Assembly (NCBI GenBank): GCA_963764715.1
Contig: CAVXTP010000010.1
Span: forward strand, 96,001 to 160,000
Direction of reading: 5' to 3'
Source of the DNA: an uncultured Acidobacteriota bacterium
GTDB lineage: Bacteria > Acidobacteriota > Thermoanaerobaculia > UBA5066 > Gp7-AA6
DNA length: 64,000 bases
Every line of letters begins with the position of its first letter. The first letter of the stretch is position 1. The position numbers were made by a program, and so were the translations under genes. Under the pieces are notes generated by a model. It did no database searches and was not told the origin of the DNA. It saw nothing but the letters and a program-made list of their open reading frames with translations. This document shows, piece by piece, positions 1-64,000 of this stretch.

Positions 1-702
1 GGTGCGCGGCCTCGGCCGGCGCGGCGTCTACCGCGCGATGACCGACGCGTTCTACGAGACCGGGTCGGCGCCGACGGCGTTCCCTTCTGCTACGGGTTTC
101 CGAACCCGCGGGCGCTGAAGGTCTCCGAGCGGATCGTCGGGCTCGCGCACGCTCTTTCCGGTGCGCCTCGTGCGGACGCCGACGTCGAGGCGTTTCCGGC
201 GCCGCCGCCCGGACGCCGGCTGCCGGCGAGTTCGTCGACGAGTCCTTCGATCCGCTCTGGGAGGCCGCGCGCCGCGTTCTCGCGCACGCCGCCGTCCGCG
301 ACCGCGCGCGCGTCAACTGGCGGTTCCACGCGCGGCCCACGCGCTAGTACCGGATGGTCTGGCGCAGGCAGGCGGGCGAGATGCTCGCGCTGGGCCGCGC
401 TCTCGGCCGTCGCCGACGGAACGGCGACCGTCGTCGATTACGTCGGCCGCGAGCCGGACGGACGCGACCTGCCGCCGCTCTTCGCCGCCGCCGCGGCCGA
501 GGCACGCGCGCTCGGCGCGAGGAGCCTCGCGTTCTGGGAGACGCCCGGCGGCCCCGGCCGCGACGGCCGATCGCGGAGCTCCCCGGCGAGCGGCTGCGAC
601 GCGGGCTTTCCGATCGATCGCGCGCGTCTTCGACGAGGAGCGCGGCGCGCCGCTTCGCCGGCGCACGTGAGCCTCGTGCCGTCGCTCTACGACCTCGTCT
701 GA
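1..702 (+). CDS. GNAT-family N-acetyltransferase (5'-truncated, apparently frameshifted)
   Basis: Manual translation gives VRGLGRRGVYRAMTDAFYE (acetyl-CoA motif-like), then in other frames VPFCYGFPNPRALKVS and a C-terminal LVPSLYDLV* (TGA 700-702). The GFPN motif is typical of glycan-cluster GNATs. Confidence 0.55.
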   Translation, partial: GARPRPARRLPRDDRRVLRDRVGADGVPFCYGFPNPRALKVSERIVGLAHALSGAPRADADVEAFPAPPPGRRLPASSSTSPSIRSGRPRAAFSRTPPSATARASTGGSTRGPRASTGWSGAGRRARCSRWAALSAVADGTATVVDYVGREPDGRDLPPLFAAAAAEARALGARSLAFWETPGGPGRDGRSRSSPASGCDAGFPIDRARLRRGARRAASPAHVSLVPSLYDLV

Positions 703-757
703 GCGCGGGCGACGGCTGGCGCTCCCCGGTGCGCGAGGCTAAACTGCGGTCACCCGC

Positions 758-2611
758 ATGCCGCGTGAAGACGCCCTGATCCCCTACCAGGCGACGGAGC
801 TGACCGGGGCGAGGATCCTCGTCCTGGCCGCGCATCCGGACGACGAGTCCTTCGGCGCCGGGGGCGTCCTCGCGTGGAACGCCGGGAAGGCCGAGGCGAT
901 CCGCGTCTGGATCGCGACCGACGGCACGGCGCAGGAAGGCGTCGCGCCGGAGAGCGCGCGCGAGCTACGCGGCGCGGCGCCGGGAGGAGGCGGTCAACGC
1001 GGCGGCCGCGCTCGGTCTCGAGGAGCCGCGCTTCGCGGGCCTGCCGGATCGGGGCCTCGCGGAGCAGCGCGGCGTCCTCGAGGCCGCGGTCCGCGAGGAG
1101 CTCCTCGACTTCCGGCCCGACCTCGTCCTCTGCCCGTCGCCGGCCGAGATCCACCCGGACCACCGCGCCCTCGCCCGCGCCCTCTTCGAGCAGGTCGCCG
1201 TCCTCGCGCGCCGGCGACCCCGACCACGACTCCTTCCGGTACCTCCGGATCGCCTTCTACGAGCTCTCGCATCCGATGCTTCCCAACGTGCTCGTCGACG
1301 TCGCGTCGGTCGCCGACCGCAAGGACGCCGCGCTCGCGGCCTACGCGTCGCAGCAGGCGGTCCGCGACTACGCCGGCGCGATCCGCGGCCTGAACGCCTA
1401 TCGCCGGATCACGCTCTCCGGCCGCGGCCCGGTCGAGGCCTTCCGCGTGCTGACGTACGCCGACGCCTCGACGACGTCGTTCGAGGAGCTGCGGCGCGCG
1501 ATCGGGCCGTCGCTCGTCACGGACGGAGGGCGCGGGCCGGCGCCGGTCGCCGTCGTGATCCGCACGCGCAACCGCCCGGCCCTCCTGCGGGAGGCGCTCG
1601 AGAGCCTCCGGGCCCAGACCGCCCGGCCGAGGCAGGTCGTCGTCGTCAACGACGGCGGGGCCTCGCCGCGCGAGGTCACCGACGCCTTCCGCGACGCCTT
1701 CGACGTCCTGCTCGAGGAGCCGCGCCAGCGCCGCGGCCGGTCGGCGGCGGCCAATCGCGGCGTCGCGGTCGCGAGCCAGGAGCTCGTGGCGTTCCTCGAC
1801 GACGACGACCGCTGCTTTCCCGACCACCTCGAGCGCCTCGCGGCGGGCCAGCGCCAGGGCCCCGAGCCGGCGGTCTACTCCGACGCCGTCACGATCGTCT
1901 ACGGCCAGGGCGAGAGCGGCTGGGAGCCGCGCGTGCGGACGCTGCAGTACTCGCTCGACTTCGATCCGGACTACCTGCTCTACGCCAACTACATCCCGAT
2001 CCACACGCTGCTCCTGCCGCGGGAGCTCTTCACGAAGGTCGGCGGCTTCGACGAGGGCCTCGACTACTCCGAGGACTGGGACTTCCTGATCCGGCTCGCG
2101 GCCGAGACGCCGTTCCGGCACCTGCGCGCGGTGACCTGCGAGTACCGGGTGTTCGAGGCCTCCGCCAACGATCCCGGCCACGTCGCCGCCGGCGCGGGCG
2201 CCTTCCAGGACGCGCGGCGCAAGATCTTCGAGCGGTACGCGGCGCGGCGCACGGACGCGGGCCTCGGCGCGGGTGCTCGACCGGATGCGCGCCCAGGTCG
2301 CCTTCTGGTACGACCGCGACGGCATCTCGCAGGGCGAGCTGCGCTACCTGCGCGAGGGCCACCGCCGCCTGACCGAGTCGCTCGGCCGCTCGGAGCGGGA
2401 GCGCCAGAGCGAGCGCGCGCGGCTGACGGCCGAGAACGAGCTCCTCCACGCGCGGCTGGCGGAGGTCTTCGCCAAGAACGAGGAGTACGACGGGCTCGTC
2501 CTCGCGTCGCACGTCGAGATCGAGCGGCTCAACAGCCTCCTCAACCAGATCTACGCCTCGAGGACCTGGAAGCTGCACCTCTTTCTCGACCGGCTGCGGG
2601 GGAGACGTTGA
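758..2611 (+). CDS. PIG-L family deacetylase / GT2 glycosyltransferase / coiled-coil fusion (frameshifted)
   Basis: N-terminal LVLAAHPDDESFGAGG and a later HPDH (PIG-L). GT2 motifs VVIRTRNRP, VVVVNDG, AFLDDDD, EDWDF in ORF 874-2637. Coiled-coil tail ending SRTWKLHLFLDRLRGRR* in ORF 2273-2611. Frame breaks near 960, 1200 and 2270. Confidence 0.75.
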
Positions 2612-2641
2612 GGGGCGGCCGCACCGCGCGTCCTTGAGCGC

Positions 2642-3909
2642 TTGAAGACGGTCGTCGTCCTCGCCCCCGAGCCCATCCGGCCGCGCATGGCCGGCATGGG
2701 CATCCGCGCGCTCGAGCTCGCGCGGTCGCTGTCGGCGGCGGGCCTCGACGCGCGGCTTCTCGTGCCGAACGACGTCGGGGAGGCCCGCGAGGCCGCCGGG
2801 CGGTGTCGAGGTCGAGCCGCGGCGCCGGGCCGCCTCGCCGCCGCGGCGCGCGGGGCCGACGCCGCCGTCGTGTCGGGCCACGCCGCCAACTCCTGGTTCC
2901 ACGAGGTCCCGGAGCTGCCCTGCGCGGTCGATCTCTACGATCCCTTCCCGATCGAGAACCTCCACTACGCGAGGGAGCTCGGCGAGGCGACGGCGCGGCA
3001 CGACCACGCGACCCTCGAGCTGTCGCTGTCGCGCGGCGACTTCTTCCTCTGCGCCTCGGGCGAGCAGCGGCTCTTCTACGCGGGCGCGCTCTTTACGGCC
3101 GGGCGGATCGGCGCGTCGAACTTTCCGGAGGACCCGACGCTCGCGCGCCTGCTCGCGGTCGTGCCCTTCGGCGTGCCGACGGAGCCGGCCGCGGGCGACG
3201 GCGAGGCGGGACGGCGCGCGGTCGGCGCGGGCGGCCCGGGGCCCCTCGTCCTCTTCGGCGGCGTCTACGACTGGTACGACCCCGAGCTCCTGCTCGAGGC
3301 GTGGCCCGCGGTCCTCCGGCGCGAGCCCGCCGCGCGCCTGCTCTTCTTCGAGAACCCCAACCCCGCGACGACGCCGCAGGTCGTCTTTCGCGCGCGCCCG
3401 CGAGCGGGCCGCGCGCGATCGATCCCGGCGGGCCGCTCGATCCTCTTCTCGCCGTGGCTGCCCTACGCCGGGCGCGCCGACCTCTACGCCGGCTGCGACC
3501 TGCTCGTCTCGATCTCGTCGGAGGGGCTCGAGACGGAGCTCTCCTACCGGACGCGCCTGCTCGACGCGGCCTGGGGCGGCGTGCCGTCGGTGACGGTCGG
3601 CGGCGGCTCGCTCGCCCGCGAGCTCGTCGGCGGCGGGAGCGGCGATCGAGTGCGCCCGCGAGGCCGGGGCCCTGGCGGCCGCGGTCGAGGCCCTGCTCGC
3701 CGACGCTCCCCGCCTCGCGTCGATGTCGGACGCGGCGCGGGCGTTCGCGCGCGGCCGCGCGTGGCCGCGCGTGGCGGAGCCCCTGGCCGCGTGGGTCCGC
3801 GAGGCCCGCGTGGATCCCGGACGGCGCCCGCTGCCGGCCTTGGCGCCCGGACGGTCGCGGTTCTGGAGGCTTTTTCGATGAGGGCGGCATTCGCGCCGGG
3901 TCAGAGTAG
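2642..3909 (+). CDS. GT-B (GT4-like) glycosyltransferase (frameshifted; 3' end uncertain)
   Basis: MAGMGIRALELARSL, DLYDPF, LFGGVYDWYDP, ETELSYRTRLLDAAWGGVP motifs; locally broken frame. Confidence 0.7.
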
Positions 3910-3956
3910 GGGCGGGGCTCGTCCCCGCCCAGGGCGGCCACAAGGGCCGCCACTAC
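3906..3956. repeat. GTAG-type REP-like palindromic element (copy 1)
   Basis: GTAGGGGCGGGGCTCGTCCCCGCCC followed by GGGCGGCCACAAGGGCCGCCACTAC; two hairpins with outward GTAG/CTAC ends; matches copies at 20223 and 57797. Confidence 0.75.
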
Positions 3957-3985
3957 GACCGCGGGGCTGCTAGTCTTCCGCGGTC

Positions 3986-5186
3986 GTGCCGATACCGGAA
4001 GCCTCGATCGTCGTCGTCCATCACCGCGGGCTGGAGCACCTGCTCGAGTCCCTCGCGGCGCTGGACGCGGCCACGCGGGAGGGCCTGACGGCCGAGATCC
4101 TCCTCGTCGACAACGCCTCCGGCACCCCTCAGGACGAGGTCCTGCGGCGGCATCCGGCGGTCCGGCGGATCCCGTCGGCGGTCAACGTGGGCTTCGCGTC
4201 CGGTTGCCGGCTCGGCGTCGAGGCCGCCCGGGCGCCCCGTCGTGCTGTTCGTCAACGACGACGCCGTCGTCCGGCCGGACGCGCCGCGGCTCCTCGTCGC
4301 GGCCCTCGCGGCCGCCGACGAGGACGTCGTCGCGGTGGGCGGGCGGATGACGGACCGCACCGGCCGGCGCAACGACTTCTCCGACGGCTTCCTGACGTTC
4401 GACGGGCACGCGTTCGCCGCCCACGTCGGGCGCGCGGTCGAGTCGCTGCCGCCGGCCGAGCCGGGGGAGGAGCGGCTCTTCGCCTCGGGCGGGCTGATGG
4501 CGGTCCGCCGGGCGGACTTCCTCGCCTCGGGCGGCTTCGACGACGACTACTTCGCGTACCTCGAGGACGTGGACTTCGGCTGGCGGCAGTGGATCGCGGG
4601 GCGGCGCATCTTGGCCGAGCCCCGGGCGTGGGCGCTCCACCGCGGCGGGGCGACGGGCGAGGCGCTCGGGGTCTTCTCGCGCGGATTCCTCTTCGAGAAG
4701 AACGCCTTCGCCACGGCCTACAAGAACTTCGACGCGGAGCACTTCCGCGACCTCATGCCGGCGGTGCTCATGGCGTTCCTGACGCGGGTCGCCCAGATGC
4801 TCGCGGCGAGGAATCCCGGCGCGGCCGAGCTCCGCCGCGATCCCTACGCCGCGTCGTCGCGGCGGGGGCCGGCGCTCCGCGCGCTCTTCGGGATCTCCGA
4901 GGATTTCGCGGCGCGCGTCCGCGTCGATGATCCGCTGACCGTCGCGCAGCTGCGCGCGCTGTCCTGGATCCACGCGCACCACGCGGCCCTCGCCGAGAAG
5001 CGGCGGGCGGTGCAGGCCGCGCGCCGGCGCCCGGACGCCGAGATCTTCGCGAAGTTCCCGCTCCGCATCGTGCCGACGTACCCGGGCGACGAGCGCTTCG
5101 GCTCGGATTTCTTCGCGCCGTTCCTCCGGACCGCGCCCGGGCTCGTGCGGATGACGCTCGAGGAGATCTTCGAGGGCCGCGCATGA
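3986..5186 (+). CDS. GT2 family glycosyltransferase (frameshift near 4235)
   Basis: SIVVVHHRG, LVDNAS, NVGFASG in the first ORF; LFVNDD, GGFDDDYFAYLEDVDFGWR in ORF 4242-5186. Confidence 0.8.
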
Positions 5187-6106
5187 CGTTCTCGATCGTC
5201 ATCCCGACCTACCGGCGCCCCGAGACGCTGTTCCCCGTGCTCGACGCCCTCGCGCGCCAGACGGGCCCGCCGGAGTTCGAGGTGGTCGTCGTCGACGACG
5301 GGTCCGGCGACGACACGCCCCGGCGCCTGGCCGAGTACCGGCCGCCGTACGCGTTCCGGTTCTTTTCCCAGGAGAACGGCGGGCCGGCCTCCGCGCGCAA
5401 CCGGGGCGTGCGCGAGGCGCGGGGCCGCGTGGTCCTGTTCCTCGGCGACGACACGGTGCCGGAGCCGGCCCTGCTCTCGGTCCACGCGCGCACCCACGCG
5501 GAGACGCGGCCGTATCCGATCGCCGTGCTCGGCTACACCACGTGGCCGCGGGACCTCCGCGTGTCGCCGTTTCTCCACCACATCAACGAGTACGGCCTCC
5601 AGTTCGGCTACGGCCTCATCCGGGACCCGGAGCAGGTGCCCTTCAATTTCTTCTACACCTCGAACGTCTCGCTGCCGCGGGCGCTCCTGCTCGAGGCAGG
5701 CCTCTTCGACACGAGCTTCCCGCACGCCGCATGGGAGGACATCGAGGTGGCCTACCGCCTGATGCAGCGCGGCATGCGGATGCTCTACCGGCCCGAAGCC
5801 GTCGCGCGCCACCACCACGACATCACGTTCGCGTCCTTCCGCCGCCGGCAGGAGAAGGCCGGCGAAGCGGCGGCGATCTTCTACCGCAAGCATCCCGAGC
5901 TCGGCGATTTCCTGGCGGTTCCGCAGGCGCGCCTGCTCACCAGGAGCCGCACGTTCGCCGAACGCCTCCTGCCCCGCTGGGCGGCGCTCGCCGAGAAGCG
6001 CGCGCTGCCCGGCACCCGCCGCGCGCTCGATCGCGTCCTCCGCGACGACTACCTGCGCGGCTTGAAGCGCGGTCTCGAGTCGGCCGGGGAGATCTCTCCC
6101 GGGTGA
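5183..6106 (+). CDS. GT2 family glycosyltransferase
   Basis: FSIVIPTY, VVVDDGSGD, GPASARNRG, FLGDD, WEDIE; ATGA overlap with the upstream gene. Confidence 0.9.
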   Translation: MTFSIVIPTYRRPETLFPVLDALARQTGPPEFEVVVVDDGSGDDTPRRLAEYRPPYAFRFFSQENGGPASARNRGVREARGRVVLFLGDDTVPEPALLSVHARTHAETRPYPIAVLGYTTWPRDLRVSPFLHHINEYGLQFGYGLIRDPEQVPFNFFYTSNVSLPRALLLEAGLFDTSFPHAAWEDIEVAYRLMQRGMRMLYRPEAVARHHHDITFASFRRRQEKAGEAAAIFYRKHPELGDFLAVPQARLLTRSRTFAERLLPRWAALAEKRALPGTRRALDRVLRDDYLRGLKRGLESAGEISPG

Positions 6107-6211
6107 CGCACTGACCTTCCGCGAGGTCAAACGGCCCTGCGTGCCGGCGCGACTGTCCTCCGTAAGCCTCATTTTTTCTTCAACTTGCGTGGGTGATTTT
6201 CATCATGCGCG

Positions 6212-6227
6212 TGGCTCCGTTTTTGCT
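6212..6227 (+). promoter_or_regulatory. Putative sigma54 (-24/-12) promoter of the PEGA gene
   Basis: TGGCTCCGTTTTTGCT has GG-N10-GC spacing with TGGC and TTGCT; preceded by an AT-rich tract (6162-6200) and followed by a GGAGG RBS. Confidence 0.6.
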
Positions 6228-6250
6228 CTAATAACAATCGGAGGATCGTC

Positions 6251-7402
6251 ATGAAAGCGCTCACGCGGCTCGCGGTCGTCGTCACGGCCCTGTCGCTTGT
6301 CTCGTCGCCCATCGTTCTCGCCCAGGGTCATCGGGGACCTTCGGGCGGAGGCGGGTCCAGAGGTGGAAGCCAGGCCGGCCCGCGGGGCGGGTACTCGGGT
6401 GGTCCGCGCGGCGGTGGTCCGCGCGGCGGAACACAAGTCGGGCCGCGAGGCGGGTACCACGGCGGCGGCGGTTATCACGGCGGCGGCGGGTATCACGGCG
6501 GATACCACGGCGGATATCGCGGTGGGTATCACGGCGGCTACTACGGCGGCCGGGGTTATGGCTGGGGTTGGGGCTGGGGTGGCTATTGGGGCTTCTCCCC
6601 GTGGTGGGGATGGGGCGGGTATTACGCCGGTTATCCCTACGGCTACGGCTGGGGATATCCGTACTACTACGGCGGCGTTCCCGGAGGCTACGTCTCGATG
6701 AACACCTCGCCCGGAACGTGGGCCGCGGTCAAGACCGATGTCTCCCCCGAGGAGGCGCGGATCTTTCTGGACGGCCGTTATATCGGCACGGCCGACGACT
6801 TCGACGGATTCCCGGACATGCTCTATCTCGAGGCGAAGGGGCACTACCAGCTCGAGTTCCGCCTCGACGGGTTCGAGTCGCAGACGGTCGACGTCGACGC
6901 GCAGCCCGGCGCGTTCTTCAAGCTCGACAACAAGCTGAAGAAGATTCCGGGCGCCAAGCAGTACGGCTCGTACGACACGCCCGAGCCCGAGGGCGGGATC
7001 CAGCGCTTCTTCGGACACCCGAGGGGCACGACGTCGGGAGCCGTGAGTATGGAGTCGCCCGACCAGACGGGGGCCCAGCCGACCGACCCGTGGCGGGTCG
7101 CTCCGTCCGAAGGGACGCCCGCCCCCAACGCGGCCCCGGCGCCCCAGGCCGGCGCCGCGCCCGCGCCGGCGACGCGCGGACGGATCGTGTTCCGCATCCA
7201 GCCGGGCGACGCCGCGGTCTACCTGGACGATCGATTCGCGGGCACCGGGGAGGAATTGTCGACCCTGGCGCGCGGTCTCTCGGTCTCCCCGGGCCCGCAC
7301 CGGATCGTGGTCTCGAGGCCGGGGTTCTCCGCCGACGCCAGCATGGTGGACGTCGCGCCGGGATCGACGGAGAAAGTGGAGATCAGCCTGGAGAAGCCGT
7401 GA
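6251..7402 (+). CDS. Secreted PEGA-domain protein with Gly/Tyr/His-rich low-complexity N-region
   Basis: Signal peptide ending VLA-Q; GGPRGG and GYHGGG repeats; two PEGA-like segments (DVSPEEARIFLDGRYIG; IQPGDAAVYLDDRFAG...PGPHRIVVSRPG). Confidence 0.8.
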   Translation: MKALTRLAVVVTALSLVSSPIVLAQGHRGPSGGGGSRGGSQAGPRGGYSGGPRGGGPRGGTQVGPRGGYHGGGGYHGGGGYHGGYHGGYRGGYHGGYYGGRGYGWGWGWGGYWGFSPWWGWGGYYAGYPYGYGWGYPYYYGGVPGGYVSMNTSPGTWAAVKTDVSPEEARIFLDGRYIGTADDFDGFPDMLYLEAKGHYQLEFRLDGFESQTVDVDAQPGAFFKLDNKLKKIPGAKQYGSYDTPEPEGGIQRFFGHPRGTTSGAVSMESPDQTGAQPTDPWRVAPSEGTPAPNAAPAPQAGAAPAPATRGRIVFRIQPGDAAVYLDDRFAGTGEELSTLARGLSVSPGPHRIVVSRPGFSADASMVDVAPGSTEKVEISLEKP

Positions 7403-7453
7403 CCGGGAGGGCGGGTTCGAAAGCCGACTTGTGCCCGAATGGGCGATTGGACA

Positions 7454-7459
7454 TATACT
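7454..7459 (+). promoter_or_regulatory. Putative sigma70 -10 element for the ncRNA candidate
   Basis: TATACT 7 nt before the first base of the long stem; weak -35 TTGTGC at 7429-7434 with a 19-nt spacer. Confidence 0.5.
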
Positions 7460-7465
7460 GAGGGC

Positions 7466-7624
7466 ACTCGAAGGAATCGATTAGGGGAGCGGAGGGCTTG
7501 GCGGCGTCTGCCATCCTAGTTTGCCACACCTTCCGTCAGTCTGATAGCTCCCAGGTCCGCACTCTTCCCGATCCTTCCGAGCCCGCTGGGCCGGAGGCTC
7601 CCCGTCGTTCCTTCGAGTTTTTTT
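7466..7624 (+). ncRNA. Structured ncRNA candidate, rod-like (6S-like size; identity unassigned)
   Basis: Nested pairings 7466-7476/7608-7618 (11 bp), 7484-7490/7597-7603 (7 bp) and 7495-7504/7583-7592 (10 bp with G-U), a symmetric GGAG/GGAG loop, and a T7 run. Confidence 0.55.
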
Positions 7625-8591
7625 ACTTTTCGGCCGGTCGTCCGGATCGTCCGCGTCCCCACAGCCCGAGCAGCACTTTTTCGTAGTGCAGCCGGCGGTT
7701 GCCGCGGCGGTTGTCCGCCGGGGGATCGGCGGCCATGACGGCGGCGTCGCGCAGGATTTCCGGTCCCGTGCGGCGGGCGATCTCGGCGAGCTGGCCCGCC
7801 ACGGCGGCGTGACGCAGGCCCTGCGACTGCGGGGCTTCGGCCGCGAGCGCCGCGTCGGCGAGGATCTCGGCGAGGATGCGGCCGTCGCTCTTGTCGAGCG
7901 ACGCGACGGCCTCCGCGAGCAGGAGGAGCACCGCGGGACGACCGCGGCCCAGGCCTTCCTCGAGCGCGGCCACGACCAACTGGCGAAGCGTCCGGCCCTC
8001 GGCGAGCCGGGCGGCGGGGTCCTTCTCGCCGTCCTCGCGGGCGAAGAGGACGAGATCGCGCGCATCCGCCTCGGAGAAGCCGAGGCGCGTCCAGGCCGCA
8101 GCCCGCTCGGCCGCTCCCGGGGCGGGAAGGGCCGCGACCGTGCAGCGCGAGCGGATGGTCGGCAGGAGCGACTCCGGCCGGCTCGTCGCGAGGATCCACC
8201 GGAAACGCTCGCCGGGCTCCTCGAGCGCCTTGAGCAGCGCGTTGGCGCCTTCGAGGCCGAGCTCGGCGGCGCGCAGGATCCGCGCGACGCGGCGCGTCCC
8301 CTCGTAGGGGCGGCCGGCCCCGAACGCCAGGGCCTCGCGGACGCGGTCGACCTTGATCTGCAGGCCCTCGGGCTCGACGGTGAAGAGGTCGGGATGAATG
8401 CCCGCCTGGACGCGCCGGCAGCTCGAGCATTCGGCCTTCGGGTCGTCGCCGGGGCACAGGAGGCGCGCGGCGAGCCGGAGCGACTCGTCCGCGAGCCGCG
8501 CTTCCGAGGGGCCCGTCAGAAGCAGCGCGCCGGGGAAGCGCTCCGGGTCCGAGGCGAGGCGCGCGAGGGCGTCGGCGGTCGCGAGCGTCAT
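7623..8591 (-). CDS. holB: DNA polymerase III delta' subunit (divergent)
   Basis: ALLLTGP, Zn-module-like C...CSSC, HPDL, IKVDRVR, ANALLKALEEP, LLPTIRSRC; directly downstream of tmk as in the conserved tmk-holB pair. Confidence 0.85.
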   Translation of the reverse strand: MTLATADALARLASDPERFPGALLLTGPSEARLADESLRLAARLLCPGDDPKAECSSCRRVQAGIHPDLFTVEPEGLQIKVDRVREALAFGAGRPYEGTRRVARILRAAELGLEGANALLKALEEPGERFRWILATSRPESLLPTIRSRCTVAALPAPGAAERAAAWTRLGFSEADARDLVLFAREDGEKDPAARLAEGRTLRQLVVAALEEGLGRGRPAVLLLLAEAVASLDKSDGRILAEILADAALAAEAPQSQGLRHAAVAGQLAEIARRTGPEILRDAAVMAADPPADNRRGNRRLHYEKVLLGLWGRGRSGRPAEK

Positions 8592-9214
8592 CCGAGCGCG
8601 AGCCTCTCGGCGAGGATCCGCCAGGTCCGCTCGAAGACGTGCTCGGCGGGACCGTCGACGGCGACGACCGCGACCCGGGCGGGCTCGCGCCGGGCGATCG
8701 CGAGGAAGGCCTCGCGCACCCGTTCGTGGAGGGCGAGCTCCTCGGCCTCGAACCTCCCGGGAGATCCGGCGTCGCGCCGGCGCGCCCGCTCCAGGCCTTC
8801 CGACGGATCGCAGTCGTAGACGAGCGTCAGGTCCGGTGAGAGGCCCTCGCGCACCCGTGCGTCGACGGCCTCGATCCAGGCCGCGTCGAGCCCGCGCCCG
8901 GCCGACTGGTAGGCCTCCGTCGAGTCGCTGAAGCGGTCGCACAGCACGAGATGGCCGGCCGCGAGCGCCGGGCGGACCACGTCGCGGACGTGCTGGCGCC
9001 GCGCGGCTTCGATCAGGAGCCACTCCGATATCGGATCGAGGCTTCCATGCGCGGGGTCGACGAGGATCGCACGGATCTTCTCGCCGATCGGCGTTCCGCC
9101 GGGCTCCCGGGTGGTCGTGACGGCGCGGCCCCCGGCGCGCAGTCGCGCGGCCGCGAGGGCGAGCTGCGTCGACTTTCCGCAGCCCTCGACGCCTTCGAAC
9201 GTGACGAACGACAC
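8588..9214 (-). CDS. tmk: Thymidylate kinase
   Basis: FVTFEGVEGCGKSTQ P-loop, REPGGT, LCDRFSDSTEAYQ; GTG start at 9214 chosen (ATG at 9241 possible). Confidence 0.95.
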   Translation of the reverse strand: MSFVTFEGVEGCGKSTQLALAAARLRAGGRAVTTTREPGGTPIGEKIRAILVDPAHGSLDPISEWLLIEAARRQHVRDVVRPALAAGHLVLCDRFSDSTEAYQSAGRGLDAAWIEAVDARVREGLSPDLTLVYDCDPSEGLERARRRDAGSPGRFEAEELALHERVREAFLAIARREPARVAVVAVDGPAEHVFERTWRILAERLALG

Positions 9215-9309
9215 GGGCCGAAGAATACCCGCACCGGGCATTTTCGGCCCGGGAATGCCATTAACATGGTGACCTTTCTGTTGCTTCCGTCGGCGTAAGG
9301 GGGAGACGA

Positions 9310-11892
9310 GTGCCGGTAGAGGGTCGCGCCGCGTCCGGGCCCCGGCCTGTATGGTTCCTGGCCGTCGGCTTCGTCGGTCTCGCGATTGCGATCGCGTCGA
9401 TCGCCGACATGTTCTCGGCCCGGCCTTACGACGGGATCGTCCCGCTGCCCTACGGGCGGGAGGGGATCGAGGTCCGGATGGTCCTTCCGGGCAGCCCGGC
9501 CGAGAAGGCCGGGATCAAGGCCGGGGAGTGCGTCCAGGGCATCGGCAAGCGCATCGTCAACAGCAGCTCGGACGCCTCCGCGGAGCTCCGGCGCCACCGC
9601 ATCAGCGAGAAAGTCGACTACCTCGTCCGTAACGGACCGTGCCCGGGCGCGGAGGCTGCCGGGGCGGCGCCCGGCACGGAGCTGCGCACGGTCCGGCTGG
9701 AGCTCTCCTCGGAGCGGCTGGGCGGCCGGACATACCTCTACGCGGTCGTCGTCGGGTTCCTGTTCTTCCTGATCGGCCTCTTCGTTTACGTCCGGGTGCC
9801 CGAGGAGCGGTCGGCGCGGATCTTCTTCATGCTCTGCGTCCTCTTCTTGCTCTTCTTCGTCTGCCGGCTGCGTCCCGCCTCGTACTGGTGGATCGACGTC
9901 TTCGTGCAGAACACGGGCACGGTCAGCCTGTTTCTCCTGCCGGCCGTCTTCCTGCACTTCTTCCTGATCTTCCCGCGGCCGAAGCGGCTCCACTTCGCCC
10001 GGCCGGACGAGTGGACGGGCGAGCCGCCGCCGCGCTGGAAGACGGCCCTCCAGGATTTCCTCTCGACCAGCCCGACGCTGCTCTACCTGCTCTACGCGGT
10101 TCCGCCCTTCGTCTTCCTCTACGACGTCATGCGCCAGGTCCGGGGCGAGAAGGTCACGGTCCTCTCCGGGGCGCCGCTGTCCTCCTGGATCCTGCTCGGC
10201 GACTACCTCGTGCTCGGACTCGTGGCCCTGGCGCACTCGGCCTTCACGCTCGAGGACCCGCGCGAGCGCCGGCAGGCCTTCCACGTCTTCGTCGGGACGA
10301 TCCTCGGAACGGTCCCGTTCGTCCTCTTCTTCATCGTCCTGCCGTCGGCCTTCGGCATCGACGAGTACGCCTTCTACGGGATCATCCCGATGATCCTGAT
10401 CCCGGCGACCTTCGCGTACGCGATCGTCCGCTTCCAGATGCTCAACGTGCGCGTCATCGTGCGGCGCACGTTCCTCTACGCGGCGACGACGGCCGTGCTC
10501 CTCGGCCTCTATGCGCTCGTCGTCGCCCTGGCGAACCTCGTCTTCTCGTCGTCGCGCCTGTCGGCCTCGCCGCTCTTCAACTTCGGCTTCTTCCTCGTCG
10601 GCATCTCGCTCTTCGAGGTCATGCGCCGGCGCCTCCAGGCGCCGCTCGACAAGCTCTTCTTCCGCGAAAAGTTCGACTACCAGGCGGCGCTGCTCGAGAT
10701 GAGCGAGGCGATCACGGGAGAGCTCGACCTCGGGCGCATCGCGGACTACCTGACCTCGAGCGTCTCGGCGACGATGCGCCTCGACAAGGCCTCCATCTGG
10801 CTGCGGGACCGGGACGGCTGGCTCGAGCGGCGCGGCCGCCGCGAGGACCGGCTGTCGCCGTCGGCCGCCGTGCGGCGCGTCCTGCGGCAGGAGGGCAAGC
10901 CCTCGGACCTCGAGGAGATCTCGCTGCACTTCGCCGACGGGGAGAGCGAGGAGTTCCGGGAACGGCTGGCGGCGGAGGGCTTCCGCCTGCTCGTGCCGCT
11001 CGTCTACCGCGAGCGGCTGATGGGCATTCTCGCCCTCAAGGAGAAGCTCTCCGGGGAGCGCTTCGACCGGGACGACCTGTCGCTGCTGTCGACGCTCGCC
11101 AACCAGTCGGCGCTGGCGATCGAGACCGCGCTCCTGCACGACGAGATGACGCGGCAGGCGGAGCTGAAGCGCGACCTCGAGATCGCCCGCGACATCCAGG
11201 TCAGCCTCCTGCCGCGGCAGGTTCCCGAGATGCCCGGGTTCGCCTTCCTCGGCGGCTCGATCCCGGCGCGCGTCGTGGGCGGCGACTTCTACGACTTCAT
11301 CCCGTTCGAGGACCGCCGGGTCGGGATCGTCATCGGCGACGTCTCGGGCAAGTCGGTCCCCGCCTCGCTCCTGATGGTCGCGTCCAAGGAGATCGTCTAC
11401 TCGCGGGCGTTGACGACGTCCGACCCGGGCCAGCTCTTTCAGGAATCGAACCGCCGGATCTATGCCATCAAGCGCCGCATGTTCGTGTCGCTGGGGTTTT
11501 TTCTCCTCGATGCCGACGCCATGAGCCTGCGCTACGCGATCGGCGGCCAGCCGCTGCCGATCCTGCTCCGGCCGGGCAACTCGGGGCCCTGCCTGATCGA
11601 GCCGCCCGAGCACCGGCTGCCGCTCGGGGCGTTCCGCGAGGTCCCGTACGACACCCGCGAGCTCTTCCTGAAGAAGGGCGACCTGATCTTTTTCTACACG
11701 GACGGCTTCACGGAGGCCATGGACTCGGACATGAACCCCTACGGGGAGGAGCGACTCATGGCCTCGGTCGCCGCGCGGCAGCACGGGACTCTGGACGAGG
11801 TGGCCAAGGCCGTCCTGGCGGACCTGCGGGACTTCGTGGGCGGGGCCGAGCAATACGACGACATGACTTTCCTGTTTCTCCGTGTGGAATAG
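9310..11892 (+). CDS. Membrane sensor phosphatase: PDZ + multi-TM + GAF + PP2C/SpoIIE (RsbU-like)
   Basis: PDZ (VLPGSPAEKAGIKAGE), several hydrophobic helices, GAF (LVPLVYRERLMGILAL...FDRDDLSLL), PP2C motifs VGGDFYD, GDVSGK, YTDG, YDDMT. Confidence 0.9.
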   Translation: MPVEGRAASGPRPVWFLAVGFVGLAIAIASIADMFSARPYDGIVPLPYGREGIEVRMVLPGSPAEKAGIKAGECVQGIGKRIVNSSSDASAELRRHRISEKVDYLVRNGPCPGAEAAGAAPGTELRTVRLELSSERLGGRTYLYAVVVGFLFFLIGLFVYVRVPEERSARIFFMLCVLFLLFFVCRLRPASYWWIDVFVQNTGTVSLFLLPAVFLHFFLIFPRPKRLHFARPDEWTGEPPPRWKTALQDFLSTSPTLLYLLYAVPPFVFLYDVMRQVRGEKVTVLSGAPLSSWILLGDYLVLGLVALAHSAFTLEDPRERRQAFHVFVGTILGTVPFVLFFIVLPSAFGIDEYAFYGIIPMILIPATFAYAIVRFQMLNVRVIVRRTFLYAATTAVLLGLYALVVALANLVFSSSRLSASPLFNFGFFLVGISLFEVMRRRLQAPLDKLFFREKFDYQAALLEMSEAITGELDLGRIADYLTSSVSATMRLDKASIWLRDRDGWLERRGRREDRLSPSAAVRRVLRQEGKPSDLEEISLHFADGESEEFRERLAAEGFRLLVPLVYRERLMGILALKEKLSGERFDRDDLSLLSTLANQSALAIETALLHDEMTRQAELKRDLEIARDIQVSLLPRQVPEMPGFAFLGGSIPARVVGGDFYDFIPFEDRRVGIVIGDVSGKSVPASLLMVASKEIVYSRALTTSDPGQLFQESNRRIYAIKRRMFVSLGFFLLDADAMSLRYAIGGQPLPILLRPGNSGPCLIEPPEHRLPLGAFREVPYDTRELFLKKGDLIFFYTDGFTEAMDSDMNPYGEERLMASVAARQHGTLDEVAKAVLADLRDFVGGAEQYDDMTFLFLRVE

Positions 11893-11976
11893 GCCTTTTG
11901 GGACGTTTCTTGGGCGATTCTGGGGCAAAACCCGGACATCCCCCATACGTATGAAAGGGTTAGAAGGGGCTCGTCC

Positions 11977-13374
11977 ATGAAGAAGAAGCGCTGGCTCTGG
12001 GTGGGAACGGCGGGGGTGCTCCTGCTGGCGGCGGGGGTGTCGGCCGCCGTCTTCATGTCGCACCGCCGGGACGTGACGACGACCTCCGAGGCGGCCTACG
12101 AGGCCTACCGGGAGGGGGTGGCCAACGAGAACCGCTTCTACTTCAAGGAAGCGCGACTGGCGTACGCCCGGGCCCTCGAGCTCGATCCGACCTTTGCGAT
12201 GGCGATGCTCGGGCTCGCGCGGCAGTCCAAGGAGCCCAGCCAGGGCGCCGCCCTCATCAAGCGGGCCGCCCGGGAGAAGGGGCGGCTGACCGAGCGCGAG
12301 CGGCTCCACGTGGACATGGCCCTGGCAATGACGGAGAAGCGGCACGAGGACGCGCTCAAGATCGCGAACGAGATCCACCAGAAATATCCGGCCGACACGC
12401 GGTCGGCGCAGGTCCTCGCGAACAACGAGATGGTCAGGGGCAACTCGGACCGCGGGATCAAGATCTTCGAGGAACTGCTCTCGGTCGACCCGAACAACGC
12501 CGAGGCCTACAACCAGATCGGCTACCGCTACGGTTACCGGGGCGACTACGAGAAGGCCATGGAGAACCTGAAGCGATACCAGTTCATCGCTGCCGACAAC
12601 GCCAACCCCTTCGACTCGCTCGGCGAAGTTCAGGCCTACTCGGGCCACTACAACGAGGCGATCGAGAACCTCAACCGGGCGCTGGCGATCAAGCCGGACT
12701 TCGTGGAATCCGTCGCGCACCTCGGAGTGGCCTACGAGGGCCTGGGCGAGTACGCGAAGGCGATCGAGATGTACGAGAAAGCCGCGGCCATGTCGGAGGT
12801 TGAAGACATGCGCCGCGGATACCTGATCCGCGCGATGCGGTCGGCCTTCTATTCCGGCAACATGAAGGAGGCCGTGCGCCTGGCGACCGAGGCGAAGGCC
12901 GTGAAGGTGGACAGCAAGTACGCTGAGCTCGACGCGGCCTATATGGACGCCGTCGTCGCCCTCGCGGAGGGGCGGGCCGCCGAAACGCTCAAGATCGTCG
13001 AGAGCACCGTGCCCAAGCGCGAAGCGCTCCTCGCCAAGGAGAACCTTCCGCCCGGCTGGAAGCCGCACTTTCCGCACGTCAACACGCTCACGGGGCTGGC
13101 CCTGGAGGCCGAGGGCAAGACCGCCGAGGCGCTGGAGTACTGGAAGAAGAACGCGAATCCGCCGACGCCTTACGAGAACTTCGAGCAGCGTCGGTCGATC
13201 TACGAGGCCCGCGCCCGCGTGGCGGTCGCGCTCGCCCGCCAGGGCCAGCTCGACGACGCCGAGAAGCTGATCGCCGAGAACCGGAAGTGGAACGCGAACT
13301 GGGCGCCGACGCGCCAGGCGGAGACGGCGGTGGCGGAGGCGCGCCGCGAGAAGGTGCTCGCCGCCGCGAAGTGA
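11977..13374 (+). CDS. Membrane-anchored/secreted TPR-repeat protein
   Basis: N-terminal KKKR plus hydrophobic helix; TTTSEAAYEAYREG, ALELDPTFAMA, DPNNAEAYNQIG, ALAIKPDF TPR-like repeats. Confidence 0.85.
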   Translation: MKKKRWLWVGTAGVLLLAAGVSAAVFMSHRRDVTTTSEAAYEAYREGVANENRFYFKEARLAYARALELDPTFAMAMLGLARQSKEPSQGAALIKRAAREKGRLTERERLHVDMALAMTEKRHEDALKIANEIHQKYPADTRSAQVLANNEMVRGNSDRGIKIFEELLSVDPNNAEAYNQIGYRYGYRGDYEKAMENLKRYQFIAADNANPFDSLGEVQAYSGHYNEAIENLNRALAIKPDFVESVAHLGVAYEGLGEYAKAIEMYEKAAAMSEVEDMRRGYLIRAMRSAFYSGNMKEAVRLATEAKAVKVDSKYAELDAAYMDAVVALAEGRAAETLKIVESTVPKREALLAKENLPPGWKPHFPHVNTLTGLALEAEGKTAEALEYWKKNANPPTPYENFEQRRSIYEARARVAVALARQGQLDDAEKLIAENRKWNANWAPTRQAETAVAEARREKVLAAAK

Positions 13375-13388
13375 GCGGCCGCCCGGCC

Positions 13389-14888
<1,500 letters not shown>

Positions 14889-14900
<12 letters not shown>

Positions 14901-15007
14901 GTCACTGTATCGTAACTGTCCCACTTTCATACTTATATCCTTATTTTGAAGATAGTTACAATACGACTGTGCGGAGCCTGACTACGCCTATGTGTCATTG
15001 TGATACG
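14889..15007. promoter_or_regulatory. Candidate upstream activator sites (inverted repeats) in an AT-rich intergenic region
   Basis: GTGGGACA...TGTCCCAC (14889-14924); TGTATCGTAACTGTC (14906-14920) inverted to GATAGTTACAATACG (14951-14965, 12/15); imperfect palindrome TGTGTCATTGTGATACG (14991-15007). Confidence 0.5.
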
Positions 15008-15097
15008 ATGCGCGCATGGCGCCGATCGAAGACCGAGGCAACGACTAAGGCGTTTGTCTTCATGTGCTTGGGTCGAAATCCGCGCCGCGCGCGGGCG

Positions 15098-15113
15098 TGG
15101 CAGGACTCTTGCG
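15098..15113 (+). promoter_or_regulatory. sigma54 (-24/-12) promoter
   Basis: TGGCAGGACTCTTGCG closely matches TGGCACG-N4-TTGC with exact GG-N10-GC spacing, directly downstream of the activator gene. Confidence 0.75.
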
Positions 15114-15132
15114 CTCTCTTCCGGTCGCAGTG

Positions 15133-15291
15133 ATGAGAAAAGCTCTCGCGATCGGATTGGAAGCCCTGGAGGTGCCCAACCTCCTGTGGGGGCTCTTGGC
15201 GGGCGAGATCTCCCTCGTCCTTCTCGCCGCCGCGTCCGATAAACTTCCGGCCGTCTTGATCCGGTCACTGCAACTCTTCCTCCGGTTCTAG
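15133..15291 (+). CDS. Small hydrophobic protein (52 aa), unknown function
   Basis: MRKALAIGLEALEVPNLLWGLLAGEISLVLLAAASDKLPAVLIRSLQLFLRF*; fills the gap between the sigma54 promoter and the RsbW-like gene; very short leader. Confidence 0.5.
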   Translation: MRKALAIGLEALEVPNLLWGLLAGEISLVLLAAASDKLPAVLIRSLQLFLRF

Positions 15292-15308
15292 GAGCCTCGA
15301 GCCGTCCC

Positions 15309-15773
15309 ATGTCGCACGGGGGAACTGCTCCGCCCGGGCTCGCGAGCGCCGGCTCCCGCGAGGTCTCGATGACCATCCCGGTGGCCCCGGAGATGGAGAT
15401 CGTGGCGACCGCCCAGGCCGCGGCGCTCGGCGAGTACATCGCGATGTCCCGGGATAAGATCGACGAGGTCCGACTCGCGCTCGTCGAGGCGTGCATCAAC
15501 GCGTTCGAGCACGCCGATTGCCGCGACGAGCAGCTCCACCTGACGTTCCGGCTGGGCCAGGAACCGAAGGGCAAGGAGTGGCTGGAAGTGGAGGTCATGG
15601 ACAAGGGCCGGGGGTTCGACCAGGCCCGGGTCGAGGAGCCGAGCATGGAGAAGACCTTTTCGAACCACCGCAAGCGGGGCTGGGGCCTCCAGATCATCAA
15701 GAGCCTGATGGACGACGTCGACATCACCTCCGGCGAATGGGGAACGCGGATCCGAATGAGGAAGTACAAGTGA
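15309..15773 (+). CDS. Anti-sigma factor / Ser kinase, RsbW/SpoIIAB-like (HATPase_c_2)
   Basis: EVRLALVEACINAFEH (N box), VMDKGRGFD (G1), RGWGLQIIKSLMDDV (G2), GTRIRM. Confidence 0.9.
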   Translation: MSHGGTAPPGLASAGSREVSMTIPVAPEMEIVATAQAAALGEYIAMSRDKIDEVRLALVEACINAFEHADCRDEQLHLTFRLGQEPKGKEWLEVEVMDKGRGFDQARVEEPSMEKTFSNHRKRGWGLQIIKSLMDDVDITSGEWGTRIRMRKYK

Positions 15774-16126
15774 GCGAGACGTGCAAGGTGTCCTCGGAGC
15801 GGCGGGGCGACGTGGCGATCCTCTGGACCGACGGCTACATCAACAACCAGGGGGGCGAGGAGATCGCGCGCGAGGCATACACCCACCTCGACCAGGGCGT
15901 GCGCGCCCTCGTTCTCAACCTCGAGAAGACCCGGATCGTCAACTCGATCGGCATCTCGATCCTGATCGAGGTCCTCGAGAAGGTGATGGACAAGAAGGGC
16001 GCGCTCGCCTTCTGCGGGCTGACGCCCACGATCGACAAGACGTTCCGGATCATGGGGCTCGCCCAGTACGCCGAGATCTACCCGACCCAGGAAGACGCCG
16101 TGCGGAGCGTCAGCCAGCCGGCCTGA
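15770..16126 (+). CDS. STAS-domain anti-anti-sigma factor, RsbV/SpoIIAA-like
   Basis: GTGA overlap; LVLNLEKTRIVNSIGISILI (phospho-Ser motif), FRIMGL, IYPTQEDAV. Confidence 0.9.
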   Translation: MSETCKVSSERRGDVAILWTDGYINNQGGEEIAREAYTHLDQGVRALVLNLEKTRIVNSIGISILIEVLEKVMDKKGALAFCGLTPTIDKTFRIMGLAQYAEIYPTQEDAVRSVSQPA

Positions 16127-16139
16127 GGAAGCCGCCGCC

Positions 16140-17769
16140 ATGACCGCCCCGGTTCCCACGACCCCGGCCGAGCGCCTCGAGGAGCTCTGGAAGCGGATCG
16201 GGGGAGTGCTCGAGGGCGATTCCCCGATTCACTCGCGCATCGCCGAGGCGGCGGTGCTCGCGACCGGCGCCCGCGACGCGACGCTCTACCTGCGCGACCG
16301 GGACGCCTGGGTCCGCACCGGCGAGCGCCTGGCCGGGGGCGTCGAGCCGGGCGAGATCCCGGAGCCGCTGCCGGCGGGCGTCTTCACGCGGGAGGGGCAT
16401 CTCTGGCTTCCGCTCGCGGCGGAGGGGGAGATCCACGGCCTCCTGCGCCTGGCGGAGCGCTCCGGGCGGCGAGACTCCCGAGCACGCGGCGCTCCTCGCG
16501 TTCCTGTTCGGCTCGCTCGTGGGCTCCCACCGCCTGGCGCGCCAGGTTCGGGAAGCGGAGTTCGAGCTCAAGGCGCGGCTGCTGGAGCTCGAGTCGCTCT
16601 ACGACCTCGGGCTCTCGCTCGGCGGGCAGCTCGACCTCTCGGCGCTCGCCGACGAGGTGCTCTTCCGGTCGATCTCGCTGACCGACGCGGGCAAAGGCGG
16701 GCTCGTCCTGTTCGAAGACGCCGACCACATTCTCCTCGAGCGCAACGTCGGCGGCGAGATCCTCGTCTCGCCGAAGTGCGTCACCTGGACGCTGCCCGAG
16801 GGCGGCCTGATCAACAACGAGTCGACGACCGACGCGATGCGCGACGGCAGCTGCAGCAAGTTCCTGGCGGTCCCGATCTCGGTGCCCGGGCGCCGGCTCG
16901 GCGTCCTCGCCGTCGCCGACAAGGAGTCCCGCGACGGCCGCGTCCTCGATTTCACGCCGACCGACGCGCGGCTGCTGTCTCTCTTCGCCAACCAGGCGGC
17001 CGCGGCGATCGAGACCGCGCGGCTGCACAAGGAGGCGATCGAGAAGGAGCGCATCGAGCGCGAGCTCGAGGTCGCCGCGGCGATCCAGCGCCAGATCCTC
17101 CCGCGCGACCTGCCCCGGGTCGAGGGCGTCGAGCTGGCGGCCCGCAACCGGCCGACCCGGCAGGTCGGCGGCGACTATTTCGACTGGTTTCCCCTCTCCG
17201 GCGGCCGCCTCGCGTTTCTCGTGGCCGACGTCTCGGGCAAGGGCGTCCCGGCGGCGCTGCTGGTGTCGACCGTCCACGCCGCGGTGCACCTCCAGATCGA
17301 CGACGCGAAGACGGTCGCAGAGCTCATCGGGCGGATCGACCGCCACCTCCAGCGTTACGCCGCGACGCGCAAGTTCCTGACGGTCTTCTTCGGCCTCGTC
17401 GAACCGGAGACGGGCGTGCTGCGCTACGTCTCCGCCGGGCACAATCCGGCCCTCCTGCGGCGGGCCGACGGACCGATCGAGCAGCTCAAGTCGACGGGCG
17501 TGCCGCTCGGGATGTTCCCCCACGCGTCCTGGAAGGAGGAGAGCGTGGTCATGGGGAAGGGCGACCTGCTGTGCGTCTACACGGACGGCGTCTCGGAGGC
17601 CCTCGACGCCTCCGACGAGGAATTCGGCCTCGACCGACTGACCGCGCTCGTCGCCGAGGGGACCGGGCCCGAGGAGCTGACCGGCAAGGTCTTCGACGCG
17701 GTCGAGGCGTTCGCCGCGGACGTGCCGCAGTACGACGACCAGACGCTCCTGATCGTCCGGCGAACCTGA
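16140..17769 (+). CDS. Cytoplasmic GAF + PP2C/SpoIIE phosphatase (frameshift near 16460-16490)
   Basis: N-terminal GAF-like part in ORF 16140; GAF, ELEVAAAIQRQILP, VGGDYFD, ADVSGKG, YTDG, YDDQT in ORF 16519-17769. Confidence 0.88.
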
Positions 17770-17800
17770 CCGCCCGGCGGGCCTCGGTTAAGATTCCGGG

Positions 17801-19474
17801 GTGATTCCGCTTCTCGCCGCCTTCCTGCTCCTCGCGTCGAACCCGCCGGCCGCCGTCGCTCCCGCGCCGCTCCTCCTCGAGAACGGCGTCGTCTACGTGT
17901 CCGCGGAGGCGAAGCCCTCGCGGGCCTCGATCCTTCTCGAAGGAGGGAAGGTCGCCTTCGTCGGGGACCCGGCGCGCGCGAGAGAGCTCGCCCGAGGGGC
18001 CCGGGTCGTCGACCTCGCGGGACGCTTCGTCTTCCCCGGTTGGGCGGACGCGCACCTGCACCTGCTGGGCGTGGGGAAGGCCCGCTCGATCGCGGACCTG
18101 CGCGCGCAGCCCGACGCCTCGGCGGCGGCGAGCCGGATGGCCGAGATGGCGAAGAGCCTTCCGCCGGGCACGTGGGCCGAGGGCCGGGGCTGGGACCAGA
18201 ACCTGTGGCCGGGCCGCGAGTTTCCGGACGCGCGGGTCCTCGACCGCGCGGTCCCGGAACGCCCGGCCGTCGCGGGCCGCGTGGACGGGCACGCCTTCTG
18301 GGTCAACACGGCGGCTCTGCGCGCGGCCGGAATCGACGCGTCGACGAAGGACCCCGAGGGAGGCCGCATCCTGCGGCGGAGCGACGGAACGCCGTCCGGG
18401 GTGCTCGTCGACAACGCCATGGATCTCGTGGCCCGCGCCATGCCGACTCCCACGCCGGCGGACCTCGACCGGTGGCTCTCCGCGGGAGCGGAGGCGTGCG
18501 CGCGCGTCGGCCTGACCGAGATCCAGGACGCCTCGGGCTACGACGCCGCGGCGATCGCGTCGCTCGAGCGCCTGGCGTCCTCGGGCCGGCTTCCGATCCG
18601 CGTCTATGCGACCGTCTCGCCCGAGCCCGACGCGCTCCCGAAGTTCCTCGCCCGGGGGACGCATCTGGGAGGCGGAGCGGACTTCCTGACGGTCCGCGCG
18701 GTCAAGGCGTACGCCGACGGCGCGCTCGGGAGCCGGGGCGCGGCGCTCCTGACGGACTACACCGACGAGGCCGGCAGGACGGGGCTCCTCGTGACCTCGC
18801 CCGAGCGGCTGGCCGAGATCGCGGGCGAGACACGAAAGGCGGGCTGGCAGCTCTGGATCCACGCGATCGGAGACCGCGGCAACCGGATCGCGCTCGACGC
18901 CTTCGCATCGGCCGCCGGCGCGCTGCCGCAGGCGCCGGCCGGCGCCTCGCGTCCCCGGATCGAGCACGCCCAGGTGATCGCCCCCGAGGACTTCCCGCGC
19001 TTCGCGCGGCTTTCGGTCATCGCCTCGGTGCAGCCGACCCACGCGACCTCGGACATGCCGTGGGCGGAGGCCCGGCTCGGGCCGACGCGGGTGGCGGGGG
19101 CGTACGCGTGGCGCCGGTTGAAGGATGCCGGGGCAAAACTCGCGGGCGGGAGCGACGCGCCGGTGGAATCCGAGAACCCGCTCCTCGGGTTCTACTCTGC
19201 CGTGACGAGGCAGAGTCTCGACGGCCAGCCCCCGGGAGGGTGGCGGCCGTCGGAGAAGCTGACCCGGCCCGAGGCCCTCGCCCTGTTCACGTCGGACGCC
19301 GCCTTCGCGGCGTTCGAGGAGTCGTGGAGGGGCCGGATCGAGCCCGGGTACGCCGCCGACCTCACGGTTCTGTCGCGCGACCCGCTCGCCGTGCCCGTGG
19401 CGGAGATCCCGGGCATCGCCGCCTTCCTGACGGTCGTCGGCGGGCGCATCGCCTGGGGGCCGGCGGCGCCGTGA
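17801..19474 (+). CDS. Secreted amidohydrolase, YtcJ-like (Amidohydro_3)
   Basis: Signal peptide; PGWADAHLH, KAYADGALGSRGA, IHAIGDRG, RIEHAQ, QPTHATSD, GGSDAPVE. Confidence 0.92.
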   Translation: MIPLLAAFLLLASNPPAAVAPAPLLLENGVVYVSAEAKPSRASILLEGGKVAFVGDPARARELARGARVVDLAGRFVFPGWADAHLHLLGVGKARSIADLRAQPDASAAASRMAEMAKSLPPGTWAEGRGWDQNLWPGREFPDARVLDRAVPERPAVAGRVDGHAFWVNTAALRAAGIDASTKDPEGGRILRRSDGTPSGVLVDNAMDLVARAMPTPTPADLDRWLSAGAEACARVGLTEIQDASGYDAAAIASLERLASSGRLPIRVYATVSPEPDALPKFLARGTHLGGGADFLTVRAVKAYADGALGSRGAALLTDYTDEAGRTGLLVTSPERLAEIAGETRKAGWQLWIHAIGDRGNRIALDAFASAAGALPQAPAGASRPRIEHAQVIAPEDFPRFARLSVIASVQPTHATSDMPWAEARLGPTRVAGAYAWRRLKDAGAKLAGGSDAPVESENPLLGFYSAVTRQSLDGQPPGGWRPSEKLTRPEALALFTSDAAFAAFEESWRGRIEPGYAADLTVLSRDPLAVPVAEIPGIAAFLTVVGGRIAWGPAAP

Positions 19475-20226
19475 ACGCAGCGCGGGCGGGGGCGGGAGTT
19501 CTCCTTCTCGTCGCGGGGCTCGGCTGCGATTCGCCGGGGAAGGGGGCCGCGAAGGTGCAGGTCACGCCGACCGACGGAGACGCCGCGCGGCGCGCGCGCA
19601 TGGTCGAGACGCAGATCGTCTCCCGCGGCGTGCGCGACCCCCGCGTTCTCGACGCGATGCGCAAGGTCCCGCGCCACCTCTTCGTCGAACCCGGGGAGCG
19701 CGCTCACGCGTACGAGGACCACCCGCTGCCGATCGGCGGCAGCCAGACGATCTCCCAGCCGTACATCGTCGCGCTCATGACGGAGCTCCTGGGCCTGCCG
19801 CCGCGGGCTCGGGTGCTCGAGATCGGGACCGGGTCCGGCTACCAGAGCGCGGTCCTGTCGCAGATCGCGGCCGAGGTGTACTCGATCGAGATCCTGCCGG
19901 ACCTCGCGCAGGCCGCCTCGACCAAGCTGAAGGAGCTCGGTTTCCTCAACGTTACCGTGCGCGCAGGGGATGGCTACCGCGGGTGGCCCGAGCACGCGCC
20001 CTACGACGGAATCATCGTGACCGCGGCCCCCGAAAAGATCCCCGAGCCCCTCGTCGATCAGCTCGCCGTGGGCGGACGGATGGTCATCCCCGTGGGCGGG
20101 TTCTTCCAGGAGCTCAAGGTCTTCACCCGCGAGAGGGACGGCCGCGTCAGCGAAAAGGACATCATCCCGGTGCGGTTCGTCCCGATGACGGGAGAGATCG
20201 AGAAAGACAAGGCCACGGAGCCGTAG
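19471..20226 (+). CDS. pcm: Protein-L-isoaspartate O-methyltransferase
   Basis: MRKVPRHLFV, QTISQPYIVALM, VLEIGTGSGYQ, GDGYRGWPEHAPYDGIIVTAA, VRFVPM. Confidence 0.95.
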   Translation: MNAARAGAGVLLLVAGLGCDSPGKGAAKVQVTPTDGDAARRARMVETQIVSRGVRDPRVLDAMRKVPRHLFVEPGERAHAYEDHPLPIGGSQTISQPYIVALMTELLGLPPRARVLEIGTGSGYQSAVLSQIAAEVYSIEILPDLAQAASTKLKELGFLNVTVRAGDGYRGWPEHAPYDGIIVTAAPEKIPEPLVDQLAVGGRMVIPVGGFFQELKVFTRERDGRVSEKDIIPVRFVPMTGEIEKDKATEP

Positions 20227-20285
20227 GGGCGGGGCTTGCCCCCGCCCTTCGACACGGAACGGGCGGCCACAAGGGCCGCCCCTAC
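20223..20285. repeat. GTAG-type REP-like element (copy 2)
   Basis: GTAGGGGCGGGGCTTGCCCCCGCCC...GGGCGGCCACAAGGGCCGCCCCTAC between convergent genes. Confidence 0.78.
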
Positions 20286-20298
20286 GAACGAGCCGGTC

Positions 20299-22014
20299 TT
20301 ACTGACCGGCTCCCTTGATCACGCCCTCGGCCAGGATGATCTCGACCCGCCGGTTCTTCGCCCGTCCGTCGGGCGTCGCGTTGTCGGCGACCGGGATGCG
20401 TGCGGCGTAGCCCTCGGCGCTCATGCGCTTGGCGGAGACGCCCTGGGCCTGGAGGAACGCCATCACGGAGTTCGCGCGGTCGCGGGAGAGCGGAACGTTG
20501 ATCGCGTCCCCGCCGGTCGAGTCCGTGTGGCCCTCGATGCGCAGGTTGATGTTGGGGAAGAGGGACACGATGCCGGCGAGCTTGGCGAGCGCGACCTGCG
20601 CGTTCTGCTTGAGCGTCGCCTTGTTGGTGTCGAAGAGGATGTCCGGCAGGTTGACGACGACGCCCCGCGCGGACTGGCTGATCTGGGCGACCTCGGACAG
20701 GGCGCCGCTCAGGCGGCCTTCGAGGTCGTTGCGCTCGGCGCGCAGCCGCGCGTTCTCCGCCTCGGTCTGGCCGACCCGCGTCTCGAGCTGCTGCTTCTGG
20801 CTTTCGAGCGCCGCCGCGGCGGCGGACACCTCGGCCGTCGTCTTCTCGGCCTGGGCCTGCGCGGCGCTCGCCTGCGCGGCCAGCGTTTCGGCCTTCTGAC
20901 GGGCGGCGTCGGCGTCGCGGCGCGCGGCGTCGGCGGCCTCGGCCGAGAGGCCCGCGGAGGCGGCGCGCTCCTGCGCGGCCGCGGCCTCCTGCTGCGCGAC
21001 CTGGGCCTGCTGCTGGAGCAGCGTCATCTGCTGCTGCGCGGCGGCGGCCTGCTGCTGCGCCTGGGCCAGCTGCTGCTGGGCGGCGGCGGCCTGCTCCCGC
21101 GCGGCGACGGCCTGCTCGCGGGCGGCGAGGGTTTGCTGCTGGGCCTCGGCGGCCTGCTTCTGGGCCATGGTCCGCTGCTGCTCGAGCGACTGCAGCTCGG
21201 CGGCGCGCCGGGCGGCCTCGGCCGCGGCGGCCTCGTCGGCCATCTTCTGCTGCGTCGTGCGGATCGCGGCCGAGGACTGGGAGAGGCTGCGGCGCGAATA
21301 GTCGACGCCGAGCTTGTCCTTTCCGCCCTTGTACGAGTTGGTGGCCTGGGCGAGCGTGATCGAGGCGTCGCGCATGGCGTCGGGCGCGTACTTCTCGGCG
21401 CCCATCTGCTGGGCCTGCTGGTAGACGTTCTGGGCCTGGATCAGGTCCAGCGACTCGTTGCCGGAATAGACCATGCTGCCGATCGTGGGGTTGCCGAGCC
21501 GGGGCGCCGGCGCGAACGCCGACAGCGTCACCGGCGTGCTCCGGAGCTTCTTGGGGGGCGGGGCGACCGACGTGAACACGACGAGCTCGGACGGCCGGAG
21601 CACCAGCGGGTAGGCCTCGGCGGTGATCAGCAGGCCGAACTCCTTCTGGCCCGTGCGGTACTCGGCGTCGCCGCTCTGCTTCCGGACGATCAGCTCGCCG
21701 AGGCTCTCGGTGGCCCCGTCGCGCGCGACGGCCCACACCACGTAGGACGTCACGTCGCCCGAGAAGAGGAGCGCGGGGGGCAGCTTCTTGTACGAGATCT
21801 CGACGCGGGCCTGCCCGTTCTTGAACTGAACTTCGGCCTCGGCCTGCGCGGGAGCCACGCGGCTCGACGCGGCGAGGTCCAGGTCGACGCTCTTGCCCTC
21901 CGGGAACTGGACGGCCGCGAGGTTCACGTCGGCGGCCGCGAGCGGCGCCGCGAGGCACGCGAAACCGAGGGCGAGGATCGTCTCGAGGCGGGGCCCGAAG
22001 ACACGCTTGTTCAT
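20299..22014 (-). CDS. OmpA-family peptidoglycan-binding protein with long Ala/Gln coiled coil
   Basis: Signal peptide; C-terminal ILFDTNKATLK, IEGHTDSTG, LSRDRANSV, GRAKNRRVEI. Confidence 0.9.
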   Translation of the reverse strand: MNKRVFGPRLETILALGFACLAAPLAAADVNLAAVQFPEGKSVDLDLAASSRVAPAQAEAEVQFKNGQARVEISYKKLPPALLFSGDVTSYVVWAVARDGATESLGELIVRKQSGDAEYRTGQKEFGLLITAEAYPLVLRPSELVVFTSVAPPPKKLRSTPVTLSAFAPAPRLGNPTIGSMVYSGNESLDLIQAQNVYQQAQQMGAEKYAPDAMRDASITLAQATNSYKGGKDKLGVDYSRRSLSQSSAAIRTTQQKMADEAAAAEAARRAAELQSLEQQRTMAQKQAAEAQQQTLAAREQAVAAREQAAAAQQQLAQAQQQAAAAQQQMTLLQQQAQVAQQEAAAAQERAASAGLSAEAADAARRDADAARQKAETLAAQASAAQAQAEKTTAEVSAAAAALESQKQQLETRVGQTEAENARLRAERNDLEGRLSGALSEVAQISQSARGVVVNLPDILFDTNKATLKQNAQVALAKLAGIVSLFPNINLRIEGHTDSTGGDAINVPLSRDRANSVMAFLQAQGVSAKRMSAEGYAARIPVADNATPDGRAKNRRVEIILAEGVIKGAGQ

Positions 22015-22146
22015 CGCTACTCCTCAGGGGTGTCGGGACGCTGGCGGTTGCGCCGTCCGACGGGGGCGAGAATATACTCGCGCCCTCGTGTCCGCGTCAA
22101 CGAAGGCCTCGAGCCCGGCGCCCGCGGCGACCGGCCGCATCCCGCG

Positions 22147-23506
22147 ATGAGCGAAGCCCTCTTCTGGCACCGCCTCCAGTTCGCCTTCACGATCGTCTAT
22201 CACTACCTGTTCCCCGTCCTGACGATGGGCCTCGCCTTTCTCATCGTCGTGATGAAGGGCCTGGGCCTGCGCCGCGGGGGCGAGCGCTGGAACGACGCCG
22301 CGCGGTTCTGGATCCGGATCTTCGGAATCAATTTCGGCTTCGGGGTCGTCACCGGGATCCCGATGGAGTTCCAGTTCGGCACCAACTGGGCGAGGTTCTC
22401 GCGCTACGCCGGCAACGTCGTGGGCCACACGCTGGCGATGGAGGGGCTCTTCGCCTTCTTCCTCGAGTCGGCGTTTCTCTCGCTCCTCGTCTTCGGCGAG
22501 AAGCGGCTCTCGCGGCGGGGCCATTTCGCGGCGGCCGTGGCGCTCTTCGCCGGAAGCTGGCTCTCGGGGTACTTCATCACGGCGACCAACGCGTTCATGC
22601 AGCACCCGGCGGGCTTCCGCCTGGGGCCCGAGGGCACGCTGCAGCTCGCGAGCCTCCGCGAGTTCGTGCTGAGCCCCTGGGCGATCGCGCAGTACGCCCA
22701 CAACATGGTCGCGACGGTCGTGACGGCGTCCTTCGTCGTCGCGGCCCTCGGCGCGTTCTACCTCCTGCAGAGCCGGCACCGGGAGCCGGCGCGGCTCTTC
22801 CTCCGGCTCGGCGTGACGGCCGGGCTGGTCTCGAGCCTCCTCGTCGCCTATCCGACCGGAGACCGCCAGGCCAAGCTCGTGGCGCGCCACCAGCCCGTGG
22901 CGCTCGCCGCGATGGAGGGGCGCTTCGAGAGCGGGCCCCGGGCCGGCATCAACCTCATCGGCCAGCCCAACGTCGCCGAGAAGCGCCTGGACAACGCGGT
23001 CGAGGTGCCGGGGGTCCTCTCGGTCCTGGCGTTCGGGCACTTCGCCAGCGACGTGCGGGGGCTCGATTCCTTCCCCGAGCGGGACTGGCCCGACAACATC
23101 GCGCTGCTGTACTACGCGTTCCACGTGATGGCGGGGCTCGGCACGATCCTCGTGGCGATCATGCTCGCGGCCGCGGCGCTCGCCTGGACGGGACGCCTCG
23201 AGAGCAACCGCCCGATGCTCTGGATCGTGATGATGTCGTTTCCCTTCCCGTACATCGCCGTCATGGCCGGCTGGATGACGGCGGAGCTCGGGCGGCAGCC
23301 GTGGCTCGTCTACGGCCTGCTCCGGACGGCCGAGGGCTCGAGCCCGACCGTGCACTCGGGAACGGTCATCTTCACGCTCATCGGCTTCTGCGGCCTCTAC
23401 GCCGTGCTGTCCGTGCTGTTCCTGTTCCTCGTGGCGCGCGAGATCGCGCGCGGGCCCGCGCGCCGAGCCCGAGGCCGTGCGCGGGCCGGAGGCGCCGCAT
23501 GTTTGA
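22147..23506 (+). CDS. cydA: Cytochrome bd ubiquinol oxidase subunit I (3' end frameshifted, stop approximate)
   Basis: RLQFAFTIVYHYLFP, GVVTGIPMEFQFGTNW, LAMEGLFAFFLES, NAFMQHP, LAAMEG, ELGRQPW. Confidence 0.93.
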
Positions 23507-24551
23507 GATCTGGTACGCCATCACGGTCTTCATGCTCACGGCATACGTCGTGCTGGACGGGTACGACTTCGGCGCCGGGACGCTGCACCTCCTGGTCGCC
23601 CGGAACGACGCCGAGCGGCGGCAGGTCCTGGCGGCGATCGGTCCCTTCTGGGACGCCAACGAGGTCTGGCTGCTCGCCGCCGGCGGAGCGCTCTTCGTCG
23701 CCTTCCCGAGGGTCCTGTCGGCGGGGATCTCCGGCTTCTACTTCGCGATTTTCCTGGTGCTCTGGTGCCTGATCCTCCGCGGGATCGCGATCGAGCTGCG
23801 CAGCCACGTCTCCGACCGGCTCTGGCGCGGGACCTGGGACCTGTTCTTCTGCGTCGCGAGCGTGCTGCTCCCGGTCTTCTTCGGCGCGGCCCTCGGCAAC
23901 CTGCTGCGCGGGTTGCCGCTGACCGCCGACGGGTGGTTCGAGCTCGCCCTCTTCACGGACTTCACCGCGCGGGAGCCGGTCGGGATTCTCGACTGGTACA
24001 CGATCTCGACGGGGGTCTTCGCCCTCGCGGCGCTGGCCGCGCACGGCGCGGCCTTTCTGGCGTGGAAGGCCGACGGCGTGGTCGGGGACCGCAGCCGCCG
24101 CGCCGCGCGGGGCCTCACCGCGGTCGTCGCCGTGCTGTGGCCGCTCCTGACGCTCGCGACGGCCAGGGTCAACCCGGGCTTCCTCCCGGCCCTCCGGACG
24201 CGGCCGCTCGTCTGGGCGCTCGGGGCCGTCGGCCTCGCGGGCCTCGTGACGGTCTTCGCCGGCCTCGCCCGCGGGCGGGCCGCCCAGGCGTTCTTCGGCT
24301 CCTGCGCGTTCCTGGCGGGCCTGTCGACGGCCACGGCCGCCTGCGTGTTCCCGGTGATGCTCCGGGCGAGCGGGAGCGGCGAGCTCTCGGTGACGGCCTT
24401 CACCGCGGGAGGAGACCCGGCGGGCCTCCGGACCGCCCTCGGCTGGTTCGCCGTGGGCTTCCCGCTCGCCATCCTCTACTTCGTCCTCGTGTGGCGGCTC
24501 CACCGCGGTCGGGTGAGCGCCGTCGCCGAGGAGGAGGGCGGTCACCCCTGA
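23499..24551 (+). CDS. cydB: Cytochrome bd ubiquinol oxidase subunit II
   Basis: YVVLDGYDFGAG, IGPFWDANEVWLL, LILRGIAIELRS. Confidence 0.93.
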   Translation: MFEIWYAITVFMLTAYVVLDGYDFGAGTLHLLVARNDAERRQVLAAIGPFWDANEVWLLAAGGALFVAFPRVLSAGISGFYFAIFLVLWCLILRGIAIELRSHVSDRLWRGTWDLFFCVASVLLPVFFGAALGNLLRGLPLTADGWFELALFTDFTAREPVGILDWYTISTGVFALAALAAHGAAFLAWKADGVVGDRSRRAARGLTAVVAVLWPLLTLATARVNPGFLPALRTRPLVWALGAVGLAGLVTVFAGLARGRAAQAFFGSCAFLAGLSTATAACVFPVMLRASGSGELSVTAFTAGGDPAGLRTALGWFAVGFPLAILYFVLVWRLHRGRVSAVAEEEGGHP

Positions 24552-24652
24552 CGGCGTCGGGGCCGGCCCGCGCGGCCGCTTTCTTGCGCGCGCGGAAGCG
24601 CCGCTGCGGTCCTCCGGGCGCCCGCTGATCCCCTCAGCTAAGATCCCCGCCC

Positions 24653-26293
24653 ATGAGGGGAACCTCCGCCGCCTCCGGAGCCGCGCTGCGCGATGCCGTC
24701 CTCTCGCTGCTGCTCGCCCTCGCGGCGGCGCCGCTGACGGCGCAGCTCTCGCTGCCGACGGCCCCGCCGCCGCCGACGCCTCCGAACGGCGAGGAGACGG
24801 CCGCCGCCGATCCCTACGGCCGCGAGACGCCCCGCGGATGCCTCCTCGGCTTCCTTCGCGCGACCCAGCAGGGGAGCCTCCGCAACGCGGCGGCCTACCT
24901 GCAGATCCCGTCCTCCCTCCAGCCGCAGCGCGAAGCGATCGCCCACGAGCTCCAGATCGTCTTCGATCACCGGTTCGTGACGGTCAACTTCGAGGGCATC
25001 TCCCGCTCGCCGCAGGGCACGATGGAGGACGGCCTCGATCCCGACACCGAGCGGGTCGGCGAGATCCGGGGAGACTCGGGCCTCGTCGACGTTCTCGCCG
25101 TCCGCGTCCCGAGCCGGGACGTCGGCCACGTCTGGCTGATCTCCTGGGCGACGGTCAAGGAGTGCCGTCGGCTGTTCGAGGTGCTGGAGCTGCCCGACAT
25201 CGACCACCAGGTACCGTCCTTCTTCGCGCAGAAGCGGTTGGCGGGCCTCGCCCTCTGGCAGCTGATCACGGTCGTCGCCCTCCTGCCGGTCCTCTTCGCC
25301 TTCGCGTGGCTCGTCGTCGGGGCCGTCGGGCTCTTGATCCGGCTGCTGCGCCCCCGCCAGCCCGGCGCGCCGCTGGGGCAGTGGGTCGCCTCGGCCCGCA
25401 GCCCCACGACTTTTCTCCTGACGCTCCTCCTTCACCGCGTCGCCATGACGTGGCTCGGGATGCCCGCGCTGTACCGCCTGTACTACGACCGGGTGCTGCT
25501 CGTGCTGGCGCTCGTCGGCCTGATGTGGCTCCTGTCGCGCCTGATCGACAACCTCAACCGGCGCGTGCTGAGCCGGGTGGCCCCGGCCGGCGCCGCCGCC
25601 CACCACTCGACGCTGACGCTCACGCGGCGCGCGCTCAAGCTGACCGCCTTCGTGATCGTCCTGCTCGTGGGCCTCGCGAGCTTCGGCGTGAACCTCACGG
25701 CGACGCTCGCCGGCCTCGGCATCGGAGGCCTCGCGCTCGCCTTCGCCGCCCAGAAGACCCTCGGCAACCTCTTCGGCGGGGTCGCCGTCCTCGCCGAGAA
25801 CGCGCTCAAGGTCGGGGACACTTGCCGGATCGGGGGCCAGCTCGGCGAGGTCGAGGACGTGACCCTGTGGTCGACCCGGCTTCGGACGCAGGAGCGCACC
25901 CTCGTCAGCATTCCCAACGGGGTTGTCATGGAGTCGCAGATCGAGAACCTCTCGCGGCGCGACAAGTTCTGGTTCCATCCGGTCGTGGGACTCGTCTACG
26001 GGACGTCGGCCGACCAGATGCGGCGGGTGCTCGAGGGCGCCCGCGGGATGCTCGCCGCCGATCCGCGCGTCGAGAACGAGGGCGCGCGCGTCCGGTTCCT
26101 GCGCCTCGCGGAGTCGTCGCTCGACGTCGAGATCTTCGCCTACGTCCACGCGGCGACGATGCCGGAGTTCCTCGCCGTGCAGGAGGAGCTGCTTCTCGGG
26201 ATCCTGTCGATCGTGGAGGAGGCCGGAACGTCCGTGGCCTTCCCGTCGCGGACGATCTACGTCGCCGGCGGGGGAGCGGCGCCGCTCGCATGA
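24653..26293 (+). CDS. MscS family mechanosensitive channel with periplasmic N-domain
   Basis: GRETPRG; LAGLGIGGLALAFAAQKTLGNLFGG, GEVEDVTLWSTRLRT, SIPNG, AFPSRT. Confidence 0.9.
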   Translation: MRGTSAASGAALRDAVLSLLLALAAAPLTAQLSLPTAPPPPTPPNGEETAAADPYGRETPRGCLLGFLRATQQGSLRNAAAYLQIPSSLQPQREAIAHELQIVFDHRFVTVNFEGISRSPQGTMEDGLDPDTERVGEIRGDSGLVDVLAVRVPSRDVGHVWLISWATVKECRRLFEVLELPDIDHQVPSFFAQKRLAGLALWQLITVVALLPVLFAFAWLVVGAVGLLIRLLRPRQPGAPLGQWVASARSPTTFLLTLLLHRVAMTWLGMPALYRLYYDRVLLVLALVGLMWLLSRLIDNLNRRVLSRVAPAGAAAHHSTLTLTRRALKLTAFVIVLLVGLASFGVNLTATLAGLGIGGLALAFAAQKTLGNLFGGVAVLAENALKVGDTCRIGGQLGEVEDVTLWSTRLRTQERTLVSIPNGVVMESQIENLSRRDKFWFHPVVGLVYGTSADQMRRVLEGARGMLAADPRVENEGARVRFLRLAESSLDVEIFAYVHAATMPEFLAVQEELLLGILSIVEEAGTSVAFPSRTIYVAGGGAAPLA

Positions 26294-27288
26294 GGTCGGC
26301 GGCCCGGGTCCTCCTCGCCGCGCTTCTCGCCGGCGCGCCCGCGATGCGCGCGCTCGGCGAAGGCGCCCGTTCCGAGCTCGCGGCCGGGTCCGGGTTCGAA
26401 GAATCGTTCCGCGCCGTCGTCGCGTCGCGGCCGCTCGTGCTCGACGAGCCCGCGGTCGAGGTCGCTCCGCCGCCGAAGCCGCCGCAGTGGGTCTGGATCG
26501 GCGCGGGCGCCGCCCTCGCGATCGGCGGGTCGGCCGCCAACGCGCTGCAGGAAACGCCCCACTTTCCGTTTCACGTCACGCACGAGGGCTGGTTCGGCGA
26601 GAACACCTACGCCGGCGGCGCGGACAAGGCGTCGCACTTCGTCTCGTTCTACGGCGTGACGCGGGTCATGAACGAGTACAACAAGGCCTTCCGCGCCGGA
26701 AAGGAACAGGCCGCGCTGCTCGCCGCGGGGACCTCGTTTCTCGCGGGCCTCGCGACCGAGCTCGGCGACGGGACCAACAAGTACGGATTCTCCTGGGAGG
26801 ACCTCGGCGCCGACACCCTCGGGGCGGCGACGGGGCTGCTCCTCGTGCACTACAACCTGACCGACCTCGTCGGGTTTCGCTTCGGCATCGTGCCGGCGCC
26901 CGAGGCGAAGGTCGGCGGCCTCGGCAAGGACTATTCGGCCGAGATCTATACGGGGGACCTGAAGATCGCGGGACTGGGCCAGCGCGCGAAGTTCAACCCG
27001 GGCCCGGCCCGGTTTCTGCTGCTGTCGTTCACGTACGGGACGAAGGGATACCCGTACGGGGATCCGGTGGTGCGCCAGCGGCAGGTCGGCATCGAGATCG
27101 GGATCAACTTCGGCGAGGTGCTGCAGGCGCTCCACGTGCCGAAGGACAAGTGGTACGGCGTCCTGCTCTACACCTTCTTCGACATCGTCCGGATCCCGTA
27201 CACGGCCGTCGGCTACCGCTACGACGTCAACAACAAGAAGTGGTACGGGCCGGACACCGGGAACAGTTTCCCGAACCCGGGGTACTAG
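26290..27288 (+). CDS. DUF2279/YfiM-like membrane protein
   Basis: GGADKASHF, ELGDG, GFSWEDL, DYSAEIY motifs typical of the family. Confidence 0.6.
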   Translation: MRSAARVLLAALLAGAPAMRALGEGARSELAAGSGFEESFRAVVASRPLVLDEPAVEVAPPPKPPQWVWIGAGAALAIGGSAANALQETPHFPFHVTHEGWFGENTYAGGADKASHFVSFYGVTRVMNEYNKAFRAGKEQAALLAAGTSFLAGLATELGDGTNKYGFSWEDLGADTLGAATGLLLVHYNLTDLVGFRFGIVPAPEAKVGGLGKDYSAEIYTGDLKIAGLGQRAKFNPGPARFLLLSFTYGTKGYPYGDPVVRQRQVGIEIGINFGEVLQALHVPKDKWYGVLLYTFFDIVRIPYTAVGYRYDVNNKKWYGPDTGNSFPNPGY

Positions 27289-27312
27289 CTCGGCGCCAGC
27301 CGGGAGGCGCCC

Positions 27313-29985
27313 CTACGGCTCGCTGACGCTGAAGTGGAAGGTCTCGCCGGCGAGCTCGTCGAGGAGCTTGGCGACGAGGCCCGTCCAGCCGGTCTGGTGC
27401 GAGGCGCCGAGGCCCTTGCCGGTGTCGCCGTGGAAGTACTCGTGGAAGAGGACGAGGTCCCTCCAGTGCGGATCGTCCCGGTAGATCTCGATCCCGTCGA
27501 AGACGGGGCGGCCCCCGCCCTTCCCGGGCAGGAAGATCGTGGCCAGCCGCCGGGAGAGCTCCTCGAACACCTGCAGCAGCGTCATCATCCGGCCCGAGCC
27601 GGTCGGGCATTCGACCTGAAATTCGTCTCCGAGATACTGGTGGTACCGGCGCAGCGACTCGAGGACGAGGTAGTTGATCGGGAACCAGATCGGGCCGCGC
27701 CAGTTCGAGTTGCCGCCGAAGACCCCCGTCGTCGACTCGCCGGGCTCGTAGGTCATGCGGTGCTCGACGCCCCCCGTGTTGGCCGCGTAGGGGTGGTCGC
27801 GGTGGTAGAGGGAAACGGACCGGATTCCGTGGGGCGACAGGAACTCGCTCTCGTCGAGCATGAACCGGAGCACGCGGCGCAGCTGGTCCGGCGTGACGAG
27901 CGAGAAGAGGACCCGCGCGCTTCCGCCGCGCCGGGTCATCGAAGCGCAGGAGCCGATGAGGTCCGGCCGGTTCGTCGCGAACCACTTCATGCGCCGCAGG
28001 AACCCGGGGAACCGCTCCATCAGCCTCGTGTCGCCCGTGACGACCGCGGAGAGGGGGATGAGCCCGACGGCCGAGCGGATTCGGATGGGTTCGTGCGACC
28101 CGTCGGGGCGGCGGATGGCGTCGTAGAAGAAGCCGTCCTGCTCGTCCCAGAGGTTGAAGCCGTCCTCGCCCATGTGGTGCATCGCGTGCGCGATGTAGAC
28201 GAAGTGTTCCCAGAACTTGCTCGCCACGTCCTCGTAGGCCGGATCGTCCACGGCGAGCTCGAGGGCCATGCCGAGCATGTTCAGGCAGTACATCGCCATC
28301 CAGCTCGTGCCGTCCGCCTGGCCGAGGACCCAGCCCGGCGGAAGTTGCGTGTTGCGGTCGAAGAGGCCGATGTTGTCCAGGCCGAGGAACCCGCCCTGGA
28401 AGATGTTGTTTCCGAGCTCGTCCTTGCGGTTGACCCACCAGTCGAAGTTCAGGAGCAGCTTGTGGAAGACGCGCTCGAGGAAGACGCGGTCCTTCCTTCC
28501 GGTCTTCTGCATTTCGACCTGGTACACGCGCAGGGCCGCCCAGGCGTGCACCGGGGGATTCACGTCGCCGAAGGCCCACTCGTAGGCGGGGATCTGGCCG
28601 TTCGGGTGCATGTACCACTCGCGGAGCATGAGGATGAGCTGGTCCTTGGCGAACTGCGGGTCGACGATGGCGAGCACGACGCAGTGGAAGGCGAGGTCCC
28701 AGGCCGCGAACCACGGGAACTCCCAGGTGTCCGGCATCGAGAGGATGTCGGCGGCATACACGTGCTTCCAGTCCCGGTTGCGGCCCTTCCGGCGTTCGGG
28801 CGGAGGCGGCGGCTCCGCCGGATCCCCGAGGAGCCATCGGCGCACGTCGTAGGCGTAGTACTGCTTGGACCAGATCATCCCGGCCAGGCCCTGCCGCACG
28901 ACCAGGCGCTCGTCGGCGGAGAGCTTTCCGGGGATCGTGGCGGCGTAGAACTCGTCGGCGTCGGCCCGGGCGCGGGCGAGCGCCCGGTCGAAATCGGCGC
29001 CGAGAGCGTCCGGCGCGACGGCGTCCGGCGTCAGGCGCAGCCGGATACGCGTCGATCCGCCCGCCGGGATCTCCGCGCGGGTCCACGCCGCCGCCTTCGT
29101 CCCGCGGCGCGCGGGGTTGACGGCCTCGCGGCGGCCTCCGATGAGGAGGGCGTGGAAGGCGTCCTTCACGAAGGGGGTCGCGTTGGGCGCGCCGAACAGC
29201 CTCTCGGCGTTCGTGTCGTTCTCGGTGAAGAGGAGTTCCGCGTCCGGGGAGCACTGGAGGTATCGCCGCCCGTACTCCAGCTCATCGAGCACGATCCTCC
29301 CCGGGCTCCCGTCGGCGGCGAGGCTCGGCCGCGCCGAGCCGTCCCACGACCACGTGTTGCGGAACCACACGGTGGGCAGCAGGTCGAGTGTGGCGGCCTC
29401 GGGCCCCCGGTTGTGGGCCGTGATCTCGACGAGGACGTCTTCCGGCGACGCCTTCCCGTACTCCACGAAGACGTCGAAGTAGCGGCCCCCGGCGAAGATC
29501 CCCGTGTCGATGAGCTCGTACTCGGGCTCGGCCTGGCCGCGCCGGCGGTTTTCCTCGAGGAGGTGGGCGTACGGGAACTCGGCCTGCGGGTACTTGTAGA
29601 GTCCCTTCAGGTACGAATGCGTGGGCGTCGCGTCGAGGTAGAACCAGCACTCCTTGACGTCCTCGCCGTGGTTCCCTTCGGAGTTCGTGAGGCCGAAGAG
29701 CCGCTCTTTGAGGATCGGGTCCTTCCCGTTCCAGAGCGCGAGCGCGAAGCAGATCTTCTGGTGGCGGTCGGAGATTCCCAGGATGCCGTCTTCGTTCCAG
29801 CGGTAGGCGCGGGACCGGGCGTGATCGTGGGGAAAATAGTCCCACGCCGTCCCGTTCGCGCTGTAGTCCTCCCGGACGGTGCCCCAGGCCCTCTCCGAGA
29901 GGTACGGTCCCCAGCGGTTCCAGTGGGCCGCCCGCCGGTCGTTCTCGGCGATCCGGCGGCCCTCGGCCGTGTCGGCGGGCTTCAA
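27313..29985 (-). CDS. GH63 / MGH1-like glucosidase
   Basis: [74 protein letters not shown]; TTG start overlapping the zwf stop. Confidence 0.9.
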
Positions 29986-31370
29986 GCGTTCGGGCCCGGG
30001 TCGTGCCACCCCTCGTAGCCCGCCGTGAGGCGTTCGGCTTCCTTCGGGCCCCAGGAGCCCGGGGCGTAGGGATGGACGGGCGTGGCGTCGTCGAGGATGC
30101 CCTCGACGACCCTCCAGGCGGCCTCGACGGCGTCCTCGCGCACGAAGAGCGTCTGGTCGCCCTTCATCGCGTCGGTCAGCAGGCGCTCGTACGCCTCGAC
30201 CTCCTCGTGCCCCGCGTCCTTGACCGCGGCGAGCTCGGTCGGCATCGAGACCATCTCGGGCCCGGGCTTCTTGATCCGGGCGCCGATCGAGATCGAGAGC
30301 TCGGGCCCCAGGCGCAGGCGCACGTAGTTGCTTTCCTCGGGGGAGAGGCGCGAGAGGGGCGGCTGCTTGAGGTCGACCATCACCTCCGTCGCGGTCAGGG
30401 GGAGGCTTTTGCCGGCGCGGATGAAAAACGGAACGCCGGCCCAGCGCCAGGAGTCCACCTCGAGCCGGACCGCGGCGAACGTTTCGACGTTCGAGGCGGG
30501 CTTCACGCCCGGCTCCTTCGTGTAGCCGGTGAACTGGCCGCGGACGACGTCCTCGGGCTTGAGCGGTTTGATCGCGCGGAAGACCTTGACCTGCTCGTCC
30601 CGGATGCGGTCGGCGTCGACGGAGATCGGCGGCTCCATCGCCAGGTAGCCGACGACCTGAAGGAGGTGGTTCTCGATCACGTCGCGGATCGCACCCGTCT
30701 CGTCGTAGAACTTGCCCCGCCCCTGGATGCCGAACTTCTCGGCCATCGTAATCTGGACGCAGTCGACGTAGTTGCGGTTCCAGATCGGCTCGAGGAACGT
30801 GTTCGCGAAGCGGAAGAAGAGGAGGTTCTCGACCGCTTCTTTGCCGAGGTAGTGGTCGATGCGGAAGACCGAGTCCTCGGGGAACGCCGAGTGGAGCGTG
30901 GCGTTCAACGCGTGCGCGGTCGCGAGGTTGTGGCCGAAGGGCTTTTCGATGACGACGCGGGCGCCGTCGGCGCAGCCGGACTTCGCGAGCGCCTCGATGA
31001 CGCTTCCGAAGAGGCTGGGAGGGATCGCGAGATAGTGGGTCGGGTGCCTGGCCGCGCCGAGGGCCGCCCGGAGCTTCGTGAACGTGGCCGGGTCGGCGTA
31101 GTCGCCGTCGATGTACTGGAGCCGCGAGGCGAGCTCCTGCCAGGCGGCCGGGTCGACGCCCCCGCCGTACTCCTTGAGGCTCGCCTGCGCGCGCTCGCGT
31201 AGCTGCTCGACGCTCCACCCGGACTTGGCGACTCCGATGACGGGCACCGAGAGGTGGCCGTGCCGGACCATGCTCTGGAGCGCCGGGAAGATCTTCTTGT
31301 AGGCGAGGTCCCCGGTCGCGCCGAAGAAGACCAGGGCGTCCGAGGCGATGGCCGCGTCAGCGGACGCCAT
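29982..31370 (-). CDS. zwf: Glucose-6-phosphate 1-dehydrogenase
   Basis: [37 protein letters not shown]. Confidence 0.96.
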
Positions 31371-32079
31371 AGTCGTGCTCCTTCCCGTGCCACAGGGCGA
31401 CCCCCCCGAGGAGCCCCTCCACGTTGCGGATGGTCTTGACCCCGGGGGGCAGCTCGATGCGGATCTTCTCGGCGTTGCCGCCGCCGATGTACAGCCGGTC
31501 GTAGTTGAAGAGCTCCCGGAGCGACGCGATGGCCTTGCCGACACGGCGGTTCCATTTTTTCTTGCCGGCCTTGCGAAGGGCCGCGTTGCCGAGCTCGTCC
31601 TCGTACGTCTTCCGGCTCCAGGCGGCATGGTGGCCGAGCTGGACGTTGGGCACGAGCCGGCCGTTGACGAAGAGCGACGAGCCGAATCCGGTCCCGAGCG
31701 TGATGACGAGCTCGACCCCGTGGCCGCGGACCGCGCCGAGCCCCTGCACGTCGGCGTCGTTGGCCGCGCGGACCGGCCGCCGGAGCGCCTTCGTGAGGGC
31801 GCGGTCGAGATCGACGCCGACCCAGGACGGATGGAGGTTGAACGCAGTCTCGGTGACGCCGTCGCGGACGACGCCCGGGAATCCGACGGAGACCCGGTCG
31901 AAGACGCCCTGGCGGGCGGCGAGGGCGCGAATCGCGGCGATCACCGCGCGCGGCGTCGCGGGCCGCGGCGTGTCGACGCGGAGGCGCTCGGTCAGCGGCT
32001 TGCCGGCCGCGTCGACGACGAGCGTCTTGATGCCGCTCCCGCCGATGTCGACGCAGAGCGTCCGGCGTCCTCGAGCCAC
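31357..32079 (-). CDS. ROK family kinase (polyphosphate glucokinase-like)
   Basis: [38 protein letters not shown]. Confidence 0.85.
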
Positions 32080-32083
32080 GGGG

Positions 32084-33097
32084 TCAGCCCTTCTTCTCGA
32101 CGTGGCCGCCGAACTCGTACCGCATCGCCGACATCAACTTGCTGGCGAAGTCGGCCTCGCCGCGCGAGGCGAAGCGTTCGTAGAGCGAAGCGGTCAGGAC
32201 CTCGGCCGGCACTCCTTCGTCGATGGCCGCGAGGATCGTCCAGCGCCCCTCGCCCGAGTCCGAGACCCGACCCGAGAAGTTGGCCAGGTCCGGAGACTTC
32301 AGGAGCGCGATCGCCGTCAGGTCCAGCAGCCAGGATGCGATGACGCTGCCCCGGCGCCATACCTCGGCGATGTCCGGCAGGTGGAGGTCGTACTGGTAGT
32401 GCTCGGGGTTGCGCAGCGGCGTCGTCTCGGCGTCCACCTCGCGCTGGCCTTTGCCGACGTTGGCGTGCTTGAGGATGTTCAGGCCCTCGGCGTAGGCCGC
32501 CATGATCCCGTACTCGATCCCGTTGTGGACCATCTTGACGAAGTGGCCGGCCCCCGTCGGGCCGCAGTGGAGATAGCCGTCCTCGGCTGTGCCGCCCGTC
32601 TTCTCGCGGCCGGGCGTGCGGTCGATGTTGCCGCGCCCCGGAGCGAGCGTCTTGAAGATCGGGTCGAGGCGCCGGACGGCGTCGTCATCGCCCCCGATCA
32701 TCATGCAGTAGCCGCGCTCGAGGCCCCAGACGCCGCCGGAGGTCCCGACGTCGACGTAGTGGATGCCCCTGGGCCGCAGCTCCTTCTGCCGGCGGATGTC
32801 GTCGATGTAGTAGGAGTTGCCCCCGTCGATCAGGACGTCGTCCTTCTGGAGCTTGTCGGCGAGCTCGGCGACGGAGGCGTCGACGACCGCGGCCGGCACC
32901 ATGAGCCAGACGGCCCGCGGCGGCTTGAGCCGGGAGATGAACTCGTCGACGGAGCCTGCCCCGGCGGCTCCTTCACCCGCGAGCTCCCGGACGCTCGCGG
33001 CATTGCGGTCCCACACGACGCACTCGTGCCCGGCCTTCATGAGGCGGCGAACCATGTTCGCGCCCATGCGACCGAGGCCGATCATTCCGAGCTGCAT
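32084..33097 (-). CDS. gnd: 6-phosphogluconate dehydrogenase, decarboxylating (short type)
   Basis: [59 protein letters not shown]. Confidence 0.95.
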
Positions 33098-33247
33098 GAC
33101 GCCCTCCGCGCAAATGTGACGCGAGTTTTATCACGCGGGCGCGCGCCGGCGCCTTCTCGGTGACGAAGGGAAGCCGGCAGGTCCTCGGCGTGGCGATGCG
33201 ATCGGCCCGGACCGTTCCGACGGCGGGCTGACGGACCGTCAGCCAGG

Positions 33248-33278
33248 AAAAAGCCCCCGGGCCTCGCAGCCCGGGGGC
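33248..33278 (-). terminator. Intrinsic terminator
   Basis: Minus strand GCCCCCGGGC-loop-GCCCGGGGGC followed by TTTTT, just downstream of 33301-33879. Confidence 0.7.
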
Positions 33279-33300
33279 GAAGAGACATTTCGACGTTTGG

Positions 33301-33879
33301 CTAGTATCTGGCGCCGACGAAGGTGATGTCGTCCGTCTTGGCGTTGATGATCGCCACGCCGCAGGCCGTTGCGGCGCCCGTCCCGTCGAACTTGCACCCG
33401 ACGAGACCCCCGGCCTGGGCCTTGCACTCGTCCTTGTCGACCTCGGCCACCCACCAGCCCGAGTTCGCCGGCATCTTGTAGACGTTGCCCTCGGCGTAGA
33501 CGGCGACGAGCATCGCGCCGGACCCGGTCCCGCCGTTCGAGCACGTGAACGTGCCGTCCTTCGAGTAGTAGAGGACCTTGTCCTCGTCGTCCCAGAGCGC
33601 CTGCACGTCGTCCACGTTGCCGTCGCCGTCGATGTCGATCTTCTCGGCCCAGATCGAATCCGTGTCGCCGGCCGAGTTGGCCGTGTTGACCGAGGCCTTG
33701 CCCTTGCCGATCGACGTTCCCTTGGTGGCGTTCGCGGGCGGAGGCGCGCCGGCCTTGCCCTTGGTCGCCGACGGATTGACCTTCACCGGAGCCTGAGCCG
33801 CGCCCTGAGCGAGAAGCGACGACGCGCCGACGATGGCGCACACCGAAAGGACCGCCAGGATTCGAAGCGCTCGAGTCAT
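33301..33879 (-). CDS. Secreted hypothetical protein with DxDxDG motif and four Cys in the mature part
   Basis: GGAGG RBS, signal peptide, KIDIDGDGNVDD; own terminator. Confidence 0.75.
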   Translation of the reverse strand: MTRALRILAVLSVCAIVGASSLLAQGAAQAPVKVNPSATKGKAGAPPPANATKGTSIGKGKASVNTANSAGDTDSIWAEKIDIDGDGNVDDVQALWDDEDKVLYYSKDGTFTCSNGGTGSGAMLVAVYAEGNVYKMPANSGWWVAEVDKDECKAQAGGLVGCKFDGTGAATACGVAIINAKTDDITFVGARY

Positions 33880-34057
33880 CGTGTGTTCCTCCTTGTTTTT
33901 CCGGCGAAGCCTATCGCAGGTGGCGCAGTCGCCGCCTGTCCGCCGGTCAGGGAGGTTGAGCAGAGGTTTCGTGGCCGCGTTGAGTGTCGGGTTCGCGGCG
34001 GGGAGAAGGGCGAGGCCGCCGCCCCCGGGATGCCGGGGCGCGGCGGCGACACGCAAG

Positions 34058-34498
34058 CTACTTCTCGACGGTCAGCTTGAGGCCTGACGCGGCGACCTTG
34101 ATGTTGGCGCCTTTCGTCTCGCTCTTGAGGTTGATCACGACGCCCTTCCCGTTGCGCAACGACGACACGCCCGCGCCCTTGCCCGCGGTCCCTTCGGCGC
34201 CCGCCGCGGCATAGACGCCGTCGAAGTCGTCGATGCTCTTCAGGTTGTACACGGTCCCGGTGGCCTCGGCCCTGGTGATGCCCACCTCGGCCACGGACAC
34301 GCCCTCGATCTTCACGTCGTAGCTCCGGCCCATGTATTCGAGCTTGCCCCGGCCCCAGTTCCAGCCGATGCCCGCGGCGACCGATCCCTCGGAGAGCCGA
34401 AGCGTGGCATCCGGGGCCTTGTCGTCGGCCAGGAGACCCCCCGCCATCAGCACGAGAGCGGCGGCCAACGCCATGGAGACGATCCGTCGGTGGTTCAT
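34058..34498 (-). CDS. Secreted beta-rich protein, DUF1134/EipA-like
   Basis: Signal peptide; GIGWNWGRGKL, GTVYNLKSIDDFDGVY, LRNGKGVVI pattern. Confidence 0.55.
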   Translation of the reverse strand: MNHRRIVSMALAAALVLMAGGLLADDKAPDATLRLSEGSVAAGIGWNWGRGKLEYMGRSYDVKIEGVSVAEVGITRAEATGTVYNLKSIDDFDGVYAAAGAEGTAGKGAGVSSLRNGKGVVINLKSETKGANIKVAASGLKLTVEK

Positions 34499-34616
34499 TG
34501 CGACCTCCTCATCGGGACGCGCCCCGGGCGACCGGGTCATTCCGGCGAAACGAGGCCGTCCATCCCGGGGATCCTGCAAATTCGACGCCCGCTTTTTCGA
34601 GCGCCTTCCGGTCGCC

Positions 34617-35357
34617 CTAGCGGCCCAGCCGGGAGACGACGTCGCGCAGGGGGGCGTCCGAGATCTGGATGAGCCCCTCGAAGGGCCGATCCATCTCGAG
34701 GATCAGGAAGATCGCCGCCGCGACCGAGAGCGCGCAGACGAAGAGCGCGACGCGCGAGGTCGCGTTGGGCCGGGCGTAAACGGCGAAGCCGACGAAGAGG
34801 ATCGTCAGCCAGAAGACGACGATCACGAGGAGCGGCGTCGAGATGGCGCTGTTGCGCTGCGCGTGCATGAGCCAGCGGATCCGGCCGAGGCCCATCGCGA
34901 GCTGCGCCACGGTCGCCTTGATCTCCTGCTGCTGCCCCGTGGAGGGCTGCAGCCGGTCGATGGCGTCGTAGAGGGCCTCTCCGGCGGGCGACGGCGGGAC
35001 CACGCCGTGCGTCCAGAGCTGAGCAAAGGCCGCTTCCACCGTGCTCTTCAGCTGCGCCCGCGCGGCCGCAGCCTCGGGGCCGTAGTGCGCGAGCCCCCGG
35101 TCGAGCAGCGCGACGTCGGCCGAGATCTGGATCAGCTCGTCCCGCTGCGCGTCGTAGGAGCTCTTGGCCGAGGCGACGAGGAGGCCGAGGACAAGGGCCG
35201 CCATCGTTCCGACGAGGCCCGTGCCGACCTTGAGGACGTCGCGGGAGTCCGAGTCCCGGTGATGCTCGGGCACATGCAGCGCGAAGCCGACGAGCGCGCC
35301 CCCGTACACGCAGGCGAACACGATCACGGTGACGAGCCACGGGCTCACCGCGTTCAT
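34617..35357 (-). CDS. DUF4239 / bestrophin-like membrane protein
   Basis: TMAALVLGLLVASAKSSYD, LLDRGLAHYGPEA, LILEMDRPFEGLI. Confidence 0.7.
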   Translation of the reverse strand: MNAVSPWLVTVIVFACVYGGALVGFALHVPEHHRDSDSRDVLKVGTGLVGTMAALVLGLLVASAKSSYDAQRDELIQISADVALLDRGLAHYGPEAAAARAQLKSTVEAAFAQLWTHGVVPPSPAGEALYDAIDRLQPSTGQQQEIKATVAQLAMGLGRIRWLMHAQRNSAISTPLLVIVVFWLTILFVGFAVYARPNATSRVALFVCALSVAAAIFLILEMDRPFEGLIQISDAPLRDVVSRLGR

Positions 35358-35476
35358 GAACGTTTCCTCCGTCGTCGAGAGCCGGCCCGGAATTTCGTGG
35401 GGCGAGTAGATCATCCGGCGGTTCGCGGCGTCAACGTGATGCGGAGCGAAGTCTGCTACGCTGAACCGACCTCACC

Positions 35477-36226
35477 GTGAGCTCGCCCATGACCGCCCCC
35501 CCGGCCGCCCGCCGGCCGGAGCGCAAGTTTCCGCGGCGCGCCGGGCTCCTAGCCCTCGTCGTGGCGTTCGCGCTCGCGTCGATCGCGGCGGCACAGGACA
35601 TCAGCACGCAGTTCTGGCCGGAGATCGACACGTTCGTCCGGCTGAACGACCACATGCGGATCTACGTTCCGCTGAGCAGGACCCGGGTGGGGACGGACGG
35701 CTCGGATCAGGACGGCACGGTCGGGATGTACCTCGACTACTACGTCCTGCCGCTGGCGAGGTTCGGCGTCGAGGATCCGTCGAAAGTGGTGCGTACCCGT
35801 CGGATCCTCCTCCGTGCCGGCTACAGCTACACGGTCGGAGACGATGGCCAGCCCGCCACGAACGCCTTCACCGCCGAGGGGACGGCGCGGCTGACTCTAC
35901 CGTGGGGCCTCCTGCTGAGCGATCGCAGTCGCTTCGATCTGTTGTTCTCGGGCGGCGACTTCGATCCGCGCTACCGGAACCGCATCCGGTTGGACGGCAC
36001 CGTCGACTTCGGGAAATGGTCGCTCAACCCCTACGCCTACGGCGAGTTCTTCTACGACTTCGACCAGGGGGATTGGCTGAAGACCCGCGCGACGGCCGGC
36101 CTGGAGGTGCACGTCTGGGAGCGGGTCGTGCCAGAGCTCTACTTCCAGCGCGACTTCGGGAGCCAGTCGGGGTCGACAGGCGACGTCAAGGGCTTCGGCC
36201 TCGTCGTGAGCATTTACCTGAGGTAG
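35477..36226 (+). CDS. DUF2490-like outer-membrane beta-barrel protein
   Basis: Signal peptide, QFWPEID, DRSRFDL, RYRNRIRL, PYAYGEFFYD, aromatic residue near the C-terminus. Confidence 0.65.
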   Translation: MSSPMTAPPAARRPERKFPRRAGLLALVVAFALASIAAAQDISTQFWPEIDTFVRLNDHMRIYVPLSRTRVGTDGSDQDGTVGMYLDYYVLPLARFGVEDPSKVVRTRRILLRAGYSYTVGDDGQPATNAFTAEGTARLTLPWGLLLSDRSRFDLLFSGGDFDPRYRNRIRLDGTVDFGKWSLNPYAYGEFFYDFDQGDWLKTRATAGLEVHVWERVVPELYFQRDFGSQSGSTGDVKGFGLVVSIYLR

Positions 36227-36236
36227 CGCGTCGGGT

Positions 36237-37465
36237 CTAAGGCGGCTTCTCGGGTCCCTCTCCCGAAACTAGGATCGGCGGCCTTTTCGCCCAGGAATAG
36301 CCCTTCTCGGCCATTGCGTACGCGAAATCGAAGAGCTGGCTCATGTAGCTCGGATCGAACTCCGCGGTGTGGGGGACGCGGAAGGTCTCGGGGATGTAGG
36401 CGAGGTTGTACTCGACCTGGTCGCGCTGTGTGATCGAGAAGATGCGGTAGAGGTCCCCGATGCCCTGGTACTGGATCAGGCAGGCGATGGCCCGCATGGC
36501 GATCGGCAGCGTCCGGCGGTCGACCTCGGCCCATTCGGGGTCCAGGCGCGCGTTGCGGATGACGTAGAGCTTGCGTTCCCGCTCGACGCCGCTCTCCTCC
36601 GAGACTTCGTTCAGCTTCATGCCCGCGGGGTAGACGAAGACCTGCGACGCCGTGCCCCCGTCGACGTGCATCTCGTCGTAGGGCCGCCCCCGGCCTCGAC
36701 GTCGATCATGACGGGCGGAAACGTGCCCGGGATGGCGGCCGACGCCAGCAGGATCTTCCGGACCAGGTCGAGGGCGCCGGCGCGGCGGCTCGCCGCGATC
36801 TTCGTGACATTCCAAATGACCGGGCGCCGCGCGTCGAGGTTCGCCGTCCCGACGAGGAGGATGCGCCCTTTCTCGTGCTCCTGCGCGATGGCCTCGAGCA
36901 TCTCCGGCGTCACGGACTTTTTCAGCAGGTTCCAGAGCGGAGTCGTGTCGGCCATCGAGTCGCCGTAGATCACGGAGAGGATAGACCGCTGGACGGCGAT
37001 GTCCTTCATCGACACGGCGGTGTACATGGCCTTGAGCTGGTCGTCCCAGGCGGAGCCCAGGAACGCGAACGGCGAGATGAGGGCGCCGGTGCTCACGCCC
37101 GTGACGAGCTTGAACTCCGGCCGCGTCCCGGCCTTCGTCCAGCCGGCGAGCAGCCCCGCCCCGAAGGCGCCGTTGTCGCCGCCGCCGGAAATCGCGAGGT
37201 AGGCCGCGGGCGGCAGGGGACCCGAATGACCCCGGGCGGCGAGATTGGCTTTTTCGCGAGCCCAGGATTCCACGAAGTCCTCGCGGAAGAGCTCGAGTCG
37301 GGCGGTGTCGCGGGGAAAATACCGGATCCCGTACGGGAAGCCCACGACGGTCGCCTCGGTCTGCAGGCTCGAGGGGACGGCCTGCCGCCGCGTCGCCGTG
37401 GCGCAGCCCTGGGCCAGCAAGGCGGCGAGGAGAGCGAGCGGCGCGAACCGGATGCGGGTGTTCAT
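36237..37465 (-). CDS. Patatin-like phospholipase lipoprotein (frameshift near 36690)
   Basis: Lipobox AQGC; ISGGGDNGAFGAG, TGVSTG (catalytic Ser), ASAAIPG; HVDGG in the downstream frame. Confidence 0.85.
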
Positions 37466-37515
37466 GAGGAGGCCTCCTCGTCGGGACGGCGAAGCATACA
37501 ACCCGCCGGCGCCTG

Positions 37516-38055
37516 TCAGCGCAGGGACCAGCCGAGCATGAAGAGCGCGGCGGCCGCGATCCAGCTTCCCGCCACGCGGACGGCGATGCGAGCCGGCGGA
37601 GACTTCAACGTGGCGACCAGGGCGGTGAGAATCGCGACGACGACGAACACGGCGCAGGCGATGCCGAGAGCGTTGCCGAGGACGGCCGCGTGCGCTCGAC
37701 CGAGCTCGATCCCGTTCCAGGCGCCGTTCCAGAGACCGAGCGCCATCGCAAGAATGGCCACGGCGGTACTCGAAAGCGGCCGGTCCGCCGCGGCGAGTGC
37801 GCCGAGGACGATCGTCAGGACCGCGGCGAAGACGGGCCAGACCCAGTGCGGATGGAAGAACCGTCCCGCGACGATTCCGACGAGCCAGGCCGGAGGCAGC
37901 GCGAAGAGAGCGGTCCGACCGCCCTGGGGGCCGCGCAGTCCCGAAAGGAGGGACAGGGCGAGGACCGGCAGCAGGTCCTCGGGCGTCGTGAAGAGGTGCG
38001 CGAGCCCGTCGTAGAACGGCCCGAGCCCCGTGTTCATGAGATGCGCGAGGAGCAT
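37516..38055 (-). CDS. HupE/UreJ family protein (degenerate metal motifs)
   Basis: AHLMNTGLGPFYDGLAHLFTTPEDLL; multi-TM; RVAGSWIAA. Confidence 0.7.
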   Translation of the reverse strand: MLLAHLMNTGLGPFYDGLAHLFTTPEDLLPVLALSLLSGLRGPQGGRTALFALPPAWLVGIVAGRFFHPHWVWPVFAAVLTIVLGALAAADRPLSSTAVAILAMALGLWNGAWNGIELGRAHAAVLGNALGIACAVFVVVAILTALVATLKSPPARIAVRVAGSWIAAAALFMLGWSLR

Positions 38056-38060
38056 CGTTC

Positions 38061-38669
38061 TTACGTCAGCGCCCGCCAGAGGAAGGCGAGCCCCGCGAGC
38101 GCCACGATGGCGCCGGCCCAGCGCAGGACGGTGCGGCCGATCGGCCAGCGGTGGATGAGACCGATCCCGATGCCGGTGGCGTGGAGCAGGCCCGTCGCGA
38201 TCACGAACCCGATGCTGTAGAGGAGGCCGTTTGCTCCCGCTGGCAGCTCCGTTCCGTGGGCGTGCCCGTGGAAGATCGCGAAGAACCCGACGAGGGCTGC
38301 CGCGATTCCGAGCTTCGGCCGCGCCTCGAAGAGGACCGCCGCGCCGAGCCCGATCGCCGAGAGGGCGATGCCGACCTCGATGCCCGGGATCCGTACGCCG
38401 AGGAGTCCCAGCGTCCCGCCGAAGGCCATGACCATCGGAAACGTCACCGGGAGCAGCCAGACGGCCGGCGGCCCGAGCTGGGCTCCCCAGAGGCCGACCG
38501 CGATCATCGCCAGGACGTGATCGAGCCCCGACACGGGGTGCGCGAGCCCCGCGAGAAGCCCGGTCGCCTCGCCGCCCCGCGTATGGGCGAAGGCCCGGAC
38601 GGGGAAGAGCAGCCACGCCAGCAGCAGGAGCGAACCGGCCCGGAAGGCGCGCCGCAGGTCGTCGCTCAC
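38061..38669 (-). CDS. HupE/UreJ family Ni/Co transporter-like protein
   Basis: AH after the signal peptide, HPVSGLDHVLAMIAVGLW, FHGHAHGTE, TGLLH. Confidence 0.9.
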   Translation of the reverse strand: MSDDLRRAFRAGSLLLLAWLLFPVRAFAHTRGGEATGLLAGLAHPVSGLDHVLAMIAVGLWGAQLGPPAVWLLPVTFPMVMAFGGTLGLLGVRIPGIEVGIALSAIGLGAAVLFEARPKLGIAAALVGFFAIFHGHAHGTELPAGANGLLYSIGFVIATGLLHATGIGIGLIHRWPIGRTVLRWAGAIVALAGLAFLWRALT

Positions 38670-39670
38670 GAAGTCCACCCCAGGAGGATCGCCGTGCGCT
38701 GGATCGTCCAGAACGCCCCGAGCGTTCCGATGGCGTAACCCGGCAGGGCCTCGACCCAGCGCGGCCACCGGATCTCGAGGAGGCGGAACGAGCGCTCGAG
38801 CAGGAGAACGAGGAGAACGAACCCGACCTGCCCGATCTCGACTCCGACGTTGAAGCCGAGGAGCGCCAGCGGCAGATCCGCGCGAGGCAGGCCGGCGCTC
38901 GTCAGCGCGCTCGCGAAGCCGAAGCCGTGGATCAGGCCGAAAACGAACGCCACGACCCAGGGATGCTCGATCGTGAAGCTCGTCTCGCCCCGCCACACCC
39001 GGACGATCTCGGGCCCGAGGAAGAAGATCGAGAGGGCGATGGCCGCGTTCAGGGGCAGGATCGGGGCTTCGGCCCAGCCGAGGGTCGCGATCCCGAGCGT
39101 GATCGAGTGCGCCACGGTGAAGGCCGTGATGGTCTTGACGAGCGTCCAGCGGTCCTTGACGATCAGGAGCAGGCCCAGCACGAAGAGAAGGTGGTCGGCG
39201 CCGAAGGCGATGTGCCGAATCCCGTGAACGACGTACGAGCCGACGACAGAGAGTTTGCCCTGCGCCGCGGTGATCTCGACCCAGGGCTGCGACGGGCGGA
39301 CGATGGTCGACCACTTCCGGCCGTCGGCGAGCTCGACCCGCACCAGCACGTCGGTGATCGTCGCCTGCAGCCCGGGAAACTCGATCCGTTTCCCCGCGAG
39401 CCCGGCCGGCCCCGCGTCGATCGTCCGCCGCTCGAGGAGCGAGTCGGTGAGCTCCTGGATCGTCGGCTCGTGGACGTTCCGCACGCCGGCGGGCAGCCGG
39501 AGGCCGATGGGCAGGCGCATCCCGGCGAGGACCGGCGTGCGCCACAGCAGCTCGTAGCGGCCGGGCGCGGTTTCGCGGACTTCGAGATACGCGGGCCGCG
39601 CTTCGTGGGCCTCGGCGCGCGCTGCAAACGCCAAAAGCAGCGCTCCGAGAATCGCCGGGCGGCGTCTCAC
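38666..39670 (-). CDS. HupE/UreJ_2 family protein with periplasmic N-domain
   Basis: AHEARPAYLE, GIRHIAFGADHLLFV, TAFTVAHSITL, FGLIHGFGFA, FNVGVEIGQ. Confidence 0.88.
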   Translation of the reverse strand: MRRRPAILGALLLAFAARAEAHEARPAYLEVRETAPGRYELLWRTPVLAGMRLPIGLRLPAGVRNVHEPTIQELTDSLLERRTIDAGPAGLAGKRIEFPGLQATITDVLVRVELADGRKWSTIVRPSQPWVEITAAQGKLSVVGSYVVHGIRHIAFGADHLLFVLGLLLIVKDRWTLVKTITAFTVAHSITLGIATLGWAEAPILPLNAAIALSIFFLGPEIVRVWRGETSFTIEHPWVVAFVFGLIHGFGFASALTSAGLPRADLPLALLGFNVGVEIGQVGFVLLVLLLERSFRLLEIRWPRWVEALPGYAIGTLGAFWTIQRTAILLGWTS

Positions 39671-40542
39671 CGGGGCGCCTTCGTCGGGGGCGGGGCTTCC
39701 GGCGGCCCGGGCAGCACGAGCTCGTACTTCGCCCGCATCGCCTTGTAGGCCTTGTCCCACGCTTCGGCCTTGCGTGTCGCGAGCCACGCCGTCTTGACGT
39801 CCGGCTCGACTTCCTCGAACGCGGCGGCGCGCTCCGGCGTCAGCGAATCCACGAAGACGAGGTGCCAGCCGTAGCCCGACTCGATCGGACCCGACCAGGC
39901 GCCCGGCTTCTGGACGAAGAGCGCCCTGGCGAACAGGGGGCCGAAGTCCTTGGCGATCTGGTCGGGCGTGCGGTCGGCGAGGTAGTCCTGGAACATGAAG
40001 GGATCGCCGAGGGCTGCCGCGCCCGGGAAGCTCGCCGGCTTGCCCGCGAGCTTGCCGAGGGCGGCCGTCGCATCCGACCATGCGCTCTTTCCGCGCCGGT
40101 CGGGAGAGAAATAAAGGTGCCGGAACGTGACGCGCGCCGGCTGCGTGAAGAGCTTCGTGTTCTTCCCGAACCACGCCTTCAGCTCCTCGGTCGTCGGCTC
40201 GTGGGAGGCGGAGACGTCCTCGGCGAGGAATTCCATCTTCTGCGCCATGCGACGCCGGACGATGGTGTCGTCCTTGTCGAGGCCCATGGCGAGGGCCTCG
40301 CGATAGAGGATCTCCTCCTTGATCCGGCTCTCGAGCAGGCCCAGCATCTCCTGCTCGTTCGGCGGCCGCTGCCACTGCGCGGCGAAGCCGATCTGGAGCT
40401 GGCGCAGGTCGTCGAGGGTGAGGACGATCTGGCGCGGCGGGGCGGCCGCGCCCGTCGAGGGGTTGACGACGCGCGAGATCGCAAACAACGCGCCGCCGAG
40501 CAGCAGGAAGTGAAGCAGCGGCTCGCGGAGCAGGCGTTTCAT
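39667..40542 (-). CDS. Parvulin-like peptidyl-prolyl isomerase / chaperone (Rotamase_2)
   Basis: LLREPLLHF, EEILYREALAMGLDKDDTIVRRRMAQKMEF, WSGPIESGYGWHLV. Confidence 0.85.
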   Translation of the reverse strand: MKRLLREPLLHFLLLGGALFAISRVVNPSTGAAAPPRQIVLTLDDLRQLQIGFAAQWQRPPNEQEMLGLLESRIKEEILYREALAMGLDKDDTIVRRRMAQKMEFLAEDVSASHEPTTEELKAWFGKNTKLFTQPARVTFRHLYFSPDRRGKSAWSDATAALGKLAGKPASFPGAAALGDPFMFQDYLADRTPDQIAKDFGPLFARALFVQKPGAWSGPIESGYGWHLVFVDSLTPERAAAFEEVEPDVKTAWLATRKAEAWDKAYKAMRAKYELVLPGPPEAPPPTKAPR

Positions 40543-40642
40543 GCGGCGCACATCATAAGTCCCGCCGACGGACTGACCGCGCCGTCGCTCCCGACGGACG
40601 GCTCGCCCCGACTCCGTGCCGGGGCGAACCGCCTCCCGCGGG

Positions 40643-42958
40643 TCAGCGAATCGGGGCCAGCTCCGCCACCGCGGGAATGATCTCGTAGTTGGCGTACCCG
40701 AATTCGTTCGAGCGCGCACCAATGTACTTGTCGCCGACCTTGTAGACGCTGATCTCGATCGGGGTGCCGACGATGTCCGTGACGATCTTTCCGCCTGCGA
40801 TGCTGTAGTTCCTCGAGGTCCCCAGGTAGCTGGCCCGGATCGAGTCGCCGGCGAGACTCGGCAGGACCTTCTGACTGACGTAGCGGACCTGGAACTGACC
40901 CTGGTTGGCCGGGAACTGCTGCGTGACGTAGTCGGCCTCGGAAGGCGTCAGGGGTTTCGTGTCGGCGCCTTTGCCGAGCGCCCCGTAGACGACCATGTAC
41001 TTGTCGCCCGTGACGGTGTTCTGAAGCCAGACGGACTTCTGCTCGATCAAGGCCTTGATCTGATCGTCGTTGAGCGCCAAGGCGCCCTTGCTCGTCAGGT
41101 CGGCGACGGTGAGGCCGGGCTTGGCGCTCCGGCGGGCCTCGACGCTCGGCGTGTACCAGATCGGCGAGCCCCAGGCACGCTCCTGAATCGTTGCGGCCAC
41201 GACTTCGGGCGGCGCCATGCCGAGCTTCTTGGCCTGGATGGTCGTCCAGCGCGGCGTCGGAATCTCGAGCACCCGGGCGTAATAGAAAGCGTGGAGGCTC
41301 GGGTCGAACTCGGGGTCGGTCCACAAGGTCTTCAGCTCGACGGAGCCGATCGTGTTGGTGTACGTCGCATTCTCGATGTCCACGGTGCTGCCGATCGGCG
41401 GCACGACGCCGGTCCACTTGTTCGGCTTGCGGTCGCCGGACCAGGCCACGTCGTAGATCTTTTCGAAGCTCTGACCGTTCCTGGCCCAGCCTTTGACAAT
41501 CTGGATCCGGTCGAGGTTGCCGGAGGTGGGGTCCTTCACGGCCCAGACCATGAACGTGGGCGCCTTTCCGGCGGCCGGCGGGAGGTCGCCGCCCATCGGG
41601 ACGCCCTTCGCGTAGCCGGCCTTGACCCAGTCTTTGTCGGCCAGCATCGCGGCCGTGTACTCCCACCCGCCGAAGAGCCTCACCTTGATGTGCGGTCCGG
41701 ACACCGCGAAGGTCTCCTTGCGTTTGATGGCCTCGAAGATCGAGGCGCGGGTGTTTTCTTCGGCCCACGCGCCGGTCAGGCCGGCCGTGCTTTCGGTGCG
41801 CGCATCGAAGAACCCGCCGACGAGGTTGCCGGCCATCCGCACTTCGGGCGTGCCGTCGGTGAACGAGTGCCCGCCGAAGAAGTTGTCCCCGCGGTACGGA
41901 ACCGCCGTGTTGTGCGAGTCGGCGGCGGCTCCGAAGCCAAACTTGTAGGGGTTGAACCCCTTCGTGTCCGCGAGGGCGACCCCGTCCTTCAGCGCCTGGC
42001 GGGCATAGCTGCCGACGAGGTGGGGGACGCGCCCGGGAGGGTTGCCGAGGAGCACCGACATGATTTCGTAGCTCGAGTACTCGTCGTTGGGCGAGAGGAT
42101 CGGGTGCGTCTCGGAGGTGCCCTTCAACTGCTTGATCTCGATGATCGGCTCGTTTCGGGTCCGCGAGGCGGCATACGCGGCGTCGATCGGGCGGCCCTCC
42201 GTATCGACGTCCGTCGGGTACATGCGGCCATCGGAGAGGTTGGCGTTATGCGAAATGGCGAGCAGCTCGTTGCCGGCCTTGCGCTGACCGTCCATCCAGT
42301 TCCAGAGGTCGACCGGATGGTAGGAGTCGAGCGCGCTGAAGGGCGCCACCGGCACGTGCGAGCACTCCTTGAAGAAGACGTTGCGGTGGAGATTCATGCT
42401 GTTCGGCATCGAGGTCCACTCGTACGAGCAGAAGGCGGTGAACTTCCCGGGCTGGTTCGCCTGGTTGGCGAGCTCGATGTTCTTCTTCCAGACGGCGCCG
42501 GCGATTTCCGGGGACATGAGCGACTTGACCGGCGGGCCCGGAACGAGCGTTTGGATCGCGTACAGTGCGACCCTTTCCATCTCCTCCTTCGTCCTCGCCT
42601 TCAGAATGAGGGGCTTCGCCTCGGGGATCTTGCTGACCGGAGACTTGGGGTCGTTGGCGAGCTGGACCACTCCGGCGTATTCGGAGTGATCCGTGACCCC
42701 GGCCCAGTCGAGCGGCGTGTCGATCTTGACGTCGTAGCCGAGCGGATGCTTGATCGCCTCGCCCTTGAAGTACTTGTACGCGTCGCCCGGCGTGGTCAGG
42801 GTGTTGCCGATGGCAAACGCGTCGAGCGACCAGCTCGTGTGGACGTGCGTCTCGCCGAAGTAGGCGTTCTTGTCGGGATTGGGTTGGGCCGAGGCAGTCG
42901 ACCCGACGAGAGCCAGGATGGCGAAACCGAGGGTGAGCACCGAGCGCTTCGAGCGCAT
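40643..42958 (-). CDS. DUF3604 family secreted PHP-like metallohydrolase with extra C-terminal domain
   Basis: [64 protein letters not shown]. Confidence 0.88.
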
Positions 42959-43071
42959 GGGACGACCTCCTTCGTTTTCAGGGACGCGCACCTCAAGCAG
43001 ATCATTCCGGAGGGCGGGGGTCAACGTCGGTGCCACGATCGGCCATCGCGGCCCGTCTTCGTGTCCTCCGG

Positions 43072-45579
43072 TCATTCACTGGCCTTGTTGTTGCGCTGTG
43101 CCTCTTCGAGCTTCTGGATGTCCTCGGGCGAGAGCTGCGGTCGATCGACCTTGATCGTCAGCTTGTGAAGCTTGGCCGTGAGGGCGAACGGAGGCTGGTA
43201 ATCCGCGTCGTTCACGCCGGTCAGGGTGTCCGAGCCGACATCGAAGCTCTCGTCCCACTGCAGAATCATCGGCAGCGTCTTTGCCATCGGCTTCGTGTCG
43301 ACCGCCTTGCCATCGACCTTGAGCGTGCCGGTGCCCGGCCGGCCGACGCCGCTGAAGTTGTTGAACGCCAGCGTGCCGGCGCCCAGGCCGTCGTACTTGA
43401 AGTCGAACTCGACCGTGTGCCGCCCCGGCGGCAGCGCGTCGGGGGCTTCCCACTTCAGGCGCTCGAGATCGACCATGTTCCACAGGAACACCGGCTTGCC
43501 CTTCAGCAGGTAGAAGCCGTAACCGCCGAAGCGCCCGCCCGATGTCAGGATCATTCCCTCGGCGCCGCCCTGCGGCACCTCGATGTCGGCGCTGACCGTA
43601 TAGGAAGTATTCAGCAGCAGAGGCGAGTCGCCCTGCGGCAGGCCGACCATCGGCCGCATGTAGACGAACTCGCTGCGGCCCGCGGTGATGTTCGGACGCG
43701 GTGCGACGATGCGGGCCGCCACCGACGCGTCCATCGGGAACACCTGGTACTTTTTCGCCTCGGCGATGAACGAGTCCTTCATCTCCTTGACCTTCTGCGG
43801 GTTCTTCGCCGCGAGGTCGGCGGTCTGGCTGAAGTCCGTATTCAGGTCGAAGAGCTGGAGGACCTGGTTGTTGAGCGGGTCCGGATTCGCCGGGCCGAAC
43901 GCCTCCCACGGCGCGCGGTTGACCTTGGTGCTCAGGAACCAGCCGTTCTCGTACAGCGCCCACTGTCCCATCATCTCGAAGTACTGCTTCGAGTGCCTCG
44001 ACGGCAATTTCGCATTCTTCGCGTCGAAGGTGTAGGCGAAGCTGGTGCCTTCGATCGGCGCTTGCTTGATGCCGTCGACCATCTCGGGCGCGCGGATGCC
44101 GGCTGCTTCGAGGATCGTCGGCACGACGTCGATGACATGCACGAACTGCTCGCGCAGGGTCCCCTTGTCCTGTATGCGCGCGGGCCAGGACACCACCATG
44201 TTCTGGTTGACGCCGCCCAGCTGCGAGGCGTTCTGCTTGAACCAGGAGAACGGCGTATCGAACGCCCACGACCAGCCGGCCGACATGTGGTTGTAGGTCC
44301 GTTCGGTGCCCCAGACGTCATAGAACTTGAGCTGGACCGCGGCGGGCAGTTTGTTGAGGCCGTTGAAGAACGCCACTTCGTTGGGCGTACCAAGCGGCCC
44401 GCCCTCGGCGGACGTGCCGTTGTCGCCGTTGATGTAGATGATCAGGGTGTTGTCGAGCCTGCCCAGGTTCTCGAAGGTCTGGACCACGCGGCCGATCTCG
44501 TAGTCGCTGTACGCGGCGTAGGCGGCAAAGACCTCGACCTGGCGGATGAAGAGCTTCTTCTCGTCGGCGGTCAGCTCCCCCCACGGCTTCAGGACGTCCT
44601 TCGGCCACGGCGCGAGCCGGGTGTCCTTCGGGATGACTCCCAGACGCTTCTGATTCTCGAAGATGGTCTGGCGCAGCTTCTCGTATCCGCCGCCGAAGAG
44701 CTTCATCGCGTGGATCCGGTCCACCCACTCCTGCGTCGGGTGGTGCGGCGCGTGCGTGGCGCCGGGCGCGTACTTGACGAAGAGGGGCTTCGACGGGGCG
44801 ATCTGGTGCATCCGCGACACGTAGTCGATGGCGTCGTCGGCCATCGCCGTGACCAGGTTCCAGGTGCCCGAAGGCTTGCCCTGGAACGGGTAGATCTGCG
44901 TCGTGTTGCGGAACAGGTTCGGCTCCCACTGGTTGGCGTCGCCGCCGACGAAGCCGTAGAAGTATTCGAAGCCCATTCCGGTCGGCCACTGGTCGAAGGG
45001 GCCGGCCTGGCTGGCAGCGAACGCCGGCACGTTGTGGTCCTTTCCGAACCACGCGGTGGCGTAACCGTTGTCGACGAGGATACGGCCCACGGTGGCCTTG
45101 TCCTTGCCGATGATGCTGTTGTAGCCGGGAAAGCCCGTGGACTGCTCGGAGATCACGCCGAAGCCGGCCGAGTGGTGGTTTCGCCCGGTGATCAGCGCGG
45201 CGCGCGTGGGCGAGCACAGCGCGGTCGAGAACATGCGGTTGTAGCGCAGGCCCTCCCGGGCGATGCGGTCCATCGTTGGCGTCGGGATCACGCCTCCGAA
45301 GGTGCTCGGAACGCCGAACCCCGCGTCGTCAGTGATGATCAGGAGCACGTTGGGCGCGCCCTTCGGCGGCACGACGCGGGGCGCCCACCACGGCTTCGAC
45401 TGGAGGGCGTCGTCTTTGATGACGCCGCCGAACGGCGGATCGGGCGGCGGCAGCTGCTTGCCGTCGATCGAGGTCGTCGCTCCGGGAGCGCCCGGCGGGG
45501 GGGGCTGCTGCGCGAAAACCGGAAGTGCAACCCCCAGAGCGAGAAAGAACAGGCCGAAGCGGAGCCCCTTGGACGGCAT
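43072..45579 (-). CDS. Secreted arylsulfatase (Cys-type)
   Basis: [29 protein letters not shown] (CxPxR), FGKDH, HAPHH, GDNG; signal peptide. Confidence 0.95.
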
Positions 45580-45715
45580 TCGAGAGCCTCCTTGCGTCAC
45601 TACGGTCGGAAAGTGCTTTGCGGGCCTCCGACCCGGTCGTCGGTGTTGCCCGGATCGTCCTGCGTGATGTTGGTCGTGTCCGGCATGAAGACCAGATCCT
45701 GCAAAAGCTCGGTCG

Positions 45716-46039
45716 TCAACGCGGGTGGTTGCCCACGGCTCCGGGTTGGTTCACCCCGGGATCCCGGCCCGCGTTCCCGGCCGCCCCCGGCTGGTTGAGG
45801 CCGGGATCCCGGCCGACGTTGCCCGCGGCTCCCGGCTGGTTGAAGCCGGGGTCCGACGCCGCGCGGACCTGCCTCGCCGAGCCCCCGTAGCCGGTCGCCG
45901 TTGCGCCGGGACGATTGCCGGCGGCGCCGGGCTGGTTGATGCCGCGGTCGCGCTGCGCCTCGGCGGCCGGGGGCGCCCCCATGACGGCCACCGTGACGGC
46001 GAGTGTTGCGATCCAGGCCGAGCGTCTTTTCGCTGTCAT
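45716..46039 (-). CDS. Small secreted repeat protein (DPGxNQPGAAGN x4)
   Basis: GGAGGAG RBS, signal peptide ending AEA-Q, four NQPGAxGN units. Confidence 0.75.
   Translation of the reverse strand: MTAKRRSAWIATLAVTVAVMGAPPAAEAQRDRGINQPGAAGNRPGATATGYGGSARQVRAASDPGFNQPGAAGNVGRDPGLNQPGAAGNAGRDPGVNQPGAVGNHPR
45722..45855. repeat. Coding tandem repeat, 45-bp period, three copies (a fourth at ~45914-45950)
   Basis: Repeated cc(c)ggctggttga / ccgggatcccggcc units with synonymous variation. Confidence 0.8.
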
Positions 46040-46073
46040 CTCTCCTCCTCCAACCCGGTCCTCGTCATGGCTG

Positions 46074-46919
46074 CTACGGGGCGCCGGGCGTCGGTGGGCC
46101 TGGGGCCGCGGGGCTCGTCGGGTCGCCCGTCGCGAGCAACGCGGCCGTGAACTTCTCGAATGCGAACTCCTTCCCGGCCTCGCCCGGCGGGAAGGTGAAC
46201 GTGCCGTCGGCGATCTGTGGGGCGAGATCCCAGCTCTTGAAATCGATGCGAGCCCTGGGCGCTCCCGGGACCTGCTTGTAGCCGAGCTCCACTCTTCGGG
46301 GCAGCGGCTGACCCGCCGATGGGATCCAGACTCCCACGTCCACGAAGGCGTCGGCGTACGCCAGATGCACGCACTCGACGCCGTCGATCGTCTCGCGTCC
46401 GACCAGCCCGCCTTTCGTGGTCGGGCCGATGAAAGCGTCGTACGGCTTGCTGTAGACGACGTCGGCGATCGGCACCGGGAGCGAGTACCGCCGGGCGACG
46501 TCATCCAGCATTTCGTCGAGCGTTCCGAGCGTCGTCGTCTGCGTCCAGGCCCCGTGCCGGTTGTCGCGAAGCGATACGGTCGAACGGTCGTACCAGGCGG
46601 AAACGTCGGCCGGCGTGTCGCCCGAGCCTTTCACTTGAAATGCCATCGCGCCTGGTCGGCGGACCGTGACCGCCCGGGAGAAGTTCATGACGTGCCCGCC
46701 CGTGCCGGCGACCGGCTCGAGGCTCTCGACTGTCGTGAACCGGAACGCCGAGGCCTTCGCGAGTGTGTCGCTCATCGCGCGCATGAGGCGCTCGCCTTCG
46801 GCGGCCGCCGCCGGCGTGCCCGGACGGGGATCGCGCGAGCACGCCAGGGCGCACACGGCCACGAGAGCCGACGCCGCGGCCGTTCGCCGGAGGGCGGTCG
46901 CCTTCCTCCGGGCCGGCAC
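46074..46919 (-). CDS. DUF2092 family periplasmic lipoprotein
   Basis: Lipobox LAC; MRAMSDTLAKA, VRRPG, IDGVECVHLAY, VWIPSAGQPLPRR, FTFPP. Confidence 0.8.
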   Translation of the reverse strand: MPARRKATALRRTAAASALVAVCALACSRDPRPGTPAAAAEGERLMRAMSDTLAKASAFRFTTVESLEPVAGTGGHVMNFSRAVTVRRPGAMAFQVKGSGDTPADVSAWYDRSTVSLRDNRHGAWTQTTTLGTLDEMLDDVARRYSLPVPIADVVYSKPYDAFIGPTTKGGLVGRETIDGVECVHLAYADAFVDVGVWIPSAGQPLPRRVELGYKQVPGAPRARIDFKSWDLAPQIADGTFTFPPGEAGKEFAFEKFTAALLATGDPTSPAAPGPPTPGAP

Positions 46920-47480
46920 TTAGCGGACGCCGGGGCCGCGCCCGCCGACGCCGACGCCGTGGAAGCCGGCCCCGACGCCGCCGCCGGCACCGACCCAGTC
47001 GATGAAGAGCGCGGTCTGCCCGCCGGAAGCCGGGAGCTTTCCCTTGATGAGTTTGTAGTTGTAGACCATGTCCGCGCCGTCGACCTTCGGGTGGCTGATC
47101 TCGACGACCACGAGCGTGCTGTCGGCTTGTCCCGGTTCATAGACGGAGAGCACGGCATTCGGCGGGTCCGCTCCGAAATTGTCCTTTCCCGCCTTCGAGG
47201 TCCACTCGTCGAGAAACTCGGACATCTTGAGGTGTCCGGCGATCCGGACGGGCCGGTCCGAAAAGTACAGCGTCTGCTGGCCGATCTTGACCAGTCGAAG
47301 AGTCTGCGCGGCGGCGTCCACCTTCATGTCCTCGGCGACCTGAACGAACATGAGCTGCGCCTTCGGGGCCTCGTCCTTGGGAGCGGGTGTCCATCCCAGC
47401 GAGCCGAGAGCCAGGACGGCGCCCGCGACCAGGGCGGGGCTGTACTTGAGAAACCTGCAGAGATTCTGGGGCGTATGCAT
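46920..47480 (-). CDS. Secreted hypothetical protein with Gly-rich tail
   Basis: LMFVQVA, TLYFSDRPVRIAGH, DNFGADPPNAVLS, ALFID; operonic spacing. Confidence 0.75.
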   Translation of the reverse strand: MHTPQNLCRFLKYSPALVAGAVLALGSLGWTPAPKDEAPKAQLMFVQVAEDMKVDAAAQTLRLVKIGQQTLYFSDRPVRIAGHLKMSEFLDEWTSKAGKDNFGADPPNAVLSVYEPGQADSTLVVVEISHPKVDGADMVYNYKLIKGKLPASGGQTALFIDWVGAGGGVGAGFHGVGVGGRGPGVR

Positions 47481-47521
47481 TTTGCTTTCCTTCGATTTCA
47501 GGAGCCGATGAGCCGTCTTCG

Positions 47522-47959
47522 TCACTGCGTTATCTGCGCCAGGATTTTCGCCTTCGCGGCGTTGTAGTCGCTTTCGCTGATCAGTCCCTGCTTGTAGAGA
47601 GATTCGAGCTCCCCGAGCTTCTGCTGGGGAGTCTTCTGGGCCGTCGTCGCGGGCGCGGCCGCCGCGTGCGCCGCGGCTTGGGCGGCCGCCGCCGAAGCCT
47701 GGGATGCGGCCGCCGCGGACTGCGCCGCCGCCGTCTCGGCCGCCGCGGTCTGCTGGGCCGCCGCCGACTGTTTGGCCGCTGCCGATTCACTGGCCGCCGC
47801 GCTCGACACCGCGACGCTCGTTCCCACGACCGCCCATCGGCGGGCATGCCGGCGCCAGACGCCGAAGATGGCAAAACCCTGCGTCGCGCAGAGGAGCAGC
47901 GCGACTGTCCCCATCACGACCTTCGTCCGGAAGCTGTGTCGGGTGGATTCGGATGTCAT
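47522..47959 (-). CDS. Secreted SHOCT-domain protein (paralog A)
   Basis: Signal peptide, GVWRRHARR, Ala/Gln helix, QKLGELESLYKQGLISESDYNAAKAKIL. Confidence 0.85.
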   Translation of the reverse strand: MTSESTRHSFRTKVVMGTVALLLCATQGFAIFGVWRRHARRWAVVGTSVAVSSAAASESAAAKQSAAAQQTAAAETAAAQSAAAASQASAAAAQAAAHAAAAPATTAQKTPQQKLGELESLYKQGLISESDYNAAKAKILAQITQ

Positions 47960-47984
47960 CCTTGCCTCCTGGTTCCTCGACCGA

Positions 47985-48416
47985 TCACTGCGAAAGCTGG
48001 GCGAGGATCTTCGCTTTCGCGGCGTTGTAGTCGCTCTCGCTGATCAATCCCTGCTTGTAGAGTCCCTGAAGCTCTTGGAGCTGCTGTTGCGGGGTCTTCT
48101 GGGAGGCCGCCGGGGCCGGCGCCTTGGCCGCCGCCGCGGCCGACTGAGCCGCCGCCGCGGAGGCCTGGGATGCCGCCGCGGCCGACTGCGCCGCCGCCGT
48201 CTCGGCAGCCGCGGACTGCTGGGCGGCGGCCGACTGCTGCGCCGCGGCCGCGGAGCTCGAGGCGGCCGCTTCCGTGCTGGCGGTCGTGGCCACCACGGCC
48301 GTGGTTCTCCGGGCCGTCCGACGCCAGACGCCGGCGATGCCGAAGCCCTGCGAAGCGCAGAGCAGAAGGGCCATGGTTCCGAGCGCGACGGTCGTCCCGA
48401 GACGTCGGGCGTTCAC
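47985..48416 (-). CDS. Secreted SHOCT-domain protein (paralog B)
   Basis: GTG start; GVWRRTARR, Ala/Gln helix, QLQELQGLYKQGLISESDYNAAKAKIL. Confidence 0.85.
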   Translation of the reverse strand: MNARRLGTTVALGTMALLLCASQGFGIAGVWRRTARRTTAVVATTASTEAAASSSAAAAQQSAAAQQSAAAETAAAQSAAAASQASAAAAQSAAAAAKAPAPAASQKTPQQQLQELQGLYKQGLISESDYNAAKAKILAQLSQ

Positions 48417-49009
48417 TTCGCCCTCTTGGTGTAGCTGAACTCCATCATCTTGAACATCTTGTCGCCGAGCCCGTTGCCCCAGAGCTCCGTGACGTGGTTG
48501 CCGGCGGCGTCGAGGGTGAGGCGCAACTCGAGGGGAGAGGGCTTGCCGGTCACCGGGTTGGCCATCGAGCCTTTGAGGGTCGCCTTCTTGCCGCTCGCGT
48601 CGAATCCGCCCTCGTACCACTCCATGCCCGTGCTGCCGGAGTCCATGAACGTCGCCATGTACTTCTTCGCCGTGTTGTCGAATCCCGCGTAGCCGATGCC
48701 GTTGTACGGCTCGCCCGCCACGGTCCCGGCCAGCATCATCTGGACGTAGCGGCCGCCCAGAACCCACTGGCCGACCATCACGCCGATATCCTCGGACGGA
48801 GGATCGGTCGGCGCGACCCAGGTCCGGAACTTCACGTCGAACGTGCCCACCATGAAATCGAGCTTTTTCTGGCCCTCGCCCGGGGTCATGGACTTTTCGA
48901 AGGCCGCAGAGATCGCCGCGTCTTTCGTCGACTTCTCCTGGCCGACGGCCGAAACCGCCAGTCCGAGGACCACGGCCGCGACCGCCGCGATGCGATAGAA
49001 ACCTCTCAT
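48413..49009 (-). CDS. DUF1579 family secreted protein
   Basis: TPGEGQKKLDFMVGTF, WVLGGRYV, GIGYAGFDN, FMDSGSTG, MMEFSYTK. Confidence 0.8.
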   Translation of the reverse strand: MRGFYRIAAVAAVVLGLAVSAVGQEKSTKDAAISAAFEKSMTPGEGQKKLDFMVGTFDVKFRTWVAPTDPPSEDIGVMVGQWVLGGRYVQMMLAGTVAGEPYNGIGYAGFDNTAKKYMATFMDSGSTGMEWYEGGFDASGKKATLKGSMANPVTGKPSPLELRLTLDAAGNHVTELWGNGLGDKMFKMMEFSYTKRAK

Positions 49010-49118
49010 CGATAGCCTCCTTGCGTGCCCGGGAATCGCTTCTCCGGCAGCTGTTGCGAACGAATCGATTCGCGTCATGCGTTCACTTTCGTTCGCACGA
49101 GCGTGTGAATCCTATGTT

Positions 49119-49652
49119 TTACGTTTCTTCGCCTTCTTGATGCATTCGCATCAGGCGCTCCGAGGCGGTTGGCGCGACCACCGTATCACCTGCCGCGGTG
49201 CGTACCATCGGCGGGGCCGCCGCGAGAACGCCAACGCCCTCCACGCGCGGCGAGCAGTAGCGTCCGCCGGCGAAGACGATCTCGGCCGCCGGAAGCAGGT
49301 CGTCCGCGATCGACTGCTTGAGAACGTAGCCGTTGGCCCCGGAGCGGAAGGCCGCCTCGGCGGCGGCCCGGGCGCCGTGGGGGGAGAGAAGGATGATCCT
49401 CTGCTCCGGGCGGAGCTCGCGCAGACGGCGAATGGCGCCCAGGCCGTCGGGAGAGAGGCCGAGATCGAGGACCGCCATCGCCGGCTGGAGAAGCCGGACG
49501 CCCTCGACGAGCGACGCTTCGTTGGTCACCGTGACGACGGTCGCGAACATGGATCCCAGAAGCCCCTGGATGCCTTCGAGCAGACCAAGGTGCCTGTCGG
49601 CGAGCAGCAGGCAGTTCGGCGAAGCCGACGCCGGGTCCGGGTCTGAGGCCAT
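49119..49652 (-). CDS. Stand-alone response regulator receiver (NarL-like, no HTH)
   Basis: LLLADRH, MAVLDLGL (phospho-Asp), ILLS, GANGYVLK; no LuxR HTH. Confidence 0.8.
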   Translation of the reverse strand: MASDPDPASASPNCLLLADRHLGLLEGIQGLLGSMFATVVTVTNEASLVEGVRLLQPAMAVLDLGLSPDGLGAIRRLRELRPEQRIILLSPHGARAAAEAAFRSGANGYVLKQSIADDLLPAAEIVFAGGRYCSPRVEGVGVLAAAPPMVRTAAGDTVVAPTASERLMRMHQEGEET

Positions 49653-49712
49653 GGTCACAGTCTTGACCCCGCGAGCCTCGCCCGCACCTCGCAAATCTAC
49701 GTGGTTTGGAAG

Positions 49713-50354
49713 TTAGAGGACCGCGATGCCGTGCTCGAAAGCGAAGCGGACGAGCTCGGCGCCGGTGCGCAGTCCCAGGGCTTCCATCATCTTGTACTTG
49801 TGGAACTCGACCGTACGCGTCGACACGCCGAGCAGGGCCGCGATCTCCTTGGCGGCCTTTCCCGCCGCGAGGAGCTGAAGGATCTCGCGCTGGCGCGGAG
49901 TCAGCGACGCGGCGGCGTCGCCCGCGGGATGACGGGATCGACCATCGGGCGCGACCGCATCGGCGGCGATCTCCGGAGTCACGAACGTCCGGCCGGCCAG
50001 GGCGGCGTGGATCGCCTCGATGAGCTCGGCCGGAGCCGAGGACTTCAGGACGAACCCCGAAGCTCCCGCCGCGAGGGCCCGCCGCGCATAGGCGGTTTCG
50101 CGATGCATGGTGATGACGACGACGCGCGCGTCCGGGTTGTCCTTCTTCAGGAGCGGGATCGCGTCGAGTCCGTTCAGCCGGGGCATCGTGATGTCGGCGA
50201 CGATGACGTCGGGCTTGAGCCGGGCCGCGGCCTCGACCAGGGCCCGGCCGTCCTCGACGAGTCCGACGAGCTCGAACTCGGGGTCGAGGAGGCGCTTGAG
50301 GCCCTCGGCCATCATGCGGTGATCGTCGGCGAGGAGCACGCGGGCGCGCTTCAC
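49713..50354 (-). CDS. NarL/FixJ family response regulator (REC + LuxR HTH)
   Basis: VLLADDH, VADITMPRLNG, GFVLKS, LTPRQREILQLLAAG...TVEFHK. Confidence 0.93.
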   Translation of the reverse strand: MKRARVLLADDHRMMAEGLKRLLDPEFELVGLVEDGRALVEAAARLKPDVIVADITMPRLNGLDAIPLLKKDNPDARVVVITMHRETAYARRALAAGASGFVLKSSAPAELIEAIHAALAGRTFVTPEIAADAVAPDGRSRHPAGDAAASLTPRQREILQLLAAGKAAKEIAALLGVSTRTVEFHKYKMMEALGLRTGAELVRFAFEHGIAVL

Positions 50355-52129
50355 GAAGCCCTCGTCTCGGACGGCGCCCAGACCTCGATGGTGGTGCCTC
50401 GCCCGGCGGCGCTCCGGATACCGATCCGCCCGCCGAGCAGCTCTGCCCGTTCCCGCATGCTCGCGAGGCCGAGGCCGGGGCGCAGTCGCTCGGCCAGCGG
50501 ATCGAAGCCCTCGCCGTCGTCGCGGATCGAGAGGCGGACGCCGCCCGACTCCGCCTCCAGGACGAGGTCGACCGCGCTCGCCCGGGCATGGCGCGCCGCG
50601 TTGCGCAGGGCCTCCTGGGCGATCCGGAAGAGTCCGAGCGCGGCGTCGCGCGAGAGGTCGGGGACGGACTCGGGCGCGTGGAGCCGGACCGGGAGCGACT
50701 CGAGGCTCTCCAGGCGTTCGCATTCGATGCGGAGGGCCTCCGTCAGGCCGAGGTCGTCGAGCGTCGAGGGGTGGAGGTGGTAGGCCAGCCGGTGCACGTC
50801 CTCGGAGATCTTCGTCAGCTCGCCGCGCATCTCGGCCGCGGTCCCGGCCTCGTCGCGGGAACTCGAATGGCGCTCGAGCTGCGCCGCGTCGATCGAGAGC
50901 CGGGCCAGACGCTGGCTCAGGTCGTCGTGGAGCTCCCGGGCGATCGACTTGCGCTCGTCCTCCTGGGCCGTGATCAGGAGCCGGTTCAGCGCCCGCACAC
51001 GCTCCTCGGCGCCTTGGCGGCGCCGGCGCTGGGCGAGAAGGCCGGCGATCAGAAGCGTCTCGACCGCGACGACCGCGACTCCGGTCAGGGCCTGGCGGCG
51101 GTAAGCCGCCCAGAGCGACGGCGGGCGGTTGCGCACCTCGCTGCCGGGGGGCAGCCGCCTCTCGTCGATGCTCCAGCGGTGGAGCTCGCGCCAGTCGTAC
51201 AGGTCGCGAAAGGGCTCGACGGGCGGGATCGCGATCTCCGCCGGCGGCTCGCCCCGCAGGAGCGCGAGAGCGACGCCCGCGCTGCGCCGCGCCTCCCGGT
51301 CGATGTCGACGAGCGGCCCGCCCACGATGCCCCGGCCGAGCTGGGTTTCGAAGATGCCGAACACGGGCGAATTGGACGCCGCGCGGATCGCAGCGAGGCC
51401 TTCGTGCTCTTCGTAGGGAACCCCGGCGGCGTCCACGTTGAGCGTCCCGTAGAAGACCGCCGAACGGGGGGGCAGCGCCGCGACCGCGCGGCGCATCCCT
51501 TCGAGCGGCAGCGTGTCGAGCCACTGGAACTCGACGCGCCCCGCGAAGCGCGCGAACTCGCGCTCGGCCTGGACCCGCCAGAACCTCTCGAGCGGCGAAT
51601 TTCCGATCACCATCGCCACCCGGTTCGTTCCCGGGAGCAGGCGGAGAATGTTCTCGACGATGCCCGGCGGGTCGATGTGGATCGGCACGATGACCTGGAT
51701 CGGCGACGGGGGCATCTCCCCGAGCCGTCGAACGTCGAGCCCGGTCGCGAGCACCGGGACGGACTCGAAGAGGGAGAAGCGGTTGCGGGCCACGAAGCTC
51801 GCGGCCGGAGCGCCCACGCTGATCACGAGGTCGAGCTGCCGGTCGCGAACCAGGGCCCGGAGGTAGTCGACGAACGGGCCTTCTTCGCCGGGCTGCGCGA
51901 AGCGCGCCAGCTCCAGGGGCGTCTCGAGGAACTCGACCGGTCCGGGCCACCGGCGGGCGATCTCGGTGCGGATCGAGGCCGTGAACCCGTCCCAGGGCGC
52001 GAAGCGATTGCCGAACGTGCTGACGAGCAGAATCCGGCGGACCTCGGTGTCCGCCGCGGCGAGGTCGTGCGGCCCGCCCAGGACGAGGAGCGCCGCGGAT
52101 GCCGCCAGCGCCCGGGTCAGAAGCCGCAC
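50351..52129 (-). CDS. Sensor histidine kinase (HisKA_3) with periplasmic substrate-binding-like domain
   Basis: QEDERKSIARELHDDLSQ, FRIAQEALRNAARH, DDGEGFD, GLGLASMRER; signal peptide and one TM helix. Confidence 0.92.
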   Translation of the reverse strand: MRLLTRALAASAALLVLGGPHDLAAADTEVRRILLVSTFGNRFAPWDGFTASIRTEIARRWPGPVEFLETPLELARFAQPGEEGPFVDYLRALVRDRQLDLVISVGAPAASFVARNRFSLFESVPVLATGLDVRRLGEMPPSPIQVIVPIHIDPPGIVENILRLLPGTNRVAMVIGNSPLERFWRVQAEREFARFAGRVEFQWLDTLPLEGMRRAVAALPPRSAVFYGTLNVDAAGVPYEEHEGLAAIRAASNSPVFGIFETQLGRGIVGGPLVDIDREARRSAGVALALLRGEPPAEIAIPPVEPFRDLYDWRELHRWSIDERRLPPGSEVRNRPPSLWAAYRRQALTGVAVVAVETLLIAGLLAQRRRRQGAEERVRALNRLLITAQEDERKSIARELHDDLSQRLARLSIDAAQLERHSSSRDEAGTAAEMRGELTKISEDVHRLAYHLHPSTLDDLGLTEALRIECERLESLESLPVRLHAPESVPDLSRDAALGLFRIAQEALRNAARHARASAVDLVLEAESGGVRLSIRDDGEGFDPLAERLRPGLGLASMRERAELLGGRIGIRSAAGRGTTIEVWAPSETRAS

Positions 52130-52154
52130 GACGTCACCCGGCCGGGCCCCGGCC

Positions 52155-53093
52155 TCAGAAGGGCAGGGGCATGGCGAACTGGACGTAGAGCCCCTGGCCG
52201 CGGGTCGTGAACTTGCCGCCGAACTCCCAGAAGTACCGGACGGTCAGCGCCCCTTGCAGCGTCGTGAACTCGGGGCCGACGCTGTTGATCTGGGACTTGT
52301 TCTCGCGCATCAGGAGCGGAGCGTCGATGCCCTTCGTCGAGGTCACCTGCCACTGGGCGTAGCCCACCGCGCCGAAATACCCGGAGAAGAGGCTGCCCTT
52401 CTCGCCGTAGTCCCGGCCGAGGCCCCACATGTACGTGAAGGGGTTGCCCGTCGTCCAGTCCTGGCCTTCTTTCTTGGAGTTGAAGTCGTAGAAGAGCGAG
52501 GCCGAGCCGTGCCACAGCCGGGCCTTGTCGAAGTAGCCCGTGATCCGGAACGACAGCTCGTTGGTCCACATGCCGAGCCCGGTGTTGTTCGGCGCTCCCG
52601 GCTCGTACCGGCCCGTCGGCGCGTAGAAGGCGTAGTGGAAGATGATGTCCGTGCCGCCGGCCGCCAGGGGCATCGGCTTGTCGCTGTGCCAGCCGAGCAT
52701 CACGGGAACGACCCAGAGCTGGGAGGCCGCGATCCCCGTGGATCCCCCGATGTCGAGGCGGGGAGACTCGAGCCGGACGTTCGCGAACGGCATCGCGACC
52801 ATCGCGCCGTAGTTGGCGCCGAAGAGACAGAACTTCGACACGTACTGGACGAGGGGCCCGAACAGCTCCTGCGTCACCTGCGGGCCGTCGATGGCGTTCT
52901 TGTCCGGCCCGACGAGCTGGTCGGCCCACGTAATGTCGCCGAACATCCCGGCGTAGAGGCCGGGCGGAGGCATCACGCCGGCCTTGTTGCCGAACTCGCC
53001 CTTGATGATCAACTGTTGCGCGGAAGCTCCGGCCGCGAGGCCGAGGGTGAGCACCGCCGCGACGAAAACGTGCCGTAGGGCCTGAAGTCTCAT
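52155..53093 (-). CDS. SphA / Phenol_MetA_deg family outer-membrane barrel
   Basis: AGVMPPPGLY, PVMLGWH, YAPTGRYEPG..NTGLGMWT, GAVGYAQWQVT, terminal Phe. Confidence 0.78.
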   Translation of the reverse strand: MRLQALRHVFVAAVLTLGLAAGASAQQLIIKGEFGNKAGVMPPPGLYAGMFGDITWADQLVGPDKNAIDGPQVTQELFGPLVQYVSKFCLFGANYGAMVAMPFANVRLESPRLDIGGSTGIAASQLWVVPVMLGWHSDKPMPLAAGGTDIIFHYAFYAPTGRYEPGAPNNTGLGMWTNELSFRITGYFDKARLWHGSASLFYDFNSKKEGQDWTTGNPFTYMWGLGRDYGEKGSLFSGYFGAVGYAQWQVTSTKGIDAPLLMRENKSQINSVGPEFTTLQGALTVRYFWEFGGKFTTRGQGLYVQFAMPLPF

Positions 53094-53120
53094 GTCTCTC
53101 CCGCGCCGTGAGGCTCAATG

Positions 53121-53149
53121 AAAAGGGCGGCCGGACTTCCCGGCCGCCC
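53121..53149 (-). terminator. Intrinsic terminator / attenuator
   Basis: Minus strand GGGCGGCCGG-loop-CCGGCCGCCC followed by TTTT. Confidence 0.65.
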
Positions 53150-53176
53150 AGGAAATTCGAGTGCGCTTCCCCGAGG

Positions 53177-53707
53177 CTAGCTCTTGCCCGTGCCCGGGGG
53201 GAAGTTCGCGAAGAGCTTCTGCATGGCCTCGGTGATCGTCTCCGCGCTCTCGCCGTTGGGCTTGACCTGATCCTGCGCGGTGCCGCGCCAGACCATCTCG
53301 TGGGTGCTCGGGTCGACGAGGTCGATGATCAGCGTCCCGATCGGGATGTTCTGCTGAGTCGTGGTCGCCATCCCGCCGCCCATCCCGCCCCAGCCCCGGT
53401 AACCGAAGCCGCCCATGCTCGTCGTCGTGAACTGCTTCTCCTGCGACAGAACCACGTGCGGGTAGACGAGGACGGTCGGGTTGGTCGTGGTGGGCTGCCA
53501 TCCCTTGGACGTCAGGGTCTGGGTGATGCCGTCTTCGATGCGCTTCTGGGTGAAGGACGTCGGAGCCTTGGTCCCCTCCATGATCTGGAACGTGCTGTAC
53601 TTGGACCAGTTGACCGAGTGGTCGTAGTCGACCGATGTCGTCATCGTGGAACAGGCCAGGGTCGCCGCGCCCGCGAGCACTGCCAGGACGGAAGCTGCCT
53701 TTCTCAT
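53177..53707 (-). CDS. DUF4136 family lipoprotein
   Basis: Lipobox LAC; VDYDHSVNWSKYSTF, GTLIIDLVD, VWRGTA, LFANFPP. Confidence 0.88.
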   Translation of the reverse strand: MRKAASVLAVLAGAATLACSTMTTSVDYDHSVNWSKYSTFQIMEGTKAPTSFTQKRIEDGITQTLTSKGWQPTTTNPTVLVYPHVVLSQEKQFTTTSMGGFGYRGWGGMGGGMATTTQQNIPIGTLIIDLVDPSTHEMVWRGTAQDQVKPNGESAETITEAMQKLFANFPPGTGKS

Positions 53708-53766
53708 GATCTCTCCTCTGTGAGTCGGTTTGTTTGTCGGCGCCATCCTATTTCAAGTCGCGGCTG

Positions 53767-56301
53767 TCAGCGACGGCCGCCGCCCCGGAAGCCGCCGCCT
53801 CCGCCCCATCCGCCAGACCGGCCGCCCCATCCGCCTCCTCCGCCTCCCCAGGAGTGGTCGCCTCCGCCCCAGCTTCCGCTGCCGCCCCAGCTCTTGTTGC
53901 CCCAGTCGCTCGAGCTGAAGTTGCTCCAGTTCTTGTCGCCGGTCGAGCGGGCGTTCGACCAGTTGTCGAGGTTCTTGGATTCTTCCGCGGACGCTCCCTG
54001 CCAGGTGCTGCCGTTTCCGCCGAGGTTTTTCTGCCAGCCGTTGCCGGTGTTCGTGTAGACGTTGCCGTCGTGGTCGGCGTAGTAGTTCCCGTTGACCTTG
54101 GCGACGCCGCCCTGGTCACCGTGGATGGCACCGCCCGAATACGTGTTGCCTCCCGCGCCCGTGACCGTGCCGTGGGACGCCGTGACCTGGTTGCCCGTGT
54201 ACGCGTTGCCGACCGTCGCGCGTCCGCCGGCGGCCGAGGCGCCGGTCGTCGGGTTGTACGCGGCCCCGCGGCCGCCCGAGGCGTAGTTTCCGGTGTAGGC
54301 GTTGTAGGCCTGGCCCCGCTGGCCCCAGCCCTGAGCCCCGGTCGTCGAGTTGTAGAACGAGCCTTCCTGGCCGTGCCATGCGTTGCCCGTCCACGCGTTG
54401 TAGCCGCCGCCGCTTCGCGTCACGGCGGAGGTCGAGCCCCACTGGCTGTAGACGTTGCCCGAGGAGTAGCGCGCGTAGCCCGGTCCCCAGACTGCGCCGC
54501 CGCCGTAGCCCCAGGCGGCCGCGCCGTAGTGGCCGTACCAGCCGCCGCAGGCCGCGCCCCAGCCCCATCCGCAGTAGCCCCAGCCGTAGCCGCACATCGC
54601 CGCGCCCATCGCGAAGCCGCAGCCGACGCCGAAGGCGAAGGCCCAGCCCGTGTAGGGCGTGTACGCGAGGTTGACGCCGTAGCCGTAGGTGACGGGCGGC
54701 CCGTACCAGACGGTCCCGATCCACGGCGTGTAGTAGTAGCCGGTACCGTAGACGACGACGCCGTTGGAGACGATGACGCCGGTGTAGCCGGGCGTGTAAC
54801 CGACGTACACGACGGTCGGCGTCGAGCCGTAGACCTGGACGTACGTCAGGTTGTAGAGCGGCGAGGACGGCGGGATCGCGTAGATCGAGGACGGGAGCCA
54901 CGCCGCCACGACCCAGGGGCCGGTGACGGCCGTCGACGTGAACCAGATGCCGCTCTGGCAGGCGTAGAAGGAGTTGGGGCCGGTCATGATGATCGGCGTC
55001 GAGGCGTTCCAGACGTACTGGAGCGTGGTGTCCGGGACCGGCTTGAACTCGGGCGCGCCGTCGAAGGTGATCGGCTTGATCTGTGCGGTGCGCTGGACGG
55101 TCGCCGTCTGCGGGATCGAGTTCGCGACGACCGCCGCCTGGGCCTGCTTGGTCCCCGGGACGGAGGCTTTGACGTTCTCCATCGGGCTCTCGTCGGGGAT
55201 GTTCTTGAAATCGGGCGGCAGGCTCGCGACCGGCACGTAGGTCCACGGACCGGTGGTGTCGGGCGCGCTGAACCAGCGTCCGGCGATCAGGACGTACGTG
55301 TTCTGGTTCGCAATGTCCTTGAAGACGCGGCCGGTGGTGTTTTTGATGTAAAGAAGCTGCGTGCCCGGGATCGACTCGTAGTTCGGCTCGCCGCCGACGA
55401 CGATGAGCTCGGTCGGCTGCGTCTCCATGTAGACGACCGGCACCGGCTTGTTCTTGAGTGACGGCTTCTGCGCGCTCGGGTCCGAGGCCGAGCCGCCCGT
55501 CATCGGGTCGCCGTTCTTGGCGGCGAGGATGGCTTTCAGGGCCTTGTCGAGGTTGTCCTTCCGGCCGAAGTGGGGATCCGACACCTTCCACGGTCCGGCG
55601 ATCGAGGAGGCCTCCATCCAGCCGTCGAAGAGGTGAAGGTAGAGCTCGCCCGAGTCCGCCTTCAGCACGATCGAGCTCGTGTTGATCAGGCGCTGGAGAT
55701 CCGTGCCCGACTGCGCGCGGAAGGCTGGTGGACCGGCGACGAGGACGAGGACGGCCGGGACGTTGGAGAAGATGACGTGGGGCGGGGTGTTGTCGAGCGG
55801 CCGCGATTCGCCTTCGGCCTTCGCGGCGACGATGCCGAGGTCGGCCTCGAGACGGTCGAGGGAGATCGCCTTGGATCGCTTGGCCGGCTCGAGCTCGTGG
55901 AGGGCCGCTGTCCACGCCGCCGCGTTCTGCGGAGCCGAGGGGAAGCTCGAACGCGTGATGTTGAGCTCCTCGAGATAGACGAGCCGGTTGACCTTGTCGA
56001 CCTCGGTCCGGGCCGTGAACCAGATGACGCCGAAGGTCGGGTCCTTGCTCCCAGAGGCTTGCACCGACACGGCCGCGTGGGCGTCGAGCTGGTTGTTCTT
56101 CCAGCTGTCGAGCTGCGGTTGGTAGATGAGAAACGTGTTGGTCCCCTGTACCAGCCGCCGCGGCCACGGGTCGCTCGGGGCGGGCGCCGCGGCCGCCGCG
56201 GTTGTCGACGGCGTGGACTGCTGCGCCTGCGCCACCGGTACGGCGGCGACCCAGGCGGAGATCAGGCCGGCGATCGCGGATCGAATGAGCTGTCGGACCA
56301 T
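53767..56301 (-). CDS. Large secreted protein with Gly/Tyr/Trp-rich C-terminal repeats (function unknown)
   Basis: Signal peptide; DPWPR, IYQPQLDSW, YVLIAGRWF, GPW repeats, YNxxTG repeats, GGGGFRGGGRR tail. Confidence 0.8.
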   Translation of the reverse strand: MVRQLIRSAIAGLISAWVAAVPVAQAQQSTPSTTAAAAAPAPSDPWPRRLVQGTNTFLIYQPQLDSWKNNQLDAHAAVSVQASGSKDPTFGVIWFTARTEVDKVNRLVYLEELNITRSSFPSAPQNAAAWTAALHELEPAKRSKAISLDRLEADLGIVAAKAEGESRPLDNTPPHVIFSNVPAVLVLVAGPPAFRAQSGTDLQRLINTSSIVLKADSGELYLHLFDGWMEASSIAGPWKVSDPHFGRKDNLDKALKAILAAKNGDPMTGGSASDPSAQKPSLKNKPVPVVYMETQPTELIVVGGEPNYESIPGTQLLYIKNTTGRVFKDIANQNTYVLIAGRWFSAPDTTGPWTYVPVASLPPDFKNIPDESPMENVKASVPGTKQAQAAVVANSIPQTATVQRTAQIKPITFDGAPEFKPVPDTTLQYVWNASTPIIMTGPNSFYACQSGIWFTSTAVTGPWVVAAWLPSSIYAIPPSSPLYNLTYVQVYGSTPTVVYVGYTPGYTGVIVSNGVVVYGTGYYYTPWIGTVWYGPPVTYGYGVNLAYTPYTGWAFAFGVGCGFAMGAAMCGYGWGYCGWGWGAACGGWYGHYGAAAWGYGGGAVWGPGYARYSSGNVYSQWGSTSAVTRSGGGYNAWTGNAWHGQEGSFYNSTTGAQGWGQRGQAYNAYTGNYASGGRGAAYNPTTGASAAGGRATVGNAYTGNQVTASHGTVTGAGGNTYSGGAIHGDQGGVAKVNGNYYADHDGNVYTNTGNGWQKNLGGNGSTWQGASAEESKNLDNWSNARSTGDKNWSNFSSSDWGNKSWGGSGSWGGGDHSWGGGGGGWGGRSGGWGGGGGFRGGGRR

Positions 56302-56367
56302 GGGAACCTCCGAATAGCCGGGGAATATACACTTGCGGCCGAATTTCCGGATACGTCAGGGAGGACC

Positions 56368-57144
56368 ATGCACGTCACGTCGTTCGGCTACTTCCTCTCG
56401 GGAGGACTCTTCGTCGGGATGCTGATCCTGCTCGAGGTCGGGCGGCGCTTCGGCGCGCGTCGGCTGGCGCGCGATCCGGAAGGCGCGCGCACGGGAGTGT
56501 CCGCCGTGGAGGGCGCTCTCTTCGGCCTCCTCGGACTGCTCATCGCCTTCACGTTCTCGGGCGCGGCGGGCCGGCTCGACGCCCGTCGCAAGCTCGTCAC
56601 CGAGGAGGCCAACAACATCGGCACGGCCTGGCTGCGGCTCGAGCTGCTGCCGGCCGACGCCCAGCCCGCCCTGCGGGACCTCTTCCGGCAGTACCTCGAC
56701 TCGCGGCTCCTGACCTACAAGAAGATCCCCGACCTCCCGGCCGTCGAGGCCGAGCTCGCGCATTCGAGCCGGATCCAGGGAGAGATCTGGAAGCAGGCCG
56801 TCGCGGCCGTCCGGGCGGCTCCGCCCGGCCCGAGCGGCACGGCCCTCCTGACGTCGCTCAACGCGATGTTCGACATCATGACCACGCGGACGATGGCCGC
56901 GCGGACGCACCCGCCCGGGATCATCTACGTCATGCTCGTCGTCCTGGCGCTCGCCGCGTCGCTCTTCGCGGGCGACGCTATGGCGGGCGCGAAGAGCCGG
57001 AGCTGGATCCACGTCGTCGGCTTCGCGATGGTGCTGTCGCTGACGGTCTACGTGACCCTCGATCTCGAGTACCCGCGGGTCGGGTTCATCCGCATCGACG
57101 CGACCGACCGCGTGCTCACGGACCTGCGCGAGAGCATGAAGTGA
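56368..57144 (+). CDS. DUF4239 / bestrophin-like membrane protein
   Basis: GLLGLLIAFTFSGA, EEANNIGTAWLR, LDLEYPRVGFIRI; GGAGG RBS. Confidence 0.75.
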   Translation: MHVTSFGYFLSGGLFVGMLILLEVGRRFGARRLARDPEGARTGVSAVEGALFGLLGLLIAFTFSGAAGRLDARRKLVTEEANNIGTAWLRLELLPADAQPALRDLFRQYLDSRLLTYKKIPDLPAVEAELAHSSRIQGEIWKQAVAAVRAAPPGPSGTALLTSLNAMFDIMTTRTMAARTHPPGIIYVMLVVLALAASLFAGDAMAGAKSRSWIHVVGFAMVLSLTVYVTLDLEYPRVGFIRIDATDRVLTDLRESMK

Positions 57145-57170
57145 CTGAGCGGCATGAGAGGATGCGGGCC

Positions 57171-57707
57171 ATGAAACGCAACGCCGTCTTCGCGTCGCTC
57201 CTCGCCCTGGTTTCGCTCGCCTGCGCCTCGGCTCCCAAGATCAAGGTCGGGTGGGACCAGCACGCCGACTTCAAGAAGTACAAGACCTGGGCCTGGAAGC
57301 CGGACGGCTCGATCAAGGACCCGGTCTGGGAGAAGCGCTTCCGGGACGTCCTCTCCGACCAGCTCGAGAAGGACGGCCTGAGACGGGTCGACGTCGGCGC
57401 CGGCCCCGATCTCTGGGCGGTCGTTCACGCGCGTCTGTCGGCCGAGACCCAGGTCGTCTCGTACGATCCGGGCTGGGGCTACGGCTGGGGCGCCTGGGGA
57501 CCGAGCTACACGGAGATCTACCAGATCCCGGTGGGGACGATCCTCGTCGACCTCGTGGACGCGAAGCACAAGGAGGCGGTCTGGCAGGGCCGGGTGAACG
57601 GCTACATCGCGCAGAACAAGACGAACGAGGAGCGCGAGGAGAAGCTGATCGCGATCATCGCCGAGATGTTCGCGGGTTATCCGCCGGCGACGACCCCGGC
57701 GAACTGA
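57171..57707 (+). CDS. DUF4136 family lipoprotein
   Basis: Lipobox LAC; ADFKKYKTWAW, GTILVDLVDA, VWQG, YPP. Confidence 0.85.
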   Translation: MKRNAVFASLLALVSLACASAPKIKVGWDQHADFKKYKTWAWKPDGSIKDPVWEKRFRDVLSDQLEKDGLRRVDVGAGPDLWAVVHARLSAETQVVSYDPGWGYGWGAWGPSYTEIYQIPVGTILVDLVDAKHKEAVWQGRVNGYIAQNKTNEEREEKLIAIIAEMFAGYPPATTPAN

Positions 57708-57796
57708 AGGTCTTTTCCTCCCCGGCGGGAGGAGAGGGTGGTCGCCGGGCCCGCTCGCGTCGTGAAGCGAGCCCTGAAACTGCCGCGTCCCCGTAC

Positions 57797-57894
57797 GTAG
57801 GGGCGCCCCTTGCGGGCGCCCCCTGCTGTGCCCGTTGAGAGGCGGCACGCGAATCGTCAGCGGGTCAGCGGGCGGCCACAAGGGCCGCCCCTAC
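57797..57894. repeat. GTAG-type REP-like element (copy 3, longer spacer)
   Basis: GTAGGGGCGCCCCTTGCGGGCGCCC...GGGCGGCCACAAGGGCCGCCCCTAC between convergent genes. Confidence 0.78.
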
Positions 57895-57929
57895 GGCCCG
57901 GGTCTTAACGACCTGTTGAAAAACGAGAG

Positions 57930-61092
<3,163 letters not shown>

Positions 61093-61149
61093 TCACGAAC
61101 TCCCTCGGCGAGCCGCGGTGGCTCGCCGAGGGAAAGGGGTTGCTTTCCG

Positions 61150-62310
61150 CTACCCGAGCCGCAACTCGGACGGGGAGGGAAGCTTTTCGGTGGTGACCTT
61201 CTTCCAGCGTTCCTCCAGCAGCTCTCTCGCCGCCTGTTCGAGGAACTCGGGCGCGGCCCACTGTTTCACGTCGAAGTCGTTCTTGATGTAGCCGTGGCCG
61301 AGCATGAAGTCCTTGCCGATCTCGATCGCGGTCAGGTTCTGCGGCGACAGGTTGGGCACGAGGTCGAGGTTCTTGATGCTCCGGTACGTGTCCTCGACGT
61401 CCAGGTAGAAGGTCTGCTTGTCGAGGATCGCCGCCGCGGCGTGCTTGTGCTCGTTGCCCCAGCGTCCCACCTTGATCATGCCCTTCATGAACGTGACGAC
61501 TAGGTCGGGGTGCTTCTCGGCCATCTCCTGGGTGCACGTGATGACGGCGGGGACGTTGGCCACCTGGAGCGTCCAGTCCGGATACCGTGCCAGGTCCTCG
61601 ATCGCCTTGAACTTGCCCGTCGCCTCCTGGAGATGCTGGAAGGGACCGGTCTGGGTATAGATCGCGTCGACGACGCCCTTCTCCAGAGCAGTCTCCAGGG
61701 GTCGGAACGCGAGGTCGCGCTTGTGGTCCCGCTTGAGCCACAGCTCGGACGGGTTCTCCATGGGATCCAGCATCTCGGGCTTGTCGTACCAGTCGTCCGG
61801 GTAGGGGAACTCCACGATCTCGACGTCCTTGCGGGACATGTCGTTCAACATGAGCATCAGCTCGATGCCCTGCTCCTCCTGGATGCGCCACCAGTCGGTC
61901 TTGATGGTGTTCAGGCTCTTGGTGAGACCGATCTTCTTGCCCTTGAGATCCTTCATCCGGAAGATCCTGTCCCTGGACCGCACCATGATGCAGCCGCCCT
62001 CGTAGACCTGCGTCGCCCCGAGCAGGCGAGTCCGGCGCATGTCGGCATGAACGTGGATGGGCGGAAACAGGCCGCCGAAGCGAATCAGGTTGTCGAGGTT
62101 GTGGATGTAGTGGGGGTACCAGTTGTTCTCGCGGCGGGAGCGGAGGAAGGCGTACTGGACTCCGATCTTCTTGAACTCCTCCTTGGTCCAGCCGAGCTCC
62201 TGGTCGATGTTGCTGGCGGACACGAGGGGACAGTTGGTGTAGTACACCTCACTCCAGTCCAGCGGGACCGTGTCAGATTTCCTCTCGAGGTCCATCGTTA
62301 CCGTCGTCAT
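61150..62310 (-). CDS. DszB-like (aryl-sulfinate desulfinase / SsuA-fold) protein
   Basis: YYTNCP...H...RFGGLFPP...RTRLLG...DLKGKKIG mirrors my recollection of Rhodococcus DszB (YSNCP, H60, RFGGEIPP, RTRLLG); no signal peptide. Confidence 0.75.
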
Positions 62311-62606
62311 TTGCGGCTCCTTTCTACCGATTCATCGAGGCCGAGCCTTTGCTCGGTTCGCTGTTTCTTGCTTGTTTCGATTGCCATCAAACGAAGGGTC
62401 GGGCATTGAAGACGACGCTCCCGAGCATCAGGATGTCCAGGAGCGCGATGATGAAGGCATGACGACTGTTTCACCGGGCTTCCGCTTGCTGCTGTCTCGG
62501 GACGGGAGAAATCGTCGAGTCCGGTGTCCACATCGCGAGGCTACGTCCCGGGAACCGCCAGGCCATGATTCATTGGAACCATACGGTCGCTCACTCGCGG
62601 CGGGTT

Positions 62607-64000
62607 TCACGGCGCGCTGGTCGGCTCAGCGCTGCCCGCCTCCAGAACGGCCTTCGCGACGAGGCCGCGGATCACGTCGGTGACGGGGCGCGTGAAGAAT
62701 CCGCTGTGGCCGCTGATCACGTCGTTCGACGTGCGGACGACCCAGAGCGGCGTCGGATGGTCCGCCACGCAGTCGAGCATCACGCTTCCCATCTGCTCGA
62801 CGCCCGGGCACCGCTCGGGGGGGAGCGACGCGTCTCCGCTCAGTGTCTTCGTGAGGAGACTCACGAGCTGGTCGACCGATTCCTGCGACGGCTCGGGCAT
62901 CGGCAGCCGGCACTCGCAGTTCTCGACGGTGCCCATCAGCGTGCTCCGCGGCGCCTCTTTCACTCCCTCGGCCAGGTCGGCCCGATGCGTCACGAACGGG
63001 TCGTAGTTGCCGACCGTCGTTACGAGCATCCGGTGCGACGATCGCGGCCCCGTCCTCTGGAAGAGGGTGCCGATCCACCGCCCGATCCTGAACAGGACAC
63101 GCGTCGTGGTATCGCTCTCGGAGGCGAGGATCACGAGCACCGGCCGCTGCGTCGGAACGAACTGCGGATACTGCACGATCAGCTCGTTGAGCGGAGCATA
63201 GAGCGAGGCCTCGAACGCCGGGTTCGCGAGGATGACGACGTCGCCGAAGCCCGCGATCCGCGCCGGCTCGCCGCCGAGCACGGAGCGGACCTTCGCGTCG
63301 ACGATTCGGTTCTTCAGGACGTTGGCGATGGCGGAATAGACCATCGCCCCGCCGAAGCTGTGGCCGAGGATCACGAGACGGCAGCGGCTCGGATCCCCCT
63401 CGTTCAGGTGCTTCTGGTACGCGTCCAGGAACGAGAGCACCTCGACGAGCTCGCCCTGGCCGACCGCGTGCGCGGCCCGCTTGCGCGGGTAGAAGGACAG
63501 ACCGCGAAACGGAGGAACGGTCGCCGAGAGTCCTCGCCAGCCGACGAAGATCCCGATCGTCCGCGACGGACGGATCACGCCGTTCGACCGGGCTTCCGCC
63601 TGTTTCGCGTCACTGGCGATCCTGGCGAGGAGCGATCGGAAACAGCACGCGTTGTCGTTGCAGAGCCGCGCGTCGTTCTGCCAGCCGTGGGCGAAGAGCA
63701 CGAGCGTGAGCCGCTCCCGCTCCGGCCGCGCGGCCTCGGCTTGGAGTGTCCGGATCAGGAGCTCGAGCGGCGCCCTCGAGAAGAGGTTTCCCTGGTCGTC
63801 GAATTCGAGGAATGCGAGCTCGTAGGTGTCGTGGACCTCGAGCGAGCTCGTCGCGAGCTTCTCCCGTCCCTCCTTCGTCGCGAGCTCGCCTTCCTGAACG
63901 GGCATCGCAAGCGCGCGGCCCTGTGCGTCCACGCGGTGCGGCGCATTCGCCGTGCAGGACACGGAGAGCAGCACGGCGGCGAGAAGCGCGGGCGCGGGCC
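62607..64000 (-). CDS. Alpha/beta-hydrolase-like putative lipoprotein (start outside window)
   Basis: FLEFDDQG, LFAHGWQN, FVGWRG, GHSFGG nucleophile elbow, NPAFEA, late GH; VSC lipobox-like sequence. Confidence 0.65.
   Translation of the reverse strand, partial: PAPALLAAVLLSVSCTANAPHRVDAQGRALAMPVQEGELATKEGREKLATSSLEVHDTYELAFLEFDDQGNLFSRAPLELLIRTLQAEAARPERERLTLVLFAHGWQNDARLCNDNACCFRSLLARIASDAKQAEARSNGVIRPSRTIGIFVGWRGLSATVPPFRGLSFYPRKRAAHAVGQGELVEVLSFLDAYQKHLNEGDPSRCRLVILGHSFGGAMVYSAIANVLKNRIVDAKVRSVLGGEPARIAGFGDVVILANPAFEASLYAPLNELIVQYPQFVPTQRPVLVILASESDTTTRVLFRIGRWIGTLFQRTGPRSSHRMLVTTVGNYDPFVTHRADLAEGVKEAPRSTLMGTVENCECRLPMPEPSQESVDQLVSLLTKTLSGDASLPPERCPGVEQMGSVMLDCVADHPTPLWVVRTSNDVISGHSGFFTRPVTDVIRGLVAKAVLEAGSAEPTSAP

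Follow-up and report, generated by a model that had tools for sequence, protein, structure and literature searches.

We analyzed a window of 64,000 nucleotides (the whole stretch of DNA considered here) from a member of the Thermoanaerobaculia (Acidobacteriota). Positions 9310 to 17769 hold partner-switching genes together with the gene of a sigma54 activator. A Pfam search confirmed the gene set that had been read from the sequence, with all genes on the plus strand. The features of the region are as follows.

9310..11892, plus strand: PP2C-1, a membrane phosphatase with the layout TM-PDZ-multiTM-GAF-SpoIIE (Pfam, hydropathy)
11927..11952, plus strand: ECF-type (SigW-like) promoter motif, AAAC(C)-N15-CGTAT, before the TPR and activator genes (conserved motif)
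11977..13374, plus strand: TPR protein with an N-terminal hydrophobic anchor or signal (Pfam, hydropathy)
13389..14900, plus strand: sigma54 activator (bEBP) of the GAF-AAA+-HTH type, with GAF, Sigma54_activat, and HTH_8 domains (Pfam)
14890..14906, no strand: enhancer palindrome 1, TG(T/G)GNCA-N3-TGNC(A)CA, overlapping the activator stop codon (top-scoring site of the window)
14906..14923, no strand: enhancer palindrome 2, degenerate here, its spacer 1 base longer than in relatives (anchored comparison, -190 cluster)
14991..15007, no strand: enhancer palindrome 3 (second-best site of the window)
15098..15112, plus strand: sigma54 promoter, -24/-12 (motif, conserved in 76/77)
15133..15291, plus strand: 52-aa small protein, the first gene after the sigma54 promoter (conserved ORF)
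15309..15773, plus strand: serine kinase of the RsbW/SpoIIAB fold, HATPase_c_2 (Pfam, alignment to 6m36)
15770..16126, plus strand: STAS protein of the GYINN/NSIG type (Pfam)
16140..17769, plus strand: PP2C-2, with a degenerate GAF-like segment, a GAF of the putative docking type, and a SpoIIE domain (Pfam)

For PP2C-2, the original prediction had to be corrected in two respects, the true start at 16140 and the additional degenerate GAF-like segment. The gene is interrupted by one extra base near 16457 in this assembly and is continuous in relatives (about 542 aa in the closest); the frameshift is probably an assembly error. We rejected a programmed frameshift because the GAF and catalytic domains are in a single frame in 69 relatives and the N-terminal segment is unbroken in close relatives.

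Gene order and the absence of a sigma factor

We compared the locus with the best 80 of 559 confirmed matches, all 80 from Acidobacteriota, and counts across relatives refer to these 80 unless otherwise stated. Synteny, proposed as a check of the original prediction, held: the activator, kinase, and STAS genes occur together in 55/55 relatives with enough flank, with the activator upstream in all 55; PP2C-2 follows downstream in each of the 59 loci that have the flank. The TPR and PP2C-1 genes flank this core in 53 of 55 loci. Adjacency alone is nevertheless weak evidence, because the housekeeping genes tmk and holB (52/55) and pcm (59/59) are nearly as syntenic.

The claim that the locus encodes no sigma factor also stood, as a Pfam scan of 61 ORFs from the window found none; a weak Sigma70_r4_2 match belongs to a LuxR-type response regulator. 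Likewise, no sigma factor appeared in the flanks of the 80 relatives (up to 10 kb), where 141 ORFs stood for a set of 321 non-core ORFs (best 5 families). Of the stressosome, Pfam found neither the RsbR/RsbS genes nor the RsbU N-terminal domain in the window and flanks. Rfam gave zero matches over positions 8500 to 20500, and the region shows no sigma70 consensus promoter or plus-strand terminator.

A conserved sigma54 promoter with upstream palindromes

The sigma54 promoter first described is present and occupies the same position in 76 of the 77 relatives that include the kinase start (best 80 of 559). By itself the -24/-12 motif is weak, with one match in the window and one also in 15 of 100 shuffled sequences. 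Upstream lie the palindromes, which were absent from the original list of features. Across 76 promoters their sites fall into clusters near -208, -190, and -107; at least one is found in 76/76 promoters and at least two in 75/76, with 294 sites versus 51 after shuffling, by a profile derived from the same promoters on which it was scored. In three relatives (L073, L075, and L080) an insertion moves the activator gene away, and the palindromes remain beside the promoter. Elsewhere in 1.34 Mb there are about 139 further sigma54-like motifs, and just 1 of these has a palindrome site of this kind. A -24/-12 element with upstream palindromes is the make-up expected of a target promoter for a sigma54 enhancer-binding protein, which this region may be. 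The conserved promoter and enhancers thus support the suggestion that the activator would transcribe the switch genes.

The 52-aa ORF that follows the promoter, likewise part of the original description, has a counterpart in 76/76 loci, and differences at its three codon positions number 164/73/353 (last 16 codons, 50 loci; best 80 of 559). Its product consists of a hydrophobic helix, a turn, an amphipathic helix, and a hydrophobic C-terminus; a structure model places the helices at residues 14-34 and 40-51 (pLDDT 79). Comparison of 71 members with Pfam and NCBIfam yielded nothing convincing (best E 0.03, no family matched by more than 2 members), and an Atlas search gave no usable match. Suggested resemblances to a pilin, TatA, or a PEP-CTERM tail were unsupported.

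The kinase and STAS protein differ from sigma-controlling switches

The kinase is RsbW-like (E 4e-10 to 6m36) and the STAS protein SpoIIAA-like, with Ser59, the predicted phosphoacceptor, aligning with the SpoIIAA phospho-serine. In 52 of 75 relatives (best 80 of 559) the kinase and STAS genes share 4 nt, the stop of the former overlapping the start of the latter, and STAS residues Y23, N25, N58, and S59 are invariant (81/81). Every NCBIfam RsbW, SpoIIAB, and SpoIIAA score of the two proteins falls under its cut-off. In the sigma switch, RsbW Arg23 bonds RsbV Asp23, and Glu21 clashes with sigma (PMC7340262, in part). Arg23, Asp23, and Glu21 are here replaced by Thr, Asn, and Tyr, respectively: the Arg23 position is Thr in 72/76 kinases and Arg in 0/76, and both Tyr and Asn occur in 81/81 STAS proteins (best 80 of 559). 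Compared with Rsb/SpoIIA modules, the locus has the PP2C, the HATPase kinase, and the STAS phospho-serine, and it lacks the local sigma factor and the docking and release residues.

The activator and PP2C-2 share a GAF domain

Walker A is preserved in 64/64 and Walker B in 63/64 intact copies of the activator (best 80 of 559). The sigma54-contact loop reads GVATGV instead of GAFTGA in 63/64, so that the usual Phe is missing; this form has been predicted to be active in a single Desulfovibrio protein, DVUA0100 (PMC4641369). The GVASRA loop of L010 proved to be a frameshift artefact and not a true variant. The best NCBIfam match of the activator is NifA (372 bits, under the cut-off of 529), and a plasmid tblastn search returned generic activators and the DVUA0100 case. 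The PEP-CTERM proteins PrsK, PrsR, and PrsT were rejected, with matches far under cut-off (63/300, 345/503, and 64/312) and no receiver or HisK domain; nor did the 52-aa protein match a PEP-CTERM family.

The GAF domain of the activator is a close paralogue of that of PP2C-2. Median cross-scores of the GAF profiles are 88-89 bits between the activator and PP2C-2, versus 16-18 between the activator and PP2C-1 and 48-50 between the two phosphatases. At position 48, all 65 activators carry D, all 70 PP2C-2 proteins carry D or N, and all 51 PP2C-1 proteins carry R, H, or K, and the pair E132 and R134 occurs in all 65 activators, all 70 PP2C-2 proteins, and none of the 51 PP2C-1 proteins (best 80 of 559), whose GAF is devoid of these putative docking residues. 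Searches with the activator GAF gave only close activators among the matches listed (best 120 of 217), and fold and profile searches returned generic GAFs, with no STAS complex named in any title. For a distant GAF homologue, 12/12 non-self matches were GAF-(PAS)-adenylate cyclase-kinase fusions. Counting the query, all 13 proteins carry D48 and E132, and 12 of the 13 carry R134. The kinase of the fusions belongs to the same family as the locus kinase (130-166 bits), likewise without Arg23.

The STAS phospho-loop is modelled on the activator GAF

Complex modelling of the unphosphorylated STAS protein with the activator, one of the checks first proposed, placed the Ser59 loop on the GAF domain. 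Two copies of activator residues 4-190 with STAS scored 0.72, versus 0.02 for the best of three controls, which were unrelated proteins rather than GAF or STAS paralogues; proteins closely related to true partners can also pass. The score mark is reached by 116/157 solved versus 2/215 mismatched pairs, counts that hold roughly for this model, and by 71/107 solved pairs without a like complex. At least 90% of the contacts are common to the runs, and the partner pLDDT is at least 88. In the model, S59 lies opposite D48, and the lowest-error contacts are D48-N58, D48-S59, D48-N25, and E132-N58; activator GAF residues 7-137 are accordingly the segment predicted to bind STAS. Residues shared with PP2C-2 make up 9/27 in the modelled interface versus 25/129, an enrichment that is not significant (p=0.09), and conservation of the interface is not independent of the model, which was fed the same alignment.

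Candidate inputs

The hydropathy profile of PP2C-1 gives one TM segment before the PDZ domain and about nine after it (9 segments above threshold, a tenth by eye), an arrangement in which the PDZ domain would sit outside. Its catalytic motifs are present in 50/50 intact copies (best 80 of 559). PP2C-1 is the probable input phosphatase of the switch, to which we infer its connection. An envelope signal may act through the PDZ and TPR proteins on STAS phosphorylation, as first suggested. PDZ/HisKA_7TM-like look-alikes of PP2C-1 were also seen, as a lead only.

The ECF-type motif, a further feature absent from the first list, occurs in 58/63 intergenic regions including that of the window, compared with a mean of 1.1 and a maximum of 5 in shuffles (best 80 of 559). 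The ECF (SigW-like) consensus is given as tgaAAC/CGTA (PMC5758882, in part). Since the motif before the TPR and activator genes is conserved, a sigma70-family factor encoded elsewhere probably acts upstream of them. Sought before PP2C-1, a consistent ECF motif was found in 15/56 loci only and not in the window.

The 52-aa product might itself be the signal for the PDZ phosphatase in a peptide autoinduction loop, its hydrophobic C-terminus resembling a PDZ ligand; we hold this idea to be doubtful.

The predicted circuit

We favor, with fair confidence, a sigma-independent, SiaC/SiaD-like partner switch that would have the sigma54 activator as its output and would close a feedback loop. That the activator is the output, as first suggested, is likely given the complex model, the paralogous GAF, and the non-canonical kinase and STAS residues. 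By homology, the kinase would phosphorylate STAS Ser59, and PP2C-2, probably along with membrane PP2C-1, would remove the phosphate. The unphosphorylated phospho-loop would then dock on the activator GAF in the region of Asp48, Glu132, and Arg134; the modelled docking face is the kinase-binding face of RsbV, so STAS would be the partner-switching component, released by phosphorylation. Docking may alter the ATPase state of the activator, with a modest lean toward activation by analogy with SiaC-SiaD. The activator, presumably the protein that recognizes the three palindromes, would bind them and open the sigma54 promoter of the small ORF-kinase-STAS-PP2C-2 genes, completing the loop. Because PP2C-2 has the same putative docking GAF, it probably senses its own product. 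The level of the TPR protein and activator may in turn be set by an ECF sigma factor encoded elsewhere, as the conserved motif suggests.

A broader reading, to which we give somewhat better than even chances, is that the GAF subfamily (DA...DKE-x-R) is a dedicated receptor for the phosphorylation state of one STAS family. A serine kinase/phosphatase switch would then act directly on a phosphatase and a sigma54 activator, and in a different lineage on an adenylate cyclase, offering a substitute for His-Asp phosphorelay.

Alternative targets of the switch

The kinase could instead act as a canonical anti-sigma factor that sequesters an unlinked sigma70-family factor, perhaps the ECF factor of the TPR and activator genes, the activator only transcribing the switch. 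The RsbW-like kinase, the SpoIIAA-like STAS protein, and the ECF-type promoter that feeds the locus are in keeping with this arrangement, and unlinked sigma targets have precedents in Chlamydia sigma66 (PMC8256260) and Anabaena SigC/SigE (PMC13712970, in part). We consider it unlikely, as the equivalents of Arg23, Glu21, and Asp23 are replaced in every copy (best 80 of 559) and as it leaves the paralogous GAF, the modelled STAS-GAF interface, and the GAF-cyclase-kinase fusions unexplained. Such a role of the kinase is compatible with the activator being an output.

The activator might also transcribe the switch while the target of STAS lies downstream, the shared GAF reflecting the same small molecule sensed. 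This is the logic of Vibrio, where SypG transcribes syp and SypA acts below transcription (PMC10120452, in part), and small-ligand binders are among the nearest solved GAFs. However, the residues common to the GAFs of the activator and PP2C-2 fall within helices 1-2 and the DKE loop, at the modelled STAS site, and the two domains have little in common in their middle part, so that we regard this reading as quite unlikely.

A third arrangement is RsbT-like: kinase freed from STAS would bind or phosphorylate the shared GAF and thereby control PP2C-2 and the activator. RsbT governs phosphatases, a diguanylate cyclase, and probably histidine kinases via a shared N-terminal domain (PMC12143880, in part), and the cyclase fusions hold kinase and GAF in one polypeptide. 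Yet in the model the conserved GAF patch accommodates STAS by itself, with a high score, and Pfam detected no RsbU N-terminal domain in PP2C-2 or the activator, which makes such a role improbable indeed. Finally, an inherited gene block in which activator and switch are functionally unlinked, although consistent with housekeeping neighbors that are nearly as syntenic, is very hard to credit, since L067 and L068 have lost tmk, holB, TPR, and PP2C-1 and keep activator-promoter-small ORF-kinase-STAS, and since the enhancer-promoter layout is conserved, the GAFs are paralogous, and the complex model is in place.

Relation to known systems

The favored reading, STAS acting on the sigma54 activator, is closest in logic to Pseudomonas SiaABCD (SiaA PP2C, SiaB kinase, SiaC, SiaD cyclase), in which the phospho-loop of unphosphorylated SiaC (N67/T68/S69) binds the output enzyme and the kinase blocks it (PMC8457831, in part). 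The predicted counterpart here is STAS N58/S59/I60. The output, however, would be a sigma54 activator rather than a diguanylate cyclase, and docking is modelled on a GAF domain rather than a helical stalk. SiaC is a DUF1987 protein, whereas this STAS belongs to Pfam STAS and the core has no GGDEF gene. Membership of the SiaABCD family proper was rejected, with SiaA scores of 39-41 versus a cut-off of 700, no DUF1987, and no GGDEF.

SypG is a sigma54 activator. As in Vibrio fischeri syp (SypG, SypA, SypE), an activator would transcribe a sigma-less STAS/kinase/phosphatase module; there, SypG is a response regulator under phosphorelay, SypA acts below transcription, and SypE is a fused kinase/phosphatase (PMC10120452, in part), the sigma54 dependence of syp being given in a reference title. 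Unlike syp, the sigma54 operon here has no polysaccharide genes.

Bacillus RsbU/P-RsbV-RsbW-SigB and SpoIIE-SpoIIAA-SpoIIAB-SigF share with this locus the three folds, two input phosphatases, translational coupling of the kinase and STAS genes, and the phospho-serine position. They differ in that no cognate sigma lies nearby here, Arg23, Glu21, and Asp23 are replaced, and the predicted output is STAS and not the kinase. The activator also resembles GAF-type one-component bEBPs (NifA, Nlh1, and NorR) in its GAF-AAA+-HTH layout, enhancers, and -24/-12 promoter. NifA-type bEBPs can be controlled by a protein partner (NifL). In contrast to these three, the present activator has the GVATGV loop, and its predicted ligand is a STAS protein whose phosphorylation state is read.

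The DVUA0100 region of Desulfovibrio vulgaris pDV1 places a GVATGV activator (PMC4641369) beside SpoIIE, STAS, and RsbW-like genes without a sigma factor, within a type III secretion cluster. Judging from the translation, that activator lacks a GAF-like N-terminus, and the STAS loops there are of the canonical type; the region is a parallel from a different family.

The original prediction put this forward as its best candidate for an undescribed signalling system. The wiring was nowhere described in our literature search, which had most subscription papers outside its reach. A sigma-less switch is not in itself unusual, as Syp, Hmp, Rba, and Btr (PMC8256260) and Sia (PMC8457831, in part) were already known.

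For most of the GAF domains found on sigma54 activators, no ligand is known to us. The STAS outputs SypA, HmpV, and RbaV of sigma-less switches are described as having targets not known (PMC8256260; PMC10120452, in part). The modelled contact of the STAS Ser59 loop with GAF Asp48/Glu132 offers a possible residue-level link between these orphan STAS outputs and orphan GAFs, and its parts are all small, soluble proteins. If true, it would be a new route to switching sigma54 transcription, would supply a sequence signature for finding further STAS-controlled effectors, and would define a conserved circuit of regulation in a soil class that is abundant and for the most part uncultured.

Gene content of the locus

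The gene set that the original prediction had placed at 9310-17769 is present, all on the + strand, with the start of its last gene corrected from 16519 to 16140.

Genes of the locus (window coordinates, strand, product)
9310-11892, +, PP2C-1, a PDZ-multiTM-GAF-SpoIIE protein
11977-13374, +, TPR protein
13389-14900, +, sigma54 activator (GAF-AAA+-HTH)
15133-15291, +, small ORF of 52 aa
15309-15773, +, kinase with an RsbW fold
15770-16126, +, STAS protein
16140-17769, +, PP2C-2, a GAF-SpoIIE protein

In the 1630-nt PP2C-2 gene, the frame of coding bias shifts near 16460, and alignment with the gene of one relative (L004) reveals one extra base near 16457 in the window. The GAF and catalytic domains lie in one frame in 69 of 80 relatives, and the N-terminal segment is unbroken in close relatives. 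Since several close relatives carry frameshifts scattered over many genes, the break is likely an assembly error. Both phosphatases retain their catalytic motifs (PP2C-1, 50/50; PP2C-2, 68-69/69), and the close homologues are named Thermoanaerobaculia. One assembly has an 831-aa TPR-activator fusion (P0304), probably an indel artefact.

The claim that no sigma factor is encoded holds for the 61 ORFs of the window. Around the 80 relatives, 321 non-core ORFs were sampled through 141 representatives, and these too included none. Partner switches lacking a sigma factor have already been reviewed (PMC8256260); this absence is therefore not itself new.

Conservation among Acidobacteriota

A GTDB scan with the STAS alignment gave at least 600 pattern matches, 559 of them confirmed; the best 80 of the 559, all from Acidobacteriota (61-98% identity), served as relatives. 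The activator lies upstream of STAS in 72 of these loci, and the other 8 contigs stop within 3.2 kb. Gene order is conserved: the 55 loci with more than 8.4 kb upstream have kinase (55), activator (55), TPR (53), PP2C-1 (53), tmk (52), and holB (52), and the 59 with more than 6 kb downstream have PP2C-2 (59), pcm (59), and an amidohydrolase (41). Because tmk, holB, and pcm are comparably kept, synteny by itself does not show whether PP2C-1 and TPR stay in place for functional reasons or by shared descent. Two loci (L067 and L068) have lost PP2C-1, TPR, tmk, and holB. What they retain is the activator with the promoter, small ORF, kinase, and STAS, and this set defines the core.

Upstream of holB and tmk, a glycosyltransferase cluster and a PEGA-domain gene (874-6106) are partly syntenic (38/55 and 41/55). 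A more distant group (L072 12038-13432 and nine similar loci) has, in place of the amidohydrolase after PP2C-2, a double aspartyl-protease gene that could belong to the sigma54 operon. PP2C-1, TPR, and the activator weakly resemble PrsK, PrsT, and PrsR.

The small ORF has a counterpart in 76/76 loci, under a filter that demanded a hydrophobic end, and its changes by codon position (164/73/353; last 16 codons, 50 loci) are third-position biased; judged by these two patterns, it is a real gene. The predicted structure is a helix-turn-helix (pLDDT 79), and database searches found no protein family for it. Its hydrophobic C terminus is reminiscent of PDZ ligands. In the close group the transcript leader predicted ahead of this ORF (15124-15133 in the window) measures only some 9 nt and has no clear ribosome-binding site. 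Loci L023-L052 have a 140- to 260-nt spacer separating this ORF from the kinase, often with an ATG right after the stop; an extra ORF or internal promoter is possible there.

A noncanonical switch

RsbW Arg23 contacts RsbV Asp23, and RsbV Glu21 is the residue that clashes with sigma (PMC7340262). Structure-based alignments match Arg23 with kinase Thr34, Asp23 with STAS Asn25, and Glu21 with STAS Tyr23. Arginine occurs at the kinase position in 0/76 sequences, while STAS Tyr23, Asn25, Asn58, and Ser59 are each present in 81/81. With all three equivalents replaced, the switch is, by its residues, not of the canonical sigma-releasing type.

Predicted STAS docking on the activator GAF

The activator GAF (pLDDT 91) matches the PP2C-2 GAF (36% identity, E 2e-21) and barely matches that of PP2C-1 (E 1e-3); median profile cross-scores are 88-89 bits for activator/PP2C-2 versus 16-18 bits for activator/PP2C-1. 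All 65 activators carry D48, E132, and R134, and 70 PP2C-2 GAFs retain them as well, with D or N at position 48; none of the three occurs in 51 PP2C-1 GAFs.

The predicted link between switch and activator was modeled as two copies of activator residues 4-190 with STAS. STAS was placed on the GAF with a score of 0.72, the model's own confidence, versus 0.02 for the best of three controls, which were unrelated proteins rather than paralogues. The score mark is reached by 116/157 solved and 2/215 mismatched pairs, counts only roughly valid for this complex. At least 90% of contacts agreed between runs, and partner pLDDT was at least 88. The interface comprises STAS 23, 25-26, 55-60, 63, and 87-96 and GAF 7-21, 38-50, 69-72, and 132-137, with D48 against N58, S59, and N25. 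Against this placement, enrichment of PP2C-2-shared residues in the interface was not significant (9/27 versus 25/129, p=0.09). Titles of the nearest GAF structures included no solved STAS-GAF complex. The modeled STAS face is the one that RsbV presents to its kinase; therefore, kinase and GAF should compete for STAS, and S59, once phosphorylated, would point its phosphate at D48.

Promoters and enhancers

The -24/-12 motif of the window (15098-15112) is weak by itself, as 15/100 shuffles also give one. A relaxed form occurs in 76 of the 77 loci with a kinase start available, 32-50 nt ahead of the small ORF's first start codon. Palindromes, TG(T/G)GNCA-N3-TGNC(A)CA, cluster at about -208, -190, and -107 from this promoter. 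With a profile whose seed came from these same promoter sequences, at least one site was found in 76/76 promoters and at least two in 75/76 (294 sites versus 51 shuffled). About 139 other sigma54-like motifs were compared across 1.34 Mb, and a single one of them has a palindrome upstream. The palindromes remain beside the promoter where 1- to 2.5-kb insertions displace the activator, and they are presumably read by the activator of the same locus. These insertions between activator and promoter (L073 5120-7378, L074 295-2178, L080 117-2444, and L075 8072-9022) carry either a gene for isocitrate lyase or malate synthase or one of unknown function. A 10-bit palindrome match at 29828-29844 falls within the coding sequence of a glycoside hydrolase and has no sigma54 motif assigned to it. 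IHF-like motifs seem to cluster at about -40/-55 and -150 from the sigma54 promoter across the relatives; the window copy (15058-15070) is weak.

Between PP2C-1 and TPR, GAAAC(C/T)-N15-CGTAT, first spotted by eye in nine of 63 regions, occurs in 58 of them (shuffles: mean 1.1, maximum 5). This motif, absent from the original prediction, matches the SigW-type consensus (PMC5758882); thus, expression of TPR and the activator probably depends on an ECF sigma whose gene lies elsewhere. Further matches at 62608 (-), upstream of an NMT1-like binding-protein gene, 47450 (+), and 27270 (-) are possible regulon members.

Proposed mechanism and related systems

The core reading, that the switch output is the sigma54 activator, is supported by gene content and order, GAF paralogy, residue patterns, and promoter plus enhancers, all evident in the sequence, and by the complex model. 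Kinase and phosphatases would set S59 phosphorylation, which would alter STAS-GAF binding; free STAS would bind the activator GAF, and the activator would drive the small ORF, kinase, STAS, and PP2C-2. We consider this full mechanism, from S59 switch through docking to transcription of the switch genes, somewhat favored overall. For polarity, we lean slightly toward STAS binding being activating. An envelope input through PDZ and TPR is possible, and the small protein may also have a role.

SiaABCD is closest in working logic, although the locus is not a member of that family; there, unphosphorylated SiaC activates SiaD via an N67/T68/S69 loop (PMC8457831). Vibrio syp has a similar layout but differs in that no target is known for SypA and that SypG belongs to the response regulators (PMC10120452). 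RsbT-RsbU offers a precedent for an input domain common to several effectors (PMC12143880). STAS binding to a sigma54 activator, or the locus itself, was not reported in the literature searched, which took in few subscription papers.

The activator has intact ATPase motifs and a GVATGV loop in 63/64 intact copies. DVUA0100 shares this variant and is predicted to be active (PMC4641369). Desulfovibrio pDV1 likewise has a GVATGV activator beside SpoIIE, STAS, and kinase genes, but its STAS loops are different and its activator has no GAF-like N terminus. Those genes (L081 18571-22840 and L082 4293-5060) are part of a type III secretion cluster that encodes no sigma factor. There may be a general tie between GVATGV activators and partner switches.

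A possible portable module

On a single 1.9-kb contig, possibly a chimera, a distant STAS match (P0203) combines the same GAF type with a truncated STAS that belongs to the family described above. Its search gave 13 matches from 1828 candidates, and all 12 relatives are GAF-(PAS)-adenylate cyclase-kinase fusions:

P0391-P0402, GAF-PAS-adenylate cyclase-RsbW-type kinase fusion family with a docking-type GAF

Against the activator and PP2C-2 profiles these GAFs reach 40-79 bits, versus 6-15 against PP2C-1, and they have D48 and E132 in 13/13; the kinase belongs to the same Arg-less family as that of the locus. This sharing of docking GAF and kinase suggests that STAS, kinase, and docking GAF form a portable module with interchangeable outputs. 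The same STAS family is also fused to other domains (P0136, P0144, P0187, P0236, P0161, and P0200), named by eye as TIR-like, restriction-nuclease-like, and PP2C. Such fusions may place defence-type effectors under a switch of this kind.
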